DNA of 64,000 nucleotides from Patescibacteria group bacterium UBA4787 (GTDB taxonomy: Bacteria > Patescibacteriota > Patescibacteriia > UBA2591 > UBA4787). The notes beneath the pieces were generated by a model, which worked only from the letters and a program-made list of their open reading frames with translations, searched no databases and was not told where the DNA came from. Both the position numbers and the translations under genes were made by a program. The DNA is taken from positions 85,186-149,185 of the forward strand of contig DHGX01000004.1 in assembly GCA_002402995.1 (NCBI GenBank), in the 5' to 3' direction. Positions 1 to 64,000 of the stretch are shown here, in pieces; the stretch's first letter is position 1; each line of letters starts with the position of its first letter.

Positions 1-39
1 GGTATCAAAAATCGCCAAAAAAGCAACCAAGTTGACTAA

Positions 40-1089
40 ATGGGCAGCTCGGCATATTATGGTAATATGATGTTTAAAGAATCAATTTTATATCGAAAAT
101 TAAACAAACAAATAGTTCAATGCCAAACCTGCGCTCATTATTGCATTATCAAGCCCGGTGAGCGGGGTTTTTGCGGTGTACGAGAAAATCAAAATGGGAA
201 GCTTTATGTTTTAAATTATGGTAAGATTATCGCGCTTAATATCGATCCAATTGAGAAAAAACCACTATTCCATTTTTTGCCAGGCAGTCAGTCTTTGTCA
301 TTAGCTTCGGCCGGCTGTAATCTTGCCTGCGCGAACTGCCAGAATTGGGAAATTTCCCAGAGCCCGCGATTATATAAAAAAATAGAAGGAAACAATATTA
401 AACCGGTAGAAATTATTAAAATTGCTCGAGAAAATAATCTCCCATCAATTTCTTATACTTATACAGAGCCGACAATTTTTTTAGAATATGCGCTGGAAGT
501 AATGAAATTAGCAAAAAAAGAAAAGATAAAAAATGTTTGGGTCAGCAATGGTTTCATGTCTCCGGAATCGGCCAAGCTTGTCATCCCCCATCTCGCGGCC
601 AACAACATTGATCTCAAAAGCTTCTCAGATGATTTTTACCAGCAGAGTTGCGGGGCACGATTAGCGCCGCTCCTTGAAACATTAAAATTAATGAAAAGGG
701 GCGGAGTATGGCTGGAGATTACCACTTTGGTTATTCCCACTCTTACTGACACAGAAGAAAATTTTAGACAAATTGCCAAATTTATTTATGATCAATTAGG
801 CGCAGAAACTCCGTGGCACATCAGTCGTTTTTCCGGAGCAATTTCTTGGAAATTAAATAACCTGCCCGACACGCCGATAAAAACGCTAAAATTGGCTTAT
901 AAAATTGGCCAAGAAATCGGCCTTAAATATATTTACGTGGGCAATGCGACGGAATTAAATTTAGAAAATACTCATTGTCCCAAGTGCAACAATCTTTTAA
1001 TACGAAGAACGGGTTATGAGATTTTTCGTTTTGATAAAAACGGTAAATGTCCCAAATGTTACGAAAGTGTTAATCTAATCATTGATTAG
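40..1089 (+). CDS. AmmeMemoRadiSam system radical SAM enzyme (pyruvate formate-lyase activase-like)
   Basis: 349 aa. The CNLACANCQNW motif (CxxxCxxC) and the upstream FCGVREN...IDPIEKKPLFHFLPGS block are typical of the AmmeMemoRadiSam radical SAM family. Confidence 0.8.
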   Translation: MGSSAYYGNMMFKESILYRKLNKQIVQCQTCAHYCIIKPGERGFCGVRENQNGKLYVLNYGKIIALNIDPIEKKPLFHFLPGSQSLSLASAGCNLACANCQNWEISQSPRLYKKIEGNNIKPVEIIKIARENNLPSISYTYTEPTIFLEYALEVMKLAKKEKIKNVWVSNGFMSPESAKLVIPHLAANNIDLKSFSDDFYQQSCGARLAPLLETLKLMKRGGVWLEITTLVIPTLTDTEENFRQIAKFIYDQLGAETPWHISRFSGAISWKLNNLPDTPIKTLKLAYKIGQEIGLKYIYVGNATELNLENTHCPKCNNLLIRRTGYEIFRFDKNGKCPKCYESVNLIID

Positions 1090-1113
1090 ATAATATTTTA
1101 AACCTGTGGATAA

Positions 1114-1140
1114 TTAGCACTCTCCCTTGACGAGTGCTAA
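1114..1140. promoter_or_regulatory. CIRCE operator (HrcA binding site) upstream of clpB
   Basis: TTAGCACTC-N9-GAGTGCTAA is a perfect match to the CIRCE consensus inverted repeat and lies 43 nt upstream of the clpB ATG. Confidence 0.85.
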
Positions 1141-1155
1141 CGATTGTGTTATGAT
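1127..1155 (+). promoter_or_regulatory. putative sigma70-like promoter of clpB overlapping CIRCE
   Basis: TTGACG -17 nt- TATGAT immediately upstream of clpB. The -35 hexamer lies inside the CIRCE spacer. Confidence 0.4.
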
Positions 1156-1182
1156 TATTAAATAATTTTCAAATATTATTTT

Positions 1183-3813
1183 ATGAATAATTTTACCATT
1201 AAAGCTCAAGAAGCTTTGCAAAACGCCCAGAATATAGCTATAGAAAACAATCAACAGCAAGTTGACTCTGCTCATCTGGCTTTTTCTCTTCTTATTCAAG
1301 AAGAAGGGATTATTCCAACAATTTTACAAAAACTAGAAGCTGATTTTGATAAAATAAAAAATAAAATTTCAAAAATCATTGAATATATTCCGCAAACACA
1401 ATTGCCAGGTAGTGTCGGTTTAGCCGAAATGTTTATCACCCCCCTTCTTCAAAAGACGCTCTTTCAGGCGACCAAAGAAGCTCAACAATTTAAAGATGAA
1501 TACGTAAGCACCGAACATCTTTTTCTGGCTATTTTAATCGTACCGTCTATTATAAAAGACGTTTTTAAGGAATTTAACGTTGATCACGACAAGGTTTTGA
1601 AAGTATTGGTTACTATCCGCGGCAATGAAAAGATTACAGAACCGGAACCGGAAAGCAAATATCAGGCGTTAGAAAAATATACTACAAATTTAACCGATAT
1701 GGCTCGTCGCGGGAAAATTGATCCCGTTGTTGGAAGGGATGACGAAACGAGGAGGGTAATACAAATACTTTCTAGAAGAACAAAAAACAATCCGGTTTTA
1801 ATCGGTGAAGCCGGCGTTGGTAAAACCGCCATTGTCGAAGGATTAGCTCAAAGAATCGTAAGCGGAGAAGTGCCGGAATCCCTTAAAAATAAAGAATTAA
1901 TTTCTTTAGATTTAGGAGCTCTTATTGCCGGAACGAAATTTAGAGGCGAATTCGAAAATCGTCTAAAAGCTGTTTTAAAAGAAATTAATAAATCCGGTAT
2001 TTATATTTTATTTATTGACGAGCTGCACACCCTTGTAGGCGCCGGAAGCGCGGAAGGAGCGGTTGACGCTTCAAATATGTTAAAACCTGCGTTAGCGCGA
2101 GGAGAACTTCATTGCATCGGCGCTACCACCCTAAAAGAATATCAGAAATATATAGAAAAAGATCAAGCTTTTGAAAGAAGATTTCAACCGATTTATGTTG
2201 TCGAGCCATCAACAGAAGATGCAGTTGCTATTCTCAGGGGTATTAAAGAAAAATATGAAATTCATCATGGCATTAGAATTACCGACGATGCTATTACCGC
2301 AGCCGTTAAATTTTCCCAACGCTATATTACTGATCGCTTCTTACCGGATAAAGCTATTGACTTGATTGACGAATCCGCGTCTTCCTTAAGAATGGAGATC
2401 GAAAGCCAGCCGGAAGAATTAGACAAGCTAAAAAGAAAAATTAAACAATTAGAGATTGAAAAAACAGCCATCGGCAATGATAAAGGAGTCAAAGAGCAGA
2501 TTAAAAAAATAGAAAAAACCATGGCTGATCTAAAAGAGAAAGCGGTTGATTTTGAATTGAGATGGAGAACAGAAAAAGAATTAATTTTGAACATTAAATC
2601 GTTTAAAGGAAAGATTGATAATTTTAAACAAGAAGTTAAAGAGAACGAACGTCGAGGCGATCTTCAGAAAGTGGCAGAAGTTTTGTATGGTAAAATACCG
2701 GAAGCCGAAAAACAGCTTGGAGCAACACAAAACAAATTATCTAAATTGCAGAAAAATAAAAGAATTTTGAAAGAAGAAATTACCGAAGAAGATATTGCCA
2801 AAATAGTGTCTCGTTGGACTGGCATACCCATTAATAAAATGATGGAAGAAGAAACTAAGAAATTACTAGAGTTCGAAAACGAGATTCATAAACGATTAGT
2901 CGACCAGGAAGAAGCCGTTAAGGCCGTGGCTAACGCTATTAGAAGATCACGAAGCGGACTAGGAGAGGAAAATCGTCCAATCGCCTCTTTCATCTTTTTG
3001 GGTCCGACGGGTGTAGGAAAAACAGAATTAGCCAAGGCTTTGGCAGAATTTATATTTGATAGCGAATCAGCGCTAGTTCGTTTTGATATGTCTGAATATT
3101 CCGAAAAATATACCGTATCCAGAATGATCGGAGCGGCGCCAGGATATGTCGGTTATGAAGAAGGCGGACAATTAACAGAAATTATAAAGCGTCGTCCCTA
3201 TAGCGTTATTTTGTTTGATGAAATTGAAAAGGCTCATCCGGAAATCTTTAATATTCTATTGCAGATTTTAGACGACGGTCGTTTAACTGACGCGAAAGGC
3301 AGGACGATTAATTTCAAAAATACGATTATTGTTATGACATCGAATATAGGTAGCGAGATAATACAGGCGCACGTCAAAAGCGCCGGTGGTTTTGGTTTTA
3401 CGCCGAAAGAAGACAGCGCTCAGTCCAATAAAGACTTGCAAGAAAAAATAAATTCTCTGTTAAAAGAAAATTTTAAACCCGAGTTCTTAAATCGTGTTGA
3501 CGAAATTATTACTTTTCAATCGTTAAATAAAGATGATATTAAAAAAATCGTTGATCTTCAGCTTAACAAGGTAAATAAAAGATTAATTGAAAAGAGAATA
3601 GACCTGGAGATAACCGAATCTGCTAGAGCTTTAATTGCCGAGAAGGGCTATGATCCGGTTTTCGGTGCCCGACCGCTTAAAAGAGTCATTCAGAGAGAAA
3701 TTTTAGATCCACTATCCTTAGAAATAATTAAAAGTAAAATTAAAGAAGGAAGCGTAATCAAGGTTGACGCCGTTAATAATAAAATTTCTATTAGTAAAAT
3801 TAGTAAAAAATAG
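1183..3813 (+). CDS. clpB: ATP-dependent chaperone ClpB
   Basis: 876 aa with an N-terminal Clp domain, two AAA+ modules ([12 protein letters not shown] and [15 protein letters not shown] Walker A motifs), a long coiled-coil middle domain and a C-terminal domain. Confidence 0.95.
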
Positions 3814-3849
3814 TTATATTATAAGTCTCAATCCGTCGTCTGACGGAGA

Positions 3850-4641
3850 TTATAGTTTAAAGTTGGCTATTAAATAGCCAACTCCGAATGGTCCCTCGTA
3901 AGAAATGACCTCTGTTTTGTATTTGGTCTCAAACAGAATACTCATTAAAACCAGTAAAGAACGAAAACCGCATTCCCCTGCTTCTTCAAGAAGTGATTCG
4001 TCTAAGTCAAGCAAAGACTTAATTGCTGTTTTTGGTTTCTTGATTATATCAACAATTTTTTGGTCAAATATTATTCCCCGCGGTGAATAGCCGGCCGGCG
4101 CGTCAACCGTTAAGCGATGGGATAGGTCACCCGATGCGACAATAGCCACCTTCTTGTTAGATTTTAGGATTTCTTCTTTTAAAAGCGCGCCAAATTTTAT
4201 ATGTGTGTCGCGATCAAGTGAAGAATAACTCAGTGGTATTATGTTGAAATTGTTTAAATAGCGGCTTAAATAATAAAGAGGGACGCTTACGCCATGGTCT
4301 AGAATCTGATCGCTAATCATGGTTAGGGGTATTTTTGTTTCCATGCCTTCTCTTATTTGATGTGCCAACTTAATATCACCTTTAAATTTTAATTGCGTTG
4401 ATAAATCTCCGAAGTCTTTAAGGTTGCCGTAATAATCTTCGGATAAATTAATACAAAAAGCATCGCCGAATATCTGTCCGTGCGGTGAAATTATTATGAT
4501 CGTTTCCGGCGCGGCTTTGCCGATTTTTTTAGCTAATGTGCCAAATCCGCGAACCGTTTTTTTTATAAATTTTATATTTTCTTTCCCAACAGAAGGCACG
4601 GCAATGGGTGGATGAGGAACAAAGGCAGCAAAGTTTAACAT
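3850..4641 (-). CDS. AmmeMemoRadiSam system protein B (Memo1/LigB-like)
   Basis: 263 aa. Memo-family motifs are present (PHPP near the N-terminus, SPHG, GDLSHRL). Confidence 0.75.
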   Translation of the reverse strand: MLNFAAFVPHPPIAVPSVGKENIKFIKKTVRGFGTLAKKIGKAAPETIIIISPHGQIFGDAFCINLSEDYYGNLKDFGDLSTQLKFKGDIKLAHQIREGMETKIPLTMISDQILDHGVSVPLYYLSRYLNNFNIIPLSYSSLDRDTHIKFGALLKEEILKSNKKVAIVASGDLSHRLTVDAPAGYSPRGIIFDQKIVDIIKKPKTAIKSLLDLDESLLEEAGECGFRSLLVLMSILFETKYKTEVISYEGPFGVGYLIANFKL

Positions 4642-4662
4642 AAATATTATAAATTTATGCGT

Positions 4663-6030
4663 TTAAAGAGTTGAACTTAAATCTAGGGTTTCACCATCCG
4701 AATGCAATCCTAACACCGTCAAAGAAGTTTCCAAGACATTGGTCCAACCATAGCCAAGCGCTAAAAAAGTTTCTTCATTGGCGATGGCTAGTTTTTTACC
4801 ATGAGATATCACATAAACGGTCGGGTTGTCGTTTAATTTCACGAGAGTTCCGTCGGCGAGTTTAATGGGGTCGCCAATTTTTAATAATTCTAATTCTGAA
4901 TTATTAATTTTATCCAGTGTTCGATAAGAAAAATTGTTATCTAGAATATCTTTTGAGATAATTGGATGAAAGGTGTCGTCGACTACGTAATAAACTGACC
5001 CAGTGTCTATATTTTGAATTAATGAACCGGTTGGATAAGGAGTATTAATCGTCGGCCCGTCTTGATATAGAGCCAGATCCTTTTTATTAACTTCGATAAT
5101 TTCTTCGGGGTTGATTCCTATTTTTTTAACTAATTCGTATCCGTTAAATTTTCTCTTTATGTTTTTAAAAACTAAATAAAAGTTACTTCCCTCTTTTAAA
5201 ACAGAATAGTCGGGAAATAGCATTGGTTCACCGATAGAATATTCAATGAAATCTTTTTGGCTGACGGTTTTGACTTTTTCGTAACTATGACTGGTTAAAA
5301 ATATATTTTTGGAATAGAATGGCCTTTTTGCGTTATTCTGTATAAGCCAAACGCCCGGCTCATTGGCAAGTTTGATTAAAGATCCTTCTGCTAAGGGACC
5401 TTCTTCGTAGCTGAACCATTTATTCCATATTTTCCAAAACAACTTATTGGCTTTAATATAAGGGGTGTAATTATACAGAGCAGCTGTGGCTAAATTTTGT
5501 GGGACAATTAAGCCGGCTGTGGTTTTTGAAGATTGTCCTGGGCGAAATTTAAATTCCCAAGGATGCTTTAAAAAATAATCTAATCGCCAGGCAGCGCTAT
5601 AAACTTGATTGGTAAAGCCCGCGAACCGACTAATGGGCTTCTGGCCGTCATAACAGGCAAAGCCGGTTGCCCAGTCTATTTGGCTTTGTTTTTCCGCTTT
5701 ATTGGTAACCAAAGACTGTTCTTTTTGAATTAAAGTTATTAGTGCTTTAGGATTTATTCCGTGTTTTTGACTGGCGCCAAAAATTATTTCTGAAGAATGT
5801 TTAATTTTGCCGTCTAAATCAGTTACATATAATTCGGCTAAAGCCCCACTCTGTTTTACTAAAAAATTATTTATTTCGTCTAAAGACATTGACTGCGAAT
5901 TAGTCAATTCAAAATCCGAAATAATATAATTTTGATTAAATTCAGAAGTCGCACCAAGCGCATTGCCACAAGGAAAAACGACAAGACCAATAAAAATAAT
6001 AAAAATAGTTTTTTTAATTATTCCATTCAT
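4663..6030 (-). CDS. secreted hypothetical protein (N-terminal signal peptide)
   Basis: 455 aa with a hydrophobic N-terminal signal sequence (FIIFIGLVVFPCGNALGA). No family was recognised by eye. Confidence 0.55.
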   Translation of the reverse strand: MNGIIKKTIFIIFIGLVVFPCGNALGATSEFNQNYIISDFELTNSQSMSLDEINNFLVKQSGALAELYVTDLDGKIKHSSEIIFGASQKHGINPKALITLIQKEQSLVTNKAEKQSQIDWATGFACYDGQKPISRFAGFTNQVYSAAWRLDYFLKHPWEFKFRPGQSSKTTAGLIVPQNLATAALYNYTPYIKANKLFWKIWNKWFSYEEGPLAEGSLIKLANEPGVWLIQNNAKRPFYSKNIFLTSHSYEKVKTVSQKDFIEYSIGEPMLFPDYSVLKEGSNFYLVFKNIKRKFNGYELVKKIGINPEEIIEVNKKDLALYQDGPTINTPYPTGSLIQNIDTGSVYYVVDDTFHPIISKDILDNNFSYRTLDKINNSELELLKIGDPIKLADGTLVKLNDNPTVYVISHGKKLAIANEETFLALGYGWTNVLETSLTVLGLHSDGETLDLSSTL

Positions 6031-6045
6031 TCTTAGTTGGACTAT

Positions 6046-7572
6046 TTATTTTATTTTAAAAATATCTATTTCTTTTAAAGCGGTTTCGGCTAATTTGATA
6101 TGAAGTTGGCTGACAGTATACATCGTAAAAAGAATTTCGCCTTTTTTAATTTTATCCCCCACAACTTTATGAATATAAACACCCGCCTTTTTTTCGCTGG
6201 GCGCGCCCAGTAAACGGCAAATTTCTACTAGATTTTTATTATCAATGTCGATTATTCTGCCATTTTTTTTCGATTTAATAGCTAGTTGCACTGTGCCTTG
6301 TTGGATTCTTTCTGAATTAATATTTTGATTGCCTCCTTGCGCTTTAATAATTTCTTGCATTTTTCTCCAGGCCTTTCGGAGTCTTAAAGATTGTTCTGCT
6401 ATTAATATTCCTTTTCCTTTCGGCGCTTTTCCGCATAATTCCAATAATTTACCGGCTACAATCGTTGATTTTTTTTCTAAATCCATCGGTCTGTTTTCTT
6501 TTTGCTGAAGGACCCTTAAGATGTCTCTTGCTTCTAATGAAGGGCCGATACCTCGACCGATCGGTCCATTGGCCTTGCTAATGGCTACATAAATTTTCAC
6601 GCCGAATCTATTAGCAATATATTTGAATAAGGATTTTAATTCTCGAGCCTCTTTCATGTTTTTGACTTTCGCTGTTTTGCCCACAGGCATGTCGATAATT
6701 AAATATTTTGCCCCCATGGCTAGTTTTTTAGCCATAATACTCACTACCATTTTGGAAAAAGGTTCAATACCTAAATGATACATTGTTTTAAGAATACGAT
6801 CGTCGGCAGGCGCTAATTTTACTGCTCCGCCCCACACCAAACATCCGTTCGTCTTTTTCACCACCCTCTTAATTTTTTTTATATCTAATTGCACCGGAGC
6901 GATAACTTCAAAACTATCGGCTGTGCCGGCGGCCGAAGTAATGGCACGGGAAGATGTTTTGGGTATACAAATGCCTTCACCAGCCAAAATAGCCACTAAA
7001 ATTGGCGTAACTCTGTTGCCAGGCAGCCCCCCTACTGAATGTTTGTCGGCGACACGATTATTAAAATGAAGCATTTCGCCGGTTCCAGCCATCGCTTTGG
7101 TCAAAAAATACATTTCTTCGCGGCTGAAACTTGCTTTGTCAAAGGCGCTGGCCACAAAAAAGGCAATTTGCACTTCGTCCAATCTATGGTCAACTATATC
7201 TTTAATAATGGAATAAATTTCCGAATAAGAAAGGCGTCCACCTAATAATTTTTTTTGTATGGCTTTTACCGAAATCGGCTGCCCGGGCAATAAGAATTCG
7301 ATTAAATTATTATTTTGTATTTTATAAGTATTGGTAATATCCCTAAAGACTCCAACAAAACCGGGTTTAACCAAATCGATAGCTTCAGTAAGCGCTGTTA
7401 CGTTAACCATAACAACGGTTCTGTGTCTATGCCACTTAAAAATTAATTCGTCTCCGGACCGTAGACCGTAGCGCAGAGCATCTTTTTGGTGTAATACCAC
7501 AACCCATGGATGACCGGCTTGAATGTCGAGTTTCTTGGCGCGCAAGAAGATTTTATGACCGTTGTTATTCAT
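6046..7572 (-). CDS. AMP phosphorylase (archaeal-type DeoA/thymidine phosphorylase family with N-terminal extension)
   Basis: 508 aa. The pyrimidine-nucleoside-phosphorylase fold (HSVGGLPGNRVTPILVAILAG, TSSRAITSAAGTAD) plus a ~80 aa N-terminal domain fits the ~500 aa AMP phosphorylases rather than ~440 aa thymidine phosphorylases. Confidence 0.7.
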   Translation of the reverse strand: MNNNGHKIFLRAKKLDIQAGHPWVVVLHQKDALRYGLRSGDELIFKWHRHRTVVMVNVTALTEAIDLVKPGFVGVFRDITNTYKIQNNNLIEFLLPGQPISVKAIQKKLLGGRLSYSEIYSIIKDIVDHRLDEVQIAFFVASAFDKASFSREEMYFLTKAMAGTGEMLHFNNRVADKHSVGGLPGNRVTPILVAILAGEGICIPKTSSRAITSAAGTADSFEVIAPVQLDIKKIKRVVKKTNGCLVWGGAVKLAPADDRILKTMYHLGIEPFSKMVVSIMAKKLAMGAKYLIIDMPVGKTAKVKNMKEARELKSLFKYIANRFGVKIYVAISKANGPIGRGIGPSLEARDILRVLQQKENRPMDLEKKSTIVAGKLLELCGKAPKGKGILIAEQSLRLRKAWRKMQEIIKAQGGNQNINSERIQQGTVQLAIKSKKNGRIIDIDNKNLVEICRLLGAPSEKKAGVYIHKVVGDKIKKGEILFTMYTVSQLHIKLAETALKEIDIFKIK

Positions 7573-7588
7573 AAATTTATATGTGATT

Positions 7589-8581
7589 TCATTTATTGTT
7601 TAAAATCCAAGGATATTTATTTTTTAAAGTTTTACGTAAATTTTTTGGTTTAATAATGCCAAATTCCGTTATAAAGCCGATAATGTATTTTGGCGGTATT
7701 AAATCAAAAGCGAAATTGACAATTTTTAATTTTTTAGGAGCTTGCGGCCAAATTTCTTTTGACGCGCGTTCTTCAATTTTAATCCATGAGGCGGGATGGA
7801 ATTTTAAAAGCGGAGCTGCCACATAAATCGGCACTTTTTCTGTAAATGCCGCAACGGCTATTCCAAAACTGCCAATTTTATTAATAGTCTCGCCATTATT
7901 TAAGATGGCGTCGGCTCCGATTATTATTTTATCAATCATTATCTTCTTTCCGGAATGGCGCGAAATTAAAAATCCAGCAGATGAATCGGTAACCATTGTG
8001 GTATTGACACCAGACTTAATTAATTGCTTGGAAGTAATTCGTCCTTGGAAAAATGGTCGTGTCTCGGTGTTAAAGACTCGAAACCTTTTATTTGATTTTT
8101 TAGCCGAGATAAGAATTTGCTCCACCAACCACGAATGACAATGGGTTAAAACGTTGTCATTGTTCTTTATGATTGATTTGCCGAACGGAATAATTAATTT
8201 AGCCGCATTTTCTATCAAGTGCAAGAATTTGTCGCTTGTTTTTTTGAGGCAATTTTTAGCTTGAACTGTGTCTTTAGGTTTAGTTTTTTTTAATTCTAAT
8301 AAAATGAATTTAACCCCATTTTGAGCCAAAGGCTCGGTTGGCCTGGCAGACAGCAAATAAAAAGCCGCTTTTTTTATGTTGGACTCCCATTCTTTAATCG
8401 TTTTAGACTGATAATTAATGCCATAGTCTCTAAGCGTAAAAATGATAGCCTTAGCTATAGCCGTAGCGCCCTGGATCTTCAGGGCTTTTATATCTCGATA
8501 TGTTTTTAGTAGTTTCTTTTCCATAAAAATGTTATGATTATTTATAAGAGTAATTATACTCTCCGCCAGCTGGCGGATCAC
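7589..8581 (-). CDS. ribose-1,5-bisphosphate isomerase (eIF-2B alpha/beta/delta-like, e2b2 family)
   Basis: 330 aa eIF-2B-like fold. The real start is probably the internal ATG at 8524 (MEKKLLKTYRD...), because the ORF-track start at 8581 is a GTG. It is co-directional with and adjacent to the AMP phosphorylase. Confidence 0.7.
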   Translation of the reverse strand: MIRQLAESIITLINNHNIFMEKKLLKTYRDIKALKIQGATAIAKAIIFTLRDYGINYQSKTIKEWESNIKKAAFYLLSARPTEPLAQNGVKFILLELKKTKPKDTVQAKNCLKKTSDKFLHLIENAAKLIIPFGKSIIKNNDNVLTHCHSWLVEQILISAKKSNKRFRVFNTETRPFFQGRITSKQLIKSGVNTTMVTDSSAGFLISRHSGKKIMIDKIIIGADAILNNGETINKIGSFGIAVAAFTEKVPIYVAAPLLKFHPASWIKIEERASKEIWPQAPKKLKIVNFAFDLIPPKYIIGFITEFGIIKPKNLRKTLKNKYPWILNNK

Positions 8582-8610
8582 TCGTAAAATTACGCAATTT
8601 ATCCATTAAT

Positions 8611-8694
8611 TATACCCGCTTCGCGGGTGAAATTGGGGCGCTCGGAGTCAAATCAAAAGAAGACTTTTGTCTGACATCCTCGCTACCAATTATA
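8611..8694 (+). repeat. family B dispersed intergenic repeat, copy B1 (GAGTATAAT-box element)
   Basis: Matches the consensus TATACTCGCTTTGCTTGTGAAATTGGGGCACTCGGAGTCAAATCAAAAGTAAAACTTTTGTTTGATCTCTTCGCTACCAATTATA. It lies in the divergent region between e2b2 and the AMMECR1 gene. Confidence 0.8.
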
Positions 8695-8724
8695 CCACAA
8701 TATAAAAAAATAGAGAATATAGTC

Positions 8725-9246
8725 ATGACGGATAAATATATAGAATTGGCTTTAAAAACAATAAAAACCTTTGTTAAAGACGACAAAATTATTAACGTAA
8801 ATACGCTTGAATTACCCAAAGAACTAACGGAAAAAAGAGCCGGTACTTTCGTCTCCGTGCATTTGAAAAATGGCGAATTAAGGGGCTGTATCGGCACTTT
8901 TTTGCCCGCGCGGCGCAATATCGCCGAAGAAATTATTTATAACGCGGTGGCCGCGGCTTCAGAAGATCCCAGGTTCTCGCCTATTCGGCCGGAGGAATTA
9001 GATAATTTGGAAATATCCGTTGACATTCTTTCTATGCCCGAGGCTGTTGATTCTGTGAAAAAATTAAATTATAAAAAATACGGCGTGATTGTTAGAAGCG
9101 GCAGAAAAAGCGGACTTTTATTGCCGGACTTAGAAGGAGTAAATACTGTTGAAGAGCAAATATCCATCGCCGCACGCAAAGCCGGGATTGATTTAGAGCG
9201 TGAAAAAATAGAATTATTCAGATTTTCCGTAGAACGACACGAATGA
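8725..9246 (+). CDS. AmmeMemoRadiSam system protein A (AMMECR1 domain)
   Basis: 173 aa with AMMECR1 hallmarks: RAGTFVSVH...LRGCIGT and GLLLPDLEG. Confidence 0.8.
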   Translation: MTDKYIELALKTIKTFVKDDKIINVNTLELPKELTEKRAGTFVSVHLKNGELRGCIGTFLPARRNIAEEIIYNAVAAASEDPRFSPIRPEELDNLEISVDILSMPEAVDSVKKLNYKKYGVIVRSGRKSGLLLPDLEGVNTVEEQISIAARKAGIDLEREKIELFRFSVERHE

Positions 9247-9313
9247 AATAAAATTATAATAATTAAAAAGCTGGGAGTATCCCCTATTTTATGTTATAAT
9301 AGATAGTATTGAT

Positions 9314-9775
9314 ATGCCAAAAACAAACAAAAGGATTAAAAAGATTAAAGAAAAAAAGGAGGAATCACCGATTCAGCAAATCGTTAATCATTATTTTTAC
9401 AGCAAAGGTTTAAACTTGGAACAGATTAAAGACAACGCCCAAAAAAGAAGAATAATTTATTCTCGTTTCACCCGACCCGCCAAAGATCTTTTGGAACTGG
9501 CCGGCTCGGTTAAAAAAGCCGAGGCAGCCATTGATACGGTGGCTAATTGGGCAAAATCACGCCGCTTGGATTATACGATTGAAACAGTTTTTAAAAAATG
9601 GCTGGAGTTAGATCGTCTGCAACCCAAAGAAATAGTCAAAAAACCGTTTTACAACGATTTGCCGATGTTTTGGTCGGAGCGCGAAAAGAAGTGGTATGTG
9701 ATTCCCGAAGACGGAGAATGGAAAGAATTCGCCGGAGACGAGAAAGAAATAATCTGGAAAAAACAAAAAAAATAA
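9314..9775 (+). CDS. hypothetical protein
   Basis: 153 aa ORF filling an intergenic space. No recognisable motif. Confidence 0.45.
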   Translation: MPKTNKRIKKIKEKKEESPIQQIVNHYFYSKGLNLEQIKDNAQKRRIIYSRFTRPAKDLLELAGSVKKAEAAIDTVANWAKSRRLDYTIETVFKKWLELDRLQPKEIVKKPFYNDLPMFWSEREKKWYVIPEDGEWKEFAGDEKEIIWKKQKK

Positions 9776-9788
9776 AAGGCGCTAAACA

Positions 9789-10733
9789 ATGAATCATCAA
9801 GATACAAAGTTAATATTTTTTGGCACCGGAAGCTTCGCCGAAATAATTTTAGATTACATAAAGAACGAATTCAAAAACATCTTAATTATAACCGAACCAG
9901 ACAAACCGGCCGGCAGGAAACAAATTTTAACCCCTTCGTTGGTTAAAGTTTTGGCGAATAAATATAACCTAGAGATTTGGCAACCGGACTCAATAAAAAC
10001 TCCGGAATTTATTCAACAAATAAAAGATCAAAAACCGGATATTATCTTGATTGCCGATTACGGGAAGATAATTCCTTTAGATATTATAAAAATACCGCAA
10101 TACGGTTCTTTGAATATTCATCCGTCTTTGCTTCCCAAATATCGCGGCTCCTCCCCTATCCAGAACACTATATTAAATAACGACCAAGAAACTGGCGCAA
10201 CGTTAATGCTGATTGATGAATCGGTTGACCACGGCCCGATAATAACTAATAACAGAATACAAATAACGAATAACAAAATTACTGCCGAAGAGTTGTCAAA
10301 AGAGCTGGCAGAATTAGGCGCAAAATTATTTATAGAGACATTGCCTTTGTGGATAAGCGGAGAAATTAAAGCTATTCCCCAAGATCATTCAATGGCTATT
10401 TTTACGAAAAAAATCAAAAAGGAAGACGGTTTAATTGATTGGTCGTTAAACGCAGAGGCAATAGACGCGCGTTTCCGCGCTTATCAGCCCTGGCCAGGTG
10501 TTTATACTTATTGGCGCAATCAACGCTTAAAAATTATTAAAGCGAATACCCTTGAAATAGACCACAAATTAATATTGGGAACTGTTTTTTTAACTGAAAA
10601 AAAAGAGTTGGCTGTCGCTTGCGGAAAAGACGCTCTAATTTTAGAAGAGGTTCAACTTGAGGGAAAAAAGAAAATAGCGGCTAAAATTTTTTTGAATGGT
10701 TGTCCGGGGGTAGTTGGTTCTATCTTAAAATAA
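9789..10733 (+). CDS. fmt: methionyl-tRNA formyltransferase
   Basis: 314 aa with an N-terminal formyltransferase domain (IFFGTGSFA, SLNIHPSLLPKYRGSSPIQ) and the C-terminal Fmt domain. Confidence 0.9.
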   Translation: MNHQDTKLIFFGTGSFAEIILDYIKNEFKNILIITEPDKPAGRKQILTPSLVKVLANKYNLEIWQPDSIKTPEFIQQIKDQKPDIILIADYGKIIPLDIIKIPQYGSLNIHPSLLPKYRGSSPIQNTILNNDQETGATLMLIDESVDHGPIITNNRIQITNNKITAEELSKELAELGAKLFIETLPLWISGEIKAIPQDHSMAIFTKKIKKEDGLIDWSLNAEAIDARFRAYQPWPGVYTYWRNQRLKIIKANTLEIDHKLILGTVFLTEKKELAVACGKDALILEEVQLEGKKKIAAKIFLNGCPGVVGSILK

Positions 10734-10738
10734 AAAAG

Positions 10739-10784
10739 TCCGCCTTCTCCCGACCGAAGTCGGGATTCGGCGGATGTTCGATTT
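10739..10784 (+). terminator. putative rho-independent terminator after fmt
   Basis: GC-rich nested hairpin (TCCGCC..CCCGACCGAAGTCGGG..GGCGGA) followed by a T-rich tract. Confidence 0.45.
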
Positions 10785-10921
10785 TGTGTTTTCGCTTCGC
10801 TTAAACAAAATCGGCAAGAAATGTCGGCACAAGAATTTTTGATTGGCCATCATGATTTTTTAGGAAATAAAGGTGTGCTTTCCTTTGGATCTTTCTATCG
10901 GATATTTTTCTTCGTTCTTTT

Positions 10922-11197
10922 TTATTTTTTCTCTAAAGCTTTTAGAATATCTATGCCTGCAATTTCGTCTTTGAGGATAAAATTAAGGCTATCCGCGATA
11001 AAAAGCAAATAGAAAAAAGGAGAATTAAATTGTCGCATAAAAATCGCCAATAATCGGTGACGTTTTTCTTTGATTTCGTTGGGGCCGTAAATTTTTAAGC
11101 GACGAATCGCCTCTTATTCAAAAAGGCCATGTTCAGAACTTTCTAAAGCCACAAAGACCTCTTGGGTTGTTTTATTGGTATATTGCGAGAAAAACAT
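10922..11197 (-). pseudogene. N-terminal remnant of a P-type cation-transporting ATPase, with an in-frame stop and truncation
   Basis: The minus-strand translation MFFSQYTNKTTQEVFVALESSEHGLFE*EAIRRLKIYGPNEIKEKRHRLLAIFMRQFNSPFFYLLFIADSLNFILKDEIAGIDILKALEKK* matches the conserved N-terminus of P-type ATPases (S.EHGLS.EEA..RL..YG.NE...K......L..F..QF..P). It has an in-frame TAA at 11115-11117 and ends after ~90 codons, where a full-length protein would exceed 800 aa. Confidence 0.5.
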
Positions 11198-11200
11198 ATT

Positions 11201-11788
11201 TTATTTCTTGTTCTTAAAGAATTCTTCTTTTTTTAATGCCACATCCAATTTATATTTTGCCTTTCCTCCCTTTTTTAATTTTGTTTTAGATAATATTTTA
11301 TAGCCCGATGATTTGAATGCTTTTATGCTCCTGACATTATAATCACTTACTAACCCGAATATCATATCTACTTTTTCCTTTATAAATCCATATTCTGTAA
11401 GCATTTTGATTACGATCGTTCCAATTCCTTTTCCCCAGTATTCTTTTTCGCCTATAATTAAATCTATTCTGCGGCAATCTAATTTCGGATATTTTTTAAT
11501 AATTCTTGAGATATTCATTCTTTGCAACCAGCACTCACCAATTGGTTTTGAATTATATTCAATCATAAAGCACAATCCTCCTTTTCGTGAAACATCACAA
11601 TAGATATCCTTAACTTCTTCAATATCTCTAGATTCAATATCATCTTCTTCGCAATAATATAAAACTTCCGGATCATTATTCCATTTTAGCAGCAAATCCC
11701 AATCTTTTTCTTTTAATGGTCTAAGTTTAATAGAATTTTTTTTTAAGATAGACTTAAGAATTACATTGTGTGTTTTTAGTTTTTTCAT
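11201..11788 (-). CDS. GNAT family N-acetyltransferase
   Basis: 195 aa with an acetyl-CoA binding signature (IGEKEYWGKGIG). Confidence 0.65.
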   Translation of the reverse strand: MKKLKTHNVILKSILKKNSIKLRPLKEKDWDLLLKWNNDPEVLYYCEEDDIESRDIEEVKDIYCDVSRKGGLCFMIEYNSKPIGECWLQRMNISRIIKKYPKLDCRRIDLIIGEKEYWGKGIGTIVIKMLTEYGFIKEKVDMIFGLVSDYNVRSIKAFKSSGYKILSKTKLKKGGKAKYKLDVALKKEEFFKNKK

Positions 11789-11798
11789 GAGTTTAGGT

Positions 11799-13292
11799 TT
11801 AATTTGCTTTAGATCTTTTTTTCTCTGTCACCCGAAAACCCAGATATTTACCCAACATTAAACGCGTGATGGCGTCGGTGGCCGGAATGGCGCCATAAAT
11901 AATCATTGTAACTGGCAGGAAAAACCACTGAAGAAGCATAGAAAAATATTTGGAAATTTTATATTTACCGGGTTTAGGCGGCAACAAGAGAATACTCAAA
12001 ATAGCGGTTAATAAAAGGCCGAGAATTGTGATATTTATCAACTTCTCTAAGACAAATGGAGCGTTTTGAATAATAGCTTCTGATTTTTCTTGAAAACGAG
12101 CAAAAATAAAGGGCAAATAACCTATAAAAGTAATAATAATCGGCATAGTCGCCCAAGAGCAAGATCCTTCAAATTGTGTCCATAACGGGCCAATCTTTTT
12201 TATCCACGGCATTTTTTTGTTTCTGATAAAATACCAAAGCATATATGGCACATTTTCTACGCCGTAACCCCATCTTAACATTTGTTTGTATTGTTCAATT
12301 AAGCTCTTTTTGAGATTTCCCGCGTAGACAGTATCCATTGAAACGGGTAGATACATCGGTATTACTTGATAATTTCCATTATAATGATTGTAACATTGTA
12401 AATAAATCCTTGAATCATCGCTGACCACGTCGCGATCCCAAAATCCGACATCAACCAAGGCCTTAAAAGACATACTGTGCGAAGAAAACGTGAATAGCAA
12501 TTCTTTTCTTGCCATTTCCGTTAAAAGCCAAAAGGTAGTGCCGCGAGCGACTACGCGCATTAAAAATGGAGACTCCCAGATGTTGTTATTAAAGACCGCT
12601 ATAGGCTGGAAGCTGCAATGCGCGGGATTCGGAACGGTTAAAAAAAGATATGTTAAATAACTAAAATATTGCGAGTGAATCACGCTGTCCACATCAAAAC
12701 ACGAAGAAATAATATTTTCATAAGGAACCTTTAATTCTTCATCGATAATTTTTTTAACGATTTCGCCCGCATAAGAAGCATTTGACGCTTTGCCGGAAAT
12801 TTCATTCGGCAAATTTTTAGGATGAACGGTATAAATAAACTTGAAAAATTTACTCTTAAATTCTTCTTCTGCTTCTTTCGCGATACTTAAAAAATTTTCT
12901 TTATCCCGCTCTTCGCCGGCTAAAACAACAATTATTCTGTTAGATGGAAAAGCATTATTGCTAATGGCGGTTAAAGTTCCGAAAATAATTTCTCTCCCCT
13001 CTTTGTAGGTTGGCAAAAAAACTACGTGATATATCCTTTTCCATTCATTGATTTCTTGGCATTTATCCAGCCAGTTAATTCTTTTGGTTTTTTCCATTTT
13101 TCGCCAAGAAAAAAACAAAAAAATCAGTTTATAAGAGATTCTGATCATCCACCAAATAACAAAAATAATTATAAAATAAACACCGCCCAGCGGAAAAAAT
13201 ATTGACAACGCTAAACAAAAAATAAATATCCCCCAAATTACAAAACCAGGAACCATTTCTAAGAAACGATAAGTTTTATTTTGAGGCTTCAT
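11799..13292 (-). CDS. membrane glycosyltransferase (GT2-like)
   Basis: 497 aa with N- and C-terminal transmembrane segments around a cytoplasmic domain that carries D-rich motifs (CFDVDS, DDSR). No finer family could be assigned by eye. Confidence 0.5.
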   Translation of the reverse strand: MKPQNKTYRFLEMVPGFVIWGIFIFCLALSIFFPLGGVYFIIIFVIWWMIRISYKLIFLFFSWRKMEKTKRINWLDKCQEINEWKRIYHVVFLPTYKEGREIIFGTLTAISNNAFPSNRIIVVLAGEERDKENFLSIAKEAEEEFKSKFFKFIYTVHPKNLPNEISGKASNASYAGEIVKKIIDEELKVPYENIISSCFDVDSVIHSQYFSYLTYLFLTVPNPAHCSFQPIAVFNNNIWESPFLMRVVARGTTFWLLTEMARKELLFTFSSHSMSFKALVDVGFWDRDVVSDDSRIYLQCYNHYNGNYQVIPMYLPVSMDTVYAGNLKKSLIEQYKQMLRWGYGVENVPYMLWYFIRNKKMPWIKKIGPLWTQFEGSCSWATMPIIITFIGYLPFIFARFQEKSEAIIQNAPFVLEKLINITILGLLLTAILSILLLPPKPGKYKISKYFSMLLQWFFLPVTMIIYGAIPATDAITRLMLGKYLGFRVTEKKRSKAN

Positions 13293-13296
13293 CGGT

Positions 13297-15060
13297 TTAT
13301 GTTTTTTTAAGGAATTTTAATAGTCTTTCCATCGGCCACGCGTTAATTACATCTTTGGCTTCTACCCAGCCGCGGCGCGCAGTCATAACGCCATAACGCA
13401 TATTTTTCAGTTCTACTCTCGCATGGGCGTCCGTATTAATAACATTTTTTAAACCTATTTTCTTGACCAATTTTAAATTAACATCATTTAAGTCCAGGCG
13501 ATTCCAGTAAGCGTTTAATTCCAGAATTTTATTTAATTTTTTGGCTTCCAGTATAACTTTTTCTATATCAACATTATAGGGCATGCGCTTATTAATGATT
13601 CGGCCGGTTGGGTGAGCCAAAATTTTAACATAAGGATTTCTAATAGCCTTAATAATGCGTTCGGTCATAATTTCCGTGGGTTGTTTAAAGCCAGTGTGGA
13701 TTGCCGCAATCACAACATCGAGTTTTTTTAAAATTTCATCCGGCAGATCAAGTTGGCCATCGGCTTTGATATCAACCTCCATACCCTTGAGAATTCTGAA
13801 ATTTCTTAATTTTTTATTTAAGCGGTCTATTTTTTTAATTTGCTCCAAGACCCTTTTTGGATTTAACCCGTGGGTTACGCCGACTGAAGGTGTATGATCG
13901 GTAATGGCCAGATATTTATAGCCCATAACTTTTTGGGCGTAAGCAACAAGCTCTTCGATTGAATCGGCGCCATCTGATGCCTCGCTATGGCACTGCAAGT
14001 CGCCCTTAATGTCTTTGTCTTCGATAAGACGCGGCAATTTATTTTGTTTGGCTAATTCTATCTCTCCTTCGTCTTCCCTGATTTCCGGCGGTATGTAGGA
14101 TAAACCGACTGATTTAAAAACATTAATCTCTTCGGCACCGGTCAAAAATTTAAATTTGCCTGATTTTTCTTTTTTGAAAACTCCGTATTCATTGATTTTA
14201 AGATTCCGCGCCTGCCCCAGTTTTCTGATATGAATATTGTGCGCTTTTGAGCCGGTAAAATAATTCATAGCCGCGCCAAAACTTTCCGGTTTAATTACAC
14301 GAAGGTCAGCCTCAATCCCCTGTTTTAGAACAACATTAGCTTTCGTGGGGCCGCTTGCTTTAACTTGTTTAATCACCGATAAATGGACGAAACTATTAAT
14401 GGTTTTCTCGGGATGAGCGGAAATAGCTAAAAGATCGAGATCGCCTATGGTTTCTCTTCTTCGACGGATACTGCCGCAGATTTCTACCCTTTTTACGCCG
14501 GGAATATTTTTAATTTTTTCGGCAAGCTCTTCGGCAATCGGCAAAGCGATACCCAGAGGCAGCCGTTCGCTGAATTTCTTATATTGTTCGACACCTTGTA
14601 GAATATTGATTTCGCTCTTCTCGCCCCACCCTTTAAACTTTAAAAGTCTGTGAGATTTAATCAATTTGATTAAATCGTTGATGGAATTAATGTGGAGTTT
14701 GCTATTTAAAAATTTAACTTTTTTAGGGCCCAGTCCTTCGATTGATAATAGTTCCAAGACGCCTATAGGCACCTTTTTTTCTAAGTCGTCGATTTCTTTG
14801 GAATGCGCTGAAGTTATAAGTTCTTCGATTTTTTCCTTTAAGCCAGCGCCGATGCCGGGAATTTCCGTTAATTTATTTTGTTTATAGAGCTCATTAATAT
14901 CTTCTGGAAGAGATTCAATTGTTTGGGCGGCCCGACGATAAGCATTAACTCGAAATTGATTCTGTCCCAAGACTTCTAGAATGTCGGCCACTTTATAAAA
15001 TTTTTGCGCAATCTCCCTGTTATCCATTGTTTTGATTTTTCTCTTTAATGTAAATTGCAT
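13297..15060 (-). CDS. polX: DNA polymerase/3'-5' exonuclease PolX (Pol beta-like domain plus PHP domain)
   Basis: 587 aa. The N-terminal pol X helix-hairpin-helix/nucleotidyltransferase region (GIGAGLKEKI, GSIRRRRETIGDLDLL) is followed by a C-terminal PHP histidinol-phosphatase domain (HSEASDG). Confidence 0.85.
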   Translation of the reverse strand: MQFTLKRKIKTMDNREIAQKFYKVADILEVLGQNQFRVNAYRRAAQTIESLPEDINELYKQNKLTEIPGIGAGLKEKIEELITSAHSKEIDDLEKKVPIGVLELLSIEGLGPKKVKFLNSKLHINSINDLIKLIKSHRLLKFKGWGEKSEINILQGVEQYKKFSERLPLGIALPIAEELAEKIKNIPGVKRVEICGSIRRRRETIGDLDLLAISAHPEKTINSFVHLSVIKQVKASGPTKANVVLKQGIEADLRVIKPESFGAAMNYFTGSKAHNIHIRKLGQARNLKINEYGVFKKEKSGKFKFLTGAEEINVFKSVGLSYIPPEIREDEGEIELAKQNKLPRLIEDKDIKGDLQCHSEASDGADSIEELVAYAQKVMGYKYLAITDHTPSVGVTHGLNPKRVLEQIKKIDRLNKKLRNFRILKGMEVDIKADGQLDLPDEILKKLDVVIAAIHTGFKQPTEIMTERIIKAIRNPYVKILAHPTGRIINKRMPYNVDIEKVILEAKKLNKILELNAYWNRLDLNDVNLKLVKKIGLKNVINTDAHARVELKNMRYGVMTARRGWVEAKDVINAWPMERLLKFLKKT

Positions 15061-15886
15061 CTTTAAATCTTAAGTCAAGATATTCTAGCTTTGATCTGTC
15101 TTCAATATATTTAGTTAAGCTCTCTTGTAATTTATAAATTTGATAATTAAAGGTTGAATCACCCAACATATATATTTGCCAATCTTCGTTCGTTGTTATC
15201 TTAATTTGCAAAATATTATTGAGATAATCGATTTCGGCAATTTTAATTTTTACTTCCGGACGAACAGATAAACTAGCAATGTCGTTAACCAATTGAGAGA
15301 TTAAAGAAAAAAAGTTTTTATTCAGCGGTAAAACGGTCTGATCAAGAATAATCGGCAAAGACGACGGTTGTGGCTTTTGATAAATGGGCACAAATCCGAT
15401 TACCGGATCTAAATAATATGAGAAATCTCCATTGGGCTGGAATAAGGCTATCGGCATGATTTCCCAATATTTAATGATTAATTGGTGGGGAAAGTATCTG
15501 ATAATTTTTATTTTTTGGAACGCTTGTTGTTTTAAAACTTCTTTTTCTATCTTATCCTCTTTAATAGTCAAAAGACTATTTTTGCCAAAGAAGAATGAAT
15601 CTTTTTGGACGCGCAGTTTTTCTATTAAATCAAACAAGTCCTTTTCGTCCGCGGGAACAGTGTTTTGGTCAGATTTTATGCTCTTGATGGAAATTTCTCG
15701 AACGTCAAAATAATTATTTTTAATCAACAGCCAAATGAATCCCCCTATTAATATTATAAAAATAATCGAGAAAATTATTAAAACTTTATTTATTTTTCTT
15801 TTTTTTGATTGCCGAGCAACCATCATTTCGTGCCTAACTGCAGATTGATGTTCCGGCGAATTGTTTTTTTTCTTGAAAAGAGGCAT
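15020..15886 (-). CDS. cell division protein FtsQ/DivIB-like (single N-terminal TM, POTRA-like)
   Basis: 288 aa with a basic N-terminus, one transmembrane helix and an extracytoplasmic domain. Its start codon sits inside the target duplication of MITE copy A1. Confidence 0.45.
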   Translation of the reverse strand: MPLFKKKNNSPEHQSAVRHEMMVARQSKKRKINKVLIIFSIIFIILIGGFIWLLIKNNYFDVREISIKSIKSDQNTVPADEKDLFDLIEKLRVQKDSFFFGKNSLLTIKEDKIEKEVLKQQAFQKIKIIRYFPHQLIIKYWEIMPIALFQPNGDFSYYLDPVIGFVPIYQKPQPSSLPIILDQTVLPLNKNFFSLISQLVNDIASLSVRPEVKIKIAEIDYLNNILQIKITTNEDWQIYMLGDSTFNYQIYKLQESLTKYIEDRSKLEYLDLRFKDAIYIKEKNQNNG

Positions 15887-15887
15887 A

Positions 15888-16078
15888 CCAGGTAGTAGAG
15901 ATTCGATGCTTCTCGGGGCGCGATTTATATTAAGGAATGCGATAGAAGCAAAGAATAGTTATTTTATTAATGATGAGACCAAGTAGTGTAACGAAGCGAA
16001 AAGCTTGAAACTTAATACTCCGATGCCTTGGTCGGAGTCCAGACTCTTCGACATCGGGATTGAATTTTCACTACCTGG
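15888..16078 (+). mobile_element. family A MITE, copy A1 (long form, 191 bp)
   Basis: TIRs CCAGGTAGTAGAGATTCGATGCTTC ... ATTGAATTTTCACTACCTGG flanked by CATA at 15884-87 and 16079-82. It is ~90% identical to copy A2 at 44188-44378. Confidence 0.85.
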
Positions 16079-16511
16079 CATATTTTTGTTTAGTAATATT
16101 CGGCTGCTGATTATAGAATGGATGAATTATCTTACGAAGCGCCCTTTTGCCTCCCTGTTTCTCTAAAAATTTCAATCCATTTTTAATCAATAGAAGGTTG
16201 TCTTCATCGTTTTCGTTTGCTAAGCCCACAATCGGAATTTTTAAATTATGAGCTATGAGATTGGCCGTGGTTAAGACAACTCTTATGGAAGTAAAAGATC
16301 CGGGACCATCTATCACAATGATTCCTTCAAGCGCCAAAACATTTTCATTTTCTGCTTTAAGCAAGTTTTCTATTAAATTAAGCAGGTCGCGGCGATAAAT
16401 ATTGCCTTTTGCCGAATATAATTTACCGACAATCTCCGTGTCGTTTTTATCTTTATTTTTAATAAAGGCCAAGTAGATGTCGCTTTTTACCGCGTTAATA
16501 AACAGAATCAT
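16071..16511 (-). CDS. tsaB: tRNA threonylcarbamoyladenosine biosynthesis protein TsaB (YeaZ-like)
   Basis: The core reads MILFINAVKSD...VIDGPGSFTSIRV, carrying the TsaB GPGSFTG-like motif. The ORF-track start at 16595 would read into repeat B2, so the start is placed at 16511. Confidence 0.7.
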   Translation of the reverse strand: MILFINAVKSDIYLAFIKNKDKNDTEIVGKLYSAKGNIYRRDLLNLIENLLKAENENVLALEGIIVIDGPGSFTSIRVVLTTANLIAHNLKIPIVGLANENDEDNLLLIKNGLKFLEKQGGKRALRKIIHPFYNQQPNITKQKYAR

Positions 16512-16536
16512 TGATTGCAAAAATTGATAAATTAGA

Positions 16537-16684
16537 GTATAATTGGCAGTGAGGATATCAAATAAAAGTCTGCTTTTGATTTGACTCCGACTCACCTCGC
16601 TGACCCGCTACGCCAACGCGTTAGCGTGGCGAGAGCTCCGGCGAAGTGTAGCGCCCCAATTTCACGGAGCGAAGCGAGTATAAT
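16537..16684 (-). repeat. family B repeat, copy B2 (long form with nested GC-rich palindromic insert)
   Basis: Reverse orientation. It contains the insert CGCTACGCCAACGCGTTAGCGTGGCGAGAGCTCCGGCGAAG and ends with GCGAGTATAAT about 40 nt upstream of the ATG at 16725. Confidence 0.8.
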
Positions 16685-16724
16685 TATTTTATCTAAAATC
16701 AACCTAATAGTCAAAATTATATCT

Positions 16725-19091
16725 ATGGCGTTAAAAATCCAAACAGGCATTATCAACTATAAGCCAAAAATAGACAATTTATTATTCTCGTTTGCCGTTA
16801 TGAGCGATGAGCAAGATCGAGAATTACTCAATGTTATGGGGCAATTAGGTATGCTCTGGAAAATTAAAATTTCGGAAAATTTCAGTTCGAACCAATTAGA
16901 ATTAAACAAGAACTTTTCCGCCGAATTAAGCAAATTCGCCAGCAGCAGCTATTATGACCCGACCAAATTGGAAGATTTTGAAATCAATAAAAACTTCGAA
17001 GAATTATTAGAAAAAATAAATCAATGGATCAGAATAAAGAAAATTGACAGTTTTCGCCTCGATGAATTTGTTGAAAGCCTAGATATAACCATTTTTGTTT
17101 TTTTAAATAAAGAAATTAATTTTTCACAAATCGGGGTCAATCGTAATTTTTTAATCCAACCGTCACAAGAAGTTATAGAATTATCTCAAATCAACAAAAA
17201 GAAAACCGTGCCGTTTTTTCAAAATAAATTTTCTAATGTTGTAAGCGGCAACATCGAACAAGACAATCTTTTAGTTTTGGCCACCGAGGAATTTATTAAA
17301 TATTACGATTATAATAAATTAAGCGATTTATTAGCAAAAGGAATATCATTAAAAGAAATTCTATCGGAAATAAAAAAATCCGCGTCCGAAAAGAAATACG
17401 AAGAACCATTTAGTTTGTTGTTATTAAGATTGTCAGAAGATAGTAAATATGTTCCTCAAGCTGTTAAAGAAGAATCTGAACCGGAAAAAGAAAATATCGT
17501 CCAAACCGAAGATGCCGGCGAAAAAATCAAAAAACAAGAAACGATTATTGAACCCGAAAAGGAGAATGAAACAACCGAGGAAACTCAAGACAAAGACGAG
17601 AACGAAGAACAAGTTCAGGAAAGCGCCGCTATTGAATCTAAAGAGGAACCGAAAGATGCAACAGAAATTGAAAATGAGATAGAGCCACAAATTCCCGAAG
17701 AAAAAATCGAAGAGAATATCCAGGGAAAGATTTTAAACGAGAAAGACGAACAAATCAAAAATTTATTCTCAGAAGAAGAAAGTATTGATGATATTTCTGT
17801 TGATACAGACATAAATGAAGTGAAAAAACCGAAAAAGACCACATTTGTTAATCTAATCAAAGGATTTTTCAGATTGATAAAATTTATAATTTATCTTATC
17901 GGACGGGGTATTAAACTATTGTTTAATTTTTTAACTAAAATCCTATTTATCCAAAGCGCTTTCAATAAATTCAAAAAATTAAATCTCCAACAAAAAATAG
18001 CAGTCATCTTTTGTTTGATTCTGGGCGCGGCTTTTTTGGTTGGTTTATTTTATAACATTAATCTTAATTATCATAACAATAATAACCGCGAATATCGCGA
18101 TTTAATCAATAACCTCAAGAATAAAGAAGAAGAAATAAAACAAACAATCTCGCTTAAGAATGAAGCGAAAATCGGTTCTTTGTATTTAGAGTTTGAAGAG
18201 TTAACTAAAAATTTGCCCGCGATGAACGAAAGCCAGAAAAACGAATATAATATTATCCAAAAGCGGATCAACGACGAGTTGAAAAGCGCTTTAAAAGAAA
18301 ATAAACCGAGCCAGATTAAAATTTTATCAGATTTTCAGAGTATGCAAGCAGATTTATTGAATGAATTGGCTTATACAACGAAGAAGTTATATGTTTTGGA
18401 TCAAAACACTCAAATAGTCTATGCGACTGACACTTTAGACGGCAAAAAAACTGCCATTTATAAAACTCCTGCTAATTCGGCAAAAATAATAAAATTAAGA
18501 CTTACGGATCAAGACAACCTCCTAATCTTATATGACAATCAAAAACTTTCTAATATAAATCTTCTTGATAACAAATTAACCAGTCTTTCGTTGGAGACAA
18601 AGAACAAAAATTTGAAAATTTCAGATTTATTCGTCTATTCTCAAAAATTATACATTTTAGACAGCGCCGTTGGTAAAATTTTTAAATACACCAGAACATT
18701 GAACGGTTTTAGCCGTGAAGAAGAATGGCTAAAGTCCTCTACTTATAATTTAACCGGCGCATCTGGTTTTACCTCCGATGGTTCGGTTTATATTTTAACC
18801 GCCAACAATGAAATCAAAAAATTTTATACAGGACAAGAACAGGCGTTTAATTTCAAAATTACGCCTCCTTTAGAAGGCCAAGGCAATAAAATTTTAACTT
18901 CCTACGGCAATAATTACGTTTATATATTAAATCCGGAGCATGAAAGGATTATTCTAACCGATAAAAACGGGAAGATTATTAAAAAAATTAGCGATCCGGA
19001 AATAGGAAACGCGCTGAATTTCCAAATTAATGAAAAAAATAAAAAGATTTGGGTCAATACCAAGGACAAAATATTAGAATATGAAATTTAA
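16725..19091 (+). CDS. large hypothetical protein with an E/K-rich low-complexity region, internal TM segment and C-terminal repeat/beta-rich domain
   Basis: The ORF-track start at 16581 is encoded by repeat B2, so the start is placed at the MALKIQ codon at 16725. The EPEKENE acidic tract runs 17450-17800 and hydrophobic segments lie around 17850-18060. Confidence 0.55.
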   Translation: MALKIQTGIINYKPKIDNLLFSFAVMSDEQDRELLNVMGQLGMLWKIKISENFSSNQLELNKNFSAELSKFASSSYYDPTKLEDFEINKNFEELLEKINQWIRIKKIDSFRLDEFVESLDITIFVFLNKEINFSQIGVNRNFLIQPSQEVIELSQINKKKTVPFFQNKFSNVVSGNIEQDNLLVLATEEFIKYYDYNKLSDLLAKGISLKEILSEIKKSASEKKYEEPFSLLLLRLSEDSKYVPQAVKEESEPEKENIVQTEDAGEKIKKQETIIEPEKENETTEETQDKDENEEQVQESAAIESKEEPKDATEIENEIEPQIPEEKIEENIQGKILNEKDEQIKNLFSEEESIDDISVDTDINEVKKPKKTTFVNLIKGFFRLIKFIIYLIGRGIKLLFNFLTKILFIQSAFNKFKKLNLQQKIAVIFCLILGAAFLVGLFYNINLNYHNNNNREYRDLINNLKNKEEEIKQTISLKNEAKIGSLYLEFEELTKNLPAMNESQKNEYNIIQKRINDELKSALKENKPSQIKILSDFQSMQADLLNELAYTTKKLYVLDQNTQIVYATDTLDGKKTAIYKTPANSAKIIKLRLTDQDNLLILYDNQKLSNINLLDNKLTSLSLETKNKNLKISDLFVYSQKLYILDSAVGKIFKYTRTLNGFSREEEWLKSSTYNLTGASGFTSDGSVYILTANNEIKKFYTGQEQAFNFKITPPLEGQGNKILTSYGNNYVYILNPEHERIILTDKNGKIIKKISDPEIGNALNFQINEKNKKIWVNTKDKILEYEI

Positions 19092-19130
19092 CTGATTGCC
19101 CTATTTTATCGTAATTGATCGACATAAATT

Positions 19131-19164
19131 AAAAATACCCCGACTCGTCTCGAGGTATTTTTAA
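19131..19164. terminator. bidirectional rho-independent terminator between convergent genes
   Basis: AAAAATACCCCGACTCGTCTCGAGGTATTTTTAA forms a long stem flanked by A and T runs. It lies between the 16725-19091 gene and rplL. Confidence 0.6.
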
Positions 19165-19187
19165 TATGTTTGTTTCGTTTGTCCTTT

Positions 19188-19586
19188 TTATTTCAGAGTG
19201 ACCTTGCCTCCGGCTTCCTCTATTTTCTTTTTCATTTCTTCGGCTTCTTCTTTGCCAATCCCCTCTTTTATAACCCTCGGCGCAGCGTCAACTATATCTT
19301 TGGATTCTTTCAAGCCGAACTGGGTTATTTCGCGAACTGCTTTAATAACGGCGATTTTATTTCCGCCGGCTTCAGTTAATTCTACATTGAAAGAGCTTTT
19401 TTCCTCTTCTTCTTTGGGGCCCTCGGTAGCACCGGTCGCAACAGCCATCACCGGCGCTTGGGTAGAAACACCAAAATAATCTTCTAGTGTTTTGATTAAT
19501 TCAGCCAAATCCAAGACTGACATTTTTTCCACCATTTCAATAAAATCTTTAAACTTAGCCGGTATTGGTTTTTTTTCTTCGCTCAT
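19188..19586 (-). CDS. rplL: 50S ribosomal protein L7/L12
   Basis: 132 aa with the characteristic alanine-rich hinge and a C-terminal KVIKAVREIT..GLKEAKDLVD-like domain. Confidence 0.95.
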   Translation of the reverse strand: MSEEKKPIPAKFKDFIEMVEKMSVLDLAELIKTLEDYFGVSTQAPVMAVATGATEGPKEEEEKSSFNVELTEAGGNKIAVIKAVREITQFGLKESKDIVDAAPRVIKEGIGKEEAEEMKKKIEEAGGKVTLK

Positions 19587-19608
19587 AATATTTTAGTTAT
19601 TTAATTTA

Positions 19609-20112
19609 TTAAACTATTGCTTCTTTCTTTGATTTTAAACTATTTAAACCGTAGACTAGGGCAGAAATCGGCGCTTTAAGCGTCCAAACCAATTGAGTTA
19701 GAAGTTCTTGTTTAGAAGGTATCTTAGCTAATTGTCTAATCATTGCTTCGTCTATCAGTTTTCCTTCGAGTAAGCCGCCGGTGATTTTAATTTTTTCATT
19801 AGTTTTGGCAAAAGTGGCTACAATTTTAGCCGGTGTTACTTCGTCGCCAAAACCGAAAACAATACCCAAACCCCCGCTTAATTTTTTAATATCAATATCT
19901 TTCAACCCCGCTTTCTTAAGGGCCATATTCATTAAGGTCTTTTTCGTCACCACGTACTCGCAATTCTCGGCATTTCGCACCGCCTTTCTTAGAGTATTGA
20001 TATCTTTGACCGGCAAGCCGTAATAATCAACGATAACCGCGCTTTTCATTTTCTTCAGGGCGCTCTCTATCTGGTTTAAAATATTTTGTTTTTGTGCTTT
20101 TGTTTTAGCCAT
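19609..20112 (-). CDS. rplJ: 50S ribosomal protein L10
   Basis: 167 aa L10 fold, immediately upstream of rplL. Confidence 0.95.
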   Translation of the reverse strand: MAKTKAQKQNILNQIESALKKMKSAVIVDYYGLPVKDINTLRKAVRNAENCEYVVTKKTLMNMALKKAGLKDIDIKKLSGGLGIVFGFGDEVTPAKIVATFAKTNEKIKITGGLLEGKLIDEAMIRQLAKIPSKQELLTQLVWTLKAPISALVYGLNSLKSKKEAIV

Positions 20113-20137
20113 ATTTTTTGTTTAGCATTTTTTATTA

Positions 20138-20160
20138 ATTAAAAAATCTGCGTTTAACCG
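20138..20160 (-). promoter_or_regulatory. stem-loop plus U-run in the rplJ leader (possible attenuator/terminator)
   Basis: TCTGCGTTTAACCGCAGA hairpin with T and A runs on either side, 26 nt upstream of the rplJ start. Confidence 0.3.
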
Positions 20161-20351
20161 CAGAAAAAATTAAAACCTCGATAGGCACAAATTAAGTTCT
20201 TTTCGAACACCTATTTTCTACGGTTAAGTAAAAATATTATACATAACTAATTTACCAACGTCAATAGTTTATCCACTCCGACGCTCTGGCTCGCCTCGAT
20301 TCGGCGAAGCGGGTCGGAGTCCCGATCGTCGGGGTTGACGTCGGGGCAGAA

Positions 20352-21041
20352 CTAATGAATTAAAGTGCCAATGAATTTCTTTCCTTTTAAAAATCTTTTT
20401 AAATTTTTTAAATTGTGACCGTTTAAAACTCCGACCCTAAGATGATTCCTTTGGGCTAATCGCGAGGCAATCGGATCAAAAGGAGTATTCAAACGAGGCG
20501 TCCAATCTTTGGGGATAATCTTTCTATAATCAGACCAAGAAATTTTTTTTAATGGCTTAGCTTTTGGATTTTTAGATGGATCGCTGTCATAAACATGGTT
20601 GATGTCTGTTAGATTAATTACTAAATCGGCGTTGATATTTTTGGCCCACCATACGGCATTTTTATCAGTAGAACAACCGGGCCGCCAGCCAGAAGCAATA
20701 ATAATCTTTTTATCGGTTTTTATTTTTGTATGCGGATTGGCAACAACATTTTTATGGGCCATTTCGCCAAAAATTAGACGAACCAATTCGGCATTAATCT
20801 TTGTTATTTTAATACCCAGCCAATCCAATTCATTATTTGGACAGTTTTTGGTTAATTTTTTTACGGCGAAATTATATTTTTTATTGGTATATCCCCCGCC
20901 CACCACAACAATAAGGCGTTGATAATTGGATAAAATTTGCAAAATAAATCGTTTAAATTGTTTTAAAAAGCCAATATTTATCTCGTTTGGCACAACAATT
21001 GAACCGCCCAAAGAAATGATTAATTTTCTGTCATTTGACAT
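20352..21041 (-). CDS. pyrH: UMP kinase, archaeal-type (amino acid kinase family)
   Basis: 229 aa with LIISLGGSIV and VVVGGG motifs and a length typical of archaeal-type uridylate kinases. Confidence 0.65.
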   Translation of the reverse strand: MSNDRKLIISLGGSIVVPNEINIGFLKQFKRFILQILSNYQRLIVVVGGGYTNKKYNFAVKKLTKNCPNNELDWLGIKITKINAELVRLIFGEMAHKNVVANPHTKIKTDKKIIIASGWRPGCSTDKNAVWWAKNINADLVINLTDINHVYDSDPSKNPKAKPLKKISWSDYRKIIPKDWTPRLNTPFDPIASRLAQRNHLRVGVLNGHNLKNLKRFLKGKKFIGTLIH

Positions 21042-21101
21042 AATATTTAGTTCTTATATGATAAGCAAAGAAGATATTTAATTATATTTTTATATTCGAA
21101 G

Positions 21102-21356
21102 ATGGAAAACTTTGAACCAAACAACGACGAGATAGTTGAGAGAATTGAAAGATCGTTGGGGATAGAAGAAGAATTAGACGGTGAACTCAGAAATTTGCCT
21201 GGCGTTAAACGCGAACAACGACATCAGAAAGGAAAAAAATATTCTCCTGATAGCGGAACATTGGGGGGCCAGACGCAGAGAATGAAAGATAATAGGTTTT
21301 ATCAGGGAAGTCGACCAAGAAAGAAAATAGAGATCATCATAAAAGACAAGAAATAG
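21102..21356 (+). CDS. hypothetical small charged protein
   Basis: 84 aa ORF isolated in a 320-nt gap between minus-strand genes. Support is low. Confidence 0.25.
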   Translation: MENFEPNNDEIVERIERSLGIEEELDGELRNLPGVKREQRHQKGKKYSPDSGTLGGQTQRMKDNRFYQGSRPRKKIEIIIKDKK

Positions 21357-21362
21357 ATTTTT

Positions 21363-23102
21363 CTACATTTCATTTAATGTTTCGATGCCTAAAATATCGA
21401 GACCATTTTTTATTACCCAAGCAACAGCCGTTATTAAAGATAATCTTGAATTTAAAAGTTTCTCGTTTCCTGTTTCAAGAATTTGGTGTTTATGATAAAA
21501 AACATTAAATAATTGCGCTAATCGTATCAAATAATTAGATAAAATAGCGGGATTATATTCTGTCATTGATTTGGCTAGAATTTTTTGGAAGATAAATAGG
21601 TTTTTAATTAATTCCCTTTCCTCTTTTTCTTGGAGATTGGCTAAATTTATGTCTTTTGGGTCGATTCTATTGACGGGGGCTTTTCTAATAACACTTTGGA
21701 TTCTGGCGTAAGCGTATAAAAGATATGGTCCTGTAGCGCCTTCAAATGAAATTGATTCTTCGGGGTTAAATTTTATTTCTTGGGCCGGCGTAAACTTCAA
21801 AAAGAAAAATTTTAAAGCGGTCAAAGCAATGATTTTGCTGCGTCCGGAAAGATCAATCGGCGAAACATTTGGATTGCGCTTAAGAATTTCTCCTTTGGCC
21901 AATGATTCCATCTCTACAATAATATCATCGATTTCAATTACCGTCCCTTCTCTTGATTTCATATTTCCGCTTGGCAGGTTAACCATGCCGTAAGAAAAAT
22001 GTTCGTAATTTTTAGCCCAAGAAAAACCGAATATCTCTAAAATTTTGAAGAGTACTCGAAAATGATAATCTTGCTCGGAGGCCACCACATGAATTGATTT
22101 GGCCGGCTTAAAATCATTATATTTCAATTTAGCTAAACCAATATCTTGAGTAACATAAACGCTAGTTCCATCGGCTCTAATTAAAATTTTTTTATCCATT
22201 CCATATGGCTCAAGATTGATTTGTACGGCCCCGTCCGGCAATTTTTCGCACAAACCTTTCTTTAATGCTTTTAAAACAATGTCTTTGCCTGTTTTATATA
22301 TTTCGCTTTCGTAATAAACCTTATCGAAAGAGATATTCAATCTGCGATAAGTTTCTTCAATGCCCGATATAGCCCAATGGTTCATTTTCTGCCAAAGATG
22401 GATGGTATCCTGATCGCCCTGTTCCCATTTTTGCAGTAATTCTTGAGCTTCGCGCATTAACGAAGGATTTTCTTTTGCTTTTTGGTCAAATAAAACATAA
22501 TAATCGCCGACGAGATGATCGCCTTTTTTATTTTCCGTTTCAGGAGTTTTATTGTCGCCCCATTTTTGATAAGCCAGCATCGATTTGCAAATATGGATGC
22601 CGCGATCATTGATCAAATTTAATTTTATAGACTTAACGCCATTTCTTATAAATAGGTTATTCATCGCGTTGCCCAAGAGCGTATTTCTAAGATGGCCGAG
22701 ATGAAGCGGCTTGTTAGTATTGGGCGCCGAAAATTCAATTATATATTTATCACTTTTTGATTTTATTTTTAAAGAACCGAAATCTTGTTCTTTCTCCAGT
22801 ATCTCTTTAAGAATCGCATTGATGAAAATTTCAGAATTAAATCTAAAATTTACATAGGGGCCGACCGCTTCAGCAAATTCAATCAGATCGTTTTCTACTT
22901 TGAGTTTCTCGGCAATTTTTGAGGCAATAGAATCCGGTGATTCTTTCAAGGTTTTTGCCAGAGAGAAGCAAGCCAAAGATAAATCTCCTAATTCTTTATT
23001 CGGCGGCAGATCAAAGTCAAAAATAAAATCTTTAGGAACATCTTTAAGTGTTTCTAATGCCAAGTCTCTGATCCTATCTTCTAGTTTATTAACATCGGAC
23101 AT
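21363..23102 (-). CDS. argS: arginyl-tRNA synthetase
   Basis: 579 aa class I aaRS with the HIGH-type motif (PLHLGHLRNT) and a C-terminal DALR anticodon-binding region. Confidence 0.9.
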   Translation of the reverse strand: MSDVNKLEDRIRDLALETLKDVPKDFIFDFDLPPNKELGDLSLACFSLAKTLKESPDSIASKIAEKLKVENDLIEFAEAVGPYVNFRFNSEIFINAILKEILEKEQDFGSLKIKSKSDKYIIEFSAPNTNKPLHLGHLRNTLLGNAMNNLFIRNGVKSIKLNLINDRGIHICKSMLAYQKWGDNKTPETENKKGDHLVGDYYVLFDQKAKENPSLMREAQELLQKWEQGDQDTIHLWQKMNHWAISGIEETYRRLNISFDKVYYESEIYKTGKDIVLKALKKGLCEKLPDGAVQINLEPYGMDKKILIRADGTSVYVTQDIGLAKLKYNDFKPAKSIHVVASEQDYHFRVLFKILEIFGFSWAKNYEHFSYGMVNLPSGNMKSREGTVIEIDDIIVEMESLAKGEILKRNPNVSPIDLSGRSKIIALTALKFFFLKFTPAQEIKFNPEESISFEGATGPYLLYAYARIQSVIRKAPVNRIDPKDINLANLQEKEERELIKNLFIFQKILAKSMTEYNPAILSNYLIRLAQLFNVFYHKHQILETGNEKLLNSRLSLITAVAWVIKNGLDILGIETLNEM

Positions 23103-23256
23103 AAATAAAGACTATTAATTTTTTTGTTGACCCCGTAGAAGAATTTCGACCCTTCTTCACAAGCGCTATTTAGATTAAGAGTGAACTTATTGAGTAAAAT
23201 ATTTAGGTGGCAAAAACTATATTATATATAATAAACCGAAGGAAAACAGAGCGTTA

Positions 23257-23922
23257 TCAAAGTCCTCTACGGGTTGAAAGCGCTTTTGAGATCGTAGCGC
23301 CAAATTCTTCGGATGCTTGCGGTCCGTTAGCTGTGATAATATTTCCGCTAATCACCACTTCGGTGTCAATAAAAACTGCTCCGGCTCTTGTTAAATATTT
23401 AATCATTGACTCCTTGTCGGATGGATCGGTCCAAATAGTGGCATTTTGTCCATTAAGAACGCCGGCATTAGCTAAAATAGCAGGAGCGATACAGATAGCT
23501 CCCAATATTTTATTTTTATTTATAGCTGTTTTGGCTATTTGATGAGCGGTAGGATTATCAAAAAAAGTTCGCGCGCCTGGACCGCCGATAAAAATAATAG
23601 CATCATATAAATCAACATTTAAATCATCTAGTGTATGCACTATATCGACCGTTAATTCGCCGCTCTTGCTTTGCGCTTTTCCTATTTTGGTAGAAAAAAT
23701 TTCTATTTTGGCGCCAAATTTTTCTAAGACATTTTTTATTTTTGAATATTCTTGATCTTGGAAACCCTGAAAAGCAATAATTTCGGCAACGCGATATGAC
23801 TTTTTCTCCATATTCTTGGTAATTAATTTATTGTTAACGACGCAGCCAGAAAAGACGAATGAAGCCAATAATAAAAATATTAATAATAATTTAAGATTTT
23901 TTGCTTTCATTATTTTTATCAA
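23257..23922 (-). CDS. DJ-1/PfpI family protein (lipoprotein-like N-terminus)
   Basis: 221 aa with the class I glutamine-amidotransferase-like nucleophile elbow (AICIAP) and an N-terminal signal with FSGC. Confidence 0.7.
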   Translation of the reverse strand: MIKIMKAKNLKLLLIFLLLASFVFSGCVVNNKLITKNMEKKSYRVAEIIAFQGFQDQEYSKIKNVLEKFGAKIEIFSTKIGKAQSKSGELTVDIVHTLDDLNVDLYDAIIFIGGPGARTFFDNPTAHQIAKTAINKNKILGAICIAPAILANAGVLNGQNATIWTDPSDKESMIKYLTRAGAVFIDTEVVISGNIITANGPQASEEFGATISKALSTRRGL

Positions 23923-24778
23923 TTAATTTGACTTGATCTAACGGGAAATCTAGCAATCCTTCGTTTTCTAATCCGACAGTAATAATCTGCTTTAAAATTT
24001 GTCGACTGACGACTCGTCCCCTCCCTTTATCGGTATTAACCATACTGTTAATTGGCGGCATTTTATTTATAATTTCTTTATATTGTTCTTCTTCGTAAGC
24101 TAAACAGCATTTTAATCTGCCACAGACACCTGATAAGCGATCAATGCCGCGATGCGCAATTTGTTGATCAAAAATAAGCTCTGTGCCCACATTACCTAAT
24201 TTTTTTAGAAAACTAAAGCAACATAATGAATTGCCGCACGGACCTACATCACCCTTTAATTCTAATTCTTGTCTTTTACCTAACTGATGGAGGCGGATAG
24301 ATTTATGAAATTCTTTAGCTAAATCTCTAACGAGATTGCGAAAATCAACGCGATTATTGGCCGTGAAAGCAAACGTTATTCGCCCGCCATCGTAAGAAGT
24401 CATCACGTCAATTAATTTCATTGACAATTTGTATTTTCTAATCAGAGAATTGCATTTTTCTAATAATTCATTTTTTGATTCTAATTTTTTTTGATTTTTC
24501 TCGAGGTCTTCGGTCGAAGCTTTATGAAGCACAAACTTTAATTCAAAATCTTCTTCTATGTCATCGTTTTCTTTTTTAACAGTTGACGCCGAGATTGATT
24601 TGTCCTCTTCGCAATTTTCAATTTTAACAATCTTTAGAAGATCAATGCCACTACCGATTTTAGCAACAATAAAATCACCGACTAAAAAATCGTTGGGGTC
24701 TATAAGCTTACCGCCAGAGAATTGAGTAAATTCCTGGATTTTATCCCATGGCGCTAATTGAGCCAGAAGAATAATCAT
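23891..24778 (-). CDS. PSP1 C-terminal domain protein (RicT/YaaT-like)
   Basis: 295 aa with the cysteine motifs GPCGNSLCC and GRLKCCL typical of the PSP1/RicT family. Confidence 0.65.
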   Translation of the reverse strand: MIILLAQLAPWDKIQEFTQFSGGKLIDPNDFLVGDFIVAKIGSGIDLLKIVKIENCEEDKSISASTVKKENDDIEEDFELKFVLHKASTEDLEKNQKKLESKNELLEKCNSLIRKYKLSMKLIDVMTSYDGGRITFAFTANNRVDFRNLVRDLAKEFHKSIRLHQLGKRQELELKGDVGPCGNSLCCFSFLKKLGNVGTELIFDQQIAHRGIDRLSGVCGRLKCCLAYEEEQYKEIINKMPPINSMVNTDKGRGRVVSRQILKQIITVGLENEGLLDFPLDQVKLIDKNNESKKS

Positions 24779-24814
24779 CGGTTTATATATTTAATTGATC
24801 GTCATTTTTAGAAT

Positions 24815-25411
24815 TTACGACAAAGAATAGCGTACGAATCTTTGAATTTTGATATTTTCTCCAATCGCGGCGATTTTACCGGTCAATAATTGTTCTATAG
24901 TGATAGTCGTATCTTTGATAAATGCCTGTTTCAACAAACAGGTTTCGGAAAAAAACTTTTCTAATTTACCGTTGATAATTTTTTCTTTGATTTCTTCCGA
25001 CTCCTTGTCTTCTTTTAATTCTTCGCGATAAATTCTTTTTTCCTGTTCAATGATTTCTATGGGCACTTCGTTGGGAGAAACCCAAAAGGGATTAGTGGCG
25101 GCAATTTGCATGGAGATGTCATGAACAAAATCTTTAAAATTATCAGTGCGAGCAACAAAATCAGTTTCGCACAAAACTTCCACTAAAACCCCAAGCTTTT
25201 GATTAGAGTGTATATACGAATTGATCGCGCCTTCTTTTGTAACGCGAGCCTGCTTATTAAACGCAATTTTTTGTCCCTTCTTTCTTAAAATCTCTAAAGC
25301 TTGATTTAAATCGTTGTTGGCTTCTTTCAAAGCATCTTTACAATCATTAACGCCCGCTCCGCTTAATTCTCTTAATTCTTTTATTTTTTTAGTGTCTAGC
25401 TGTTGTCCCAT
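24815..25411 (-). CDS. tsf: elongation factor Ts
   Basis: KELRELSGAGVNDCKDAL is the UBA-like EF-Ts N-terminus. The start is placed at the internal Met (MGQQLD), which avoids an overlap with rpsB. Confidence 0.85.
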   Translation of the reverse strand: MGQQLDTKKIKELRELSGAGVNDCKDALKEANNDLNQALEILRKKGQKIAFNKQARVTKEGAINSYIHSNQKLGVLVEVLCETDFVARTDNFKDFVHDISMQIAATNPFWVSPNEVPIEIIEQEKRIYREELKEDKESEEIKEKIINGKLEKFFSETCLLKQAFIKDTTITIEQLLTGKIAAIGENIKIQRFVRYSLS

Positions 25412-25430
25412 ATCATTTATATAAAATAAA

Positions 25431-26132
25431 TTAAGCTTTCGCTCTTTTTTTAAGAGCAGTTTGAACAACGTCGGATAAATAATTAGTAATTAAGTTAATG
25501 GTCTTGGTAGAATCGTCATTCGCCGGGATGGGATAATCAACAAAATTAGGATTAGCGTTGGTATCTACTATACCGACAGTGGAAATCTTGGCTCGCTCCG
25601 CCTCCTTAAGGGTAGTTGATTCTTTTCTAATATCAATAATAAAAATGACCTGCGGCAACCGTTCCAGATTTCTTAAACCCCCGACTGTTTTTTGTAATTT
25701 TTGCAATAACCTCTCTTTTAGTAATCTTTCTTTCTTAGTGTATTTAGTGTCCCACTCGCCGGAATCTTTTTCTTTTTCCAGCCTCTTCATTTTGTTTATT
25801 GTATTAGAGATAGCCGTAAAATTAGTTAATGTGCCGCCTAACCATCTTTCAACAACGAAAGGCATGTTAGTAGCCATAGCAACCTTTTTAATGGCCTCGT
25901 ACGCGGCCGGTTTTGTACCAACGAACAAAACGTTACCGCCTTTGGCTATAATTTCAGACAAAAAATCTCCTGCCGCCTTAAGCTGTTCAACAGTTTTCTC
26001 TAAATTAATAAGATGAATAGTATTTTTCGTGCTATGGATAAAGGGTAGCATTTTGGGGTGTCTTTTGCTAACATGATGGCCTAAATGGGCTCCGGCTTTA
26101 AAAAGCTCTAAAACTGTGGGGACTTGAGTCAT
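25431..26132 (-). CDS. rpsB: 30S ribosomal protein S2
   Basis: 233 aa with a conserved S2 N-terminus (LFKAGAHLGHHVSKRHPKM) and the usual rpsB-tsf arrangement. Confidence 0.95.
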   Translation of the reverse strand: MTQVPTVLELFKAGAHLGHHVSKRHPKMLPFIHSTKNTIHLINLEKTVEQLKAAGDFLSEIIAKGGNVLFVGTKPAAYEAIKKVAMATNMPFVVERWLGGTLTNFTAISNTINKMKRLEKEKDSGEWDTKYTKKERLLKERLLQKLQKTVGGLRNLERLPQVIFIIDIRKESTTLKEAERAKISTVGIVDTNANPNFVDYPIPANDDSTKTINLITNYLSDVVQTALKKRAKA

Positions 26133-26198
26133 AATAAGAATTTTTATTGTATTTAATATTAAAATTAAGTGTATTTATTATATTCTATAATAATCCAC

Positions 26199-26226
26199 TT
26201 GTCAAAAAAAATCAAGCTGTTAAAAT
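26199..26226 (+). promoter_or_regulatory. putative promoter of rpmE
   Basis: TTGTCA -16 nt- TAAAAT, 12 nt upstream of the rpmE ATG. Confidence 0.35.
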
Positions 26227-26237
26227 AATTATCACTT

Positions 26238-26525
26238 ATGAAAAAAGATACACACCCAACTTATTATTCGGGGGCTAAAATTATTTGTGCCTGCGGAAAT
26301 ACTATTAATAGCGGTTCTACCGTTGAAGAAATGCATGTGGAAATTTGTTCCAAGTGCCATCCTTTTTATACTGGCAAACAAAAATTAATCGATACCGGCG
26401 GTCGAATTGAAAGATTCAGAAAATTAATTGAAAAAAAATCCGCGAAGAAACAGATAAAATCGAAAACGATAGCCGCAAAACTCACTACAAAAAAAGGTAA
26501 AAACAAAACTAATAAAGGACATTAG
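26238..26525 (+). CDS. rpmE: 50S ribosomal protein L31
   Basis: [10 protein letters not shown]... with the C..C...C..C zinc-ribbon arrangement of L31. Confidence 0.9.
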
Positions 26526-26588
26526 TCCTTTGTTGTTTGTGCTCACTCACCCGCCTAAATTTTTTAAAAAAACTTTGGCGGGTTTCGT

Positions 26589-27689
26589 TTGTTTGATAAT
26601 AGCGGTTCTATTTATATTATGAATTTACCAAACTTAAAAAATCTTAGAGATAAATTAATTAATCTGGAGCGCGAGTTGCAAGCCCCGGGAATTTTGTCAT
26701 TCTCAGAAAAATTAACAGAAACATCACGCGAATATAATAGGACTAAAGAATTAGTAGATCTGTTAGAAAAGATAGAAAATATTAAACAAAAAATAGAGGA
26801 ATTAGAAATTTTTTCGAAAACCGAAGAAGGCGCTGAACTTTTAGAAATTGCGCAAACAGAAAAAAACGAACTTTTTAGAGAAAAAGAAAAAATAGAAAAT
26901 GAGCTGAAAGAATTTTTGTCCGAGAAAAGCATTATCGAATCAAAAAATGTCATTATGGAAATCCGCGCCGGCACAGGAGGAGACGAAGCTTCTTTGTTCG
27001 CTGCTAATCTTTTTAGAATGTATAGTCTTTTTGCTGATCATAATGGTTGGCGAACAGAAATCTTAAATGCCAGCCGAACAGACCTTAATGGTTTTAAAGA
27101 AGTTGTTTTTAGAATTGAAGGAAAAAATGCTTATAAATATTTAAAGTATGAGAGCGGAGTTCATCGCGTGCAGCGCGTTCCCGAGACAGAAAAGAACGGA
27201 CGCGTTCACACCTCTACGGCTACCGTAGCGGTTTTGCCGGAAGCAACGGACGTTGACATCAAGATCAAAAACGAAGATTTAAAAATCGAAACTTTTCGAT
27301 CAGGCGGACATGGCGGACAAAATGTACAAAAAGTGGAAACAGCTGTTAGAATCGTTCACCTGCCTACCGGTTTAGTGGTGAGCTGCCAAGACGAAAGATC
27401 TCAATTTAAAAACAAAGAAAAAGCTTTTAAAATATTACAATCCAGGCTTTTAGTCTTAATGGAAGAAAAAAAACATAAAGAACGCGCCGACGAGAGACGC
27501 TCGCAAATCGGTAGCGCCGAGCGTTGCGAAAAAACTAGAACTTATAATTTCTCGCAAGACAGAATTACCGATCATCGCTTCAACATCAGCTGGCACAATA
27601 TCAACGATTTTATGAACGGTAACATTAAAAATGCCATTGAAGAGTTACAAAAATCAGATGAAGATAAAAGAAGCGTTAATTTGGGCTAA
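26589..27689 (+). CDS. prfA: peptide chain release factor 1
   Basis: 366 aa with the GGQ motif (RSGGHGGQNVQKVETAVR) and an RF1-type domain. The start may instead be the Met at 26619. Confidence 0.9.
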   Translation: MFDNSGSIYIMNLPNLKNLRDKLINLERELQAPGILSFSEKLTETSREYNRTKELVDLLEKIENIKQKIEELEIFSKTEEGAELLEIAQTEKNELFREKEKIENELKEFLSEKSIIESKNVIMEIRAGTGGDEASLFAANLFRMYSLFADHNGWRTEILNASRTDLNGFKEVVFRIEGKNAYKYLKYESGVHRVQRVPETEKNGRVHTSTATVAVLPEATDVDIKIKNEDLKIETFRSGGHGGQNVQKVETAVRIVHLPTGLVVSCQDERSQFKNKEKAFKILQSRLLVLMEEKKHKERADERRSQIGSAERCEKTRTYNFSQDRITDHRFNISWHNINDFMNGNIKNAIEELQKSDEDKRSVNLG

Positions 27690-28536
27690 AAAAGAATTAA
27701 AACATAAAAAAATAGAATCTTGGATGTTAGAAGCCGAGATTATCTTGGCTTATATTGTAAAAGACACCAAAGAATATTTGTATGCACATCCAGAAGATGA
27801 ATTAAATAAAAAACAAGAAGCTGGGTTTAGAAAATTAATCCAAAAAAGATTAACTGGTTGGCCAACTCCCTATTTAATCAAACATAGGGAATTTTTTGGT
27901 TTAAATCTTTTTGTTAACCAAAAAGTTTTAATTCCTAGGCAAGCAACTGAATCAATTATTGAGTATATTTTAGAAAATTATAGATTAGACACAAATTCAA
28001 AAATTTTAGAAATAGGAACCGGTTCCGGTTGTATTATAGTTACCTTGGGAAAACTCTTCCCTGTCGCTAAAATTACAGCCGTAGATATCTCTAAATCAGC
28101 GCTAAAGATCGCTGAATTAAATGCTAAAAATAATGTGGTTAGAAATATTAAATTCAGACAAAGCAATTTATTTAACAAAATTAAAGGAAGATTTGATATA
28201 ATTATTGCTAATTTGCCGTATCTTTCGCCGGCCAAAAGCAAAACAATCAAATATGAACCTGTCGTGGCTTTAAACGGCGGCAAGCAAGGGCTGGAAATTA
28301 TAAAAAGATTTTTGTTCCAAGCTCCAAATTTTTTAACACCAAAAGGTAAGATAATTATTGAAATCTCGCCTACTCAAAAAAATGCTCTTATAAAATTTAT
28401 AAAAAAACAACTTACCGATTATCATTTTAATATCGAAATTAGAAAAGACTTATCCATAAAAGATAGATTGGTGATTATAACTGCTTCGCAGTTGAAATTG
28501 GGGCGCCCCACTTCGCCGGAGCTCTCGCCGCGCTAA
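27631..28536 (+). CDS. prmC: release factor glutamine methyltransferase PrmC (HemK)
   Basis: A SAM-binding motif (ILEIGTGSGCI) and an NPPY-like motif (NLPY) lie downstream of prfA. The last ~15 codons (LKLGRPTSPELSPR) are encoded by repeat B3, so the native stop is uncertain. Confidence 0.8.
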   Translation: MPLKSYKNQMKIKEALIWAKKELKHKKIESWMLEAEIILAYIVKDTKEYLYAHPEDELNKKQEAGFRKLIQKRLTGWPTPYLIKHREFFGLNLFVNQKVLIPRQATESIIEYILENYRLDTNSKILEIGTGSGCIIVTLGKLFPVAKITAVDISKSALKIAELNAKNNVVRNIKFRQSNLFNKIKGRFDIIIANLPYLSPAKSKTIKYEPVVALNGGKQGLEIIKRFLFQAPNFLTPKGKIIIEISPTQKNALIKFIKKQLTDYHFNIEIRKDLSIKDRLVIITASQLKLGRPTSPELSPR

Positions 28537-28619
28537 CGCGTTGGCGTAGCGGGTCAGCGAGGCGAGTCGGAATCAAATCAAAAGAAGACTTTTATTTGAC
28601 ATCCTCGCTACCAACCATA
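28476..28619 (+). repeat. family B repeat, copy B3 (long form with GC-rich insert)
   Basis: It overlaps the prmC 3' end. It is the only B copy not placed upstream of a gene start, lying between convergent genes. Confidence 0.8.
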
Positions 28620-28650
28620 AGTCGTAAATAATATACAGGAATAATGTCCT

Positions 28651-29670
28651 TTATTTCTCTCCTATTATTTCAACCCAAATATTGCCTCGTAAGAATTTAA
28701 TTTCGTTGCCATTTTGGTCGTAAAAAATTGTTCGATTATTGTCGCGAATCCAACTGCCCTCAATTTTATTGCCATTCATATAAATATAGGCCATACTTCG
28801 ACCGTCTATTTTAATTTCTCTGCGCCCAACAGCGTCGATAACGGCAATCGGCATTTTTTGAACAATTAAATTAATCGTCGAGATTTGATTATTTTTGTCA
28901 TCTAAATATGGTTTATTGTTTTGATAACGAAAATAAATTTTTTTGTCATTGTCGTACTTCCAACGCACTTTATATTGACTAATTTCTACTTGTTGGATCG
29001 TGTCATTTTCCTCGTCGGATTTATTGTCGCGAAAACTCCAAGGACGAAAATCAGCGTAATTCAAAATATTTCTTTTTTGAATAAATTTATTAATAAGATC
29101 GCTTGATGTATAAAGGTTGAAGGGCGGTATTCCCGAATTATCACGCCAGAAATAACTTCCGTTAGCGCTAATTTCATCTAAATCATAGATGTCGTATTTT
29201 CCCTGCTTCAACTCATTGATAACCTGTGGACTGCCGCCGGCATGCACGTATATCGCCTGGTATTCTTCGGCTAAACCGGCGAAATACGGCCTGGCGGACC
29301 TGATTGGTCCTATTTTTTCTGGCAGATTATTTAGTTCAAAGATACTCATAAACCTGGTAACACCCGCTTCAGCGGGAAATTCGTAAACAATAGAAGCGGA
29401 ATTAACACCTGCCACAGGCCTTGAATCAATAAGTCCAGAACCGATAGCATTATCGATCATTAAAGCAAGAAAAGGATCTTTATTTTCTTGGCCGATAATT
29501 CTTCCATCCAATAGGCCATAATAAATTTGTTCATTGTTGTTTATTTGTTTATTCTCGCTGTCAGAATTAGTTATTTTTTTTACACAACCGGCAAAAATAA
29601 AAACAGAAAAAAACAGAAAAATAACGATTATTATTCCGTTTATATAAAAATTTCTTCTACTAACTTGCAT
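28651..29670 (-). CDS. DUF3048 family lipoprotein (YerB-like)
   Basis: 339 aa with an N-terminal signal and lipobox (FAGC). The conserved DUF3048 block reads IDN...SGL...ASIVYEF.AEAGVTRFM.IF...PEKIGPIRSARPYF...YVHAGGSPQ. Confidence 0.6.
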   Translation of the reverse strand: MQVSRRNFYINGIIIVIFLFFSVFIFAGCVKKITNSDSENKQINNNEQIYYGLLDGRIIGQENKDPFLALMIDNAIGSGLIDSRPVAGVNSASIVYEFPAEAGVTRFMSIFELNNLPEKIGPIRSARPYFAGLAEEYQAIYVHAGGSPQVINELKQGKYDIYDLDEISANGSYFWRDNSGIPPFNLYTSSDLINKFIQKRNILNYADFRPWSFRDNKSDEENDTIQQVEISQYKVRWKYDNDKKIYFRYQNNKPYLDDKNNQISTINLIVQKMPIAVIDAVGRREIKIDGRSMAYIYMNGNKIEGSWIRDNNRTIFYDQNGNEIKFLRGNIWVEIIGEK

Positions 29671-29710
29671 TAGAATATATAAAGATTGTTAATCCTTTGA
29701 TTGCAAGAAA

Positions 29711-30385
29711 CTATTTTTTCTCTTTGACTTCTTTGATTTGTTCTCCCGTTTCTTCTGTTTTCTTTTCGGTGATAACTTCCACTTTAGATATTTCGTCGCC
29801 TGGCTTTTCCTCTAAGGTCTTGAGTTCTTCTTCTGCGCGCGGCTGTTCTACGGCAACCAATACTTCTTCTACATTATTCATTAATTTCAATCCTGACGAA
29901 ACATTTAGGTCTTTAATGCGAACTACGTTATCAAAAGTTTTTAAATTAGAAATATCAACCTCTAGCTCGTGGATTAAATCATCTGGCAAACACTGAATTT
30001 TTATTTCTTTAAGAGCCAAAACAATAATACCGCCAAGTTCTTTTACTGCCGGTGCTTCGCCAACTAATTTTAAAGGAACATCAACAGAGATCATTTCATC
30101 GGCCCTAACCTCATAAAAATCTATATGCTCAATGCGATTCGTTAAAGGATGGTACTGAAGATCGCGAATTAAGACTTTAATGGACTTTTTTCCTTCGATA
30201 TCAAGGCTAATCAAGCTGGTTTCGCCTATTTCTTTAAAAATTTTATTAAAAGAGTTTGAAGGAACCTGGATGTTTTGATTTTTAGTGCTATGTCCATAAA
30301 TAACACCTGGTATCATCATCTGCTTCCTTAATCGTTTATTTTTTCTGCCTTTAGTTTCTCTGACTTGTGTCGAAAGGGTTAACAT
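29711..30385 (-). CDS. rplY: 50S ribosomal protein L25/general stress protein Ctc
   Basis: 224 aa with an L25 N-terminal domain and a Ctc-type acidic/lysine-rich C-terminal extension. Confidence 0.85.
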   Translation of the reverse strand: MLTLSTQVRETKGRKNKRLRKQMMIPGVIYGHSTKNQNIQVPSNSFNKIFKEIGETSLISLDIEGKKSIKVLIRDLQYHPLTNRIEHIDFYEVRADEMISVDVPLKLVGEAPAVKELGGIIVLALKEIKIQCLPDDLIHELEVDISNLKTFDNVVRIKDLNVSSGLKLMNNVEEVLVAVEQPRAEEELKTLEEKPGDEISKVEVITEKKTEETGEQIKEVKEKK

Positions 30386-30463
30386 AATATTCTTATAATT
30401 AAGATTTTATTAGATTTTAATTATACAAAGATTTAAAAAAAAAGTAAACTCCGTCTAGAAATT

Positions 30464-31570
30464 TTAAACCTCTAAGCGCGGCTGATGAATTGCAATACTT
30501 TCAACTAAACCGATAGCCAACAAACTGCACACCATGGAGCTGCCGCCATAACTTAAAAATGGCAACGGGATACCAATGATTGGCATTAACCCTATATTCA
30601 TGCCAATATTTATTATTAGTTGAATAAAAATATAAGCGCTGACACCAATGGCAATTAAAGAACCAAACTGATCGTAGGCTTTTTTGGCAATTTTGAGTAT
30701 TCTTTTTATAATCACCAAAAAGAATATCAAAACCATGCCAGCACCTAAAAATCCCGTTTCTTCGCCAATCGTGGCAAAAACAAAATCGGTTTCACTAAGC
30801 GGTAAAAAACGAAGCTGGCTTTGTGGACCAAACCCGAGCCCTCGACCGAACAACTTACCCGAACCGACAGTAATTATTGATTGATTAATCTGATAACCCT
30901 TACCTAAAAGATCGCGCCCAGGCTCAAAATAAATCATTAAGCGAGTTTTTTGATAATCTTTTAACCAAACAAACCAGCTGAAGCTAAGAAGAATAACAAT
31001 TATTAGACCCAAAACAATGAAGTGTTTGATATTATTATCAACGATTAAAAGAAAAATTAGCCATAGGCCGATAATCGCCAAAGCTGATCCGAGATCAGGT
31101 TGTTTGAGAATCAAAATAAGAGGCAGAAAAATAATCAGAAAACTCAAAAATATCCTCTTAATAGACACCTCTCTTTTTTTAGAAAATCCCCAAAAATAAG
31201 CTAGAACCAAGATAAGAACAATCTTGGCTAGTTCTACAGGCTGAAAATTGATGATTCCGTAATGGAACCATCCTTTGACTCCTCGTACGGTTTCACCAAA
31301 AAATAAAACCACCAATAATAACAAATTTGTTATTATATAAATAAAATAAATTAATGGTTTTAGATTCCTGAAATCTATCAATGAGACAATAAATAAAAGA
31401 ATGAGTCCGATCACCGCAAATACCGATTGTCTAACAAATAAGTTAGAAACACCGAATGCGGTATTTAAAGATAATGAATATTGAATAACTAGACCGAAAA
31501 TAATTAAAAAGAGTACCAGTAAAAATAAAATCCAATCGAAATTAAATATCTTTTTCCCGGTCAAAATCAT
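30464..31570 (-). CDS. SEDS family peptidoglycan glycosyltransferase (FtsW/RodA)
   Basis: 368 aa polytopic membrane protein with the conserved PLSETDFVFA...GEE.GF.G region. Confidence 0.85.
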   Translation of the reverse strand: MILTGKKIFNFDWILFLLVLFLIIFGLVIQYSLSLNTAFGVSNLFVRQSVFAVIGLILLFIVSLIDFRNLKPLIYFIYIITNLLLLVVLFFGETVRGVKGWFHYGIINFQPVELAKIVLILVLAYFWGFSKKREVSIKRIFLSFLIIFLPLILILKQPDLGSALAIIGLWLIFLLIVDNNIKHFIVLGLIIVILLSFSWFVWLKDYQKTRLMIYFEPGRDLLGKGYQINQSIITVGSGKLFGRGLGFGPQSQLRFLPLSETDFVFATIGEETGFLGAGMVLIFFLVIIKRILKIAKKAYDQFGSLIAIGVSAYIFIQLIINIGMNIGLMPIIGIPLPFLSYGGSSMVCSLLAIGLVESIAIHQPRLEV

Positions 31571-31585
31571 TAAAATTATAATTGG

Positions 31586-32464
31586 TTATCTCTTAAAATA
31601 TATAATATTTGGATCTAAGATGTCCGTGTTCAAAGAAAAAACAATTTCTGTGGTTTCGGGAAAATTAGATCCAAGAAATATTTTAACTATTCTGTTTTCT
31701 TCGCTCATAATGTTTTTAATACTGACCGGATAAACGGCAACAATGTCTCTCCCTCGATAAAATGCAGTTGTATAATCTAGTTGCCAAAAGTTAAAAACAG
31801 ACTGATTGTTTATCGTAAATTCTAATTGCGGAATAATAGTGTCGCTGGGTCCAGATAAATAATTTATTTTTTGATCTTTTATTATTAATTGGGGCAAGAC
31901 ATCCAGCATTTTCTTGTGATTAGATTTGACTCTTTGCCATTGGATATTTTTAATATTAAATTCAGCACTGTTAATTTTAGTTTGATCGCTTATTTTCTGA
32001 CCTAAAGAGAATAAATATTTTTCTTGGTTCGGCAATAGGATGGTTTTTTGAGTTGCCGTATTTGATCCATTAGAAAGCAAAAAATTATATTCTAAAGAAG
32101 AAATTATCCAATTCTCATTATTATTTTTAACGATTACGCCGATATCATATCTAGAAAAACCATACCCATCTTTACTCGCATACAAAACATGGGTCGAAAC
32201 TATTTCCAGCGGTTTTGGTTGATGAATAGCGCGTAAAAGCGAGTAATCGTCTTGTAGGGTCGTCATTTCTTCTATCATCTTGTTATAATCTTTACTATAA
32301 GTCAAAAATGTTATAAAATTATAAATGGCGAAAAAATATACTCCGAAATTAACTACGATTAAAAAAATAATCAACAATTTTTTAAGAAGTTTTTTATTGG
32401 TTAGCCACCATTGTGCCCATTTTAATTGATTGGGCGTTAAATTATATCCATTTGGATTATCCAT
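31586..32464 (-). CDS. hypothetical membrane-anchored protein
   Basis: 292 aa with one N-terminal transmembrane helix. It lies immediately downstream of the ftsW/rodA gene and probably has an envelope or division role. Confidence 0.45.
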   Translation of the reverse strand: MDNPNGYNLTPNQLKWAQWWLTNKKLLKKLLIIFLIVVNFGVYFFAIYNFITFLTYSKDYNKMIEEMTTLQDDYSLLRAIHQPKPLEIVSTHVLYASKDGYGFSRYDIGVIVKNNNENWIISSLEYNFLLSNGSNTATQKTILLPNQEKYLFSLGQKISDQTKINSAEFNIKNIQWQRVKSNHKKMLDVLPQLIIKDQKINYLSGPSDTIIPQLEFTINNQSVFNFWQLDYTTAFYRGRDIVAVYPVSIKNIMSEENRIVKIFLGSNFPETTEIVFSLNTDILDPNIIYFKR

Positions 32465-32553
32465 ACAATTAATTTTATGTTATTTTAGGCCTTTGTCAAT
32501 AATATCATATTAAAGAAAATTAACAAATATTTTAAAAAAGTAATAAAAAAATT

Positions 32554-32814
32554 ATGATTTATGGCGGAGATATTTGCTTTTATGCGCTTATTATATTAGT
32601 CGCTATTATCGCGATTTTTATTTGCGTAGCATTATTTTATTGGATATTAATCTTAAAAAAGATTGCTGATGTAACTAATAAGGTCGACAATGTGATTAAT
32701 AACTTAAAAGAGAAAATCAAGCTCTCTTCTTTACTGGGCATTTTTACTCAAATTACTAAGGAAGCCATTTCCTTTTTCCAGACTTGGAAGGAAAAAAACT
32801 CTAAAAAAAAATAG
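32554..32814 (+). CDS. small membrane protein, hypothetical
   Basis: 86 aa with one hydrophobic helix. Confidence 0.3.
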   Translation: MIYGGDICFYALIILVAIIAIFICVALFYWILILKKIADVTNKVDNVINNLKEKIKLSSLLGIFTQITKEAISFFQTWKEKNSKKK

Positions 32815-32908
32815 ATTAATATATTTTACAATCCACAGAGAAGATAATCTTCAAGTTAAAAATTTAGAATTTTAACCCTTACTTATTTCTTTATAAGAAA
32901 TCATTTTT

Positions 32909-35900
32909 ATGTCGTTTGTACATCTTCATACACATTCGCATTATAGTTTATTAGACGGCTTGGCCAAAATAGATGACTTGATTAACGAGGCTAAAAAATA
33001 CAACATGTCGGCTTTAGCAATCACCGATCACGGCGTAATGTACGGGGCTATAGAATTTTATAAAAAAGCCAAGGCTGCGGGAATCAAGCCGATTATCGGA
33101 TGCGAAGTTTATGTTGCGCCGAATAGCATGACGAGCAAAAAAGCAAGAATTGACGAAAAGCCATTTCACTTAGTTCTTCTAGCTAAAAATTACAATGGTT
33201 ATAAAAATTTAGTTAAACTTGTCAGTTTCGCCCACCTGGAAGGTTTTTACTATAAACCGAGAGTTGACAAAGAGACTCTAAAAAAATACTCGGGTGGTTT
33301 AATTGCTTTAACTGCTTGTTTGCAAGGAGAAATACCCAGGTCTATCGTTAACCAGGATTTCGCTAAAGCCGAAAAACTAACCCTTGAATATAAAGAAATA
33401 TTTAAAGACGATCTTTATCTTGAACTTCAATATCACGAAAGTATTCCGGAACAGAAAATAGCTAACGAAGGACTACTTAAATTAGCCAAAAAACTGAATC
33501 TTCCGATCGTTGCTACCAACGATATTCACTACGTTGATATCAGCGATGCAGAGACACAAGATATTCTCTTGTGTTTACAGACTAAACACAAAAAAGAAGA
33601 CAAACAAAGACTTTGCATGTTGGGTGAAGATTTTTCTTTCCGTTCGCCCGAAACAATGAGCCAGCTTTTTTATGATTATCCAGAAGCCATTAAAAATAGT
33701 GAAAAAATAGCCAATGAATGTAATTTGGAATTAGAATTAGGAAAAATAAAACTTCCTCATTTCCCTGTACCAGATAATTTAACGCCCGAAGATTATCTTG
33801 AGAAACTTTGTCAAGACAGAATCTCTAGCCGTTATCCGATTATTACCGACGAGATTAAAGAACGACTTAATTATGAGTTATCAATAATCAAAAAAACTGA
33901 ATTTGCTTCTTATTTTTTAATTGTTGAAGATTTTGTAAGCTGGGCTAAAACTAATGGCATCGTTGTTGGACCGGGTCGCGGTTCGGCCGCCGGCTCAATT
34001 GTTTCATATATTCTGAATATTACTAATATTGATCCGATAGCTTATAATTTGGTTTTTGAAAGATTTTTAAACCCGGAAAGAATTTCAATGCCTGATATCG
34101 ACTTGGATTTTGCTGATACGCGTCGCGACGAAGTAATTAGATACGTCGAAAAGAAATATGGGCAAGATCATGTTGCGCAAATAATAACATTCGGGACTAT
34201 GGCTGCTCGCGCGGCAGTGCGAGACGTTGGCCGGGTTCTCGATTATCCCTATAGTTTCTGTGATATGATTTCCAAAATGATCCCAGCCAATATGGACTTA
34301 AAAGAAGCCCTCGAAACAGTTAAAGAATTTAAAAATATTTATGAAACAAACCGAGATGCGGCTAAGATTATCAACACTGCTAAAAAATTAGAGGGCGTGG
34401 CTAGACACGCATCAAAACACGCTTGCGGCGTAGTTATCACACCACAACCCCTAACCGAATACCTCCCTCTTCAATTAGATACTTCTTCCGAAAATAAAAC
34501 CATTATCACCCAATATGAAATGCACGCTATTGAGGATTTAGGCTTATTAAAAATGGACTTTTTGGGACTAAAAAATTTAACCGTAATTGAAAATGCCATA
34601 AAAATAATCAATCATACTACCGAAGAAAAAATAAATATCGATAAGATAAATCTAAACGACGAGAAAACGTTTAAATTATTACAAAAAGGAGAAACAACCG
34701 GCGTTTTTCAACTTGAAAGCGACGGAATGAAAAGATATCTTAAAGAGCTTAAACCGACCGAGCTAGAAGATATTATGTCTATGGTGGCTCTTTATCGTCC
34801 CGGTCCCATTGAAAGCATACCAAGTTTTATTGCCGGAAAACACCATAGGAGAGAAACTACATATCTTGATAAAAAATTGAAGCCGATTCTCAAAAAAACA
34901 TATGGTGTTATCGTTACACAAGACCAAGTGTTGCAGATCGCCAGAGATTTCGCCGGTTTCACTTATGCTGAAGCTGATATTTTGCGTAAAGCCGTGGGTA
35001 AAAAAATAGAAAAATTATTAGTTGAACAAGAAAAGAAATTTAAATCGGGGGCGATAAAAAATGGCGCTTCACCCCTTATCGCTGACAAAGTGTGGGATTT
35101 TATTTTGCCTTTTGCGCATTATGGTTTTAATCGTGCCCACGCCGCTTGTTATGCTATGCTCGCCTATCAAACCGCTTATCTAAAATCCCACTATCCATCG
35201 CATTTTATGGCAGCGCTTTTAACTTCTGATTTAAGCGATACCGATCGTATTGCCATCGAAGTTGAAGAATGCCGAAAAATGGACATTGAAGTTCTACCCC
35301 CAGACGTTAACGAAAGCCTTGAAAGTTTTACGGTAGTTTCGGATGAAAACAAAAAAAATTACAAAAAAATTAGATTTGGGCTTTTAGCTATTAAAAATGT
35401 CGGTGCGGGCATCGTTAAGTCAATAATTGATGAAAGAAAAAAATCCAGTAATTTTAAAAATTTTGAAGACTTTGTTAACCGGATTCAAACCAAAGATTTC
35501 AACAAAAAATCATTAGAAAGCCTTATAAAATCCGGCGCTTTGGATAAATTTGAAGAACGTGGCACATTATTAGAAAACGCGGAATTTATTCTTGATTTTA
35601 ATAAAAAAATTGAAAAGGATAAATTGAGCGGACAAACGAACATGTTCGGCTTTAATGATAGTCAAATTAACCACAAAATAAACTTAAGGCGCGCTCCGGA
35701 TGTAGATATTAATCAAAAATTAATATGGGAAAAAGAATTATTGGGATTATTTATTTCTGCGCACCCTATGACCGAATTAAGACCCAAGCTTAAAAAATTT
35801 GTTTTACCAATAAATGAAATAAATAATCACAAACCAGGATCAAGACGTATTTTAATATGCGGTATTATCACCAATTTAAAAAAGATTATTACCGCCAATA

Positions 35901-36178
35901 AAGAATTAATGATTTTTGCGAAAATTGAAGACGAAACGGGATCGGTTGAGTCTATAATTTTTCCTAAGATTCTTAATCTTGCACCCAGAGTTTGGGAAGA
36001 GAATAAAATCATCATTATTTTAGGCAGACTTTCCGATAAAGATAATATTAAAAAAATCATTGTTGAAGATGTGGCCGAGATAAATAAAGAAAATATCGAG
36101 AAAACAGTCAAAGACTTTGATCAATTAAGGGGTAGCTTGTCGAACAGACAAGAAAATGGTAATGTTTATTATATATAG
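32909..36178 (+). CDS. dnaE: DNA polymerase III alpha subunit
   Basis: 1089 aa with a PHP N-terminus ([13 protein letters not shown]), the polymerase core (PDIDLDF) and an OB fold. Confidence 0.95.
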
Positions 36179-36184
36179 ACTATG

Positions 36185-36349
36185 TTGGGTAGTGAAAATT
36201 CAATCCCGACGTCGAAGGGTCGGGATTTCGACCAAGGCGTCGGAGTAGTAAGTTTCAAGTTTTCCACTTCGATCTACTATCTGGTTCTATTATTAATAAA
36301 ATAACTATTCTTTGCTTCTATCGCATTCCTTGATATAAATCGCATACCT
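36185..36349 (-). mobile_element. family A MITE, copy A3 (long form, reverse orientation, gene-proximal TIR partly deleted)
   Basis: TATG lies at 36181-84. The copy is ~85% identical to the reverse complement of A1/A2 and ends 3 nt before the ATG at 36353. Confidence 0.7.
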
Positions 36350-36352
36350 AAT

Positions 36353-37438
36353 ATGTTTATTTCTCCTCAAAATAAAATTATAAGATTTTTCATCATTGCC
36401 ACCATTCTTCTGGCTATCTTTTTCATGTTCTCTTTTGCGTCGTTATTCTATAAGACCACCATCAATATTGTTTCTAAACAAAAAGACATTGATGCTAATC
36501 TCGCCGCCACTCTTAATACAACGATAGAAATAAATACGGTTTCCGCTAAAAACACATTCTCTCCTACTGCTCTTGTAAGCATGGAAGATTTTGCCACAGG
36601 AGAAGCAGTTATTACCAATCGTTCAAAACAAAATCAAATTTTGATAGTCAACACCAGACTCCTCTCGTCCAGCGGGCTCCTTTTCCGTCTAACCAACAAA
36701 GCAACTATACCGTCTGGCGAGAAAAGAAGAGTAGCTATCCGTGCGGATAAAACAGGACAAGATTATGAAATCGGACCGACAAAATTTACCATTCCGGGAC
36801 TATCGCCTATTTTACAAACTCAGGTTTTCGCTGAAAGCGACAAATCAACAACTGGCGGGCTTAAAAAAGCAGGTGTTGTTACTAAAAAAGATATTGACAA
36901 CGCCGTTGAATCTTTAAAAAATGAATTAATTCAAAGTTCTATAAAAGAACTGGAAAAGAAATATGCGGATCAAGATAATTTTAAAATCGCGATTAAACCT
37001 GAAGTAATTAAGGAGAATGTCAGCGCCAAAGCAAACGAAGAAAAAACGGAATTTACCGCCGAAGTTATCTTAAAAATTATCGCTGCGCTAGTAAATGAAG
37101 AAAGGTTATTAAAATCTGCACAGGAAAAACTTGAATCTAATATTCCAGTCGGTTATCAATTATATAATGCAAATAGGTCTAGCTTGGCATACCGATTCAA
37201 GGACTATGACCCCAAAAACCAGACTGCTACTTTTGAAATTTACCTGAACGGACGATATATTGTTTCGGAAAAAAATGACCAGTTTTCAAAATCAAACTTT
37301 TTAAACCTTTCTCGTACTCAAATCAAAGACCGTTTGCAGAAAATTGAAGATATTGGTAGTTTTAAAATTTCTATGTTTCCGCCATTATTCGCTAATTCCC
37401 CTAAAAACGAAAATCGTATAAATATCAAAATAAAATGA
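36353..37438 (+). CDS. hypothetical membrane-anchored protein
   Basis: 361 aa with an N-terminal transmembrane helix. Its stop overlaps the next ATG (ATGA). Confidence 0.5.
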   Translation: MFISPQNKIIRFFIIATILLAIFFMFSFASLFYKTTINIVSKQKDIDANLAATLNTTIEINTVSAKNTFSPTALVSMEDFATGEAVITNRSKQNQILIVNTRLLSSSGLLFRLTNKATIPSGEKRRVAIRADKTGQDYEIGPTKFTIPGLSPILQTQVFAESDKSTTGGLKKAGVVTKKDIDNAVESLKNELIQSSIKELEKKYADQDNFKIAIKPEVIKENVSAKANEEKTEFTAEVILKIIAALVNEERLLKSAQEKLESNIPVGYQLYNANRSSLAYRFKDYDPKNQTATFEIYLNGRYIVSEKNDQFSKSNFLNLSRTQIKDRLQKIEDIGSFKISMFPPLFANSPKNENRINIKIK

Positions 37439-37833
37439 TAAGGGGCATTAAGCCCCATATTTGTCCCACTCGTTCGGAAAAGCAAATTCATTTATTTTTC
37501 TCTCACTCGCCCACAAATAAATTTATGGAAGTTTTTGAAGAATCTAAGGAAAGATTACCAGGAGAAATAAAATTTTTTAAATTATCCGATAAAAATAACG
37601 GCTGTTATATTCATATTATTGGAAAAAATATAGATCAAGTTTATCGCCTTGATAATAACGGGAAAATCATTGATTATAACGATATTTTAATACAGAATGC
37701 AGAAAAAAAAGAAAAACAAATGATTGTTTACGAAGACCAAAATTCCATCCACAAAAACAAAGGATGGGAAATTTTATCTGCCGAAGAAGCGTTAGAGATA
37801 ATCCCCTTTTTTAAACTGCCTGAGCAAGAATAA
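37435..37833 (+). CDS. small conserved hypothetical protein, tandem paralog 1
   Basis: It shares KFF.K..DKNGC.I...G...DQ.Y..D..G.II.Y.D...E..GW.EI......L...P.FKLP..E with the next ORF. An alternative start at 37525 (MEVFEES) would give 102 aa. Confidence 0.5.
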   Translation: MIRGIKPHICPTRSEKQIHLFFSHSPTNKFMEVFEESKERLPGEIKFFKLSDKNNGCYIHIIGKNIDQVYRLDNNGKIIDYNDILIQNAEKKEKQMIVYEDQNSIHKNKGWEILSAEEALEIIPFFKLPEQE

Positions 37834-37862
37834 TTAATTAAAAGGTTGTTATAATAACAATT

Positions 37863-38159
37863 ATGGCTATCGAAAATTTTGAAACATGTAAAAAAGAAAA
37901 TAAATTCTTTGCCAAATCGGACGACAAAAATGGTTGTTGGATTCTTACTACGGGCGAGGGATTCGATCAAACATATCATATAGATGCCCAAGGACAAATC
38001 ATTGAATATCGCGACAATAAAGCAGAGATGGCCGAGCGGCAGGTAGAAATTGTTCATGAAACTCCTCTCGCTTTAGAGCAAGAAGAGGGTTGGACAGAAA
38101 TCAACCAAGATCAGGTTCTAGGGCTATTTCCTACATTCAAGTTACCAACTAACGAATAA
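37863..38159 (+). CDS. small conserved hypothetical protein, tandem paralog 2
   Basis: 98 aa, roughly 35-40% identical to paralog 1 over the full length. Confidence 0.5.
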   Translation: MAIENFETCKKENKFFAKSDDKNGCWILTTGEGFDQTYHIDAQGQIIEYRDNKAEMAERQVEIVHETPLALEQEEGWTEINQDQVLGLFPTFKLPTNE

Positions 38160-39422
38160 ATGTCTGGTTACTATTTAATTGTTTACGGTTGTCAAATGAA
38201 TAAAGCAGACGCGGGAAGGATCGCGTCTGTCTTTGAATTCAATAAAATTAAACAGGCTGAAAACTTAAAAGAAGCCAGATACGTCATAATTATTGCTTGT
38301 TCTGTAAGACAATCGGCAGTTAATCGAATTTATGGACAGGTTAAAAACTTATTGCCGCTTAAAAAAATGGGCGCAAAACTAATTTTAACCGGCTGTTTAC
38401 TGAAGAAGGACGCTGTTAAATTAAATAAATTTTTTGATTTAATTATCAAAATTGACGATATAAAAGATTTAGCAAAAAAACTTAAAATTGTCGGCAAGAA
38501 AACTATAACAAAAAACTATCTTGATTTAAAGCCGAAAATAGGAAAATCCACTACTGTTTATGTGCCGATTTCCTCTGGCTGTAATAATTTTTGTTCTTAT
38601 TGCGTAGTGCCCTATACGCGAGGGCAAGAATATTCAAGATCGGCTAAATTTATTATAAAAGAAATAAAAGGCTTAATTAAACATGGCGTCAAAAATATTA
38701 TTTTGATCGGTCAAAATGTTAATAGTTATAAAGACAAAAAAACAGATTTTAATAGTCTTTTAAAAAAAATAAATGGTATAAAGGACGATTTTTTCCTTCA
38801 TTTTATCACTAACCACCCCAAAGACACTTCCTTTGAATTATTAAAAACTATGAAAACATGCAAAAAAATCGGCCATTATTTGCATTTACCGGTTCAGTCA
38901 GGAAGTAATCGAATTTTAAAATTAATGAACCGCCATTACACAATATCCGAATATAAACAAATCATAAAAAGAGCTAGGCTTTTAATGCCGGATATTAATA
39001 TTTCTACCGATATTATTGTTGGCTTCCCCACCGAAACAGAACAAGATTTCAAATTAACGGCTGCATTAATGAAAGAGGCGCGATTCGATATGGTTTATAT
39101 AGCCGAATATTCTCCGCGCGGACAAACAATCGCTTATGCAAAATTTAAAGACAACGTCTCACCAAAAATAAAAGCACAAAGAAGGATAATTTTAACGGAG
39201 ATTTTGAAGAAAACTGCGTTAAAAAATAATTCAAAACTTATAGGCAAAAATTTAGACGTTTTATTAGAAAAACAAAACAAAGATTATTTTTATGGACGAA
39301 CTAAAAATTTTAAGAAGATAAGAATTAAAATTAACGACGAAAGACCCTGTCGGCTTAACAAAATCACAAAAATTAAAATTACCAAAGCCGCGCCCTGGGC
39401 CTTAGAGGGAAAACCGATCTAA
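38160..39422 (+). CDS. miaB: tRNA methylthiotransferase MiaB family (radical SAM)
   Basis: 420 aa with an N-terminal MTTase domain (YGCQMN), the radical SAM CxxxCxxC (SSGCNNFCSYCVVP) and a TRAM domain. Confidence 0.85.
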   Translation: MSGYYLIVYGCQMNKADAGRIASVFEFNKIKQAENLKEARYVIIIACSVRQSAVNRIYGQVKNLLPLKKMGAKLILTGCLLKKDAVKLNKFFDLIIKIDDIKDLAKKLKIVGKKTITKNYLDLKPKIGKSTTVYVPISSGCNNFCSYCVVPYTRGQEYSRSAKFIIKEIKGLIKHGVKNIILIGQNVNSYKDKKTDFNSLLKKINGIKDDFFLHFITNHPKDTSFELLKTMKTCKKIGHYLHLPVQSGSNRILKLMNRHYTISEYKQIIKRARLLMPDINISTDIIVGFPTETEQDFKLTAALMKEARFDMVYIAEYSPRGQTIAYAKFKDNVSPKIKAQRRIILTEILKKTALKNNSKLIGKNLDVLLEKQNKDYFYGRTKNFKKIRIKINDERPCRLNKITKIKITKAAPWALEGKPI

Positions 39423-40235
39423 TTTTTGAATTTTTCGTAAATTTCGGAAAATAAAATAATAAACACTGATAATATAAACCGCCCAAACAGCTATTAGCCA
39501 AACTGCACCGTTATTTTTGCTAATTATTAGAAGTAGTGAGTTATAAAGACCGTGGAAACAGATGGCCAGGAACACTCCTTTAAATATTAACCAGAGGCTT
39601 TGTTTTTTTCCATCTCTCATAAATTTAGCTCGACCCATATAGTATCCAATGATACCGCCTGTCAAGAAATGAGTTGAAGTGGAAATAAATGTTCTCATCG
39701 TTAAAAGTCCTAAATTTTCCCATAAACCGGCATTCGAACCTATGGAATATAATATATTTTCTGTGAAAGCAAAACCCAGTCCAACAACCATACCGTAAAT
39801 CATGCCATCACGGGGACGATTAAACGCGGGGTGATGATAAATTTTATCGCTCAATACTGCATATTTGCCACATTCTTCGAAAAGAGATTGAAAAATAAAA
39901 GTATTTACGAAAATAAGCCACAAGGGAAATGTAGCCGGGTTGCGGCTTCCGAATAAAGCATAATTTAACGGAATAGCAACTAGGGCAACCGGTATGGCAA
40001 CACTGGCGCCCCAAAAAAATAAACGAACTAATTGTTTTTTAGGTTCTTTGTTTTTATCCTCTATCAACCAACAAAAAAATAACCACAAGAAACTAAATAA
40101 ACCAGCGACTATTACAATAATAGCGCTTTGATAAGAATTAGCGGCTTGGATAAAATTTTTCAAGCCAATTATTAGATTATCCATGAAATAAAATATATTT
40201 TGACTAAACCACAAATAAGAATTATTATATAACAA
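39402..40235 (-). CDS. PrsW-family intramembrane metalloprotease-like protein
   Basis: 277 aa polytopic membrane protein with EExxK (EECGK) and FxxxH/HxxxN (FHGLYNS) motifs. Confidence 0.55.
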   Translation of the reverse strand: MLYNNSYLWFSQNIFYFMDNLIIGLKNFIQAANSYQSAIIVIVAGLFSFLWLFFCWLIEDKNKEPKKQLVRLFFWGASVAIPVALVAIPLNYALFGSRNPATFPLWLIFVNTFIFQSLFEECGKYAVLSDKIYHHPAFNRPRDGMIYGMVVGLGFAFTENILYSIGSNAGLWENLGLLTMRTFISTSTHFLTGGIIGYYMGRAKFMRDGKKQSLWLIFKGVFLAICFHGLYNSLLLIISKNNGAVWLIAVWAVYIISVYYFIFRNLRKIQKLDRFSL

Positions 40236-40259
40236 ACCATTAAAAACACAAAACTAACT

Positions 40260-41237
40260 ATGAAAATAAGCAACAAATTGCCTAAAATCATCGTTGTGAT
40301 CGGCCCAACCGCTTCCGGTAAAACCGACTTAGCGCTATATCTGGCTAAAAAATTTAACGGTGAAATAATTTGCGCCGACAGTCGTACGGTTTATAAAAAT
40401 TTAGACATTGGAACGGCTAAACCGTATATCGGGAAAAAATATTATAAGAAAAACAATATTTATATAATAAACAATATACCGCATTATTTTATAAATATTG
40501 CCGAACCCAATCGCAGAATAACCGTAGCTCATTTTAAAAAGACAGCCCATAAGATCATTAATGATATTATTATTCGCAACAAAATGCCGATTATCGCCGG
40601 CGGCACGGGTTTATATGTTGACGCGCTTATTCAAGAGTATGAAATACCGCGGGTCGCTCCTGATCGAAAATTAAGATTAAAACTAGAAAAACAACTTAAG
40701 CGCTACGGCGAAAATTGGTTTTATCAGAAACTATTAAAACTTGATCCATGTGCCAAAAAATTTATTGATCCCAAAAATCATCGCCGCGTTATTCGCGCCC
40801 TAGAAGTAATTATTAAAACCGGAAAAAAATTCTCGGAATTAAGAAAAAAAAATAACAGCAAATATAAAAGTTTAATTTTGGGAATTAATTTACCGCGGGA
40901 AAAACTTTATAATCGCATAAACAAAAGAGTAGAACGAATGATAAAATTAGGATTGGTAAACGAAGCAAGAAAAATAGCTAAAAAATATTCTTGGTCTCGT
41001 TCAGCTATGAGCGGAATTGGTTATCACCAATTTAGAAAATATCTTAAAAGCGAAGAAACATTAGATCAAGCGATAAATAGCCTAAAAAGAGATACTCGCC
41101 ATTATGCTAAAAGACAAATAACCTGGTTTAAAAGAAATAAAGATATTGTTTGGCTTAATTTTAACGGCGAAAAAAAAGATTTCCTCCGCCCTTATAGAAA
41201 AGCGAAGGAAATCTGTAAAGATTTTTTAAATAATTAA
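40260..41237 (+). CDS. miaA: tRNA dimethylallyltransferase
   Basis: 325 aa with a P-loop (GPTASGKT) and an IPP transferase fold. Next to miaB. Confidence 0.9.
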   Translation: MKISNKLPKIIVVIGPTASGKTDLALYLAKKFNGEIICADSRTVYKNLDIGTAKPYIGKKYYKKNNIYIINNIPHYFINIAEPNRRITVAHFKKTAHKIINDIIIRNKMPIIAGGTGLYVDALIQEYEIPRVAPDRKLRLKLEKQLKRYGENWFYQKLLKLDPCAKKFIDPKNHRRVIRALEVIIKTGKKFSELRKKNNSKYKSLILGINLPREKLYNRINKRVERMIKLGLVNEARKIAKKYSWSRSAMSGIGYHQFRKYLKSEETLDQAINSLKRDTRHYAKRQITWFKRNKDIVWLNFNGEKKDFLRPYRKAKEICKDFLNN

Positions 41238-41752
41238 ATTTTTTGCTTCTCTGGGTTTCTTTTTCCAATATAATTCGTTAATTTATCTTTATTTTCGGCG
41301 ACCGATTTTTCTAATCTTTGTTGAGCATAATAAGCTAAACCTTTAACCATGGTATTAAAATCAGTGCCTTTTCTTCTGATGCCCACAGAGGTAGCCAATT
41401 GTGATTTTATCGCCTCTCGAATATTCATTTTATCTATGGCCTCGGGCACTGTTTTTTCATATTCTAAAAGAATCTTAATGGGTTTATATTTTTGATCTAA
41501 GTCGTCGGGTTTATATTCTTGAGTTGATTCAATTACTGTGTCCACAATCCGGCTAGCGATTTCTTGATCGGGCATATTCTCGTTGACCTCATAAATATCA
41601 GCCACTTCAATTTTACTTTCATTTTCATCAGTTTTTTCCGGTTCAACGACAACCTGTTCTTGAGCAGCCGCGGCCCCTGTCGCAGGTTTAACGTGTTCAC
41701 AATACGGCTGGCCGCAAATAGGACAATTACTTGCTTCAAATTTGTTATTCAT
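41234..41752 (-). CDS. hypothetical protein with N-terminal zinc-ribbon-like CPxCG
   Basis: 172 aa. N-terminal CPICGQPYC followed by an acidic region. Confidence 0.4.
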   Translation of the reverse strand: MNNKFEASNCPICGQPYCEHVKPATGAAAAQEQVVVEPEKTDENESKIEVADIYEVNENMPDQEIASRIVDTVIESTQEYKPDDLDQKYKPIKILLEYEKTVPEAIDKMNIREAIKSQLATSVGIRRKGTDFNTMVKGLAYYAQQRLEKSVAENKDKLTNYIGKRNPEKQKI

Positions 41753-41762
41753 AAAATTTATT

Positions 41763-42494
41763 TTATTTCTTAATTCTTTGCATTTGCCTAATCATCAAGG
41801 GTATAAGTTCTTCGGGTTTACCACCTCTTTGCTTAATAGATCTAAGGGTGATTTTAAAAAGATTAATAAGAGCTCTTCTGTCTTTTTTAGCATCTGGCGA
41901 CGAACCGCTATAATAACCAACGCCCGATAACCTTTCAGCTTCTTTTAATTTTTGATTAACCTCTGATTCTTCTTGTTGATCCAATATTTGTTCTCCCTCT
42001 AAATCTACTGGGTCGGGCCCAAGATCGAATCTTATTGGTTCTAGCACAAACTGGCGTTCTAATTTCCCTTCTTCCGCCAATTGTTCAATTATTTGAATAG
42101 CCTTCTTGGCCAGTTTTTTTAACTTCTCGTCCCAAGTTGGTATGCCTTTATCTCTTCTAATTTCATTTAAAATAGTCCTAACGCGAGGGAAAATTTCTTC
42201 TTTCTCTAAACGAGATCGGTTATTATTGCTGATCAATTTATTAACAGATTCGTTGTCTTTAAAAATATCTAAAACCCCAAAATAAATACCGGCGATTAAG
42301 ATGTCATCTTTAGCGGACATTAAGAGATTATCTTTAAAATTTAAGATTTTTTCGATATCGAGATCGATAGACGATTTGTCGTCATTTTTATCGCCAGACG
42401 GCTTATTTGATTCTTCTAATGAAACCACAAAACTCTTAAATTCGCGCGTAGCTGGTCCATCTTCGCCATTATTAATTGAGATCTTTTCTATCAT
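41763..42494 (-). CDS. hypothetical protein
   Basis: 243 aa with no recognised motif. It lies downstream of repeat B4. Confidence 0.4.
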   Translation of the reverse strand: MIEKISINNGEDGPATREFKSFVVSLEESNKPSGDKNDDKSSIDLDIEKILNFKDNLLMSAKDDILIAGIYFGVLDIFKDNESVNKLISNNNRSRLEKEEIFPRVRTILNEIRRDKGIPTWDEKLKKLAKKAIQIIEQLAEEGKLERQFVLEPIRFDLGPDPVDLEGEQILDQQEESEVNQKLKEAERLSGVGYYSGSSPDAKKDRRALINLFKITLRSIKQRGGKPEELIPLMIRQMQRIKK

Positions 42495-42526
42495 AGGCTT
42501 GATTTATATATTGAATTATACTCGCT

Positions 42527-42601
42527 TTGCTTGTGAAATTTGGACGTTCAGAGTCAAGTCAAAAGTAAAACTTTTGTTTGAACTTCTCGCTACCAACTAT
42601 A
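42527..42601 (+). repeat. family B repeat, copy B4 (short form)
   Basis: Its TATAAT box lies about 20 nt upstream of the start of the 41763-42494 gene. Confidence 0.8.
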
Positions 42602-42650
42602 CTGTATTTATATCATATTTTGATAGAAAAGTCAATATAATAAAATACCT

Positions 42651-44186
42651 TTATTGTTCTATATATTTTACGCTTATTTTAGCTTCAAAAATTTGCTTCA
42701 GTAGCTTGGGATCGGCTCTATCCTTGCTATCTTTCATCGCTTGACCAATTAAAAATTGCAAAACGTTGATTCTCCCGTTTTGATATGCTTTTACCATTTC
42801 AGCGTTTTTATCAATTACTTTTTGAACGATATTTTCTATTTCTGTAGTATTGTCAACTCTTTTAAAGTCTTCGGATTGTATTATTTTATCAACATCTGCT
42901 CCAGTTATAAACATTTCTTCCAAAAGCTTTTGAGCCATAGTGCCGGAAACCTTATTTTCATAAATTAAAATAATAAATTCGGCGAAATTTTCAGGAGTAA
43001 TTTTAAGATTTTCAAAATTTTCATGGTGCGTTTGAAAAAGATAAAACAATCGATTAATAATCCAAGACGACACCAGCTTTAATAGCTTTGATCGGTGTTT
43101 CGTCCAAATTTCTTGTTCGCTATCTTCTACGGTTTCTAAAGATATAAGCCATGCTTTGAGTTCAGAAACAACATGCTCCGTGAAATCGGCCATAATTTTT
43201 TGGCTGGTCAGAATCTTCGCCTCTTCTTTGGATAAATCATAAGAGCGCTCGAATCTTTCGCGACGAATACAGGGCAATTCAGGCAAAGAAGATCTTAAAT
43301 TATTAATATTGATGAAATTGTCCACCGTCGAATCAAAAAATGGAATATCCGGTTCCGGAAAATAACGATAATCCGTTATCCCCTCTTTAATCCTTTGAAC
43401 TATAATTTTCTCTTTGTTCTCGTCCCAACCGACCGTAATTTTTCCCTGACGCCTTACAATTTCTCCCCCGGCAATATATTCTTCGTATTGGCGATTAGCT
43501 TCAAAACCTAAAGCCCTTTCCACGGCCTTAAAGGAATTTAAATTTTTAATTTCTGTGATTGGTGTTTTAATCTCTCGCTCGTCTTTATCAAAACTAATAT
43601 TGACGTTGACGTCGCAACGCATTTGTCCTTTTTCCATATCGGCATCGGAAATATTCAAATATCGGGCAATCAACTGCAATTCTTGCAAAAATATCTTTGC
43701 CTCTTCGGGAGATTTTAGATCTGGCTCAGTAACAATTTCGACTAAAGGAATACCCGAACGATTAAAATCAATTAAAGTATTATCGCCCGAGTGCGATAAT
43801 TTAGCAGTATCTTCTTCAAGGTGAATCCTGTTTAATCTTATTTTTCTGCGCTCATTTGATAAATCAATGTCTAGATAACCGCCCGCAATAATCGGATGAT
43901 CATATTGACTGATTTGATAACCCTTCGGCAAATCTGGATAAAAATAATTTTTGCGGTCAAATTTAAATTTTTCGGCCACGCGACTATTTAAAGACAAGCC
44001 CAACGAAATCGCTTGTTCAAGAGCTAGACGATTTACTACTGGCAATGCCCCTGGCTGACCAGTACAAACCGGACAAATATTGCTATTAGGATGACTCAAA
44101 TCGAGTTTATTCTCACAAAAACAAAACATTTTTGTTTTTGTTTTAAGCTCTAAATGGATTTCTAGCCCTATAATAAATTTAAACAT
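42651..44186 (-). CDS. gatB: Asp-tRNA(Asn)/Glu-tRNA(Gln) amidotransferase subunit B
   Basis: 511 aa with the GatB N-terminus (IGLEIHLEL, CPVCTGQPGALP) and a C-terminal YqeY-like domain. Confidence 0.9.
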   Translation of the reverse strand: MFKFIIGLEIHLELKTKTKMFCFCENKLDLSHPNSNICPVCTGQPGALPVVNRLALEQAISLGLSLNSRVAEKFKFDRKNYFYPDLPKGYQISQYDHPIIAGGYLDIDLSNERRKIRLNRIHLEEDTAKLSHSGDNTLIDFNRSGIPLVEIVTEPDLKSPEEAKIFLQELQLIARYLNISDADMEKGQMRCDVNVNISFDKDEREIKTPITEIKNLNSFKAVERALGFEANRQYEEYIAGGEIVRRQGKITVGWDENKEKIIVQRIKEGITDYRYFPEPDIPFFDSTVDNFININNLRSSLPELPCIRRERFERSYDLSKEEAKILTSQKIMADFTEHVVSELKAWLISLETVEDSEQEIWTKHRSKLLKLVSSWIINRLFYLFQTHHENFENLKITPENFAEFIILIYENKVSGTMAQKLLEEMFITGADVDKIIQSEDFKRVDNTTEIENIVQKVIDKNAEMVKAYQNGRINVLQFLIGQAMKDSKDRADPKLLKQIFEAKISVKYIEQ

Positions 44187-44187
44187 A

Positions 44188-44378
44188 CCATGTAGTAGAG
44201 ATTCGATGCTTCTCGGGGTGCGATTTATATTAAGGAATGCGATAGAAGCAAAGAATAGTTATTTTATTAATAATAGAACCAGATAGTAGACCGAAGCGGA
44301 AAGCTTGAAACTTACTACTCCGACGCCTTGGTCGGAGTCCCGACCCTTCGACATCGGGATTGAATTTTCACTACCTGA
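44188..44378 (+). mobile_element. family A MITE, copy A2 (long form)
   Basis: TIRs with CATA at 44184-87 and 44379-82. The gatB start codon is the CAT of the left duplication. Confidence 0.85.
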
Positions 44379-44385
44379 CATATTT

Positions 44386-45765
44386 TTAACAAGAATGCTT
44401 ACTACTTAAAACTATGACGATGGTTTTAAGTAAAATTTTAAAATCCAACCAAATAGACCATTGGCGAACATAGAAAAGATCTAACTTAACCTCCTCTTCA
44501 AAGGATAAACTTGATCGACCTGAAACTTGAGATAATCCTGTCACACCAGGTTTAATGAATAATAATTCTTTTTGATTATAATCATATCGTGAGACTTCAT
44601 CGGGTTGATGTGGCCGAGGTCCGACCAAACTCATTTGTCCCTTTAAAACATTAAATAATTGCGGCAATTCATCGATACTATAACGTCTAATAAATTTGCC
44701 GATTTTTGTCACGCGTGGATCGTTCTTCATTTTGAATAAAGGACCATCTTTTCTCTCGTTTTGCGCCATTAGGTCTTTTTTAAGTTGTTCGGCGTTTTTT
44801 ACCATAGAACGAAATTTGTATAATCTGAAAGATTTTCCCCGTTGACCGACTCGCGTTAAACCGACAAAAATTGACCCAGATGAATCAATTTTAATAATAA
44901 GGCCTAATAAAATAAAAAATGGAGACAGAGCAATCAATCCGAAAAAAGAAAAAATAATATCTAAAATTCTTTTGACTACCCTTCCCCACCCATCTAAAGC
45001 CGTTCGTTTTACTTCGATATACGGCCTGCCCATCATAGTTTCTACGGCTAGATTACTGGAAAGCGCGCCGAAGAGATCGGCGGCATACTTAAAATTTATT
45101 TGGTGTTCCTTGCAAAAAGCAATAAGACGCAAAACATCCGATCGAGATATATTAGAATCGCCCTGAATAATCTCGTCGAAACTTGAAACGCGACTAGACC
45201 AATTATTAATCAGGTCATCTACGGAAGCGGCTTGGCCGATAATATTATATCCATGTCCGAGATTTTTACGACAAGAGTTGATTAATTCTTCCACCTCCTT
45301 TCCTTGTCCTAAAATCAAGACTGGCTCTAAGCCAATGCCTTGTTTAAAAGATATTAACTGGATTAGATGAATTAAAAATCGTCCGATACTCAAAAAAACA
45401 AAAGAAGCTATCCATCCCGCTAAAATAATAAACCGAGAAGTAAAATATTCTCTTTGAAAAAACAAAAATAGAACAATTAACATAGTGCCCATAGAACAGC
45501 CAATAAAAATTTGGCTAATTTCTTGCGTAAAATGCCGTCTGTTTTTTATGCTATATAAGCCCAATAAAACAAAAATTCCTATCCAAATTAAAGCAATTAA
45601 AACGATCTTAAAAACATAATCGTTATAAGGGATCTGTGTGAATATCGGTAAAACTTCTTTAAATAACTTAAAACGCAAAAAATAAATAGATATGCCAGCC
45701 AAAACAAGCATAATAAAATCTAATGGCAATAAAGCGGTTAAAAATATAAGTCGAGATTTGCGCAT
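44386..45765 (-). CDS. undecaprenyl-phosphate sugar phosphotransferase (bacterial sugar transferase, WbaP/PglC-like C-terminal domain)
   Basis: 459 aa with N-terminal transmembrane helices and the C-terminal motif KFRSM...DELPQLFNVLKGQMSLVGPRP. Confidence 0.85.
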   Translation of the reverse strand: MRKSRLIFLTALLPLDFIMLVLAGISIYFLRFKLFKEVLPIFTQIPYNDYVFKIVLIALIWIGIFVLLGLYSIKNRRHFTQEISQIFIGCSMGTMLIVLFLFFQREYFTSRFIILAGWIASFVFLSIGRFLIHLIQLISFKQGIGLEPVLILGQGKEVEELINSCRKNLGHGYNIIGQAASVDDLINNWSSRVSSFDEIIQGDSNISRSDVLRLIAFCKEHQINFKYAADLFGALSSNLAVETMMGRPYIEVKRTALDGWGRVVKRILDIIFSFFGLIALSPFFILLGLIIKIDSSGSIFVGLTRVGQRGKSFRLYKFRSMVKNAEQLKKDLMAQNERKDGPLFKMKNDPRVTKIGKFIRRYSIDELPQLFNVLKGQMSLVGPRPHQPDEVSRYDYNQKELLFIKPGVTGLSQVSGRSSLSFEEEVKLDLFYVRQWSIWLDFKILLKTIVIVLSSKHSC

Positions 45766-45787
45766 AAAAATAGAATATAAAACAAAT

Positions 45788-45932
45788 TATACTCGCTTTG
45801 CTCCTAAAGTTGGGGCGCCCCGCTTCGCCATAGCTCTCGCCACGCTAACGCGTTGGCGTAGCGGGTCAGCGAGGCGAGTCGGAGTCAAATCAAAAGTAAA
45901 ACTTTTGTTTGAGCTCCTCACTACCAATTATA
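45788..45932 (+). repeat. family B repeat, copy B5 (long form with GC-rich insert)
   Basis: Its TATAAT box lies about 22 nt upstream of the sugar transferase start. Confidence 0.8.
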
Positions 45933-45957
45933 CCCAATTCTGTATTTTAATTCAAAT

Positions 45958-45985
45958 AAAAAACGAGACTTAGTCTCGTTTTTAA
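45958..45985 (-). terminator. rho-independent terminator downstream of rnpB
   Basis: AAAAACGAGACTAAGTCTCGTTTTT forms a perfect hairpin followed by a U-run. Confidence 0.7.
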
Positions 45986-45992
45986 TGCTTAA

Positions 45993-46415
45993 ACAGGCCT
46001 ATAAGCCGAATTCTGTGCTCCCGATTTCTCGAGACGGCAATCATTTATCTAGCCTTAATATCGCTATTAAGGTCAAACGACCTACCTACTTCGTTCGCAC
46101 GAAGTTAATTTGGTCTTTCACCCAGTAAGGATTTAGCCGTTTCACCTCAAACGTTTCCATTTGAGCTACCCCCGAAGGGGCCGAAGCGTCTTTCGTTGCT
46201 TCGCGTCTCTGTTCGCACCTCTACCCCTCACTTGGGCCGTGAAAAAAAGAATATAATCATATAACATAATTATTTCCTATTTCATAGACCAAGTGAGGGG
46301 CGACGGCCGTTAACCGCTACGCTTTGTATTCCGATTTCTCGGAATATGGTGTTCGGACTTTCCTCCCCTTATTTAAAAAATAAGGAGTAATTGCCCGGCC
46401 CATTTAAACTATATA
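45993..46415 (-). ncRNA. rnpB: RNase P RNA (bacterial type A)
   Basis: The minus strand carries GGGGAGGAAAGTCCGAACACC (the P4 5' strand GGAGGAAAGUCCGG consensus) and, near the 3' end, ACAGAATTCGGCTTA (the P4 3' strand ACAGAAnnCGGCUUA). A P3 hairpin and GC-rich helices lie between them. Confidence 0.8.
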
Positions 46416-46426
46416 AATGATAGTTC

Positions 46427-46455
46427 AAAATCAATCTTTTGTCAATGTGTTCGAA
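46427..46455 (-). promoter_or_regulatory. putative rnpB promoter
   Basis: TTGACA -17 nt- TATCAT on the minus strand, ending about 8 nt upstream of the RNase P RNA 5' region. Confidence 0.45.
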
Positions 46456-46457
46456 TT

Positions 46458-47558
46458 TTATAAATTATCTTGCGCGATCGCTTCTCTAATTTCTTTTATC
46501 AAATTCAAATAAATTTCTAGATTATTTAAAGTGGCCAACCGTTGCGCTAACGGTTCGCCAGTTTTAAATAAATGATGCAGATAAGCCAAAGTATATTTTT
46601 TTAATTCCGGCAAATTAGAGTCGGGGTTAATTGGGGAAAAATTCGCAGAGAATTCATTGTTGGCAATCTGGATAGCGCGATAAAAATTTTTATCTTGTAG
46701 GTTGATATTTTTATTTCTTAAAAATAATCTTCCGTGGCGACCTTCGCGCGTGGGGATAACACAATCAAACATATCAATTCCTCGTTTTACCGCCTCAACA
46801 ATTTGTTCCGGTCTGCCGGCGCCCATCAAATACCTCGGTTTATCCAACGGCAGAACGGGGTTTAATAATTCAATAATTTGATATGTATTGTCAATCGGCT
46901 CGCCAATCGTAAGCCCTCCCAGAGCATAACCATCGAATCCGATTTTTATCAAAGATTCTGCGCTTTCTTTTCTTAAGTCATCATAAATTCCGCCCTGCAC
47001 GATACCAAAAAGCAATTGACCATTATCCTTTTTTTCGTCTTTCATTTTTTTGGCCCAAATAGCATTTCTCTTGATTGATTCTTCAAGATATTTATGTTCC
47101 GAGGGATAAGGCGCGCATTCGTCCAAAACCATCATAATATCAGAACCCAAATCCGCTTGTATTTCCATAACCTTTTTAGGTGTTAAATAATATTCTTGAC
47201 CGTCTATTTCTGATTTAAACTTAACTCCATCGACCAAAATTTTCCTCTGTTTAGCCAAAGAAAAAACTTGATAACCGCCGCTGTCCGTTAAAATTGGGCC
47301 AGACCAATCCATAAATTGATGCAGAGAACCAGCTTGGCGAATTAATTCATTTCCGGGGCGCATCATTAGATGATAAGTGTTAGAAAGTATAATTTCGGCG
47401 CCCAAATTTTTGACTTCATCGGTTGTCAAACTTTTTATCGCCGCGCGGGTGGCAATCGGCATAAAAACGGGCGTTTTAAAAACGCCGTGATTGGTTATTA
47501 CTTCACCCAAACGAGCCGCCGAAATTATAGATTTTTTCAACAAATTAAAACTATGCAT
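46458..47558 (-). CDS. tgt: queuine tRNA-ribosyltransferase
   Basis: 366 aa TIM-barrel Tgt with LTDSGGYQVFSL and a C-terminal zinc site. Confidence 0.9.
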   Translation of the reverse strand: MHSFNLLKKSIISAARLGEVITNHGVFKTPVFMPIATRAAIKSLTTDEVKNLGAEIILSNTYHLMMRPGNELIRQAGSLHQFMDWSGPILTDSGGYQVFSLAKQRKILVDGVKFKSEIDGQEYYLTPKKVMEIQADLGSDIMMVLDECAPYPSEHKYLEESIKRNAIWAKKMKDEKKDNGQLLFGIVQGGIYDDLRKESAESLIKIGFDGYALGGLTIGEPIDNTYQIIELLNPVLPLDKPRYLMGAGRPEQIVEAVKRGIDMFDCVIPTREGRHGRLFLRNKNINLQDKNFYRAIQIANNEFSANFSPINPDSNLPELKKYTLAYLHHLFKTGEPLAQRLATLNNLEIYLNLIKEIREAIAQDNL

Positions 47559-48318
47559 AAATTTTAATAAATTGCCTTAAAACCTTGCCCGAAGATAATT
47601 CCTCGTCGATATGCCATTGCGCCAATTTATCAATAAATTCCGTTGCTTCTTTAAGGTTTTTAAGAGATATTTTTTTCTTGTTCATCCAAAAATCAAAGTT
47701 TTTATATAAAAACAACAAAATCAACTCGTAAGTTTTAAATTCTAGTCTTGAACCTTTAATTTTTTTATTTTGATGACAATCTAAACAAACAACACCGCCA
47801 CTTTTTATATTAAAAAATAAGGTTCGTTCTTTAATCTTTTTGTTGCAATTAACACAATGAATTAATTCGGGGGCGTAACCTAGAAACGAAATAAATTTAA
47901 CAATGAAAGCATACAGCACAATAAAAGCTTGTCCGGGTTTATACTCTTCAATTGATTCCATCGTTTTTAAAATTAGAGAAAAAATTATTTTTTCTGGTTT
48001 GTTAAGCTTAGTAAACTTATCTACCAGCTCAAACACATAAGACACTAAAAATAATTTTAGATAATTGCAATTTATTTTTTCAAATTTTTTGTCAATCTCT
48101 CCTCCAATCAAATGGTAAATATTTTTCCCTTTGGCAATAAAAAGAGTAGACTGGACAAATGGTTGGCAAAAACCAATTAATTTGCTTTGTATTCTTTTAG
48201 CGCCTTTAATTTTAACTTCTACTTTGCCCATTTTTTCTGTGTAAAAGCAAACGATGCTATCAAATTCTTTATAGGGCAAGATCTTTAAAAATATAGCTTT
48301 AGTTTTAATGAGATTCAT
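47551..48318 (-). CDS. recO: DNA repair protein RecO
   Basis: 255 aa with an N-terminal OB fold and a C-terminal C4 zinc motif (CVNC...CLDCH). Confidence 0.8.
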   Translation of the reverse strand: MNLIKTKAIFLKILPYKEFDSIVCFYTEKMGKVEVKIKGAKRIQSKLIGFCQPFVQSTLFIAKGKNIYHLIGGEIDKKFEKINCNYLKLFLVSYVFELVDKFTKLNKPEKIIFSLILKTMESIEEYKPGQAFIVLYAFIVKFISFLGYAPELIHCVNCNKKIKERTLFFNIKSGGVVCLDCHQNKKIKGSRLEFKTYELILLFLYKNFDFWMNKKKISLKNLKEATEFIDKLAQWHIDEELSSGKVLRQFIKIYA

Positions 48319-48350
48319 ATTGTCTAATAGAAAAAGTTAAATCCTGTAAG

Positions 48351-49607
48351 CTATAATTTTCCGTCTTGCTCGTCGCTCGACAAAATAAAATCATTAATTT
48401 TGTTAATAAATTCTCTGATCTTATTTTCCCAAGAAAAATTTTCAACCGCTTTAATCCTCGCTTCGTGTAATTCTGGTGTATCTTGGCTAATAGCTTTACT
48501 TATTTTGTCGTTGAAATCTCGATAATCGGTGGCAATATAAATTAGATGAGAAAATTGATTGACCCCGGAGGCAGCGGTGGTTACTGTCGGAATTCCACAT
48601 GTCAAATATTCAAGCATTTTCAATGAATAAGTATATTTAATAAATTCATCCAAACGATGAGGAATAATGCCAACGGCAAATTGTCGAATATAAAAAAGAG
48701 AAACCCGATAAGATTTTCGACCCAAAAAGTAAACATTTTTCATTTTTCGCAATTTTCTTAATTCAACATCCGGTCGTCTGATATGATGCAAAAATTGCGG
48801 CCAAACCGGACCGACTAAAACCAGTGATTTATCGGGATTATTTTCCGCTACATATTCTAACAACTTAACATCTACGCGATTTTGAATAGTTCCTACATAA
48901 CCAATGATTGGTTTTTTGATGCCTTTGGTATCCCTTAGAGCATTTTTATTTAAATCATCAATGGGTTGCAAAAAATGATTAATATCTACGCCGTTAGCCA
49001 GCCAATAACATTTTTTTTCTCGACCCAAATCAGCAAAAAAAGACACCAATGATTCGGCGACCGTAAAAATCATATCGTAATTCTGAGCAATAAATTTATA
49101 ATTTTCGTTTAATTCATTTTTATAATTTTTATATGAAGGGTGCTCTGTCCAGTTATCCACTGTTTCGAATATTTTTATTGTTTCGTTTGACAATGGACTT
49201 AGGTCGACAAAAAGTGGATGATACGAAACAATGATCCTCTGGACGTTTTTTGAAGACCCGTTTAATCGATTGATGATGCGATCAATCTTCTTAATAAAAG
49301 TTTTTGGATGAATATACGAATCTACGGTCGAGATGATAAATAAATTTTTATCTTTTTCCGGCTTAAAACAGGTCGTAGTTAAATCTTGATAAATATTCTT
49401 TTTAAAATAACGCGGGAAAATATCTTTTAAATAAACTTTTACCGCCGAAAATAGATTAAAGGGCAAAAAATCTACGCCAATTACTTTCTTAACCTGCGGA
49501 TAATTTTGGATTCCGAAAAAAATATGATAATTACGATTAACGACTCCTGCCTGCCAATCGCGATAAGCAGACATATTAAAAAATATAAATTCTAAATCTT
49601 TTTTCAT
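48351..49607 (-). CDS. glycosyltransferase family 4-like (GT-B fold)
   Basis: 418 aa with the C-terminal E...E motif region typical of GT4/GT1 (GIIPHRLDEFIKYTYSLKMLEYLTCGIP). Confidence 0.55.
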   Translation of the reverse strand: MKKDLEFIFFNMSAYRDWQAGVVNRNYHIFFGIQNYPQVKKVIGVDFLPFNLFSAVKVYLKDIFPRYFKKNIYQDLTTTCFKPEKDKNLFIISTVDSYIHPKTFIKKIDRIINRLNGSSKNVQRIIVSYHPLFVDLSPLSNETIKIFETVDNWTEHPSYKNYKNELNENYKFIAQNYDMIFTVAESLVSFFADLGREKKCYWLANGVDINHFLQPIDDLNKNALRDTKGIKKPIIGYVGTIQNRVDVKLLEYVAENNPDKSLVLVGPVWPQFLHHIRRPDVELRKLRKMKNVYFLGRKSYRVSLFYIRQFAVGIIPHRLDEFIKYTYSLKMLEYLTCGIPTVTTAASGVNQFSHLIYIATDYRDFNDKISKAISQDTPELHEARIKAVENFSWENKIREFINKINDFILSSDEQDGKL

Positions 49608-49612
49608 AAGCT

Positions 49613-51052
49613 TTATCGTTTTAATAAATTACGAAAATAAGATAAATCTTCTTTGGAAATAATCCCTGATATCAAAATTCCAATCACGTAACTTAATATT
49701 CCGACCATCATCAAAAATATAAAATTAATCCTGTCTTGGAGAACATAAACTATAAAACCCATAATCATGGAAATAGCGAGGATCTTCAGGAAGTTAAAGA
49801 AAATATTTTTTAATTTAAAATTGATAGCCTTATAAGTATATATAAAACCCAGAAGCGCTAAAATAAAAAAACTTGCCGTACTGGCTATGGCGGCACCCTG
49901 ATATTGATATAGTGGGATTAAAAGCAAATCAAATAAAATAATAGCAATCATCGCGATACCCCTGTTTCTGGCATTTATTTTTTCTTTAGAAGAAGCGTTG
50001 AGAACAGAAACAAATATATAGTCTAAAAACGCAAAGAACATTCCAAAAATCATTATTTTTAAAGGAATGGAGCTGGCCGTAAATTTAACGCCGTAAACAA
50101 TTTGTGTTATTTGTCTGGCCAAAATAAAAACTGAAACAACGATCGGAGTGACGACGAGTAAAATGTATTCAAAGGTTTTCTCGACAATCTTAACAATTTC
50201 TTCTTTTTGCTGCTTAGAAAAGTAATAACAAATAGTTGGGTAGATAGAGGCGGCAAAAGCAACAGGAAACATCCGCAATGCGTTAGGAATTTTCTGGGCA
50301 GCCGAATAATAACCAACTGCTTGATCGCCGCTTAATAACGAAAGCAAAACAATGTCGATGTAACCAAAAACACTGCCAAAAAAACTAGCCCCAAAAAAAT
50401 GAAAAGATTTCTTAATTATATGTTTAATAAGCGAAATATCAATTATAAATTCCGGCTTAAGTTGGTATTTTCTATTGGTTATAATAATAAGATAAAAAAG
50501 AATAATAATTTCTGATAAAATTAATGGAACGAAAAGATAAACTGTGGGCAATTTTAGAAAAATAACCATTAGGCCGACCGAAAAAACTGTTAATTGGCCG
50601 ATAATAATACCGATACTCTCGTATTTTAAATTTTGATAACCTCGAATAACCGAATAAAGCGTCCCGTTAATATTATTAATGATTATCATAATTCCTGCCA
50701 AATAAACCATCCAACGAATTTCTATTGGTTTGCCTAATAAAAAAATAGCGGCCACCATTATAAAATAAATAATGACGCCGCTTAACAATTTAAAAATAAT
50801 AATATTGCCCAAATAACGCGCTGTATTTTTAATTTCGCGCGCTACCTCACGAATTAAAAAATTGTTTATGCCCAAATCAATAAATACGACAAAAATGGAC
50901 GTAAAAGATAAAGCAAAAGAATATTGCCCGAGAGCTTCAACGCCTATGGCTCTCGCCAAAATAGCAAAATACAAAAAAGTTATAAATTTCTGAACGATGG
51001 AACCGAGAGTATACCACAAAGTATTCTTTTTCAGCCCCGGACCTTGAAGCAT
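49613..51052 (-). CDS. oligosaccharide/polysaccharide flippase (Wzx/MOP superfamily)
   Basis: About 12-14 transmembrane helices. The start is placed at the internal Met, which avoids a 73-nt overlap with rpsI. Confidence 0.65.
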   Translation of the reverse strand: MLQGPGLKKNTLWYTLGSIVQKFITFLYFAILARAIGVEALGQYSFALSFTSIFVVFIDLGINNFLIREVAREIKNTARYLGNIIIFKLLSGVIIYFIMVAAIFLLGKPIEIRWMVYLAGIMIIINNINGTLYSVIRGYQNLKYESIGIIIGQLTVFSVGLMVIFLKLPTVYLFVPLILSEIIILFYLIIITNRKYQLKPEFIIDISLIKHIIKKSFHFFGASFFGSVFGYIDIVLLSLLSGDQAVGYYSAAQKIPNALRMFPVAFAASIYPTICYYFSKQQKEEIVKIVEKTFEYILLVVTPIVVSVFILARQITQIVYGVKFTASSIPLKIMIFGMFFAFLDYIFVSVLNASSKEKINARNRGIAMIAIILFDLLLIPLYQYQGAAIASTASFFILALLGFIYTYKAINFKLKNIFFNFLKILAISMIMGFIVYVLQDRINFIFLMMVGILSYVIGILISGIISKEDLSYFRNLLKR

Positions 51053-51074
51053 AAAATAATTTTTAAAATACAAA

Positions 51075-51635
51075 CTAACGTTTTTTCCATTGCGGAGCCC
51101 GGCGCGCTCTTTTAAGGCCAGGTTTCTTTCTTTCTTTGATGCGGGCATCGCGGGTTAAAAAGCCAAGAGATTTTAAAGAATCTCTCAAATTATTATCTAT
51201 AGCAATCAAGCATTTAGCTATACCCAACCGAATGGCTTCGCTCTGCGCGCTAATTCCTCCTCCTTTTACGCGAATAATAAATTTATAATTCTTATATTCT
51301 TTAAATAAATTTAAAACATTTTCGATGTTTTTTTGCCAGGAAAAATATGGAAAATATTTTTTATAATCCTTTTTATTAACTATTATTTCGCCTAATCCAT
51401 GCCCCCAAACCTGAATTTGAGCAATAGATGTTTTTCTTTTACCGGTTGCTTGACCAACTAAAACAGGGGCGCCGGTTTTTTTAGCTTTAACAATCTCTAT
51501 TTTAGGCATTACCCTCTTCTTTAATTCAAAAGTTATTGGAATTTCTTTTTCCGGTTTTGCGACAATTTGCTTTTTTGTCTTTTTAACAGAATTTTTAGGT
51601 TTAACAATTTTTTTTGTTGTTATATTTTTGGGCAT
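51075..51635 (-). CDS. rpsI: 30S ribosomal protein S9 (with ~55 aa lysine-rich N-terminal extension)
   Basis: The C-terminus KKPGLKRARRAPQWKKR and the S9 core are present. The N-terminal K-rich tail is unusual. Confidence 0.85.
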   Translation of the reverse strand: MPKNITTKKIVKPKNSVKKTKKQIVAKPEKEIPITFELKKRVMPKIEIVKAKKTGAPVLVGQATGKRKTSIAQIQVWGHGLGEIIVNKKDYKKYFPYFSWQKNIENVLNLFKEYKNYKFIIRVKGGGISAQSEAIRLGIAKCLIAIDNNLRDSLKSLGFLTRDARIKERKKPGLKRARRAPQWKKR

Positions 51636-51640
51636 AATTT

Positions 51641-52042
51641 TTAAAATTTAAATTCTAATCTTTTAATCATGCTCTTTCTCAGTTTGTTTTTGGGAAGCAT
51701 CTGATAAACGGTTTTTGTAAATGTTTTAGCCGGATCTTTCGCCATCGCTTCTCCTTTCGAAATGGTTTTTAAGTTGCCTATATAACCCGTGAATCGATGA
51801 TATTTATCTTGTTCTAATTTGCGTCCGCTAATAATTACTTTATCAATATTCTCGATGATTACCATGTCGCCTTGATCTAAATAAGGCAAATAATTGGTTT
51901 TATTCTTTCCATTTAAAATTTGAGCTACTTCACAAGCTAATCGACCGAACACTTTACCGCGCGCATCAATCGTATACTTCTTTCGTTCCGGCGTTATTGT
52001 TATGTTTTTTTTCTCCTTTTTTGAATATTTTCCCTTGGCCAT
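51641..52042 (-). CDS. rplM: 50S ribosomal protein L13
   Basis: 133 aa L13 in the rplM-rpsI pair. Confidence 0.9.
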   Translation of the reverse strand: MAKGKYSKKEKKNITITPERKKYTIDARGKVFGRLACEVAQILNGKNKTNYLPYLDQGDMVIIENIDKVIISGRKLEQDKYHRFTGYIGNLKTISKGEAMAKDPAKTFTKTVYQMLPKNKLRKSMIKRLEFKF

Positions 52043-52061
52043 ATTTTATTTAAATAAAATG

Positions 52062-52412
52062 TTAAATTAGTTCTAAGACAGCCAATGAGGCGGCATCTCC
52101 CTTGCGTTGCGCTAATTTAATTATTCTTGTGTAGCCACCCTTTCTGTTCAAATATTTAGAACTTATCTCTTCGATTATTTTTTTAGCCAACGCTCTATCG
52201 CCAACTATGCTTATTAATTTGCGACGAGACGCCAAGTCGTTTTTCTTTCCGAGAGTAATAGTTCTCTCAACAAAGGGTTTAATCATTTTGGCTTTGGCTA
52301 AAGTGGTCTTTGAACGACCATAAATAAAAAAATTCTTTAATAGCGCCGTTTTTAATGCTCGAAGCGGACCTTTTTCGCGACCTAAAATTTTTCCCTTTTT
52401 TTGATGACGCAT
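52062..52412 (-). CDS. rplQ: 50S ribosomal protein L17
   Basis: 116 aa L17 downstream of rpoA. Confidence 0.9.
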   Translation of the reverse strand: MRHQKKGKILGREKGPLRALKTALLKNFFIYGRSKTTLAKAKMIKPFVERTITLGKKNDLASRRKLISIVGDRALAKKIIEEISSKYLNRKGGYTRIIKLAQRKGDAASLAVLELI

Positions 52413-52424
52413 GTTCTAGAAATT

Positions 52425-53141
52425 TTATTTACTTTTTTTATCAATGTAATCGCCGATATAATTAAATTGATCAGCTAACATTTTAGCTGAATTTTTGAAA
52501 GCATCCATGGGCGAGATTGTCCCATCGGTTTCTAAATCAATAATTAATTTATCATAATCTGTTCTTTTCCCGACGCGAACATTTTCAACGCGGTGGCCAA
52601 TTTTAACAATGGGCGTGAAAATTGAATCAATTAACATGCTGCCCAATTCCAAGTTGGTTCGATCTTTCTCCTCAGAAGAAATGTAGCCATACCCTCCAAT
52701 AACTTCTGCGCTAATTTCTAGGATCGCTTTTTTCTCGGTAAGAGTAGCTATATATTGATCGGGGTTTACAATTTCAATATCAGAATTTTTATCAAAATCA
52801 CCCGCTGTTACTTTTTTTTCGCCGCTGACTTTCATTTTTAACAAAACAGGAGTTTCGTCCGATTTTAAGATCTTAAATCTTAAAGATTTAAGATTTAAAA
52901 CGATTTGTAAAATATCTTCTTTGATACCCGGTAAAGTAGAAAATTCGTGTTTTACGCCATGTATCTTAACAATATTAATGGCCGCGCCTGGTAAAGAAGA
53001 AAGCATTACCCTTCTTAAGGCGTTGCCCCACGTAATACCATAGCCCGGGTAACAAGGCTCAATGATAATAGTTGCTTTGTTTTTATTTTTTGTGCCTGCC
53101 TGTTGATATTCGACTTGACCTGGTATAAATATATTTTCCAT
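52425..53141 (-). CDS. rpoA: DNA-directed RNA polymerase alpha subunit, N-terminal domain only (no alpha-CTD)
   Basis: The 238 aa protein aligns with the alpha-NTD up to the linker and then ends. rplQ follows directly, so no separate CTD is encoded. Confidence 0.85.
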   Translation of the reverse strand: MENIFIPGQVEYQQAGTKNKNKATIIIEPCYPGYGITWGNALRRVMLSSLPGAAINIVKIHGVKHEFSTLPGIKEDILQIVLNLKSLRFKILKSDETPVLLKMKVSGEKKVTAGDFDKNSDIEIVNPDQYIATLTEKKAILEISAEVIGGYGYISSEEKDRTNLELGSMLIDSIFTPIVKIGHRVENVRVGKRTDYDKLIIDLETDGTISPMDAFKNSAKMLADQFNYIGDYIDKKSK

Positions 53142-53165
53142 AAAATTAAATATTTATTTATGATT

Positions 53166-53798
53166 TTATCTTGAATAAAATTCAACAATTAGCCTAGTAT
53201 CAACATCCTGCGGAAGTTCTTCGTCGTCCGGGTGTTTAACTATTTTAATAGTTGCATTTTTTGCGTCTATCGTGAACCATGTTAATTCGCGTTTTTTGCC
53301 TTTGTTAGCAGCTAAATTTTCTTGAATATTTTTTCTTATTTTTGAAGATTCTTTGATGGAAATTTCGTCGCCAATTTTTACGACATAAGAAGGAATATCT
53401 AGCTTTTTGCCATTAACCCGAACATGTCCGTGGCCAATTAATTGTTTACAGGCGTTTCTCGAAGACAAGAATCCTGCGTTAAAAACAACGCTGTCCAGCC
53501 TAGTTTCTAAAAGTCTAAAAAGCTGAAATTCGGTATTACCTACACTTTTTTTTGCTTTATTAAAATAATTTTTAAGCTGTCGCTCTAATATTCCGTATAT
53601 TTTTTTTAATCTTTGCTTTTCTCGCAATTGTTGTCCGTATTCAGAAGTTCTCGGAAAACCCTTGGGACCATGTTGTCCCGGCGGATATTTTCTTTTAACA
53701 ATAGCGCATTTTGGCGAATAACATCTCTCGCCTCTTAAAAATAATTTTTTGCCTTCTCGGCGGCAAAGTTTACATTTTGGTCCGGTTTCTCTTGCCAT
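53166..53798 (-). CDS. rpsD: 30S ribosomal protein S4
   Basis: 210 aa S4 with its N-terminal zinc-ribbon-like cysteines. Confidence 0.9.
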   Translation of the reverse strand: MARETGPKCKLCRREGKKLFLRGERCYSPKCAIVKRKYPPGQHGPKGFPRTSEYGQQLREKQRLKKIYGILERQLKNYFNKAKKSVGNTEFQLFRLLETRLDSVVFNAGFLSSRNACKQLIGHGHVRVNGKKLDIPSYVVKIGDEISIKESSKIRKNIQENLAANKGKKRELTWFTIDAKNATIKIVKHPDDEELPQDVDTRLIVEFYSR

Positions 53799-53833
53799 TT
53801 ATTTTACTTTAAATTTATATGATATTAGTAAAA

Positions 53834-54262
53834 TTAAACTCTTCTAACTTTCGGCGGACGGCAACCATTGTGCGGAATCGGTGTAATATCTTTTATGGTC
53901 GAAATATCCAAGCCATTCGCATGAAGAGCGCGAATCGCTGCTTCGCGTCCGGCGCCAACTCCCTTAACAAAAACTTGAACTTCTTTCAAGTCATATTTTT
54001 TGGCTTTTTCGATCGCATCTTTTACGATTATACTGGCAGCGTATGGAGTAGCTTTTTTGGGCCCACGAAATCCCATTTTTCCAGCTGCAGACCAACCCAA
54101 AACATTGCCCTGCATATCACTTATGCTGATTATAGTATTATTATAGGTTGCTTGAATATTAACCCGTCCTTTAATTATTTGTCTAACAACTTTTGAGGCT
54201 GCTGATTTTTGAACCACCTTATTTTCTTCTTTTTTTGTTTTCTTTGTTGCCATAAAAATCAA
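53834..54262 (-). CDS. rpsK: 30S ribosomal protein S11
   Basis: 142 aa S11. Confidence 0.9.
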   Translation of the reverse strand: MIFMATKKTKKEENKVVQKSAASKVVRQIIKGRVNIQATYNNTIISISDMQGNVLGWSAAGKMGFRGPKKATPYAASIIVKDAIEKAKKYDLKEVQVFVKGVGAGREAAIRALHANGLDISTIKDITPIPHNGCRPPKVRRV

Positions 54263-54278
54263 AAATTTTATTTAGGTT

Positions 54279-54668
54279 TTAGGTTTTTTGTGATGATGAT
54301 ATTCGTCCGGAACCCATAGTCTTTCTAACGTTTCCGCGAACCGTGCGAGAATTAGTTTTAGTTCGCTGTCCCCTTACTGGCAAACGCTTCATGTGTCTTG
54401 TGCCGCGATAAGCGCCAATATCTTTGAGTCTTTTAATGTTAGAAAAAATTTCGTGTTTCAATTCCCCTTCTGTTTTACAGTTTTTTTCGATCAATAATTT
54501 TAATTTCTCAACTTCTTCCGAAGTTAAGTCTTTTACTTTTTTATTTGGGTCTATACCAGCCATCGCGAGGATCTTGTTAGACAAACTTGGACCAATGCCA
54601 AAAATATGAGTTAGACCTATTTCGCTTCTTTTTTGGGGAGGTAAGTTGATACCCGCAATTCTTGCCAT
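54279..54668 (-). CDS. rpsM: 30S ribosomal protein S13
   Basis: 129 aa S13. Confidence 0.9.
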   Translation of the reverse strand: MARIAGINLPPQKRSEIGLTHIFGIGPSLSNKILAMAGIDPNKKVKDLTSEEVEKLKLLIEKNCKTEGELKHEIFSNIKRLKDIGAYRGTRHMKRLPVRGQRTKTNSRTVRGNVRKTMGSGRISSSQKT

Positions 54669-54701
54669 AAAAAATAGTAAAATTAAAATTAATTCTTAAA
54701 A

Positions 54702-54815
54702 TTATCCCTGTCGTTGTTTATGTTTGGGATTTTTACAAATAATATAAAGTACTCTGTTCCGTCGAACAGACTTGCAGAAGCGACAAATTTTTTTAACAGA
54801 AGCCCTAACTTTCAT
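54702..54815 (-). CDS. rpmJ: 50S ribosomal protein L36
   Basis: The hand translation [37 protein letters not shown] is 37 aa. It is absent from the ORF track because it falls below the size cutoff. Confidence 0.85.
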
Positions 54816-54975
54816 AATATACCGATAAAAACCATTAAATTAACAAAGAAAGTAAAATAATTATAATCGCTTCGCTCTTGAAATTTACTCGCTCAGGAAT
54901 CAGGTAAAAACCATTTTACCTATTCCCTCGCTCAAAAATTATACTCTAAAACAAAAAAAATGTCAATCAAAATAA

Positions 54976-55200
54976 CTAATATCGGAAAGTTATTCTACCC
55001 TTAGACAAATCATACGGACTCATTTCTATTTTAACTCGATCGCCCATGGCTATTCTAATCCGATTTAGTCTTAATCTTCCAGAAAGATAGGCCAAAATTT
55101 CTTGGCCATTATCTAATTTAACCTTAAAGGTCGTCGAAGGCAAAAGTTCTTCAATGGTTCCGTCTGATTCTAAAAATTCTTCTTTTTTGGCGTTAAACAT
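54976..55200 (-). CDS. infA: translation initiation factor IF-1
   Basis: S1-like OB fold. Two adjacent ATGs lie at 55198-55203, and repeat B6 abuts the start. Confidence 0.9.
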
Positions 55201-55285
55201 CATACTCGCTTTGCTTGTGAAATTGGGGCACTCGGAGTCAAATCAAAAGTAAAACTTTTGTTTGATCTCTTCGCTACCAATTATA
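55201..55285 (+). repeat. family B repeat, copy B6 (short form)
   Basis: It directly abuts the infA start codon. Confidence 0.8.
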
Positions 55286-55394
55286 GAAAAACTAACGTTT
55301 AATATTTTAAAACAATTATCATTCTTTGTCAATATTGCCAAAAAATTAATAAGGTCAAAACCGACTTTTAATTTCGGTTTTAAAAGTTTGGGCG

Positions 55395-56354
55395 CTAAAA
55401 ACCCACATATTCAATTTCTTCGTTCAACTCTATATTAAACTTGTCTTTGACTTTTTGTTTAATCAGACCGATTAATTTATAAGTGTCATTCGCCGTAGCA
55501 TGGTTGGCATTAATTATAAAATTCGCGTGTTTTTCGCTTATTTTTGCCCCGCCAATTCCTTGTTCCTTTAATCCTGTTTTTTCAATAAGCCAACCCGCCG
55601 GGATGGTGCCAATTTTTAAAAACCTCAAAAAATCGTCATGATATTCTGCCTCTATGGGCGCAACCATATCCGTGCTTAGGTTAATTAATTTCGCATTGCG
55701 AAATACGCAACCCGCGCTAGGTTCGAGCGGATTGTTCTTGCGCAATGCCAGATTCTTGTTCATCTCTTCGGCAATTGTCTTTTGATCTTGTTTCGCTAAT
55801 ATTATTTCCCCGCTTAAAATAATATAATTTTTATTTATCTTAAATAAACTGTATCGATAAGAAAATTCGCATTTGTCGGCGTCGAAAAAGAGTGTTTTAT
55901 TATTTTCAACATCAAAAACTTTAACACGCGGAGAATTATTCTCTATAGTTTTGCCAAAAGCTCCGGCGTTGCCGCATATTGCCCCGCCGATTGTTCCGGG
56001 AATGCCAGTCGCCCACTCCAGGCCGCTCAAAGAATTTTTAAAAGCAAAATCAACCAAAGAGCTTAAATCGACGCTTGCGTCAAATTTTAAAATTCCATTT
56101 TCGTATAAAATAGAATTTCCTTTAAATTTAATAACCAATCCCCTAAATCCTTGATCTGATATTAAAATGTTGCTGCCGTCGCCTAAAATAAAAAACGGTA
56201 TATTATTATCCCTCGCGTAAATCAAAGAAGCGCAGAGATCATCTGTGTTCCTAGGTTCATAAAAAAAATCGGCTGGGCCGCCTATTCTGAAGGTCGTATG
56301 GGGGCCCAACGCAACATTATTTTTTAAGTATTCTGCTTTAAACATCTTATTCAT
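55395..56354 (-). CDS. murB: UDP-N-acetylenolpyruvoylglucosamine reductase
   Basis: 319 aa with an FAD-binding N-terminus (HTTFRIGGPADFF, ILGDGSNIL) and the MurB C-terminal domain. Confidence 0.85.
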   Translation of the reverse strand: MNKMFKAEYLKNNVALGPHTTFRIGGPADFFYEPRNTDDLCASLIYARDNNIPFFILGDGSNILISDQGFRGLVIKFKGNSILYENGILKFDASVDLSSLVDFAFKNSLSGLEWATGIPGTIGGAICGNAGAFGKTIENNSPRVKVFDVENNKTLFFDADKCEFSYRYSLFKINKNYIILSGEIILAKQDQKTIAEEMNKNLALRKNNPLEPSAGCVFRNAKLINLSTDMVAPIEAEYHDDFLRFLKIGTIPAGWLIEKTGLKEQGIGGAKISEKHANFIINANHATANDTYKLIGLIKQKVKDKFNIELNEEIEYVGF

Positions 56355-56438
56355 TATACTCGCTTTGCGAGTGAAATTAGGGCACTCGGAGTCAAATCAA
56401 AAGAAGACTTTTGTTTGATCTCTTCGCTACTAATTATA
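56355..56438 (+). repeat. family B repeat, copy B7 (short form)
   Basis: It directly abuts the murB start codon (…GCGAGTATAATGAAT). Confidence 0.8.
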
Positions 56439-56558
56439 TCAGAAAATCTATGTTATTACTACACCATTAAAGGCATTCCGCGGCAAAAATGTAGAATCAC
56501 TTGGCTTAAAAAAGGAGAGGTGATATACTAGAATAAAGATAATCTAAACAAAAAAAAT

Positions 56559-57488
56559 ATGTTTTTGCCAACCATTCAACAAATTGACGAAAAAAACTTG
56601 CACTGGATCAATGTCTGCAGAACCGGCATCGAAGAAATAAAATTTCTGGAAGAAACTTATAAATTCCACCCTCTTCACCTGGCAGATTGCGCGTCTCCAA
56701 TCCAAAGACCAAAATTAGATGTCACCAATGACTATATTTTTATGGTCCTTCTGTTTCCTGTTTATCATAAAAAAACAAGGCAAATTGTTCCGACAGAGAT
56801 AGATTTTTTTATCGGCCCGGATTATTTAGTTACTGTTCATAACAACGAGCTTCCGCCTTTAATTAATTTCTTCAATCTTTGCCAAATCAGCGCGTCTCAT
56901 AGGAAGAAATATATTACGGGCAATCCCATGCTTTTACTGTACGAAATATTGAACCGCCTTTTTAAATATTGCCGGCCGCTTTTAGAGAATCTTCATTTGG
57001 GCTTAGCTAATATTGAAGATAATATTTTTAGGGGTTACGAAAGAAGAATGGTAAAAGAAATATTGATCATAAAAAAAAATATCGCCAATTTGCGCCGCAT
57101 CCTTCAAGTCCACCGATCTGTTGTCAATAAGTTGATAGAGAGAGGAGAACGAATGTTTTCGATGAGTCAAATTAAAATATTTTTTCTGCAATTAACCGAA
57201 TCTGCCAATGACATGTGGGATACGCTGGAAAACATACGCCAAACCATTGAAGATTTTGAACATACCAACAACGCTCTTATTTCGTTCCGCCTCACCGACA
57301 TCATGAAAATTCTTACTACAATATCTGTAGTAGTTTTGCCAATTTCTCTTTTAACGGGAATTTTCGGCATGGGCTTTAAAAGTACGCCATTTTTAAGCAA
57401 CCCTTATGGCTTTTGGGTTATTTTAGGTCTAATAATGGCGCTATTAATAGCTTTCGTATTCTACCTTAAACGCCGTAGGTGGTTGTAG
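56559..57488 (+). CDS. CorA-family divalent cation transporter with variant GMG signature
   Basis: 309 aa with two C-terminal transmembrane helices. The loop reads GIFGMGF where canonical CorA has YGMNF. Confidence 0.7.
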   Translation: MFLPTIQQIDEKNLHWINVCRTGIEEIKFLEETYKFHPLHLADCASPIQRPKLDVTNDYIFMVLLFPVYHKKTRQIVPTEIDFFIGPDYLVTVHNNELPPLINFFNLCQISASHRKKYITGNPMLLLYEILNRLFKYCRPLLENLHLGLANIEDNIFRGYERRMVKEILIIKKNIANLRRILQVHRSVVNKLIERGERMFSMSQIKIFFLQLTESANDMWDTLENIRQTIEDFEHTNNALISFRLTDIMKILTTISVVVLPISLLTGIFGMGFKSTPFLSNPYGFWVILGLIMALLIAFVFYLKRRRWL

Positions 57489-57511
57489 TTGTGGGATAAA
57501 TATAAATTATG

Positions 57512-57652
57512 CCAGGTAGTGAAAATTCGATAGTGCTTTTTGCTTCGGTTCACTATTTGGTTTCATTATTAATAAAATAAATATTCTTTGCTTCCAGTTT
57601 ATTCTTTCATATAATCGCACTTTAAGAGAAGCATCGAATTTCTACTACCTGG
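57512..57652 (-). mobile_element. family A MITE, copy A4 (short form, reverse orientation)
   Basis: TATG lies at 57508-11 and 57653-56. The cysS ATG is inside the right-hand duplication. Confidence 0.85.
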
Positions 57653-57653
57653 T

Positions 57654-59042
57654 ATGTTGCAGTTTTTTAACGACTTATCCAAAAAAAAGGAGATTTTTAC
57701 GCCAATAAAAAAAAGAGGCGTTGGTTTGTATACTTGCGGACCAACGGTTTATAATTATGTTCATATCGGTAATTTAAGAACATTTCTTTTAAATGATATC
57801 TTGAGAAGGACATTGGAGTATAACGGTTATTCTGTAAAAAATATAATTAATATAACCGACGTCGGACACTTAACTTCTGACGCTGATACAGGCGAAGACA
57901 AAATGGATAAAATGTCCAAGGCGGAAGGACGCGCTCCGGAAGAAATCGCGCAATTTTTTACCGACGCCTTTTTGGCCGACATTAAAGATTTGAATATTAT
58001 CCATCCCAATGTGCTTTGTAAAGCCACGGAACATATTCCGCAGCAAATAAAATTAATTAAAAAACTGGAAAAGAACGGCTTCACCTACCAAACCTCTGAA
58101 GCCGTATATTTTGACACGGCTAAATTTCCCGAATACGGCAAAATGGCCGGTTTTAGCGAGAAAAAAACCCAGGAAGCCCAGGCCAGAGTTGAAGAAGATC
58201 CGGAAAAGAAACATCTGGCTGATTTTACCTTATGGTTTAAGCGCGTTGGCCGCCACGCCCATCATATTATGCACTGGGATAGCCCCTGGGGCGACGGCTG
58301 GCCGGGGTGGCACATTGAGTGCAGCGCCATGTCAATGTATTATTTAGGCAAAACCTTTGATATTCACGGTGGCGGCATTGATCTTCTGCCGGTTCATCAT
58401 ATTAATGAAATCGCCCAATCCGAAGCGGCCACAGGCCAGAAATTCGTTAACTACTGGGTCCATGGGGAATTTATTCTAATGGACAGTAAAAAGATGGCCA
58501 GATCAGAGGGCGGATTTATTATGCTGCAGAATCTTATTGAAAAAGGCTTTAATCCCCTTGCCTTTCGCTATCTCTGCCTTAACACCCATTATCGCACGCA
58601 ATTAAACTTCTCTTTTCAGGCCTTGGAAGCGGCCCAGAATGCTTTGAATAAATTGTATCAAGCTATTAACGACTTCCCTAAACCGCGCGGCCGCGCTCCT
58701 GAATTTGAAGAACGCTTTTTAACGGCCATAAACGATGATTTAAATATGCCATCAGCTTTAGCCGTGGTTTGGGATTTACTTAAAACAAAAAATATTAAAC
58801 CCAGCGCCAAACTAAACACTTTATTCAAGTTTGATAAAGTTTTGGGACTTAAATTTGAAGAAACCTATAACAATTCCCAGGACACGCCGGAAGAAATAAA
58901 ACTTTTAGCCCAAGACAGAGAAGAGGCCAGGCAGGAAAAAAACTGGAAGAGAGCCGATGAAATCAGAAAAAAAATCCAAGAAGCCGGCTATCTGGTTGAA
59001 GACACGCCAACCGGACCTGATATAAAAAAAATAATATTGTAG
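57654..59042 (+). CDS. cysS: cysteinyl-tRNA synthetase
   Basis: 462 aa with HIGN (HIGH-like) and KMSKS-region motifs. The N-terminus aligns with canonical CysS. Confidence 0.9.
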   Translation: MLQFFNDLSKKKEIFTPIKKRGVGLYTCGPTVYNYVHIGNLRTFLLNDILRRTLEYNGYSVKNIINITDVGHLTSDADTGEDKMDKMSKAEGRAPEEIAQFFTDAFLADIKDLNIIHPNVLCKATEHIPQQIKLIKKLEKNGFTYQTSEAVYFDTAKFPEYGKMAGFSEKKTQEAQARVEEDPEKKHLADFTLWFKRVGRHAHHIMHWDSPWGDGWPGWHIECSAMSMYYLGKTFDIHGGGIDLLPVHHINEIAQSEAATGQKFVNYWVHGEFILMDSKKMARSEGGFIMLQNLIEKGFNPLAFRYLCLNTHYRTQLNFSFQALEAAQNALNKLYQAINDFPKPRGRAPEFEERFLTAINDDLNMPSALAVVWDLLKTKNIKPSAKLNTLFKFDKVLGLKFEETYNNSQDTPEEIKLLAQDREEARQEKNWKRADEIRKKIQEAGYLVEDTPTGPDIKKIIL

Positions 59043-59054
59043 TCCATAATAAAA

Positions 59055-59085
59055 ACAGCCCCGATAAATCGGGGCTGTTTTTTAA
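59055..59085 (+). terminator. rho-independent terminator after cysS
   Basis: ACAGCCCCGATAAATCGGGGCTGT followed by TTTTTT. Confidence 0.75.
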
Positions 59086-59114
59086 TATACATATAACGTA
59101 TCGGCATATCTAAT

Positions 59115-59233
59115 GTTTCGCCGACCTTCTTATTATTTATCAAATGGAGGCGAAATTTGGGTGAAAGAAAAAGCGCAACTTTTGAAAATTATTAACGCAC
59201 TCTTTCTTGAACCTCATACACGCTGTTAAGTGA
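59115..59233 (+). repeat. family C repeat, copy C1
   Basis: About 85% identical to 60729-60849 in the same orientation. The minus strand encodes the 25-codon mini-ORF MRFKKECVNNFQKLRFFFHPNFASI. Confidence 0.7.
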
Positions 59234-59332
59234 TGTAATTTTTAACTTTTGGATTTCCAAATGCTATATATAGAAAAATTAAATAAACAGATAATAAAAA
59301 AATGGCTAATAAATTTTTTGGTCTTATAATAA

Positions 59333-59737
59333 CTACTCAACTTCTTGACCACCTTTAACTATATAACTAACTAATTTAAAAATGATTAGGAAGTATATAG
59401 CCTGTAGTCCATAGAAAAAAATAACATAAGTTACGGCTCCGTAAACAAAGAAAATATTTTCCGAAACTGCATATTTACTCTCACACTCTGCTTTTTCAGC
59501 TTCCCACTTTTCGACACTTGCATCATTATAGTCACGAGCTAGAAAATCGTCATCTGCATAGTTTTCACAGTTAAACAGAGGGGTAAAAGAGTTCTCATAA
59601 GCCGTCATCGTCAATTGATATGGCGCAATAGCAACTACAAGGAAAAACAAGACTACCAAAACTCTGTGCCACCAATATTTTTTCAACTTATTTTGTGTTT
59701 TTGTAAACGGAAATAGCCATTTTTTTATTTTTTTCAT
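59333..59737 (-). CDS. hypothetical small membrane protein (2 TM)
   Basis: 134 aa with two hydrophobic helices. Confidence 0.45.
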   Translation of the reverse strand: MKKIKKWLFPFTKTQNKLKKYWWHRVLVVLFFLVVAIAPYQLTMTAYENSFTPLFNCENYADDDFLARDYNDASVEKWEAEKAECESKYAVSENIFFVYGAVTYVIFFYGLQAIYFLIIFKLVSYIVKGGQEVE

Positions 59738-59761
59738 AGAGTTCGAAAATAAAATTATTTT

Positions 59762-60154
59762 TTATCTCACTACCACGTCAAAGCTATAATCTTTTGTCCA
59801 TTCAAAGCCAGGAAAATCAAACAACTGTTCTTGTAAGTCTTTTTTTATCATTTCCTTAATATCTTCTGCTCTGTCTTGTGGTAAAATATTCTTGGGATAT
59901 ACATAAACTACAATGCTTTTTGCAAGCACAGATCCGTATGCGTTAAAATCAAGAAACAAGACAGAATCCTTTATTTGACGACGATAAAAATAATCATTGA
60001 TAAATCCCTCAAGCTCTAATTCAGTTTTTCTAGTAATTTCAGTCGTTTGATTTTCTGATTGTTTAACTGGTTGTGTGTCGTTTTTAACAAGTGTCGAACA
60101 ACCTGTTAAAACTAAAACAACAAGCAATAGTGTTGGAATTAGTAGTTTTTTCAT
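59762..60154 (-). CDS. hypothetical lipoprotein
   Basis: 130 aa with a signal peptide and lipobox (VLTGCST). Confidence 0.5.
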   Translation of the reverse strand: MKKLLIPTLLLVVLVLTGCSTLVKNDTQPVKQSENQTTEITRKTELELEGFINDYFYRRQIKDSVLFLDFNAYGSVLAKSIVVYVYPKNILPQDRAEDIKEMIKKDLQEQLFDFPGFEWTKDYSFDVVVR

Positions 60155-60177
60155 AGTGGTTTTGATAAAAAATAATT

Positions 60178-60675
60178 TTATTTTTTAAATTCTTCCACTT
60201 TCCTTTTTAGAATGTCATTTCTAACTTTATTTACAGCTCTTAAATAAGAAATATCATTTTCTGTATAGTTGTCTCCGTAATCAGATAGATAAAAACTATA
60301 TAACGCTTTCAGTGTTAAAGCATCGTAGATATCATAACTAAGGATATAATTTTTTCCATTAATATTCGTTGAAAAGGAGCTTGAATATAAACAAGTATTA
60401 AGGGTGGGGCTATAAAATATCTCTTCAAGAACCTCTTCCCCTAAATTTCCATTAGATTCCTTGATGATTTGTTGGATTTTATCAAGCTGGTCAAAACATG
60501 CCTTTTTCTTTGTAAACAAATCTTCCGGTTGCTTTTCTGTTGCCGAGGCATCTTGGTTAATTTCTTGATAGTTGTTTTGAGCGTCGTTTTTGGAGGATTG
60601 ATATTTATCAAAGATAATATATGCCCCCAATACTACAATAATTGCTACTAAAATTGGTGCGATAAATTTTTTCAT
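60178..60675 (-). CDS. hypothetical secreted/membrane-anchored protein
   Basis: 165 aa with an N-terminal hydrophobic helix. Confidence 0.5.
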   Translation of the reverse strand: MKKFIAPILVAIIVVLGAYIIFDKYQSSKNDAQNNYQEINQDASATEKQPEDLFTKKKACFDQLDKIQQIIKESNGNLGEEVLEEIFYSPTLNTCLYSSSFSTNINGKNYILSYDIYDALTLKALYSFYLSDYGDNYTENDISYLRAVNKVRNDILKRKVEEFKK

Positions 60676-60728
60676 AAAGATGTATAGTAATTTTTTATTA
60701 TTTCACTTAACGTTCAAGTATATGAGAA

Positions 60729-60849
60729 GTTTCGCCGACTTCCTTATTATTTTATCATAGAGGAGACGAAATTTGGGTGAAAGAAAAAGTGCAACCTTTG
60801 AAAATTATTTATGCGCTTTTTCTTGAACCGCATATTCGTTGTTAGACGA
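60729..60849 (+). repeat. family C repeat, copy C2
   Basis: It lies upstream (minus-strand sense) of the three-gene cassette. The minus strand encodes the 27-codon mini-ORF MRFKKKRINNFQRLHFFFHPNFVSSMIK. Confidence 0.7.
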
Positions 60850-61133
60850 AGTTGCGAATACTTGGAGCAATTTTGTCTAACTCGTTTTTAAACGAAATAT
60901 TTATGATGATTTAACAAATATCGTATATTTTATACATAATTAGCGGGGGCGGGTAAACTACGATATAATATATACATAGCCAATTAAGCGATTCAGCCTT
61001 CGTAGCCACTACGGCGAAGTAGGCAGCCTTAGCGAAGTTTAATGGCAGGACACTCGGGTTAAGTGCCAGATATTTAAGAGTATTTTAAGGGATTTCGTGA
61101 ATTATCTAATTGAGATATGTGGGTCGGCAAATA

Positions 61134-61427
61134 TTATCGGCACCCAGCATCATTGCAAACGGTTTTACATATTGGTGAATCTTGAAGATTGTTTTTATCA
61201 AGCGAAGAACATTTATACCCGCAATCAAATCGTTCAGCCGTTTTGTCCGCAATATATGAGCGACCAGCAGACAAACAAGCGTCCTTTGAAGGGTAATCAA
61301 GTCTCATTATAGTTTGTCCACCCCCATAAACACTCAACATCCATGGTTTCGAGTTTTTATAAACAACAAAAACAATAATAACAACTAGAATAATTCCGAG
61401 CGCAATAAGTATTTTTTTTGTATTCAT
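61134..61427 (-). CDS. hypothetical small Cys-rich secreted protein
   Basis: 97 aa with an N-terminal signal/TM and 8 cysteines C-terminally. It is preferred over the overlapping plus-strand ORF at 61097-61312. Confidence 0.4.
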   Translation of the reverse strand: MNTKKILIALGIILVVIIVFVVYKNSKPWMLSVYGGGQTIMRLDYPSKDACLSAGRSYIADKTAERFDCGYKCSSLDKNNLQDSPICKTVCNDAGCR

Positions 61428-61459
61428 AGTTAGTGGGTTTATCCGATACTAAATAGTCA

Positions 61460-61533
61460 TGGCGGGGGCGGCAGGAATCGGACCCGCATCCTCGGTTTTG
61501 GAGACCGATATTCTACCACTGAACTACACCCCC
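61460..61533 (-). tRNA. tRNA-Trp (anticodon CCA)
   Basis: Hand-folded cloverleaf with acceptor GGGGGTG/CGCCCCC, anticodon arm TCGGT-CTCCAAA-ACCGA, T arm GCGGG-TCCGATT-CCTGC and an encoded CCA. Confidence 0.85.
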
Positions 61534-61547
61534 GCGGCTCTGCGAAA

Positions 61548-61703
61548 CTACTTTGTTTCTTTGTGTAAAGTGTGCTTTTTGCACCATTTGCAGTGTTTCT
61601 TTAATTGCAATCTTTCTTTAAGAGTTTTCTTATTCTTTTTAGAATAATAATTAATATGGCGGCACTCACTGCACTCGAATTTAATTAAATTTTCTTGTGA
61701 CAT
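61548..61703 (-). CDS. rpmG: 50S ribosomal protein L33
   Basis: The hand translation MSQENLIKFECSECRHINYYSKKNKKTLKERLQLKKHCKWCKKHTLHKETK* has the C4 zinc ribbon. It falls below the ORF-track size cutoff. Confidence 0.85.
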   Translation of the reverse strand: MSQENLIKFECSECRHINYYSKKNKKTLKERLQLKKHCKWCKKHTLHKETK

Positions 61704-61754
61704 ATTTTTTGGTTAATAAATATTGATTTAATATTTTCAACAATTTTGATAGTA

Positions 61755-61826
61755 AGCCAGCGGTCGGATTTGGACCGACGACCTACTGTTTACAAAACAG
61801 TTGCTCTACCGCTGAGCTACGCTGGC
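61755..61826 (-). tRNA. tRNA-Thr (anticodon TGT)
   Basis: Acceptor GCCAGCG/CGCTGGC, anticodon arm ACTGT-TTTGTAA-ACAGT, T arm GTCGG-TCCAAAT-CCGAC. Confidence 0.85.
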
Positions 61827-61868
61827 AAAATTTTCCAAGAACTTAAATATTGGCGTGTTGATTTTAAA

Positions 61869-61951
61869 TGGGCGGGGTAGGATTTGCACCTACGGAGCCC
61901 GAAGGCGTCAGATTTACAGTCTGATCCGTTTGACTACTCCGGCACCCGCCC
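61869..61951 (-). tRNA. tRNA-Tyr (anticodon GTA), class II with long variable arm
   Basis: Acceptor GGGCGGG/CCCGCCC, anticodon loop CTGTAAA, a long variable arm and T arm GTAGG-TGCAAAT-CCTAC. Confidence 0.8.
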
Positions 61952-61979
61952 ACATAGTTTGCCCGCCTGCCAAAGCCAG

Positions 61980-62052
61980 AGCCCACCGTCGGATTTGAAC
62001 CGACGACCTACTCCTTACCATGGAGTTGCTCTACCAGCTGAGCTAGATGGGC
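61980..62052 (-). tRNA. tRNA-Thr (anticodon GGT)
   Basis: Acceptor GCCCATC/GGTGGGC (one G-U pair), anticodon arm ACTCC-ATGGTAA-GGAGT, T arm GTCGG-TTCAAAT-CCGAC. Confidence 0.85.
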
Positions 62053-62093
62053 TTTGGTTTTGACGGGCAGACCTACTTTGGCATAATTTTTAA

Positions 62094-62121
62094 ATTATAC
62101 CTAATTAAAATAAAAAATCAA
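62094..62121 (-). promoter_or_regulatory. promoter of the tRNA-Thr/Tyr/Thr-rpmG-tRNA-Trp operon
   Basis: TTGATT -16 nt- TATAAT on the minus strand, about 35 nt upstream of the tRNA-Thr(GGT) 5' end. Confidence 0.55.
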
Positions 62122-62122
62122 G

Positions 62123-62264
62123 CCAGGTAGTAGAAATTCGATGCTTCTTAAAAAGTGCGCTTATATGAAGAAATGCGGCAAGAGCAAAAAATATTTATTT
62201 ATTAATTACTAGAACCAGTCGGTTAAAGAGAAGCAAAAAGCACTATCGAATTTTCACTACCTGG
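62123..62264 (+). mobile_element. family A MITE, copy A5 (short form)
   Basis: TIRs flanked by CAAG at 62119-22 and 62265-68. It lies immediately upstream of the tRNA operon promoter. Confidence 0.85.
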
Positions 62265-62279
62265 CAAGCCTCCTAAATT

Positions 62280-62510
62280 TTAATTACTGTTCGATGGGCG
62301 CTGACGACGATTTTTAAACCGCAATTTTAATGAATTTATATTACGTTTAAGATAATTTAAAATTAATTGTCTTTTTATCCAATAACGCTTCTCTTGCGTA
62401 AGCTGCTTTAAATCAAGAGAAGCTGCCAGCGACAACTTGGCAGATAATAATATAATAATTCTTGCCAATAAAGCGAGAATAAAAACAACTAAAATTATAT
62501 TTATTATCAT
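62280..62510 (-). CDS. hypothetical small membrane protein sandwiched between two MITE copies
   Basis: 76 aa with an N-terminal hydrophobic helix and a basic tail. Its start codon is the CAT of the A6 target duplication. Confidence 0.3.
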   Translation of the reverse strand: MIINIILVVFILALLARIIILLSAKLSLAASLDLKQLTQEKRYWIKRQLILNYLKRNINSLKLRFKNRRQRPSNSN

Positions 62511-62511
62511 A

Positions 62512-62649
62512 CCAGGTAGTAGAAATTCGGTGCTTCTTAAAGTGCGATTATTAAGAAACGCGCTGGAAGCAAAGAATTAGTTATTTTATTAATGATGGGA
62601 CCAAGCAATGGAACGAAGCAAAAAGCACTATCGAATTTTCACTACCTGG
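62512..62649 (+). mobile_element. family A MITE, copy A6 (short form)
   Basis: TIRs with CATA at 62508-11 and 62650-53. Confidence 0.85.
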
Positions 62650-62788
62650 CATAATATAGATTTAATTAACCTTACAAATTCATTTGGCATATATTATAAA
62701 ATTATTCCTCAAAATCATTTATTGTCAAGCAAGCGAGTGAAATAAAAATTTTATTTTCATTTCCGAGCGAGCGCAGACAACACAGGGT

Positions 62789-63667
62789 TTAATACTCTTT
62801 ATTGTTTTGCACAGTTTTTAATCCCCACCAAAACAGGCTTTTTGCGTCCTGAAATCTTGCCTCGTCGGTCGGTGAGCCCAACAAAACAACCATAATATCG
62901 TTATTATTAGATTTATCATTAATTTCACCGACAAAACAATAGCCCGCTTCATCCAAAGAGCCGGTTTTCGCGCCCTTAAAACTTAAAAAACTATTTAATA
63001 ATTTATTAGTGCTTTTCAAGCGCTCTACTCTTTTATTTCCTTCGGGGCCGGCAATATTAATGTTATCTTCGGATTTTACTAAAATATCATGCAATTCTTT
63101 ATTCTTTTGCACGGTTGAAAATATCTTTATCAAATCTTTCGCGGTTGAATGATTGGCCGGATCCAAGCCGGTAACATCAAAAAAATGCGTATTCTTTAAA
63201 TCCAATTCATTGCATTTCTCGTTCATTTTCGTTGTCGCTGTTTTTAAATCCCCAAAAACAGCGCGCGCCATCGCTTTGGTGGCGTTGTTGGCTGATTTGA
63301 CTAAAGAAGCTTTAAGAAGGTCTTTTAACATAACCCTGTCTCCCTTGTGAATATTAATTTTTGACTCTTCGGCGTCGTCTTCTTCCTTTATTTCCACCCA
63401 AGAATTCATATCTGGTTGCTTCTCAACAACCACCAAGGCCGTCATTAGTTTAGTTAGGCTCGCGATAGATAATATTTGATTCGGATTTTTTTCGGAGAGA
63501 ATTGCGTTTGTTCCAATATTATAAACAATAGCGCTTTTGGCCTCTATTTTAACGCCTAAACTTTGATTAATGGACACCGAACGATTAACAACTTCGGGGT
63601 AAAAAAAAGACGGCTGAGCAATAACAGTCTGTCCGATAATAAAACTGATAATAAAACTGATGATCAT
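62789..63667 (-). CDS. D-alanyl-D-alanine carboxypeptidase (serine-type, S11/PBP5 family)
   Basis: 292 aa with an N-terminal signal and the SxxK (SIASLTK), SxN (SANN) and KTG motifs in the canonical order. Confidence 0.8.
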   Translation of the reverse strand: MIISFIISFIIGQTVIAQPSFFYPEVVNRSVSINQSLGVKIEAKSAIVYNIGTNAILSEKNPNQILSIASLTKLMTALVVVEKQPDMNSWVEIKEEDDAEESKINIHKGDRVMLKDLLKASLVKSANNATKAMARAVFGDLKTATTKMNEKCNELDLKNTHFFDVTGLDPANHSTAKDLIKIFSTVQKNKELHDILVKSEDNINIAGPEGNKRVERLKSTNKLLNSFLSFKGAKTGSLDEAGYCFVGEINDKSNNNDIMVVLLGSPTDEARFQDAKSLFWWGLKTVQNNKEY

Positions 63668-63675
63668 TTTAAGGA

Positions 63676-64000
63676 TTAAATTTTAATTTCTAATTTTTCC
63701 GGATCTTCATTCTCTGAATTTTCTTGGTTTGGCGCGTTTTCAATTGGAGTCGACAATAGACTAATTGGTATTTCTAATTTATGGAGTTCTTCATAATTCG
63801 GCAATTCGTTGAGCTTGGTAAATCCCAAATATTTCATCATTTCTACCGCAAGACGATAATGGATTTTATTCGAAATATTTTCTGTTTCCACTAGTCCCTT
63901 GATTGACAGGTTTCTCAAAATAATAGCGCAATTAACGCCCCTGATTTGCTCTATCTCTTCGCGTGAAATAGGGCTGCGATAAGCTATTATAGATAAGGCT
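63676..64000 (-). CDS. scpB: segregation and condensation protein B (partial; N-terminus lies beyond the window end)
   Basis: The reading frame stays open to the window edge. It translates as ...PISREEIEQIRGVNCAIILRNLSIKGLVE..., matching the ScpB winged-helix motif (TR.EIE.IRGV). The start shown in the ORF track is an internal TTG. Confidence 0.65.
   Translation of the reverse strand, partial: ALSIIAYRSPISREEIEQIRGVNCAIILRNLSIKGLVETENISNKIHYRLAVEMMKYLGFTKLNELPNYEELHKLEIPISLLSTPIENAPNQENSENEDPEKLEIKI

Follow-up and report, generated by a model that had tools for sequence, protein, structure and literature searches.

The closest described relatives of the locus analysed here are sedentary chromosomal integrons and CALINs. 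In integrons, a tyrosine recombinase is encoded divergently next to an attI site, which is followed by a co-oriented array of cassettes that mostly carry a single accessory ORF. Every cassette is terminated by attC, an imperfect inverted repeat with AAC and GTT triplets, and its first bases are complementary to the inverse core at the far end of the same cassette. Toxin-antitoxin and defence genes are among the cargo, some cassettes lack an ORF or contain several genes, and the sites can form a family with shared sequence, such as the Vibrio VCRs. CALINs are clusters of at least two such sites without an integrase. All of these traits recur in the loci described below, the last one in the locus that we started from. 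The prevailing view derives IntI from a Xer-like enzyme by gain of the I2 helix, and a "lack of intermediates" has been noted (PMC7790495). Archaeal integrons resemble our loci in that cassette arrays are found in lineages represented only by MAGs, some of them small-celled, but their IntIs keep the IntI-specific domain and their attC sites show canonical folds (Ghaly et al. 2022, PMC9668308), whereas the recombinases described here lack this domain.

A second group of related systems is built on Xer recombinases. IMEX and phage CTXphi use a Xer-type recombinase without I2 and a dif-like target, next to which they accumulate in tandem. The dif site of E. coli reads GGTGCGCATAA-TGTATA-TTATGTTAAAT, and the attP site of CTXphi consists of two inverted dif-like halves. 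The pdif modules of Acinetobacter plasmids are similar to our cassettes in that cargo is bounded by inverted Xer-type sites with the same arm type facing the module. However, these are simple 28-bp duplex sites that are scattered on plasmids and served by the host XerC/D, and they have no 100-nt structured core, adjacent dedicated recombinase or co-oriented array. Single-recombinase Xer modules (XerS/difSL, XerH/difH, archaeal XerA/dif) employ recombinases similar in size to the one described here, which also shows sequence similarity to XerA, and the genes of XerS and XerH adjoin their own sites; in contrast to our loci, these modules resolve chromosome dimers at the terminus and lack cassette arrays. 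For Patescibacteria (CPR), genomes of ~1 Mb are usually described as reduced and stable. Literature searches for integrons or attC in Patescibacteria, CPR, Parcubacteria and Saccharibacteria returned only resistome surveys, and integron reports for these hosts were not found.

Here, we describe a locus in a 64,000-nt stretch of DNA (the window) from Patescibacteria group bacterium UBA4787, which contains two direct repeats, C1 and C2. Both are very probably attC-like sites of a gene-cassette system that resembles integrons and occurs widely in Patescibacteria. The features of the locus are listed below, with the boundaries of the three-gene cassette set by the rule that crossover occurs between G and TT of the GTT triplet (G/TT).

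57654-59042: cysS, neighbour of the cassette block
59086..59236, minus strand: C1, attC-like site that ends the three-gene cassette (R1 covariance model, 144.8 bits, E = 1e-33)
59097..60710, minus strand: three-gene cassette, from TT of the C2 GTT to G of the C1 GTT, C1 included
59333..59737, minus strand: cassette gene 3, 134 aa, two hydrophobic segments
59762..60154, minus strand: cassette gene 2, predicted lipoprotein of 130 aa (MKKLLIPTLLLVVLVLTGC...), lipobox LTGC
60178..60675, minus strand: cassette gene 1, 165 aa, N-terminal hydrophobic membrane anchor or signal, no Pfam family
60700..60852, minus strand: C2, attC-like site that represents an ORF-less cassette straight after the attI-like site (R1, 170.8 bits, E = 2.4e-40)
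60870..60900, minus strand: attI-like (dif-like) site, ATATTTCGTTTAAAAACGA-GTT-AGAC-AAAAT, matching the consensus ACACTTCGCATAAAAACGA-GTT-N4-GAAAT
60901..61133, no strand: non-coding stretch, the place where the divergent recombinase gene would start in complete platforms
61460-61533, minus strand: tRNA-Trp, neighbour of the cassette block

The first-pass annotation of the window had reported direct repeats of about 85% identity that bracket three small minus-strand genes, and the MAFFT alignment, a repeat search and the ORF list bear this out. In the alignment of the padded stretches (59080-59280 and 60695-60900) the mean column identity is 82%, and the repeat search of the window delimited an 83-nt core (59146-59228 and 60762-60844) with 87% identity. 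An HMM built from the two copies and run on the window plus 5 kb beyond it detected only C1 and C2 (E = 2.6e-42 and 7.6e-44); antisense self-hits aside, no third copy scored better than E = 0.3 in this range. The conserved unit extends further on one side than first noted and spans 59086-59236 in C1 and 60700-60852 in C2.

The repeat is not confined to this genome. An exact 18-mer from its core matches 99 stretches of GTDB species representatives (one genome per species), 69 of which bear an element of ~150 nt, mainly at full length and with E ~1e-40; because the family was found via this single 18-mer, the counts cover this site type only. Thus, the possibility that the repeat is an ordinary spacer without conservation elsewhere clearly does not hold, and the two copies are not the product of a local duplication. 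The carriers are mostly Patescibacteria MAGs, with record titles that name Uhr-, Falkow-, Morani-, Kerfeld-, Magasanik-, Brenner-, Peregrini-, Peri-, Sacchari- and Parcubacteria, and several labels outside the CPR that may reflect mis-binning. The covariance model R1 retrieved 217 matches in 71 sources. Scanned viral contigs gave three chance matches, and the element was found in none of them. Different from integrons, a single site type of ~150 nt accompanies many unrelated genes and is 85-95% identical across classes of the superphylum.

On the gene strand, the element consists of ACATC-N4-AAC, a first P1 arm (GCGTGTATGAG), two hairpins, a second P1 arm (CTCATACACGC) and AAAC-GTT-N4-GAAAT. 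The AAC and GTT triplets are kept in 55-57 of 62 copies, and the sites are 95-222 nt long, flanks included, with about 57-141 nt taken as the length of classical attC sites. As in attC, the inverted repeats are imperfect and the structure is conserved, with covariation backing both the closing stem P1 and the inner hairpins. RNAalifold recovered only the closing stem from the 62-sequence alignment, and the three-way-junction structure was therefore named by hand and tested by pair counts: 92.7% of the cells are paired (slid controls, 32-55%), and 21 pairs are changed on both sides, a number that none of 500 shuffles reached (6.0 ± 1.5). As single-stranded DNA, a consensus-like copy folds with -28.8 kcal/mol (z = -6.0). 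The strand preference of folding is weak by energy (-28.8 vs -27.8 kcal/mol), and G·T/A·C counts are balanced outside two conserved positions. The folded element differs from a classical attC site in two respects. Its L-box stem, the consensus P1, is a perfect 11-bp stem without bulges or extrahelical bases, and the spacer between R and L box is 1 × 4 nt, as compared to about 5 × 5 in integrons, so that there is no symmetric unpaired central spacer. In integrons, the extrahelical bases and the symmetric spacer direct recombination to the bottom strand.

The genomic arrangement of the elements is that of cassette arrays. In 44 of the 45 loci with at least two strong sites, all sites lie on one strand at a median spacing of 812 nt, and arrays exceed 20 kb (L016 and L038 are on one contig). 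A co-oriented ORF ends upstream of 126 of the 150 sites, at a median distance of 15 nt from the stop codon. The ORFs that precede the sites fall into 110 unrelated clusters, and 71 Pfam families are represented among them, such as NUDIX, peptidase S51, deaminases, HIT, methyltransferases, Fic and Zeta toxin; L116 and L117 contain R-M, Shedu and HepT/MNT genes. Multi-gene cassettes occur in these related arrays too, for example as an R-M plus Shedu block in L116. The window, with two sites and co-oriented genes but no integrase, corresponds to a small CALIN in this respect.

The boundaries between cassettes follow the integron-type rule (TT + RRRY vs RYYY + AA). In 39 of 80 adjacent pairs, the N4 after GTT exactly complements the N4 before AAC of the next site, compared to 6.6% of random pairs and 8.8% for the two ends of one and the same site. 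A cassette is thus complementary, at its start, to the inverse core with which it ends, and this places the crossover at G/TT. A shared cassette of 814 nt (88% identity) follows the same rule: in L074 it directly follows attI as the first cassette and in L035 it occupies the fifth position, the recombinases of these two loci are 38% identical, and the homology begins exactly at TTATGTGAAAT, preceded by G or A, and ends a few bases past …CGCAAACG followed by TT. C-type sites next to attI were often first or second in rank, an observation left unused because it is biased by how the loci were found.

The window conforms to this rule as well. On the minus strand, C1 reads ACATC-ACTT-AAC ... GTT-ATAT-GTATA and C2 reads ACTTC-GTCT-AAC ... 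GTT-AAGT-GAAAT. GTT-AAGT of C2 is the exact complement of ACTT-AAC of C1, and the pair is complementary across 9 nt (GTTAAGTGA / TCACTTAAC). Likewise, AGAC of the attI-like site complements GTCT, which precedes AAC of C2, and this attI-like site scores 21 on a scale on which genuine sites range from 13 to 25. The earlier suggestion that the cassette was moved by way of the repeats is therefore retained in part: the cassette boundaries are of the integron type, but the exchange would be site-specific at AAC/GTT and not homologous recombination. The proposed integration hotspot at the tRNA gene found no support: the array begins with an attI-like site of its own, which is 580 nt away from the tRNA and separated from it by a gene. 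Two further candidates were rejected. Att sites of a tRNA-inserted island would be related to the 3' end of the tRNA, which the repeats are not, and for a TR/VR pair of a diversity-generating retroelement the differences would have to be adenine-specific, which they are not, and neither copy lies in a long ORF.

In 17 loci, we found one protein cluster that comprises IntI/XerA-like tyrosine recombinases of ~270 aa, named XerD in the source records. Wherever the gene is visible, i.e., in all 17 loci, it precedes the array in divergent orientation. The closest solved structure is the integron integrase VchIntIA (2a3v), followed by XerA. The NCBIfam model for XerA/"integron integrase" (NF040815) scores 207-245 bits, with a cut-off of 220, while TIGR02249, which matches in two stretches, stays with 196-244 bits below its cut-off of 265. 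The IntI-specific insertion, i.e., the I2 helix around patch III, is missing: the segment ~194-237 of 2a3v is matched by about 10 residues of the recombinase. The L035 recombinase contains about 42 unaligned residues at the I2 position. Since the I2 insertion and the extrahelical bases define classical integron recombination, two such features are absent from the CPR system.

An attI-like site, …TTCGCATAAAAACGA-GTT-N4-GAAAT, is located 27-149 nt from the start codon of the recombinase gene in 18 loci. The inverse core of the first cassette complements the N4 of this site in about 10 of 17 loci, and the L074 cassette begins exactly at G/TT of the site. The site presumably acts as attI. The site differs from the attI of integrons by being dif-like; it shares with the 3' end of the element the layout ACTTC(G/T)CATA…(7-9 nt)…GTT-N4-GAAAT, which resembles known dif sites with their two arms around a central region of 6-8 bp, as expected for a dif mimic.

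These observations are consistent with the following mechanism. The divergently encoded recombinase (IntI/XerA/Xer group) next to a dif-like attI (…TTCGCATAAAAACGA-GTT…) would catalyse both steps: circular cassettes would be inserted at G/TT of attI, and recombination of one site with another would excise them. The enzyme probably acts on the folded form of the strand opposite to the genes, as is the case in integrons and for phage CTXphi. This choice of a folded over a duplex substrate is tentative: the 3' end of the element alone represents a duplex dif-like site, and folding may therefore be dispensable.

In the window, the block most likely represents a fossil mini-array similar to a CALIN, which is composed of the attI-like site, an ORF-less cassette (C2) and the three-gene cassette ending in C1. 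A recombinase gene is absent from the window and the next 5 kb (69 kb in total), and a tblastn search of the window with 17 recombinases revealed no remnant in 60901..61133, the best match elsewhere having E = 0.09. The hairpins P2 and P3 of C1 are intact, but its closing stem P1 is decayed in the 3' arm; the single-stranded fold leaves P1 unclosed (-11.9 kcal/mol, z = -0.25). In C2, P1 contains 3 mismatches in 11 pairs and is not formed in the fold (-17 kcal/mol, z = -2.7). With the closing stem broken in both copies, there is no sign of activity of the system in this window, and in combination with the missing recombinase this indicates that the block is most likely fixed now. The cassette system of the UBA4787 genome is thus probably inactive at present.

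A wider interpretation, which we put forward tentatively and with somewhat less than even confidence, is that Patescibacteria possess a true cassette-capture platform with a Xer/XerA-like recombinase that never gained I2, a dif-like attI, folded sites that each combine a pair of inverted dif-like halves, and arrays that can reach tens of cassettes. Such a platform would be either a surviving intermediate on the way from Xer/dif and IMEX to integrons or an independent reinvention, and the circulation of one nearly unchanged site type across CPR classes would suggest that the cassettes are drawn from a shared pool or made by a common process. The combination of an I2-less recombinase, a dif-like attI and foldable sites would make the origin of integrons experimentally tractable. 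If the interpretation is correct, CPR bacteria own a dedicated means of exchanging accessory and defence genes, which pipelines that demand the IntI-specific domain would overlook.

Among the alternatives, the exploitation of Xer/dif by IMEX-like elements survives best, although we consider it unlikely. It holds that the recombinase is the dimer resolvase of the cell, that the "attI" is the chromosomal dif site and that cassettes hijack Xer by mimicking dif, either in folded form or as a duplex, and accumulate in tandem at dif. The attI-like consensus (ACTTCGCATAA-AAACGA-GTTATGTGAAAT) indeed looks like dif sites, and the recombinase is I2-less, carries the name XerD in its sources and is extremely common in CPR, with more than 5,385 homologues at E ≤ 1e-40. 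Its gene adjoins its site, as seen for XerS/difSL (PMC1914069). The element also resembles CTXphi attP in having two inverted dif-like halves, separated by ~100 nt, that can form a hairpin and thereby imitate a duplex site (PMC7790495, PMC3442271), and the L113 locus is located at a GC-skew maximum. However, L113 is the only platform with a skew switch. In four of the five platforms examined (L110, L115, L116 and L117) and in the window, the GC skew keeps its sign across the locus, which excludes a position at the terminus, the required place of dif; in L115-L117 the core genes flanking the locus are moreover co-oriented. The many-unit arrays of more than 20 kb are unlike IMEX, as are the units, each of which is one accessory gene that lacks replication and transfer functions and not a phage or plasmid. 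Furthermore, the recombinase gene is always part of the CPR platform. The attI-like site of the window has no adjoining recombinase gene.

It is very unlikely that the element is a structured RNA, be it a stabiliser or terminator in the 3' UTR, a small RNA or an element regulating the downstream gene in cis, that was spread by duplication. The strong fold with its covariation support and the location directly after stop codons would suit such a function, as would a weak conserved promoter-like motif in the element (TTCACC-16-TATGAT) that is directed downstream. Tandem G·A mismatches are typical of RNA motifs, but here the stabilising G·A and G·T features reside antisense to the genes. A U-tract terminator is absent, and the repeats match no family in Rfam 15, either at the gathering thresholds or at E ≤ 10; matches to rimP and STnc430 fall on the cysS terminator, outside the repeat. 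An RNA also leaves unexplained the AAC/GTT ends, the N4 complementarity of neighbouring copies, the constant presence of a divergent recombinase and an attI-like site, and the shared cassette with breakpoints at G/TT. In integrons, the cassettes are driven by a Pc promoter within intI or attI; a generic sigma-70 pattern scan of the window returned 16 sites, compared to 11.2 ± 2.8 expected, which overall is not significant.

A non-autonomous transposable element, either a MITE or a palindromic element of the IS200/IS605 type that flanks genes by chance, is extremely unlikely. The genome carries other MITE-like repeat families, and inverted ends, hairpins and the high conservation between genomes would be in line with such an element. 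Against it speak the co-orientation of array copies in 44 of 45 loci, their constant position after ORFs, the absence of target-site duplications, a partner enzyme that is a tyrosine recombinase and not a transposase, the N4 rule that ties each copy to its neighbour, and the presence of merely two copies in 69 kb of this genome.

The least tenable reading, with a practically negligible probability, is that of the first-pass annotation, a duplicated leader region with a mini-ORF of 25-28 codons as leader peptide or uORF controlling the cassette. The mini-ORFs are present in both window copies exactly as quoted, about 50 nt separate C2 from the first cassette gene downstream and many family members retain an ORF starting with MRFKKKCVNNFQRLHFFFHPNF, but the family element follows ORFs rather than preceding them, and past C1 there is only the cysS terminator; in more than 20 of the 62 copies the ORF is truncated (3-11 codons in ~11), frameshifted (~9) or without ATG (3), and 7 of the 8 changes between the window copies affect codon positions 1 and 2, with one synonymous. 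The substitutions compensate for base pairs instead of being synonymous, and the paired stems account for the sequence conservation. With the repeats read as attC-like sites, the practical message for the window is modest: the "mini-ORF" should stay unannotated as a gene.

The gene order at cassette gene 1 is the same in five assemblies. Other assemblies of the same strain are 100% identical and hence contain no usable micro-variation, and a synteny search through CysS led to non-self homologues of about 60% identity at best. The one close relative, L002 (90% nucleotide identity), is a low-coverage contig that ends within the cassette. The 3' end of its cassette gene 2 is 98% identical, and it lacks C1 and the 134-aa gene; one breakpoint of this indel is located exactly at AAC/GTT of C1, and the other shows no recognisable site. 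Among the related loci, the only match to the cassette proteins of the window concerns the 134-aa protein of cassette gene 3, the N-terminal motif K..WWHRxLL of which is weakly common to cassette ORFs in L061 and L024.

The two direct repeats reported in the first-pass annotation, C1 and C2, are present in the window and are probably fossil members of a widespread integron-like system in CPR bacteria. A profile built from both repeats finds only these two copies in the window and the next 5 kb (E = 2.6e-42 and 7.6e-44), and Rfam contains no family matching either repeat. When a collection with one genome per species was searched for exact matches to an 18-mer of the invariant core (GAAATTTGGGTGAAAGAA), 99 stretches were obtained, of which 30 are chance matches in unrelated organisms and 69 carry the element, mostly at full length (E ~1e-40). 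The repeat is therefore not local, and the record titles place most of its 69 carriers in many classes of Patescibacteria. An alignment of 62 copies (A2) defines a unit of about 150 nt and sets the limits of C1 and C2:

59086-59236, minus strand, C1, attC-like site
60700-60852, minus strand, C2, attC-like site
between C1 and C2, minus strand, three small exported/membrane-protein genes, no significant Pfam family
60900-60870, attI-like site ATATTTCGTTTAAAAACGA-GTT-AGAC-AAAAT, 27 nt upstream of C2, as close to the attI-like consensus as genuine sites
61460-61533, tRNA-Trp

From one CPR class to another, sites of this kind (C-type; those in L008-L106, loci from other genomes) retain ~85-95% identity, although the recombinases of the system share only 37-80% identity and CysS ~55-60%. 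Other sites in the same arrays keep their ends but are far more diverged, shorter and GC-richer. The window itself belongs to a patescibacterial host: apart from itself, its CysS has relatives of no more than ~60% identity, and those matches that carry a name are CPR MAGs. ENA ERZ27315071 k141_557438 is its source contig. Two stretches, L029 and L031 (2822-8000 in both), are 99.98% identical over 5.2 kb including the C-type site, with one MAG labelled Bacillota and the other Bacteroidales; further labels include Gammaproteobacteria, Omnitrophota and similar. Such labels likely reflect mis-binning or mislabelling, and non-CPR hosts are unproven.

Read on the window minus strand, the element starts with ACATC-N4-AAC-A, where N4 denotes four nucleotides, followed by GCGTGTATGAG, the 5' arm of the closing stem P1. 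Two inner hairpins follow, P2 (GGT·TC·AAGAAAAAGTGC … GCACTTTTTCTT·TC·ACC) and P3 (TTTCGCC·TC·CT … AG·TC·GGCGAAA), before CTCATACACGC, the 3' arm of P1, and AAAC-GTT-N4-GAAAT. In the 62-copy alignment, 92.7% of the cells pair in this structure, in comparison to 32-55% in slid controls, and both-side changes occur in 21 pairs versus 6.0 ± 1.5 in shuffles, none of 500 reaching 21. On the window plus strand, both conserved 2 × 2 internal loops take the form of tandem G·A mismatches, and the most conserved wobble positions fall on that strand too. Folded as single-stranded DNA, a consensus-like copy forms exactly this three-way junction (-28.8 kcal/mol, z = -6.0 on that strand; -27.8 kcal/mol on the other). 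The mini-ORF within each repeat, for which a leader-peptide function had been suggested, is a by-product of the conserved stems; the suggestion was wrong, as among the 62 copies about 11 have a truncated ORF, about 9 a frameshifted one and 3 no ATG.

The element lies directly 3' of a same-strand ORF, which in 126 of 150 strong sites ends upstream at a median distance of 15 nt. These ORFs form 110 unrelated clusters with 71 Pfam families, including NUDIX, peptidase S51, deaminases, HIT, methyltransferases, SDR, Fic and Zeta toxin. A covariance model (R1) has 217 matches in 71 sources. Arrays are present in many of these loci, among them L036 (10 matches), L012 and L035 (7 each). Strong sites are all on one strand in 44 of the 45 multi-site loci, at a median spacing of 812 nt.

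Clustering all ORFs of at least 150 aa revealed one recurrent family, a ~270-aa tyrosine recombinase (…HSLRHSFATHLLE…LLGH…TQIYT) in 17 loci. All 17 share the integron layout: the recombinase gene lies on the upstream side of the array and is divergent from it. Among solved structures, the Vibrio integron integrase 2a3v is the nearest, with XerA next. The family scores 207-245 bits with NF040815 ('XerA / integron integrase', cut-off 220) and 196-244 bits, in two stretches and under the cut-off of 265, with TIGR02249 (integron integrase). In contrast to IntI, it has no segment corresponding to the IntI-specific insertion I2 (2a3v residues ~194-237). More than 5,385 proteins belong to it at E ≤ 1e-40, named XerD or 'tyrosine-type recombinase' in their sources. 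The L035 recombinase (3273-4220; 315 aa), which has the top TIGR02249 score (244 bits), contains ~42 residues that can be aligned with neither XerA nor IntI and that sit precisely at the place of I2 in IntI.

Five extra loci, reached via homologous recombinases, show the same arrangement of recombinase and array; their cargo comprises a HaeIII-type restriction-modification system with a Shedu domain, a HepT/MNT pair, NUDIX, a methyltransferase and HD proteins. The cassettes concerned lie at 6350-9739 in L116, 8179-8800 in L117 and 4665-9852 in L115; some hold defence and addiction genes, others NUDIX, methyltransferase, HD and EamA proteins. In a related array, the HaeIII-type restriction enzyme, a methylase and a Shedu SduA_C protein constitute one multi-gene cassette.

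Beside the recombinase, 27-149 nt from its start codon, lies a conserved attI-like site with the consensus ACACTTCGCATAAAAACGA-GTT-ATGT-GAAAT, which resembles dif sites and whose left arm is similar to the 3' arm region in the cassette sites. Second left-arm copies, inverted or direct (e.g. TATACGAAAACACTTCGTATA or TTCGCATAACATACAA), occur upstream of the core at ~9900-9950 in both L113 and L110 and in other attI regions, recalling the accessory repeats that bind integrase at attI1. In 39 of 80 adjacent pairs, the N4 after GTT is the exact reverse complement of the N4 before AAC of the next site (random pairings, 6.6%; two ends of the same site, 8.8%). In integrons, such complementarity is the classical finding from which the crossover is placed between G and TT. 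Based on this complementarity and on the covariation in all three helices, we favour folded single-stranded DNA as the probable substrate over the duplex dif-like 3' end of the element. An 814-nt cassette, 88% identical, is first at attI in L074 and fifth in L035, two loci with recombinases that share only 38% identity; the homology starts exactly after G or A with TTATGTGAAAT and continues for a few bases beyond …CGCAAACG-TT. At the sequence level, this is direct comparative evidence for site-specific cassette recombination. L014 and L041 have another cassette in common in the same manner. L110 and L111, assemblies from one species that are otherwise 100% identical, have indels of 30-42 nt relative to each other in each of three site regions (~7840, ~8622 and ~9817), the attI region among them. 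These indels could be either micro-variation linked to the sites or an artefact of assembling repeats.

The main rival to a dedicated integron-like platform, which we favour, is a CTXphi-type exploitation of Xer by an element integrating at dif (IMEX). It agrees with the likeness of the attI to dif, with the lack of I2 in the recombinase and with the two inverted dif-like halves that make up each element, as in CTXphi. However, the GC skew does not switch sign at the platform of L110, L115, L116 or L117 or in the window, and in L115-L117 the core genes on either side of the locus are co-oriented. Most platforms are thus not at the terminus, where dif is required to be. Only L113 (JAQULK010000001, 672 kb) has a switch, with its recombinase/array locus at a GC-skew maximum and at a convergent gene-orientation switch that the four other loci examined lack.

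In the window, GTT-AAGT-GA of C2 perfectly complements TC-ACTT-AAC of C1, so that the block 60710-59097 is one three-gene cassette closed by C1; the previously proposed mobile cassette was right in kind, the block being an integron-type cassette. Because the attI-like site lies upstream and its AGAC complements the GTCT before the AAC of C2, C2 itself is an ORF-less cassette at this site. No recombinase gene or remnant is found in the window locus, and its expected place is occupied by 235 nt of non-coding DNA. Both sites have lost the closing stem (the C1 3' arm consists of unrelated sequence, and 3 of the 11 pairs in C2 are mismatched) and neither forms the three-way junction as single-stranded DNA. 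The most plausible reading of the locus is a decayed remnant resembling a CALIN, an attC cluster without integrase. The relative L002 (cysS 90% identical; low-coverage contig) lacks C1 and the 134-aa gene, with one breakpoint exactly at the C1 AAC/GTT and the other away from any recognisable site.

The prevailing view derives IntI from a Xer-like ancestor via acquisition of I2, with intermediates lacking, and a single-stranded IMEX scenario has been sketched (PMC7790495). The archaeal-integron paper, in which archaeal IntIs keep the additional domain, does not mention CPR (PMC9668308), and the IntegronFinder 2 paper does not list them (PMC9024848). A literature search for integron, attC or IntegronFinder in Patescibacteria, CPR, Parcubacteria or Saccharibacteria found nothing other than surveys of resistomes or MGEs; the system is apparently undescribed, although a description elsewhere is possible.

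The 134-aa cassette protein (59333-59737) shares the N-terminal motif K..WWHR[VL]L[VL]V.FF with longer cassette proteins in L061 (255-956) and L024 (198-917), which also precede C-type sites (pairwise E = 2e-05 and 7e-06, across 23-32 residues only). A promoter-like TTCACC-16 nt-TATGAT is located within the 3' arm of P2 and the loop of P3 (window 60754-60781, minus strand), at the same position in all C-type sites and pointing to the next cassette. It could help to explain the extreme C-type conservation, and C2 may be a promoter cassette for the three genes, but the motif fits only 9 of 12 positions and the promoter-like count of the region is not above shuffles.

Two other repeat families occur in the window:

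15884-16087, 36181-36344, 44184-44387, 57497-57670, 62105-62275, 62508-62680, family A
8605-8703, 16538-16664, 28474-28619, 42515-42601, 45786-45932, 55195-55293, 56349-56447, family B, both orientations, intergenic

Family A (~170-200 nt) resembles a MITE, with ends that are inverted (CCAGGTAGTAG.GA.TTCGAT…); its copies at 57.5 kb and 62.1-62.7 kb enclose cysS, the cassette block and four tRNA genes. Family B (~100-127 nt) has the core GGAGTCAAATCAAAAG…CTCGCTACCAA.TATA, and one of its copies directly adjoins the RNase P RNA gene (45986-46406).
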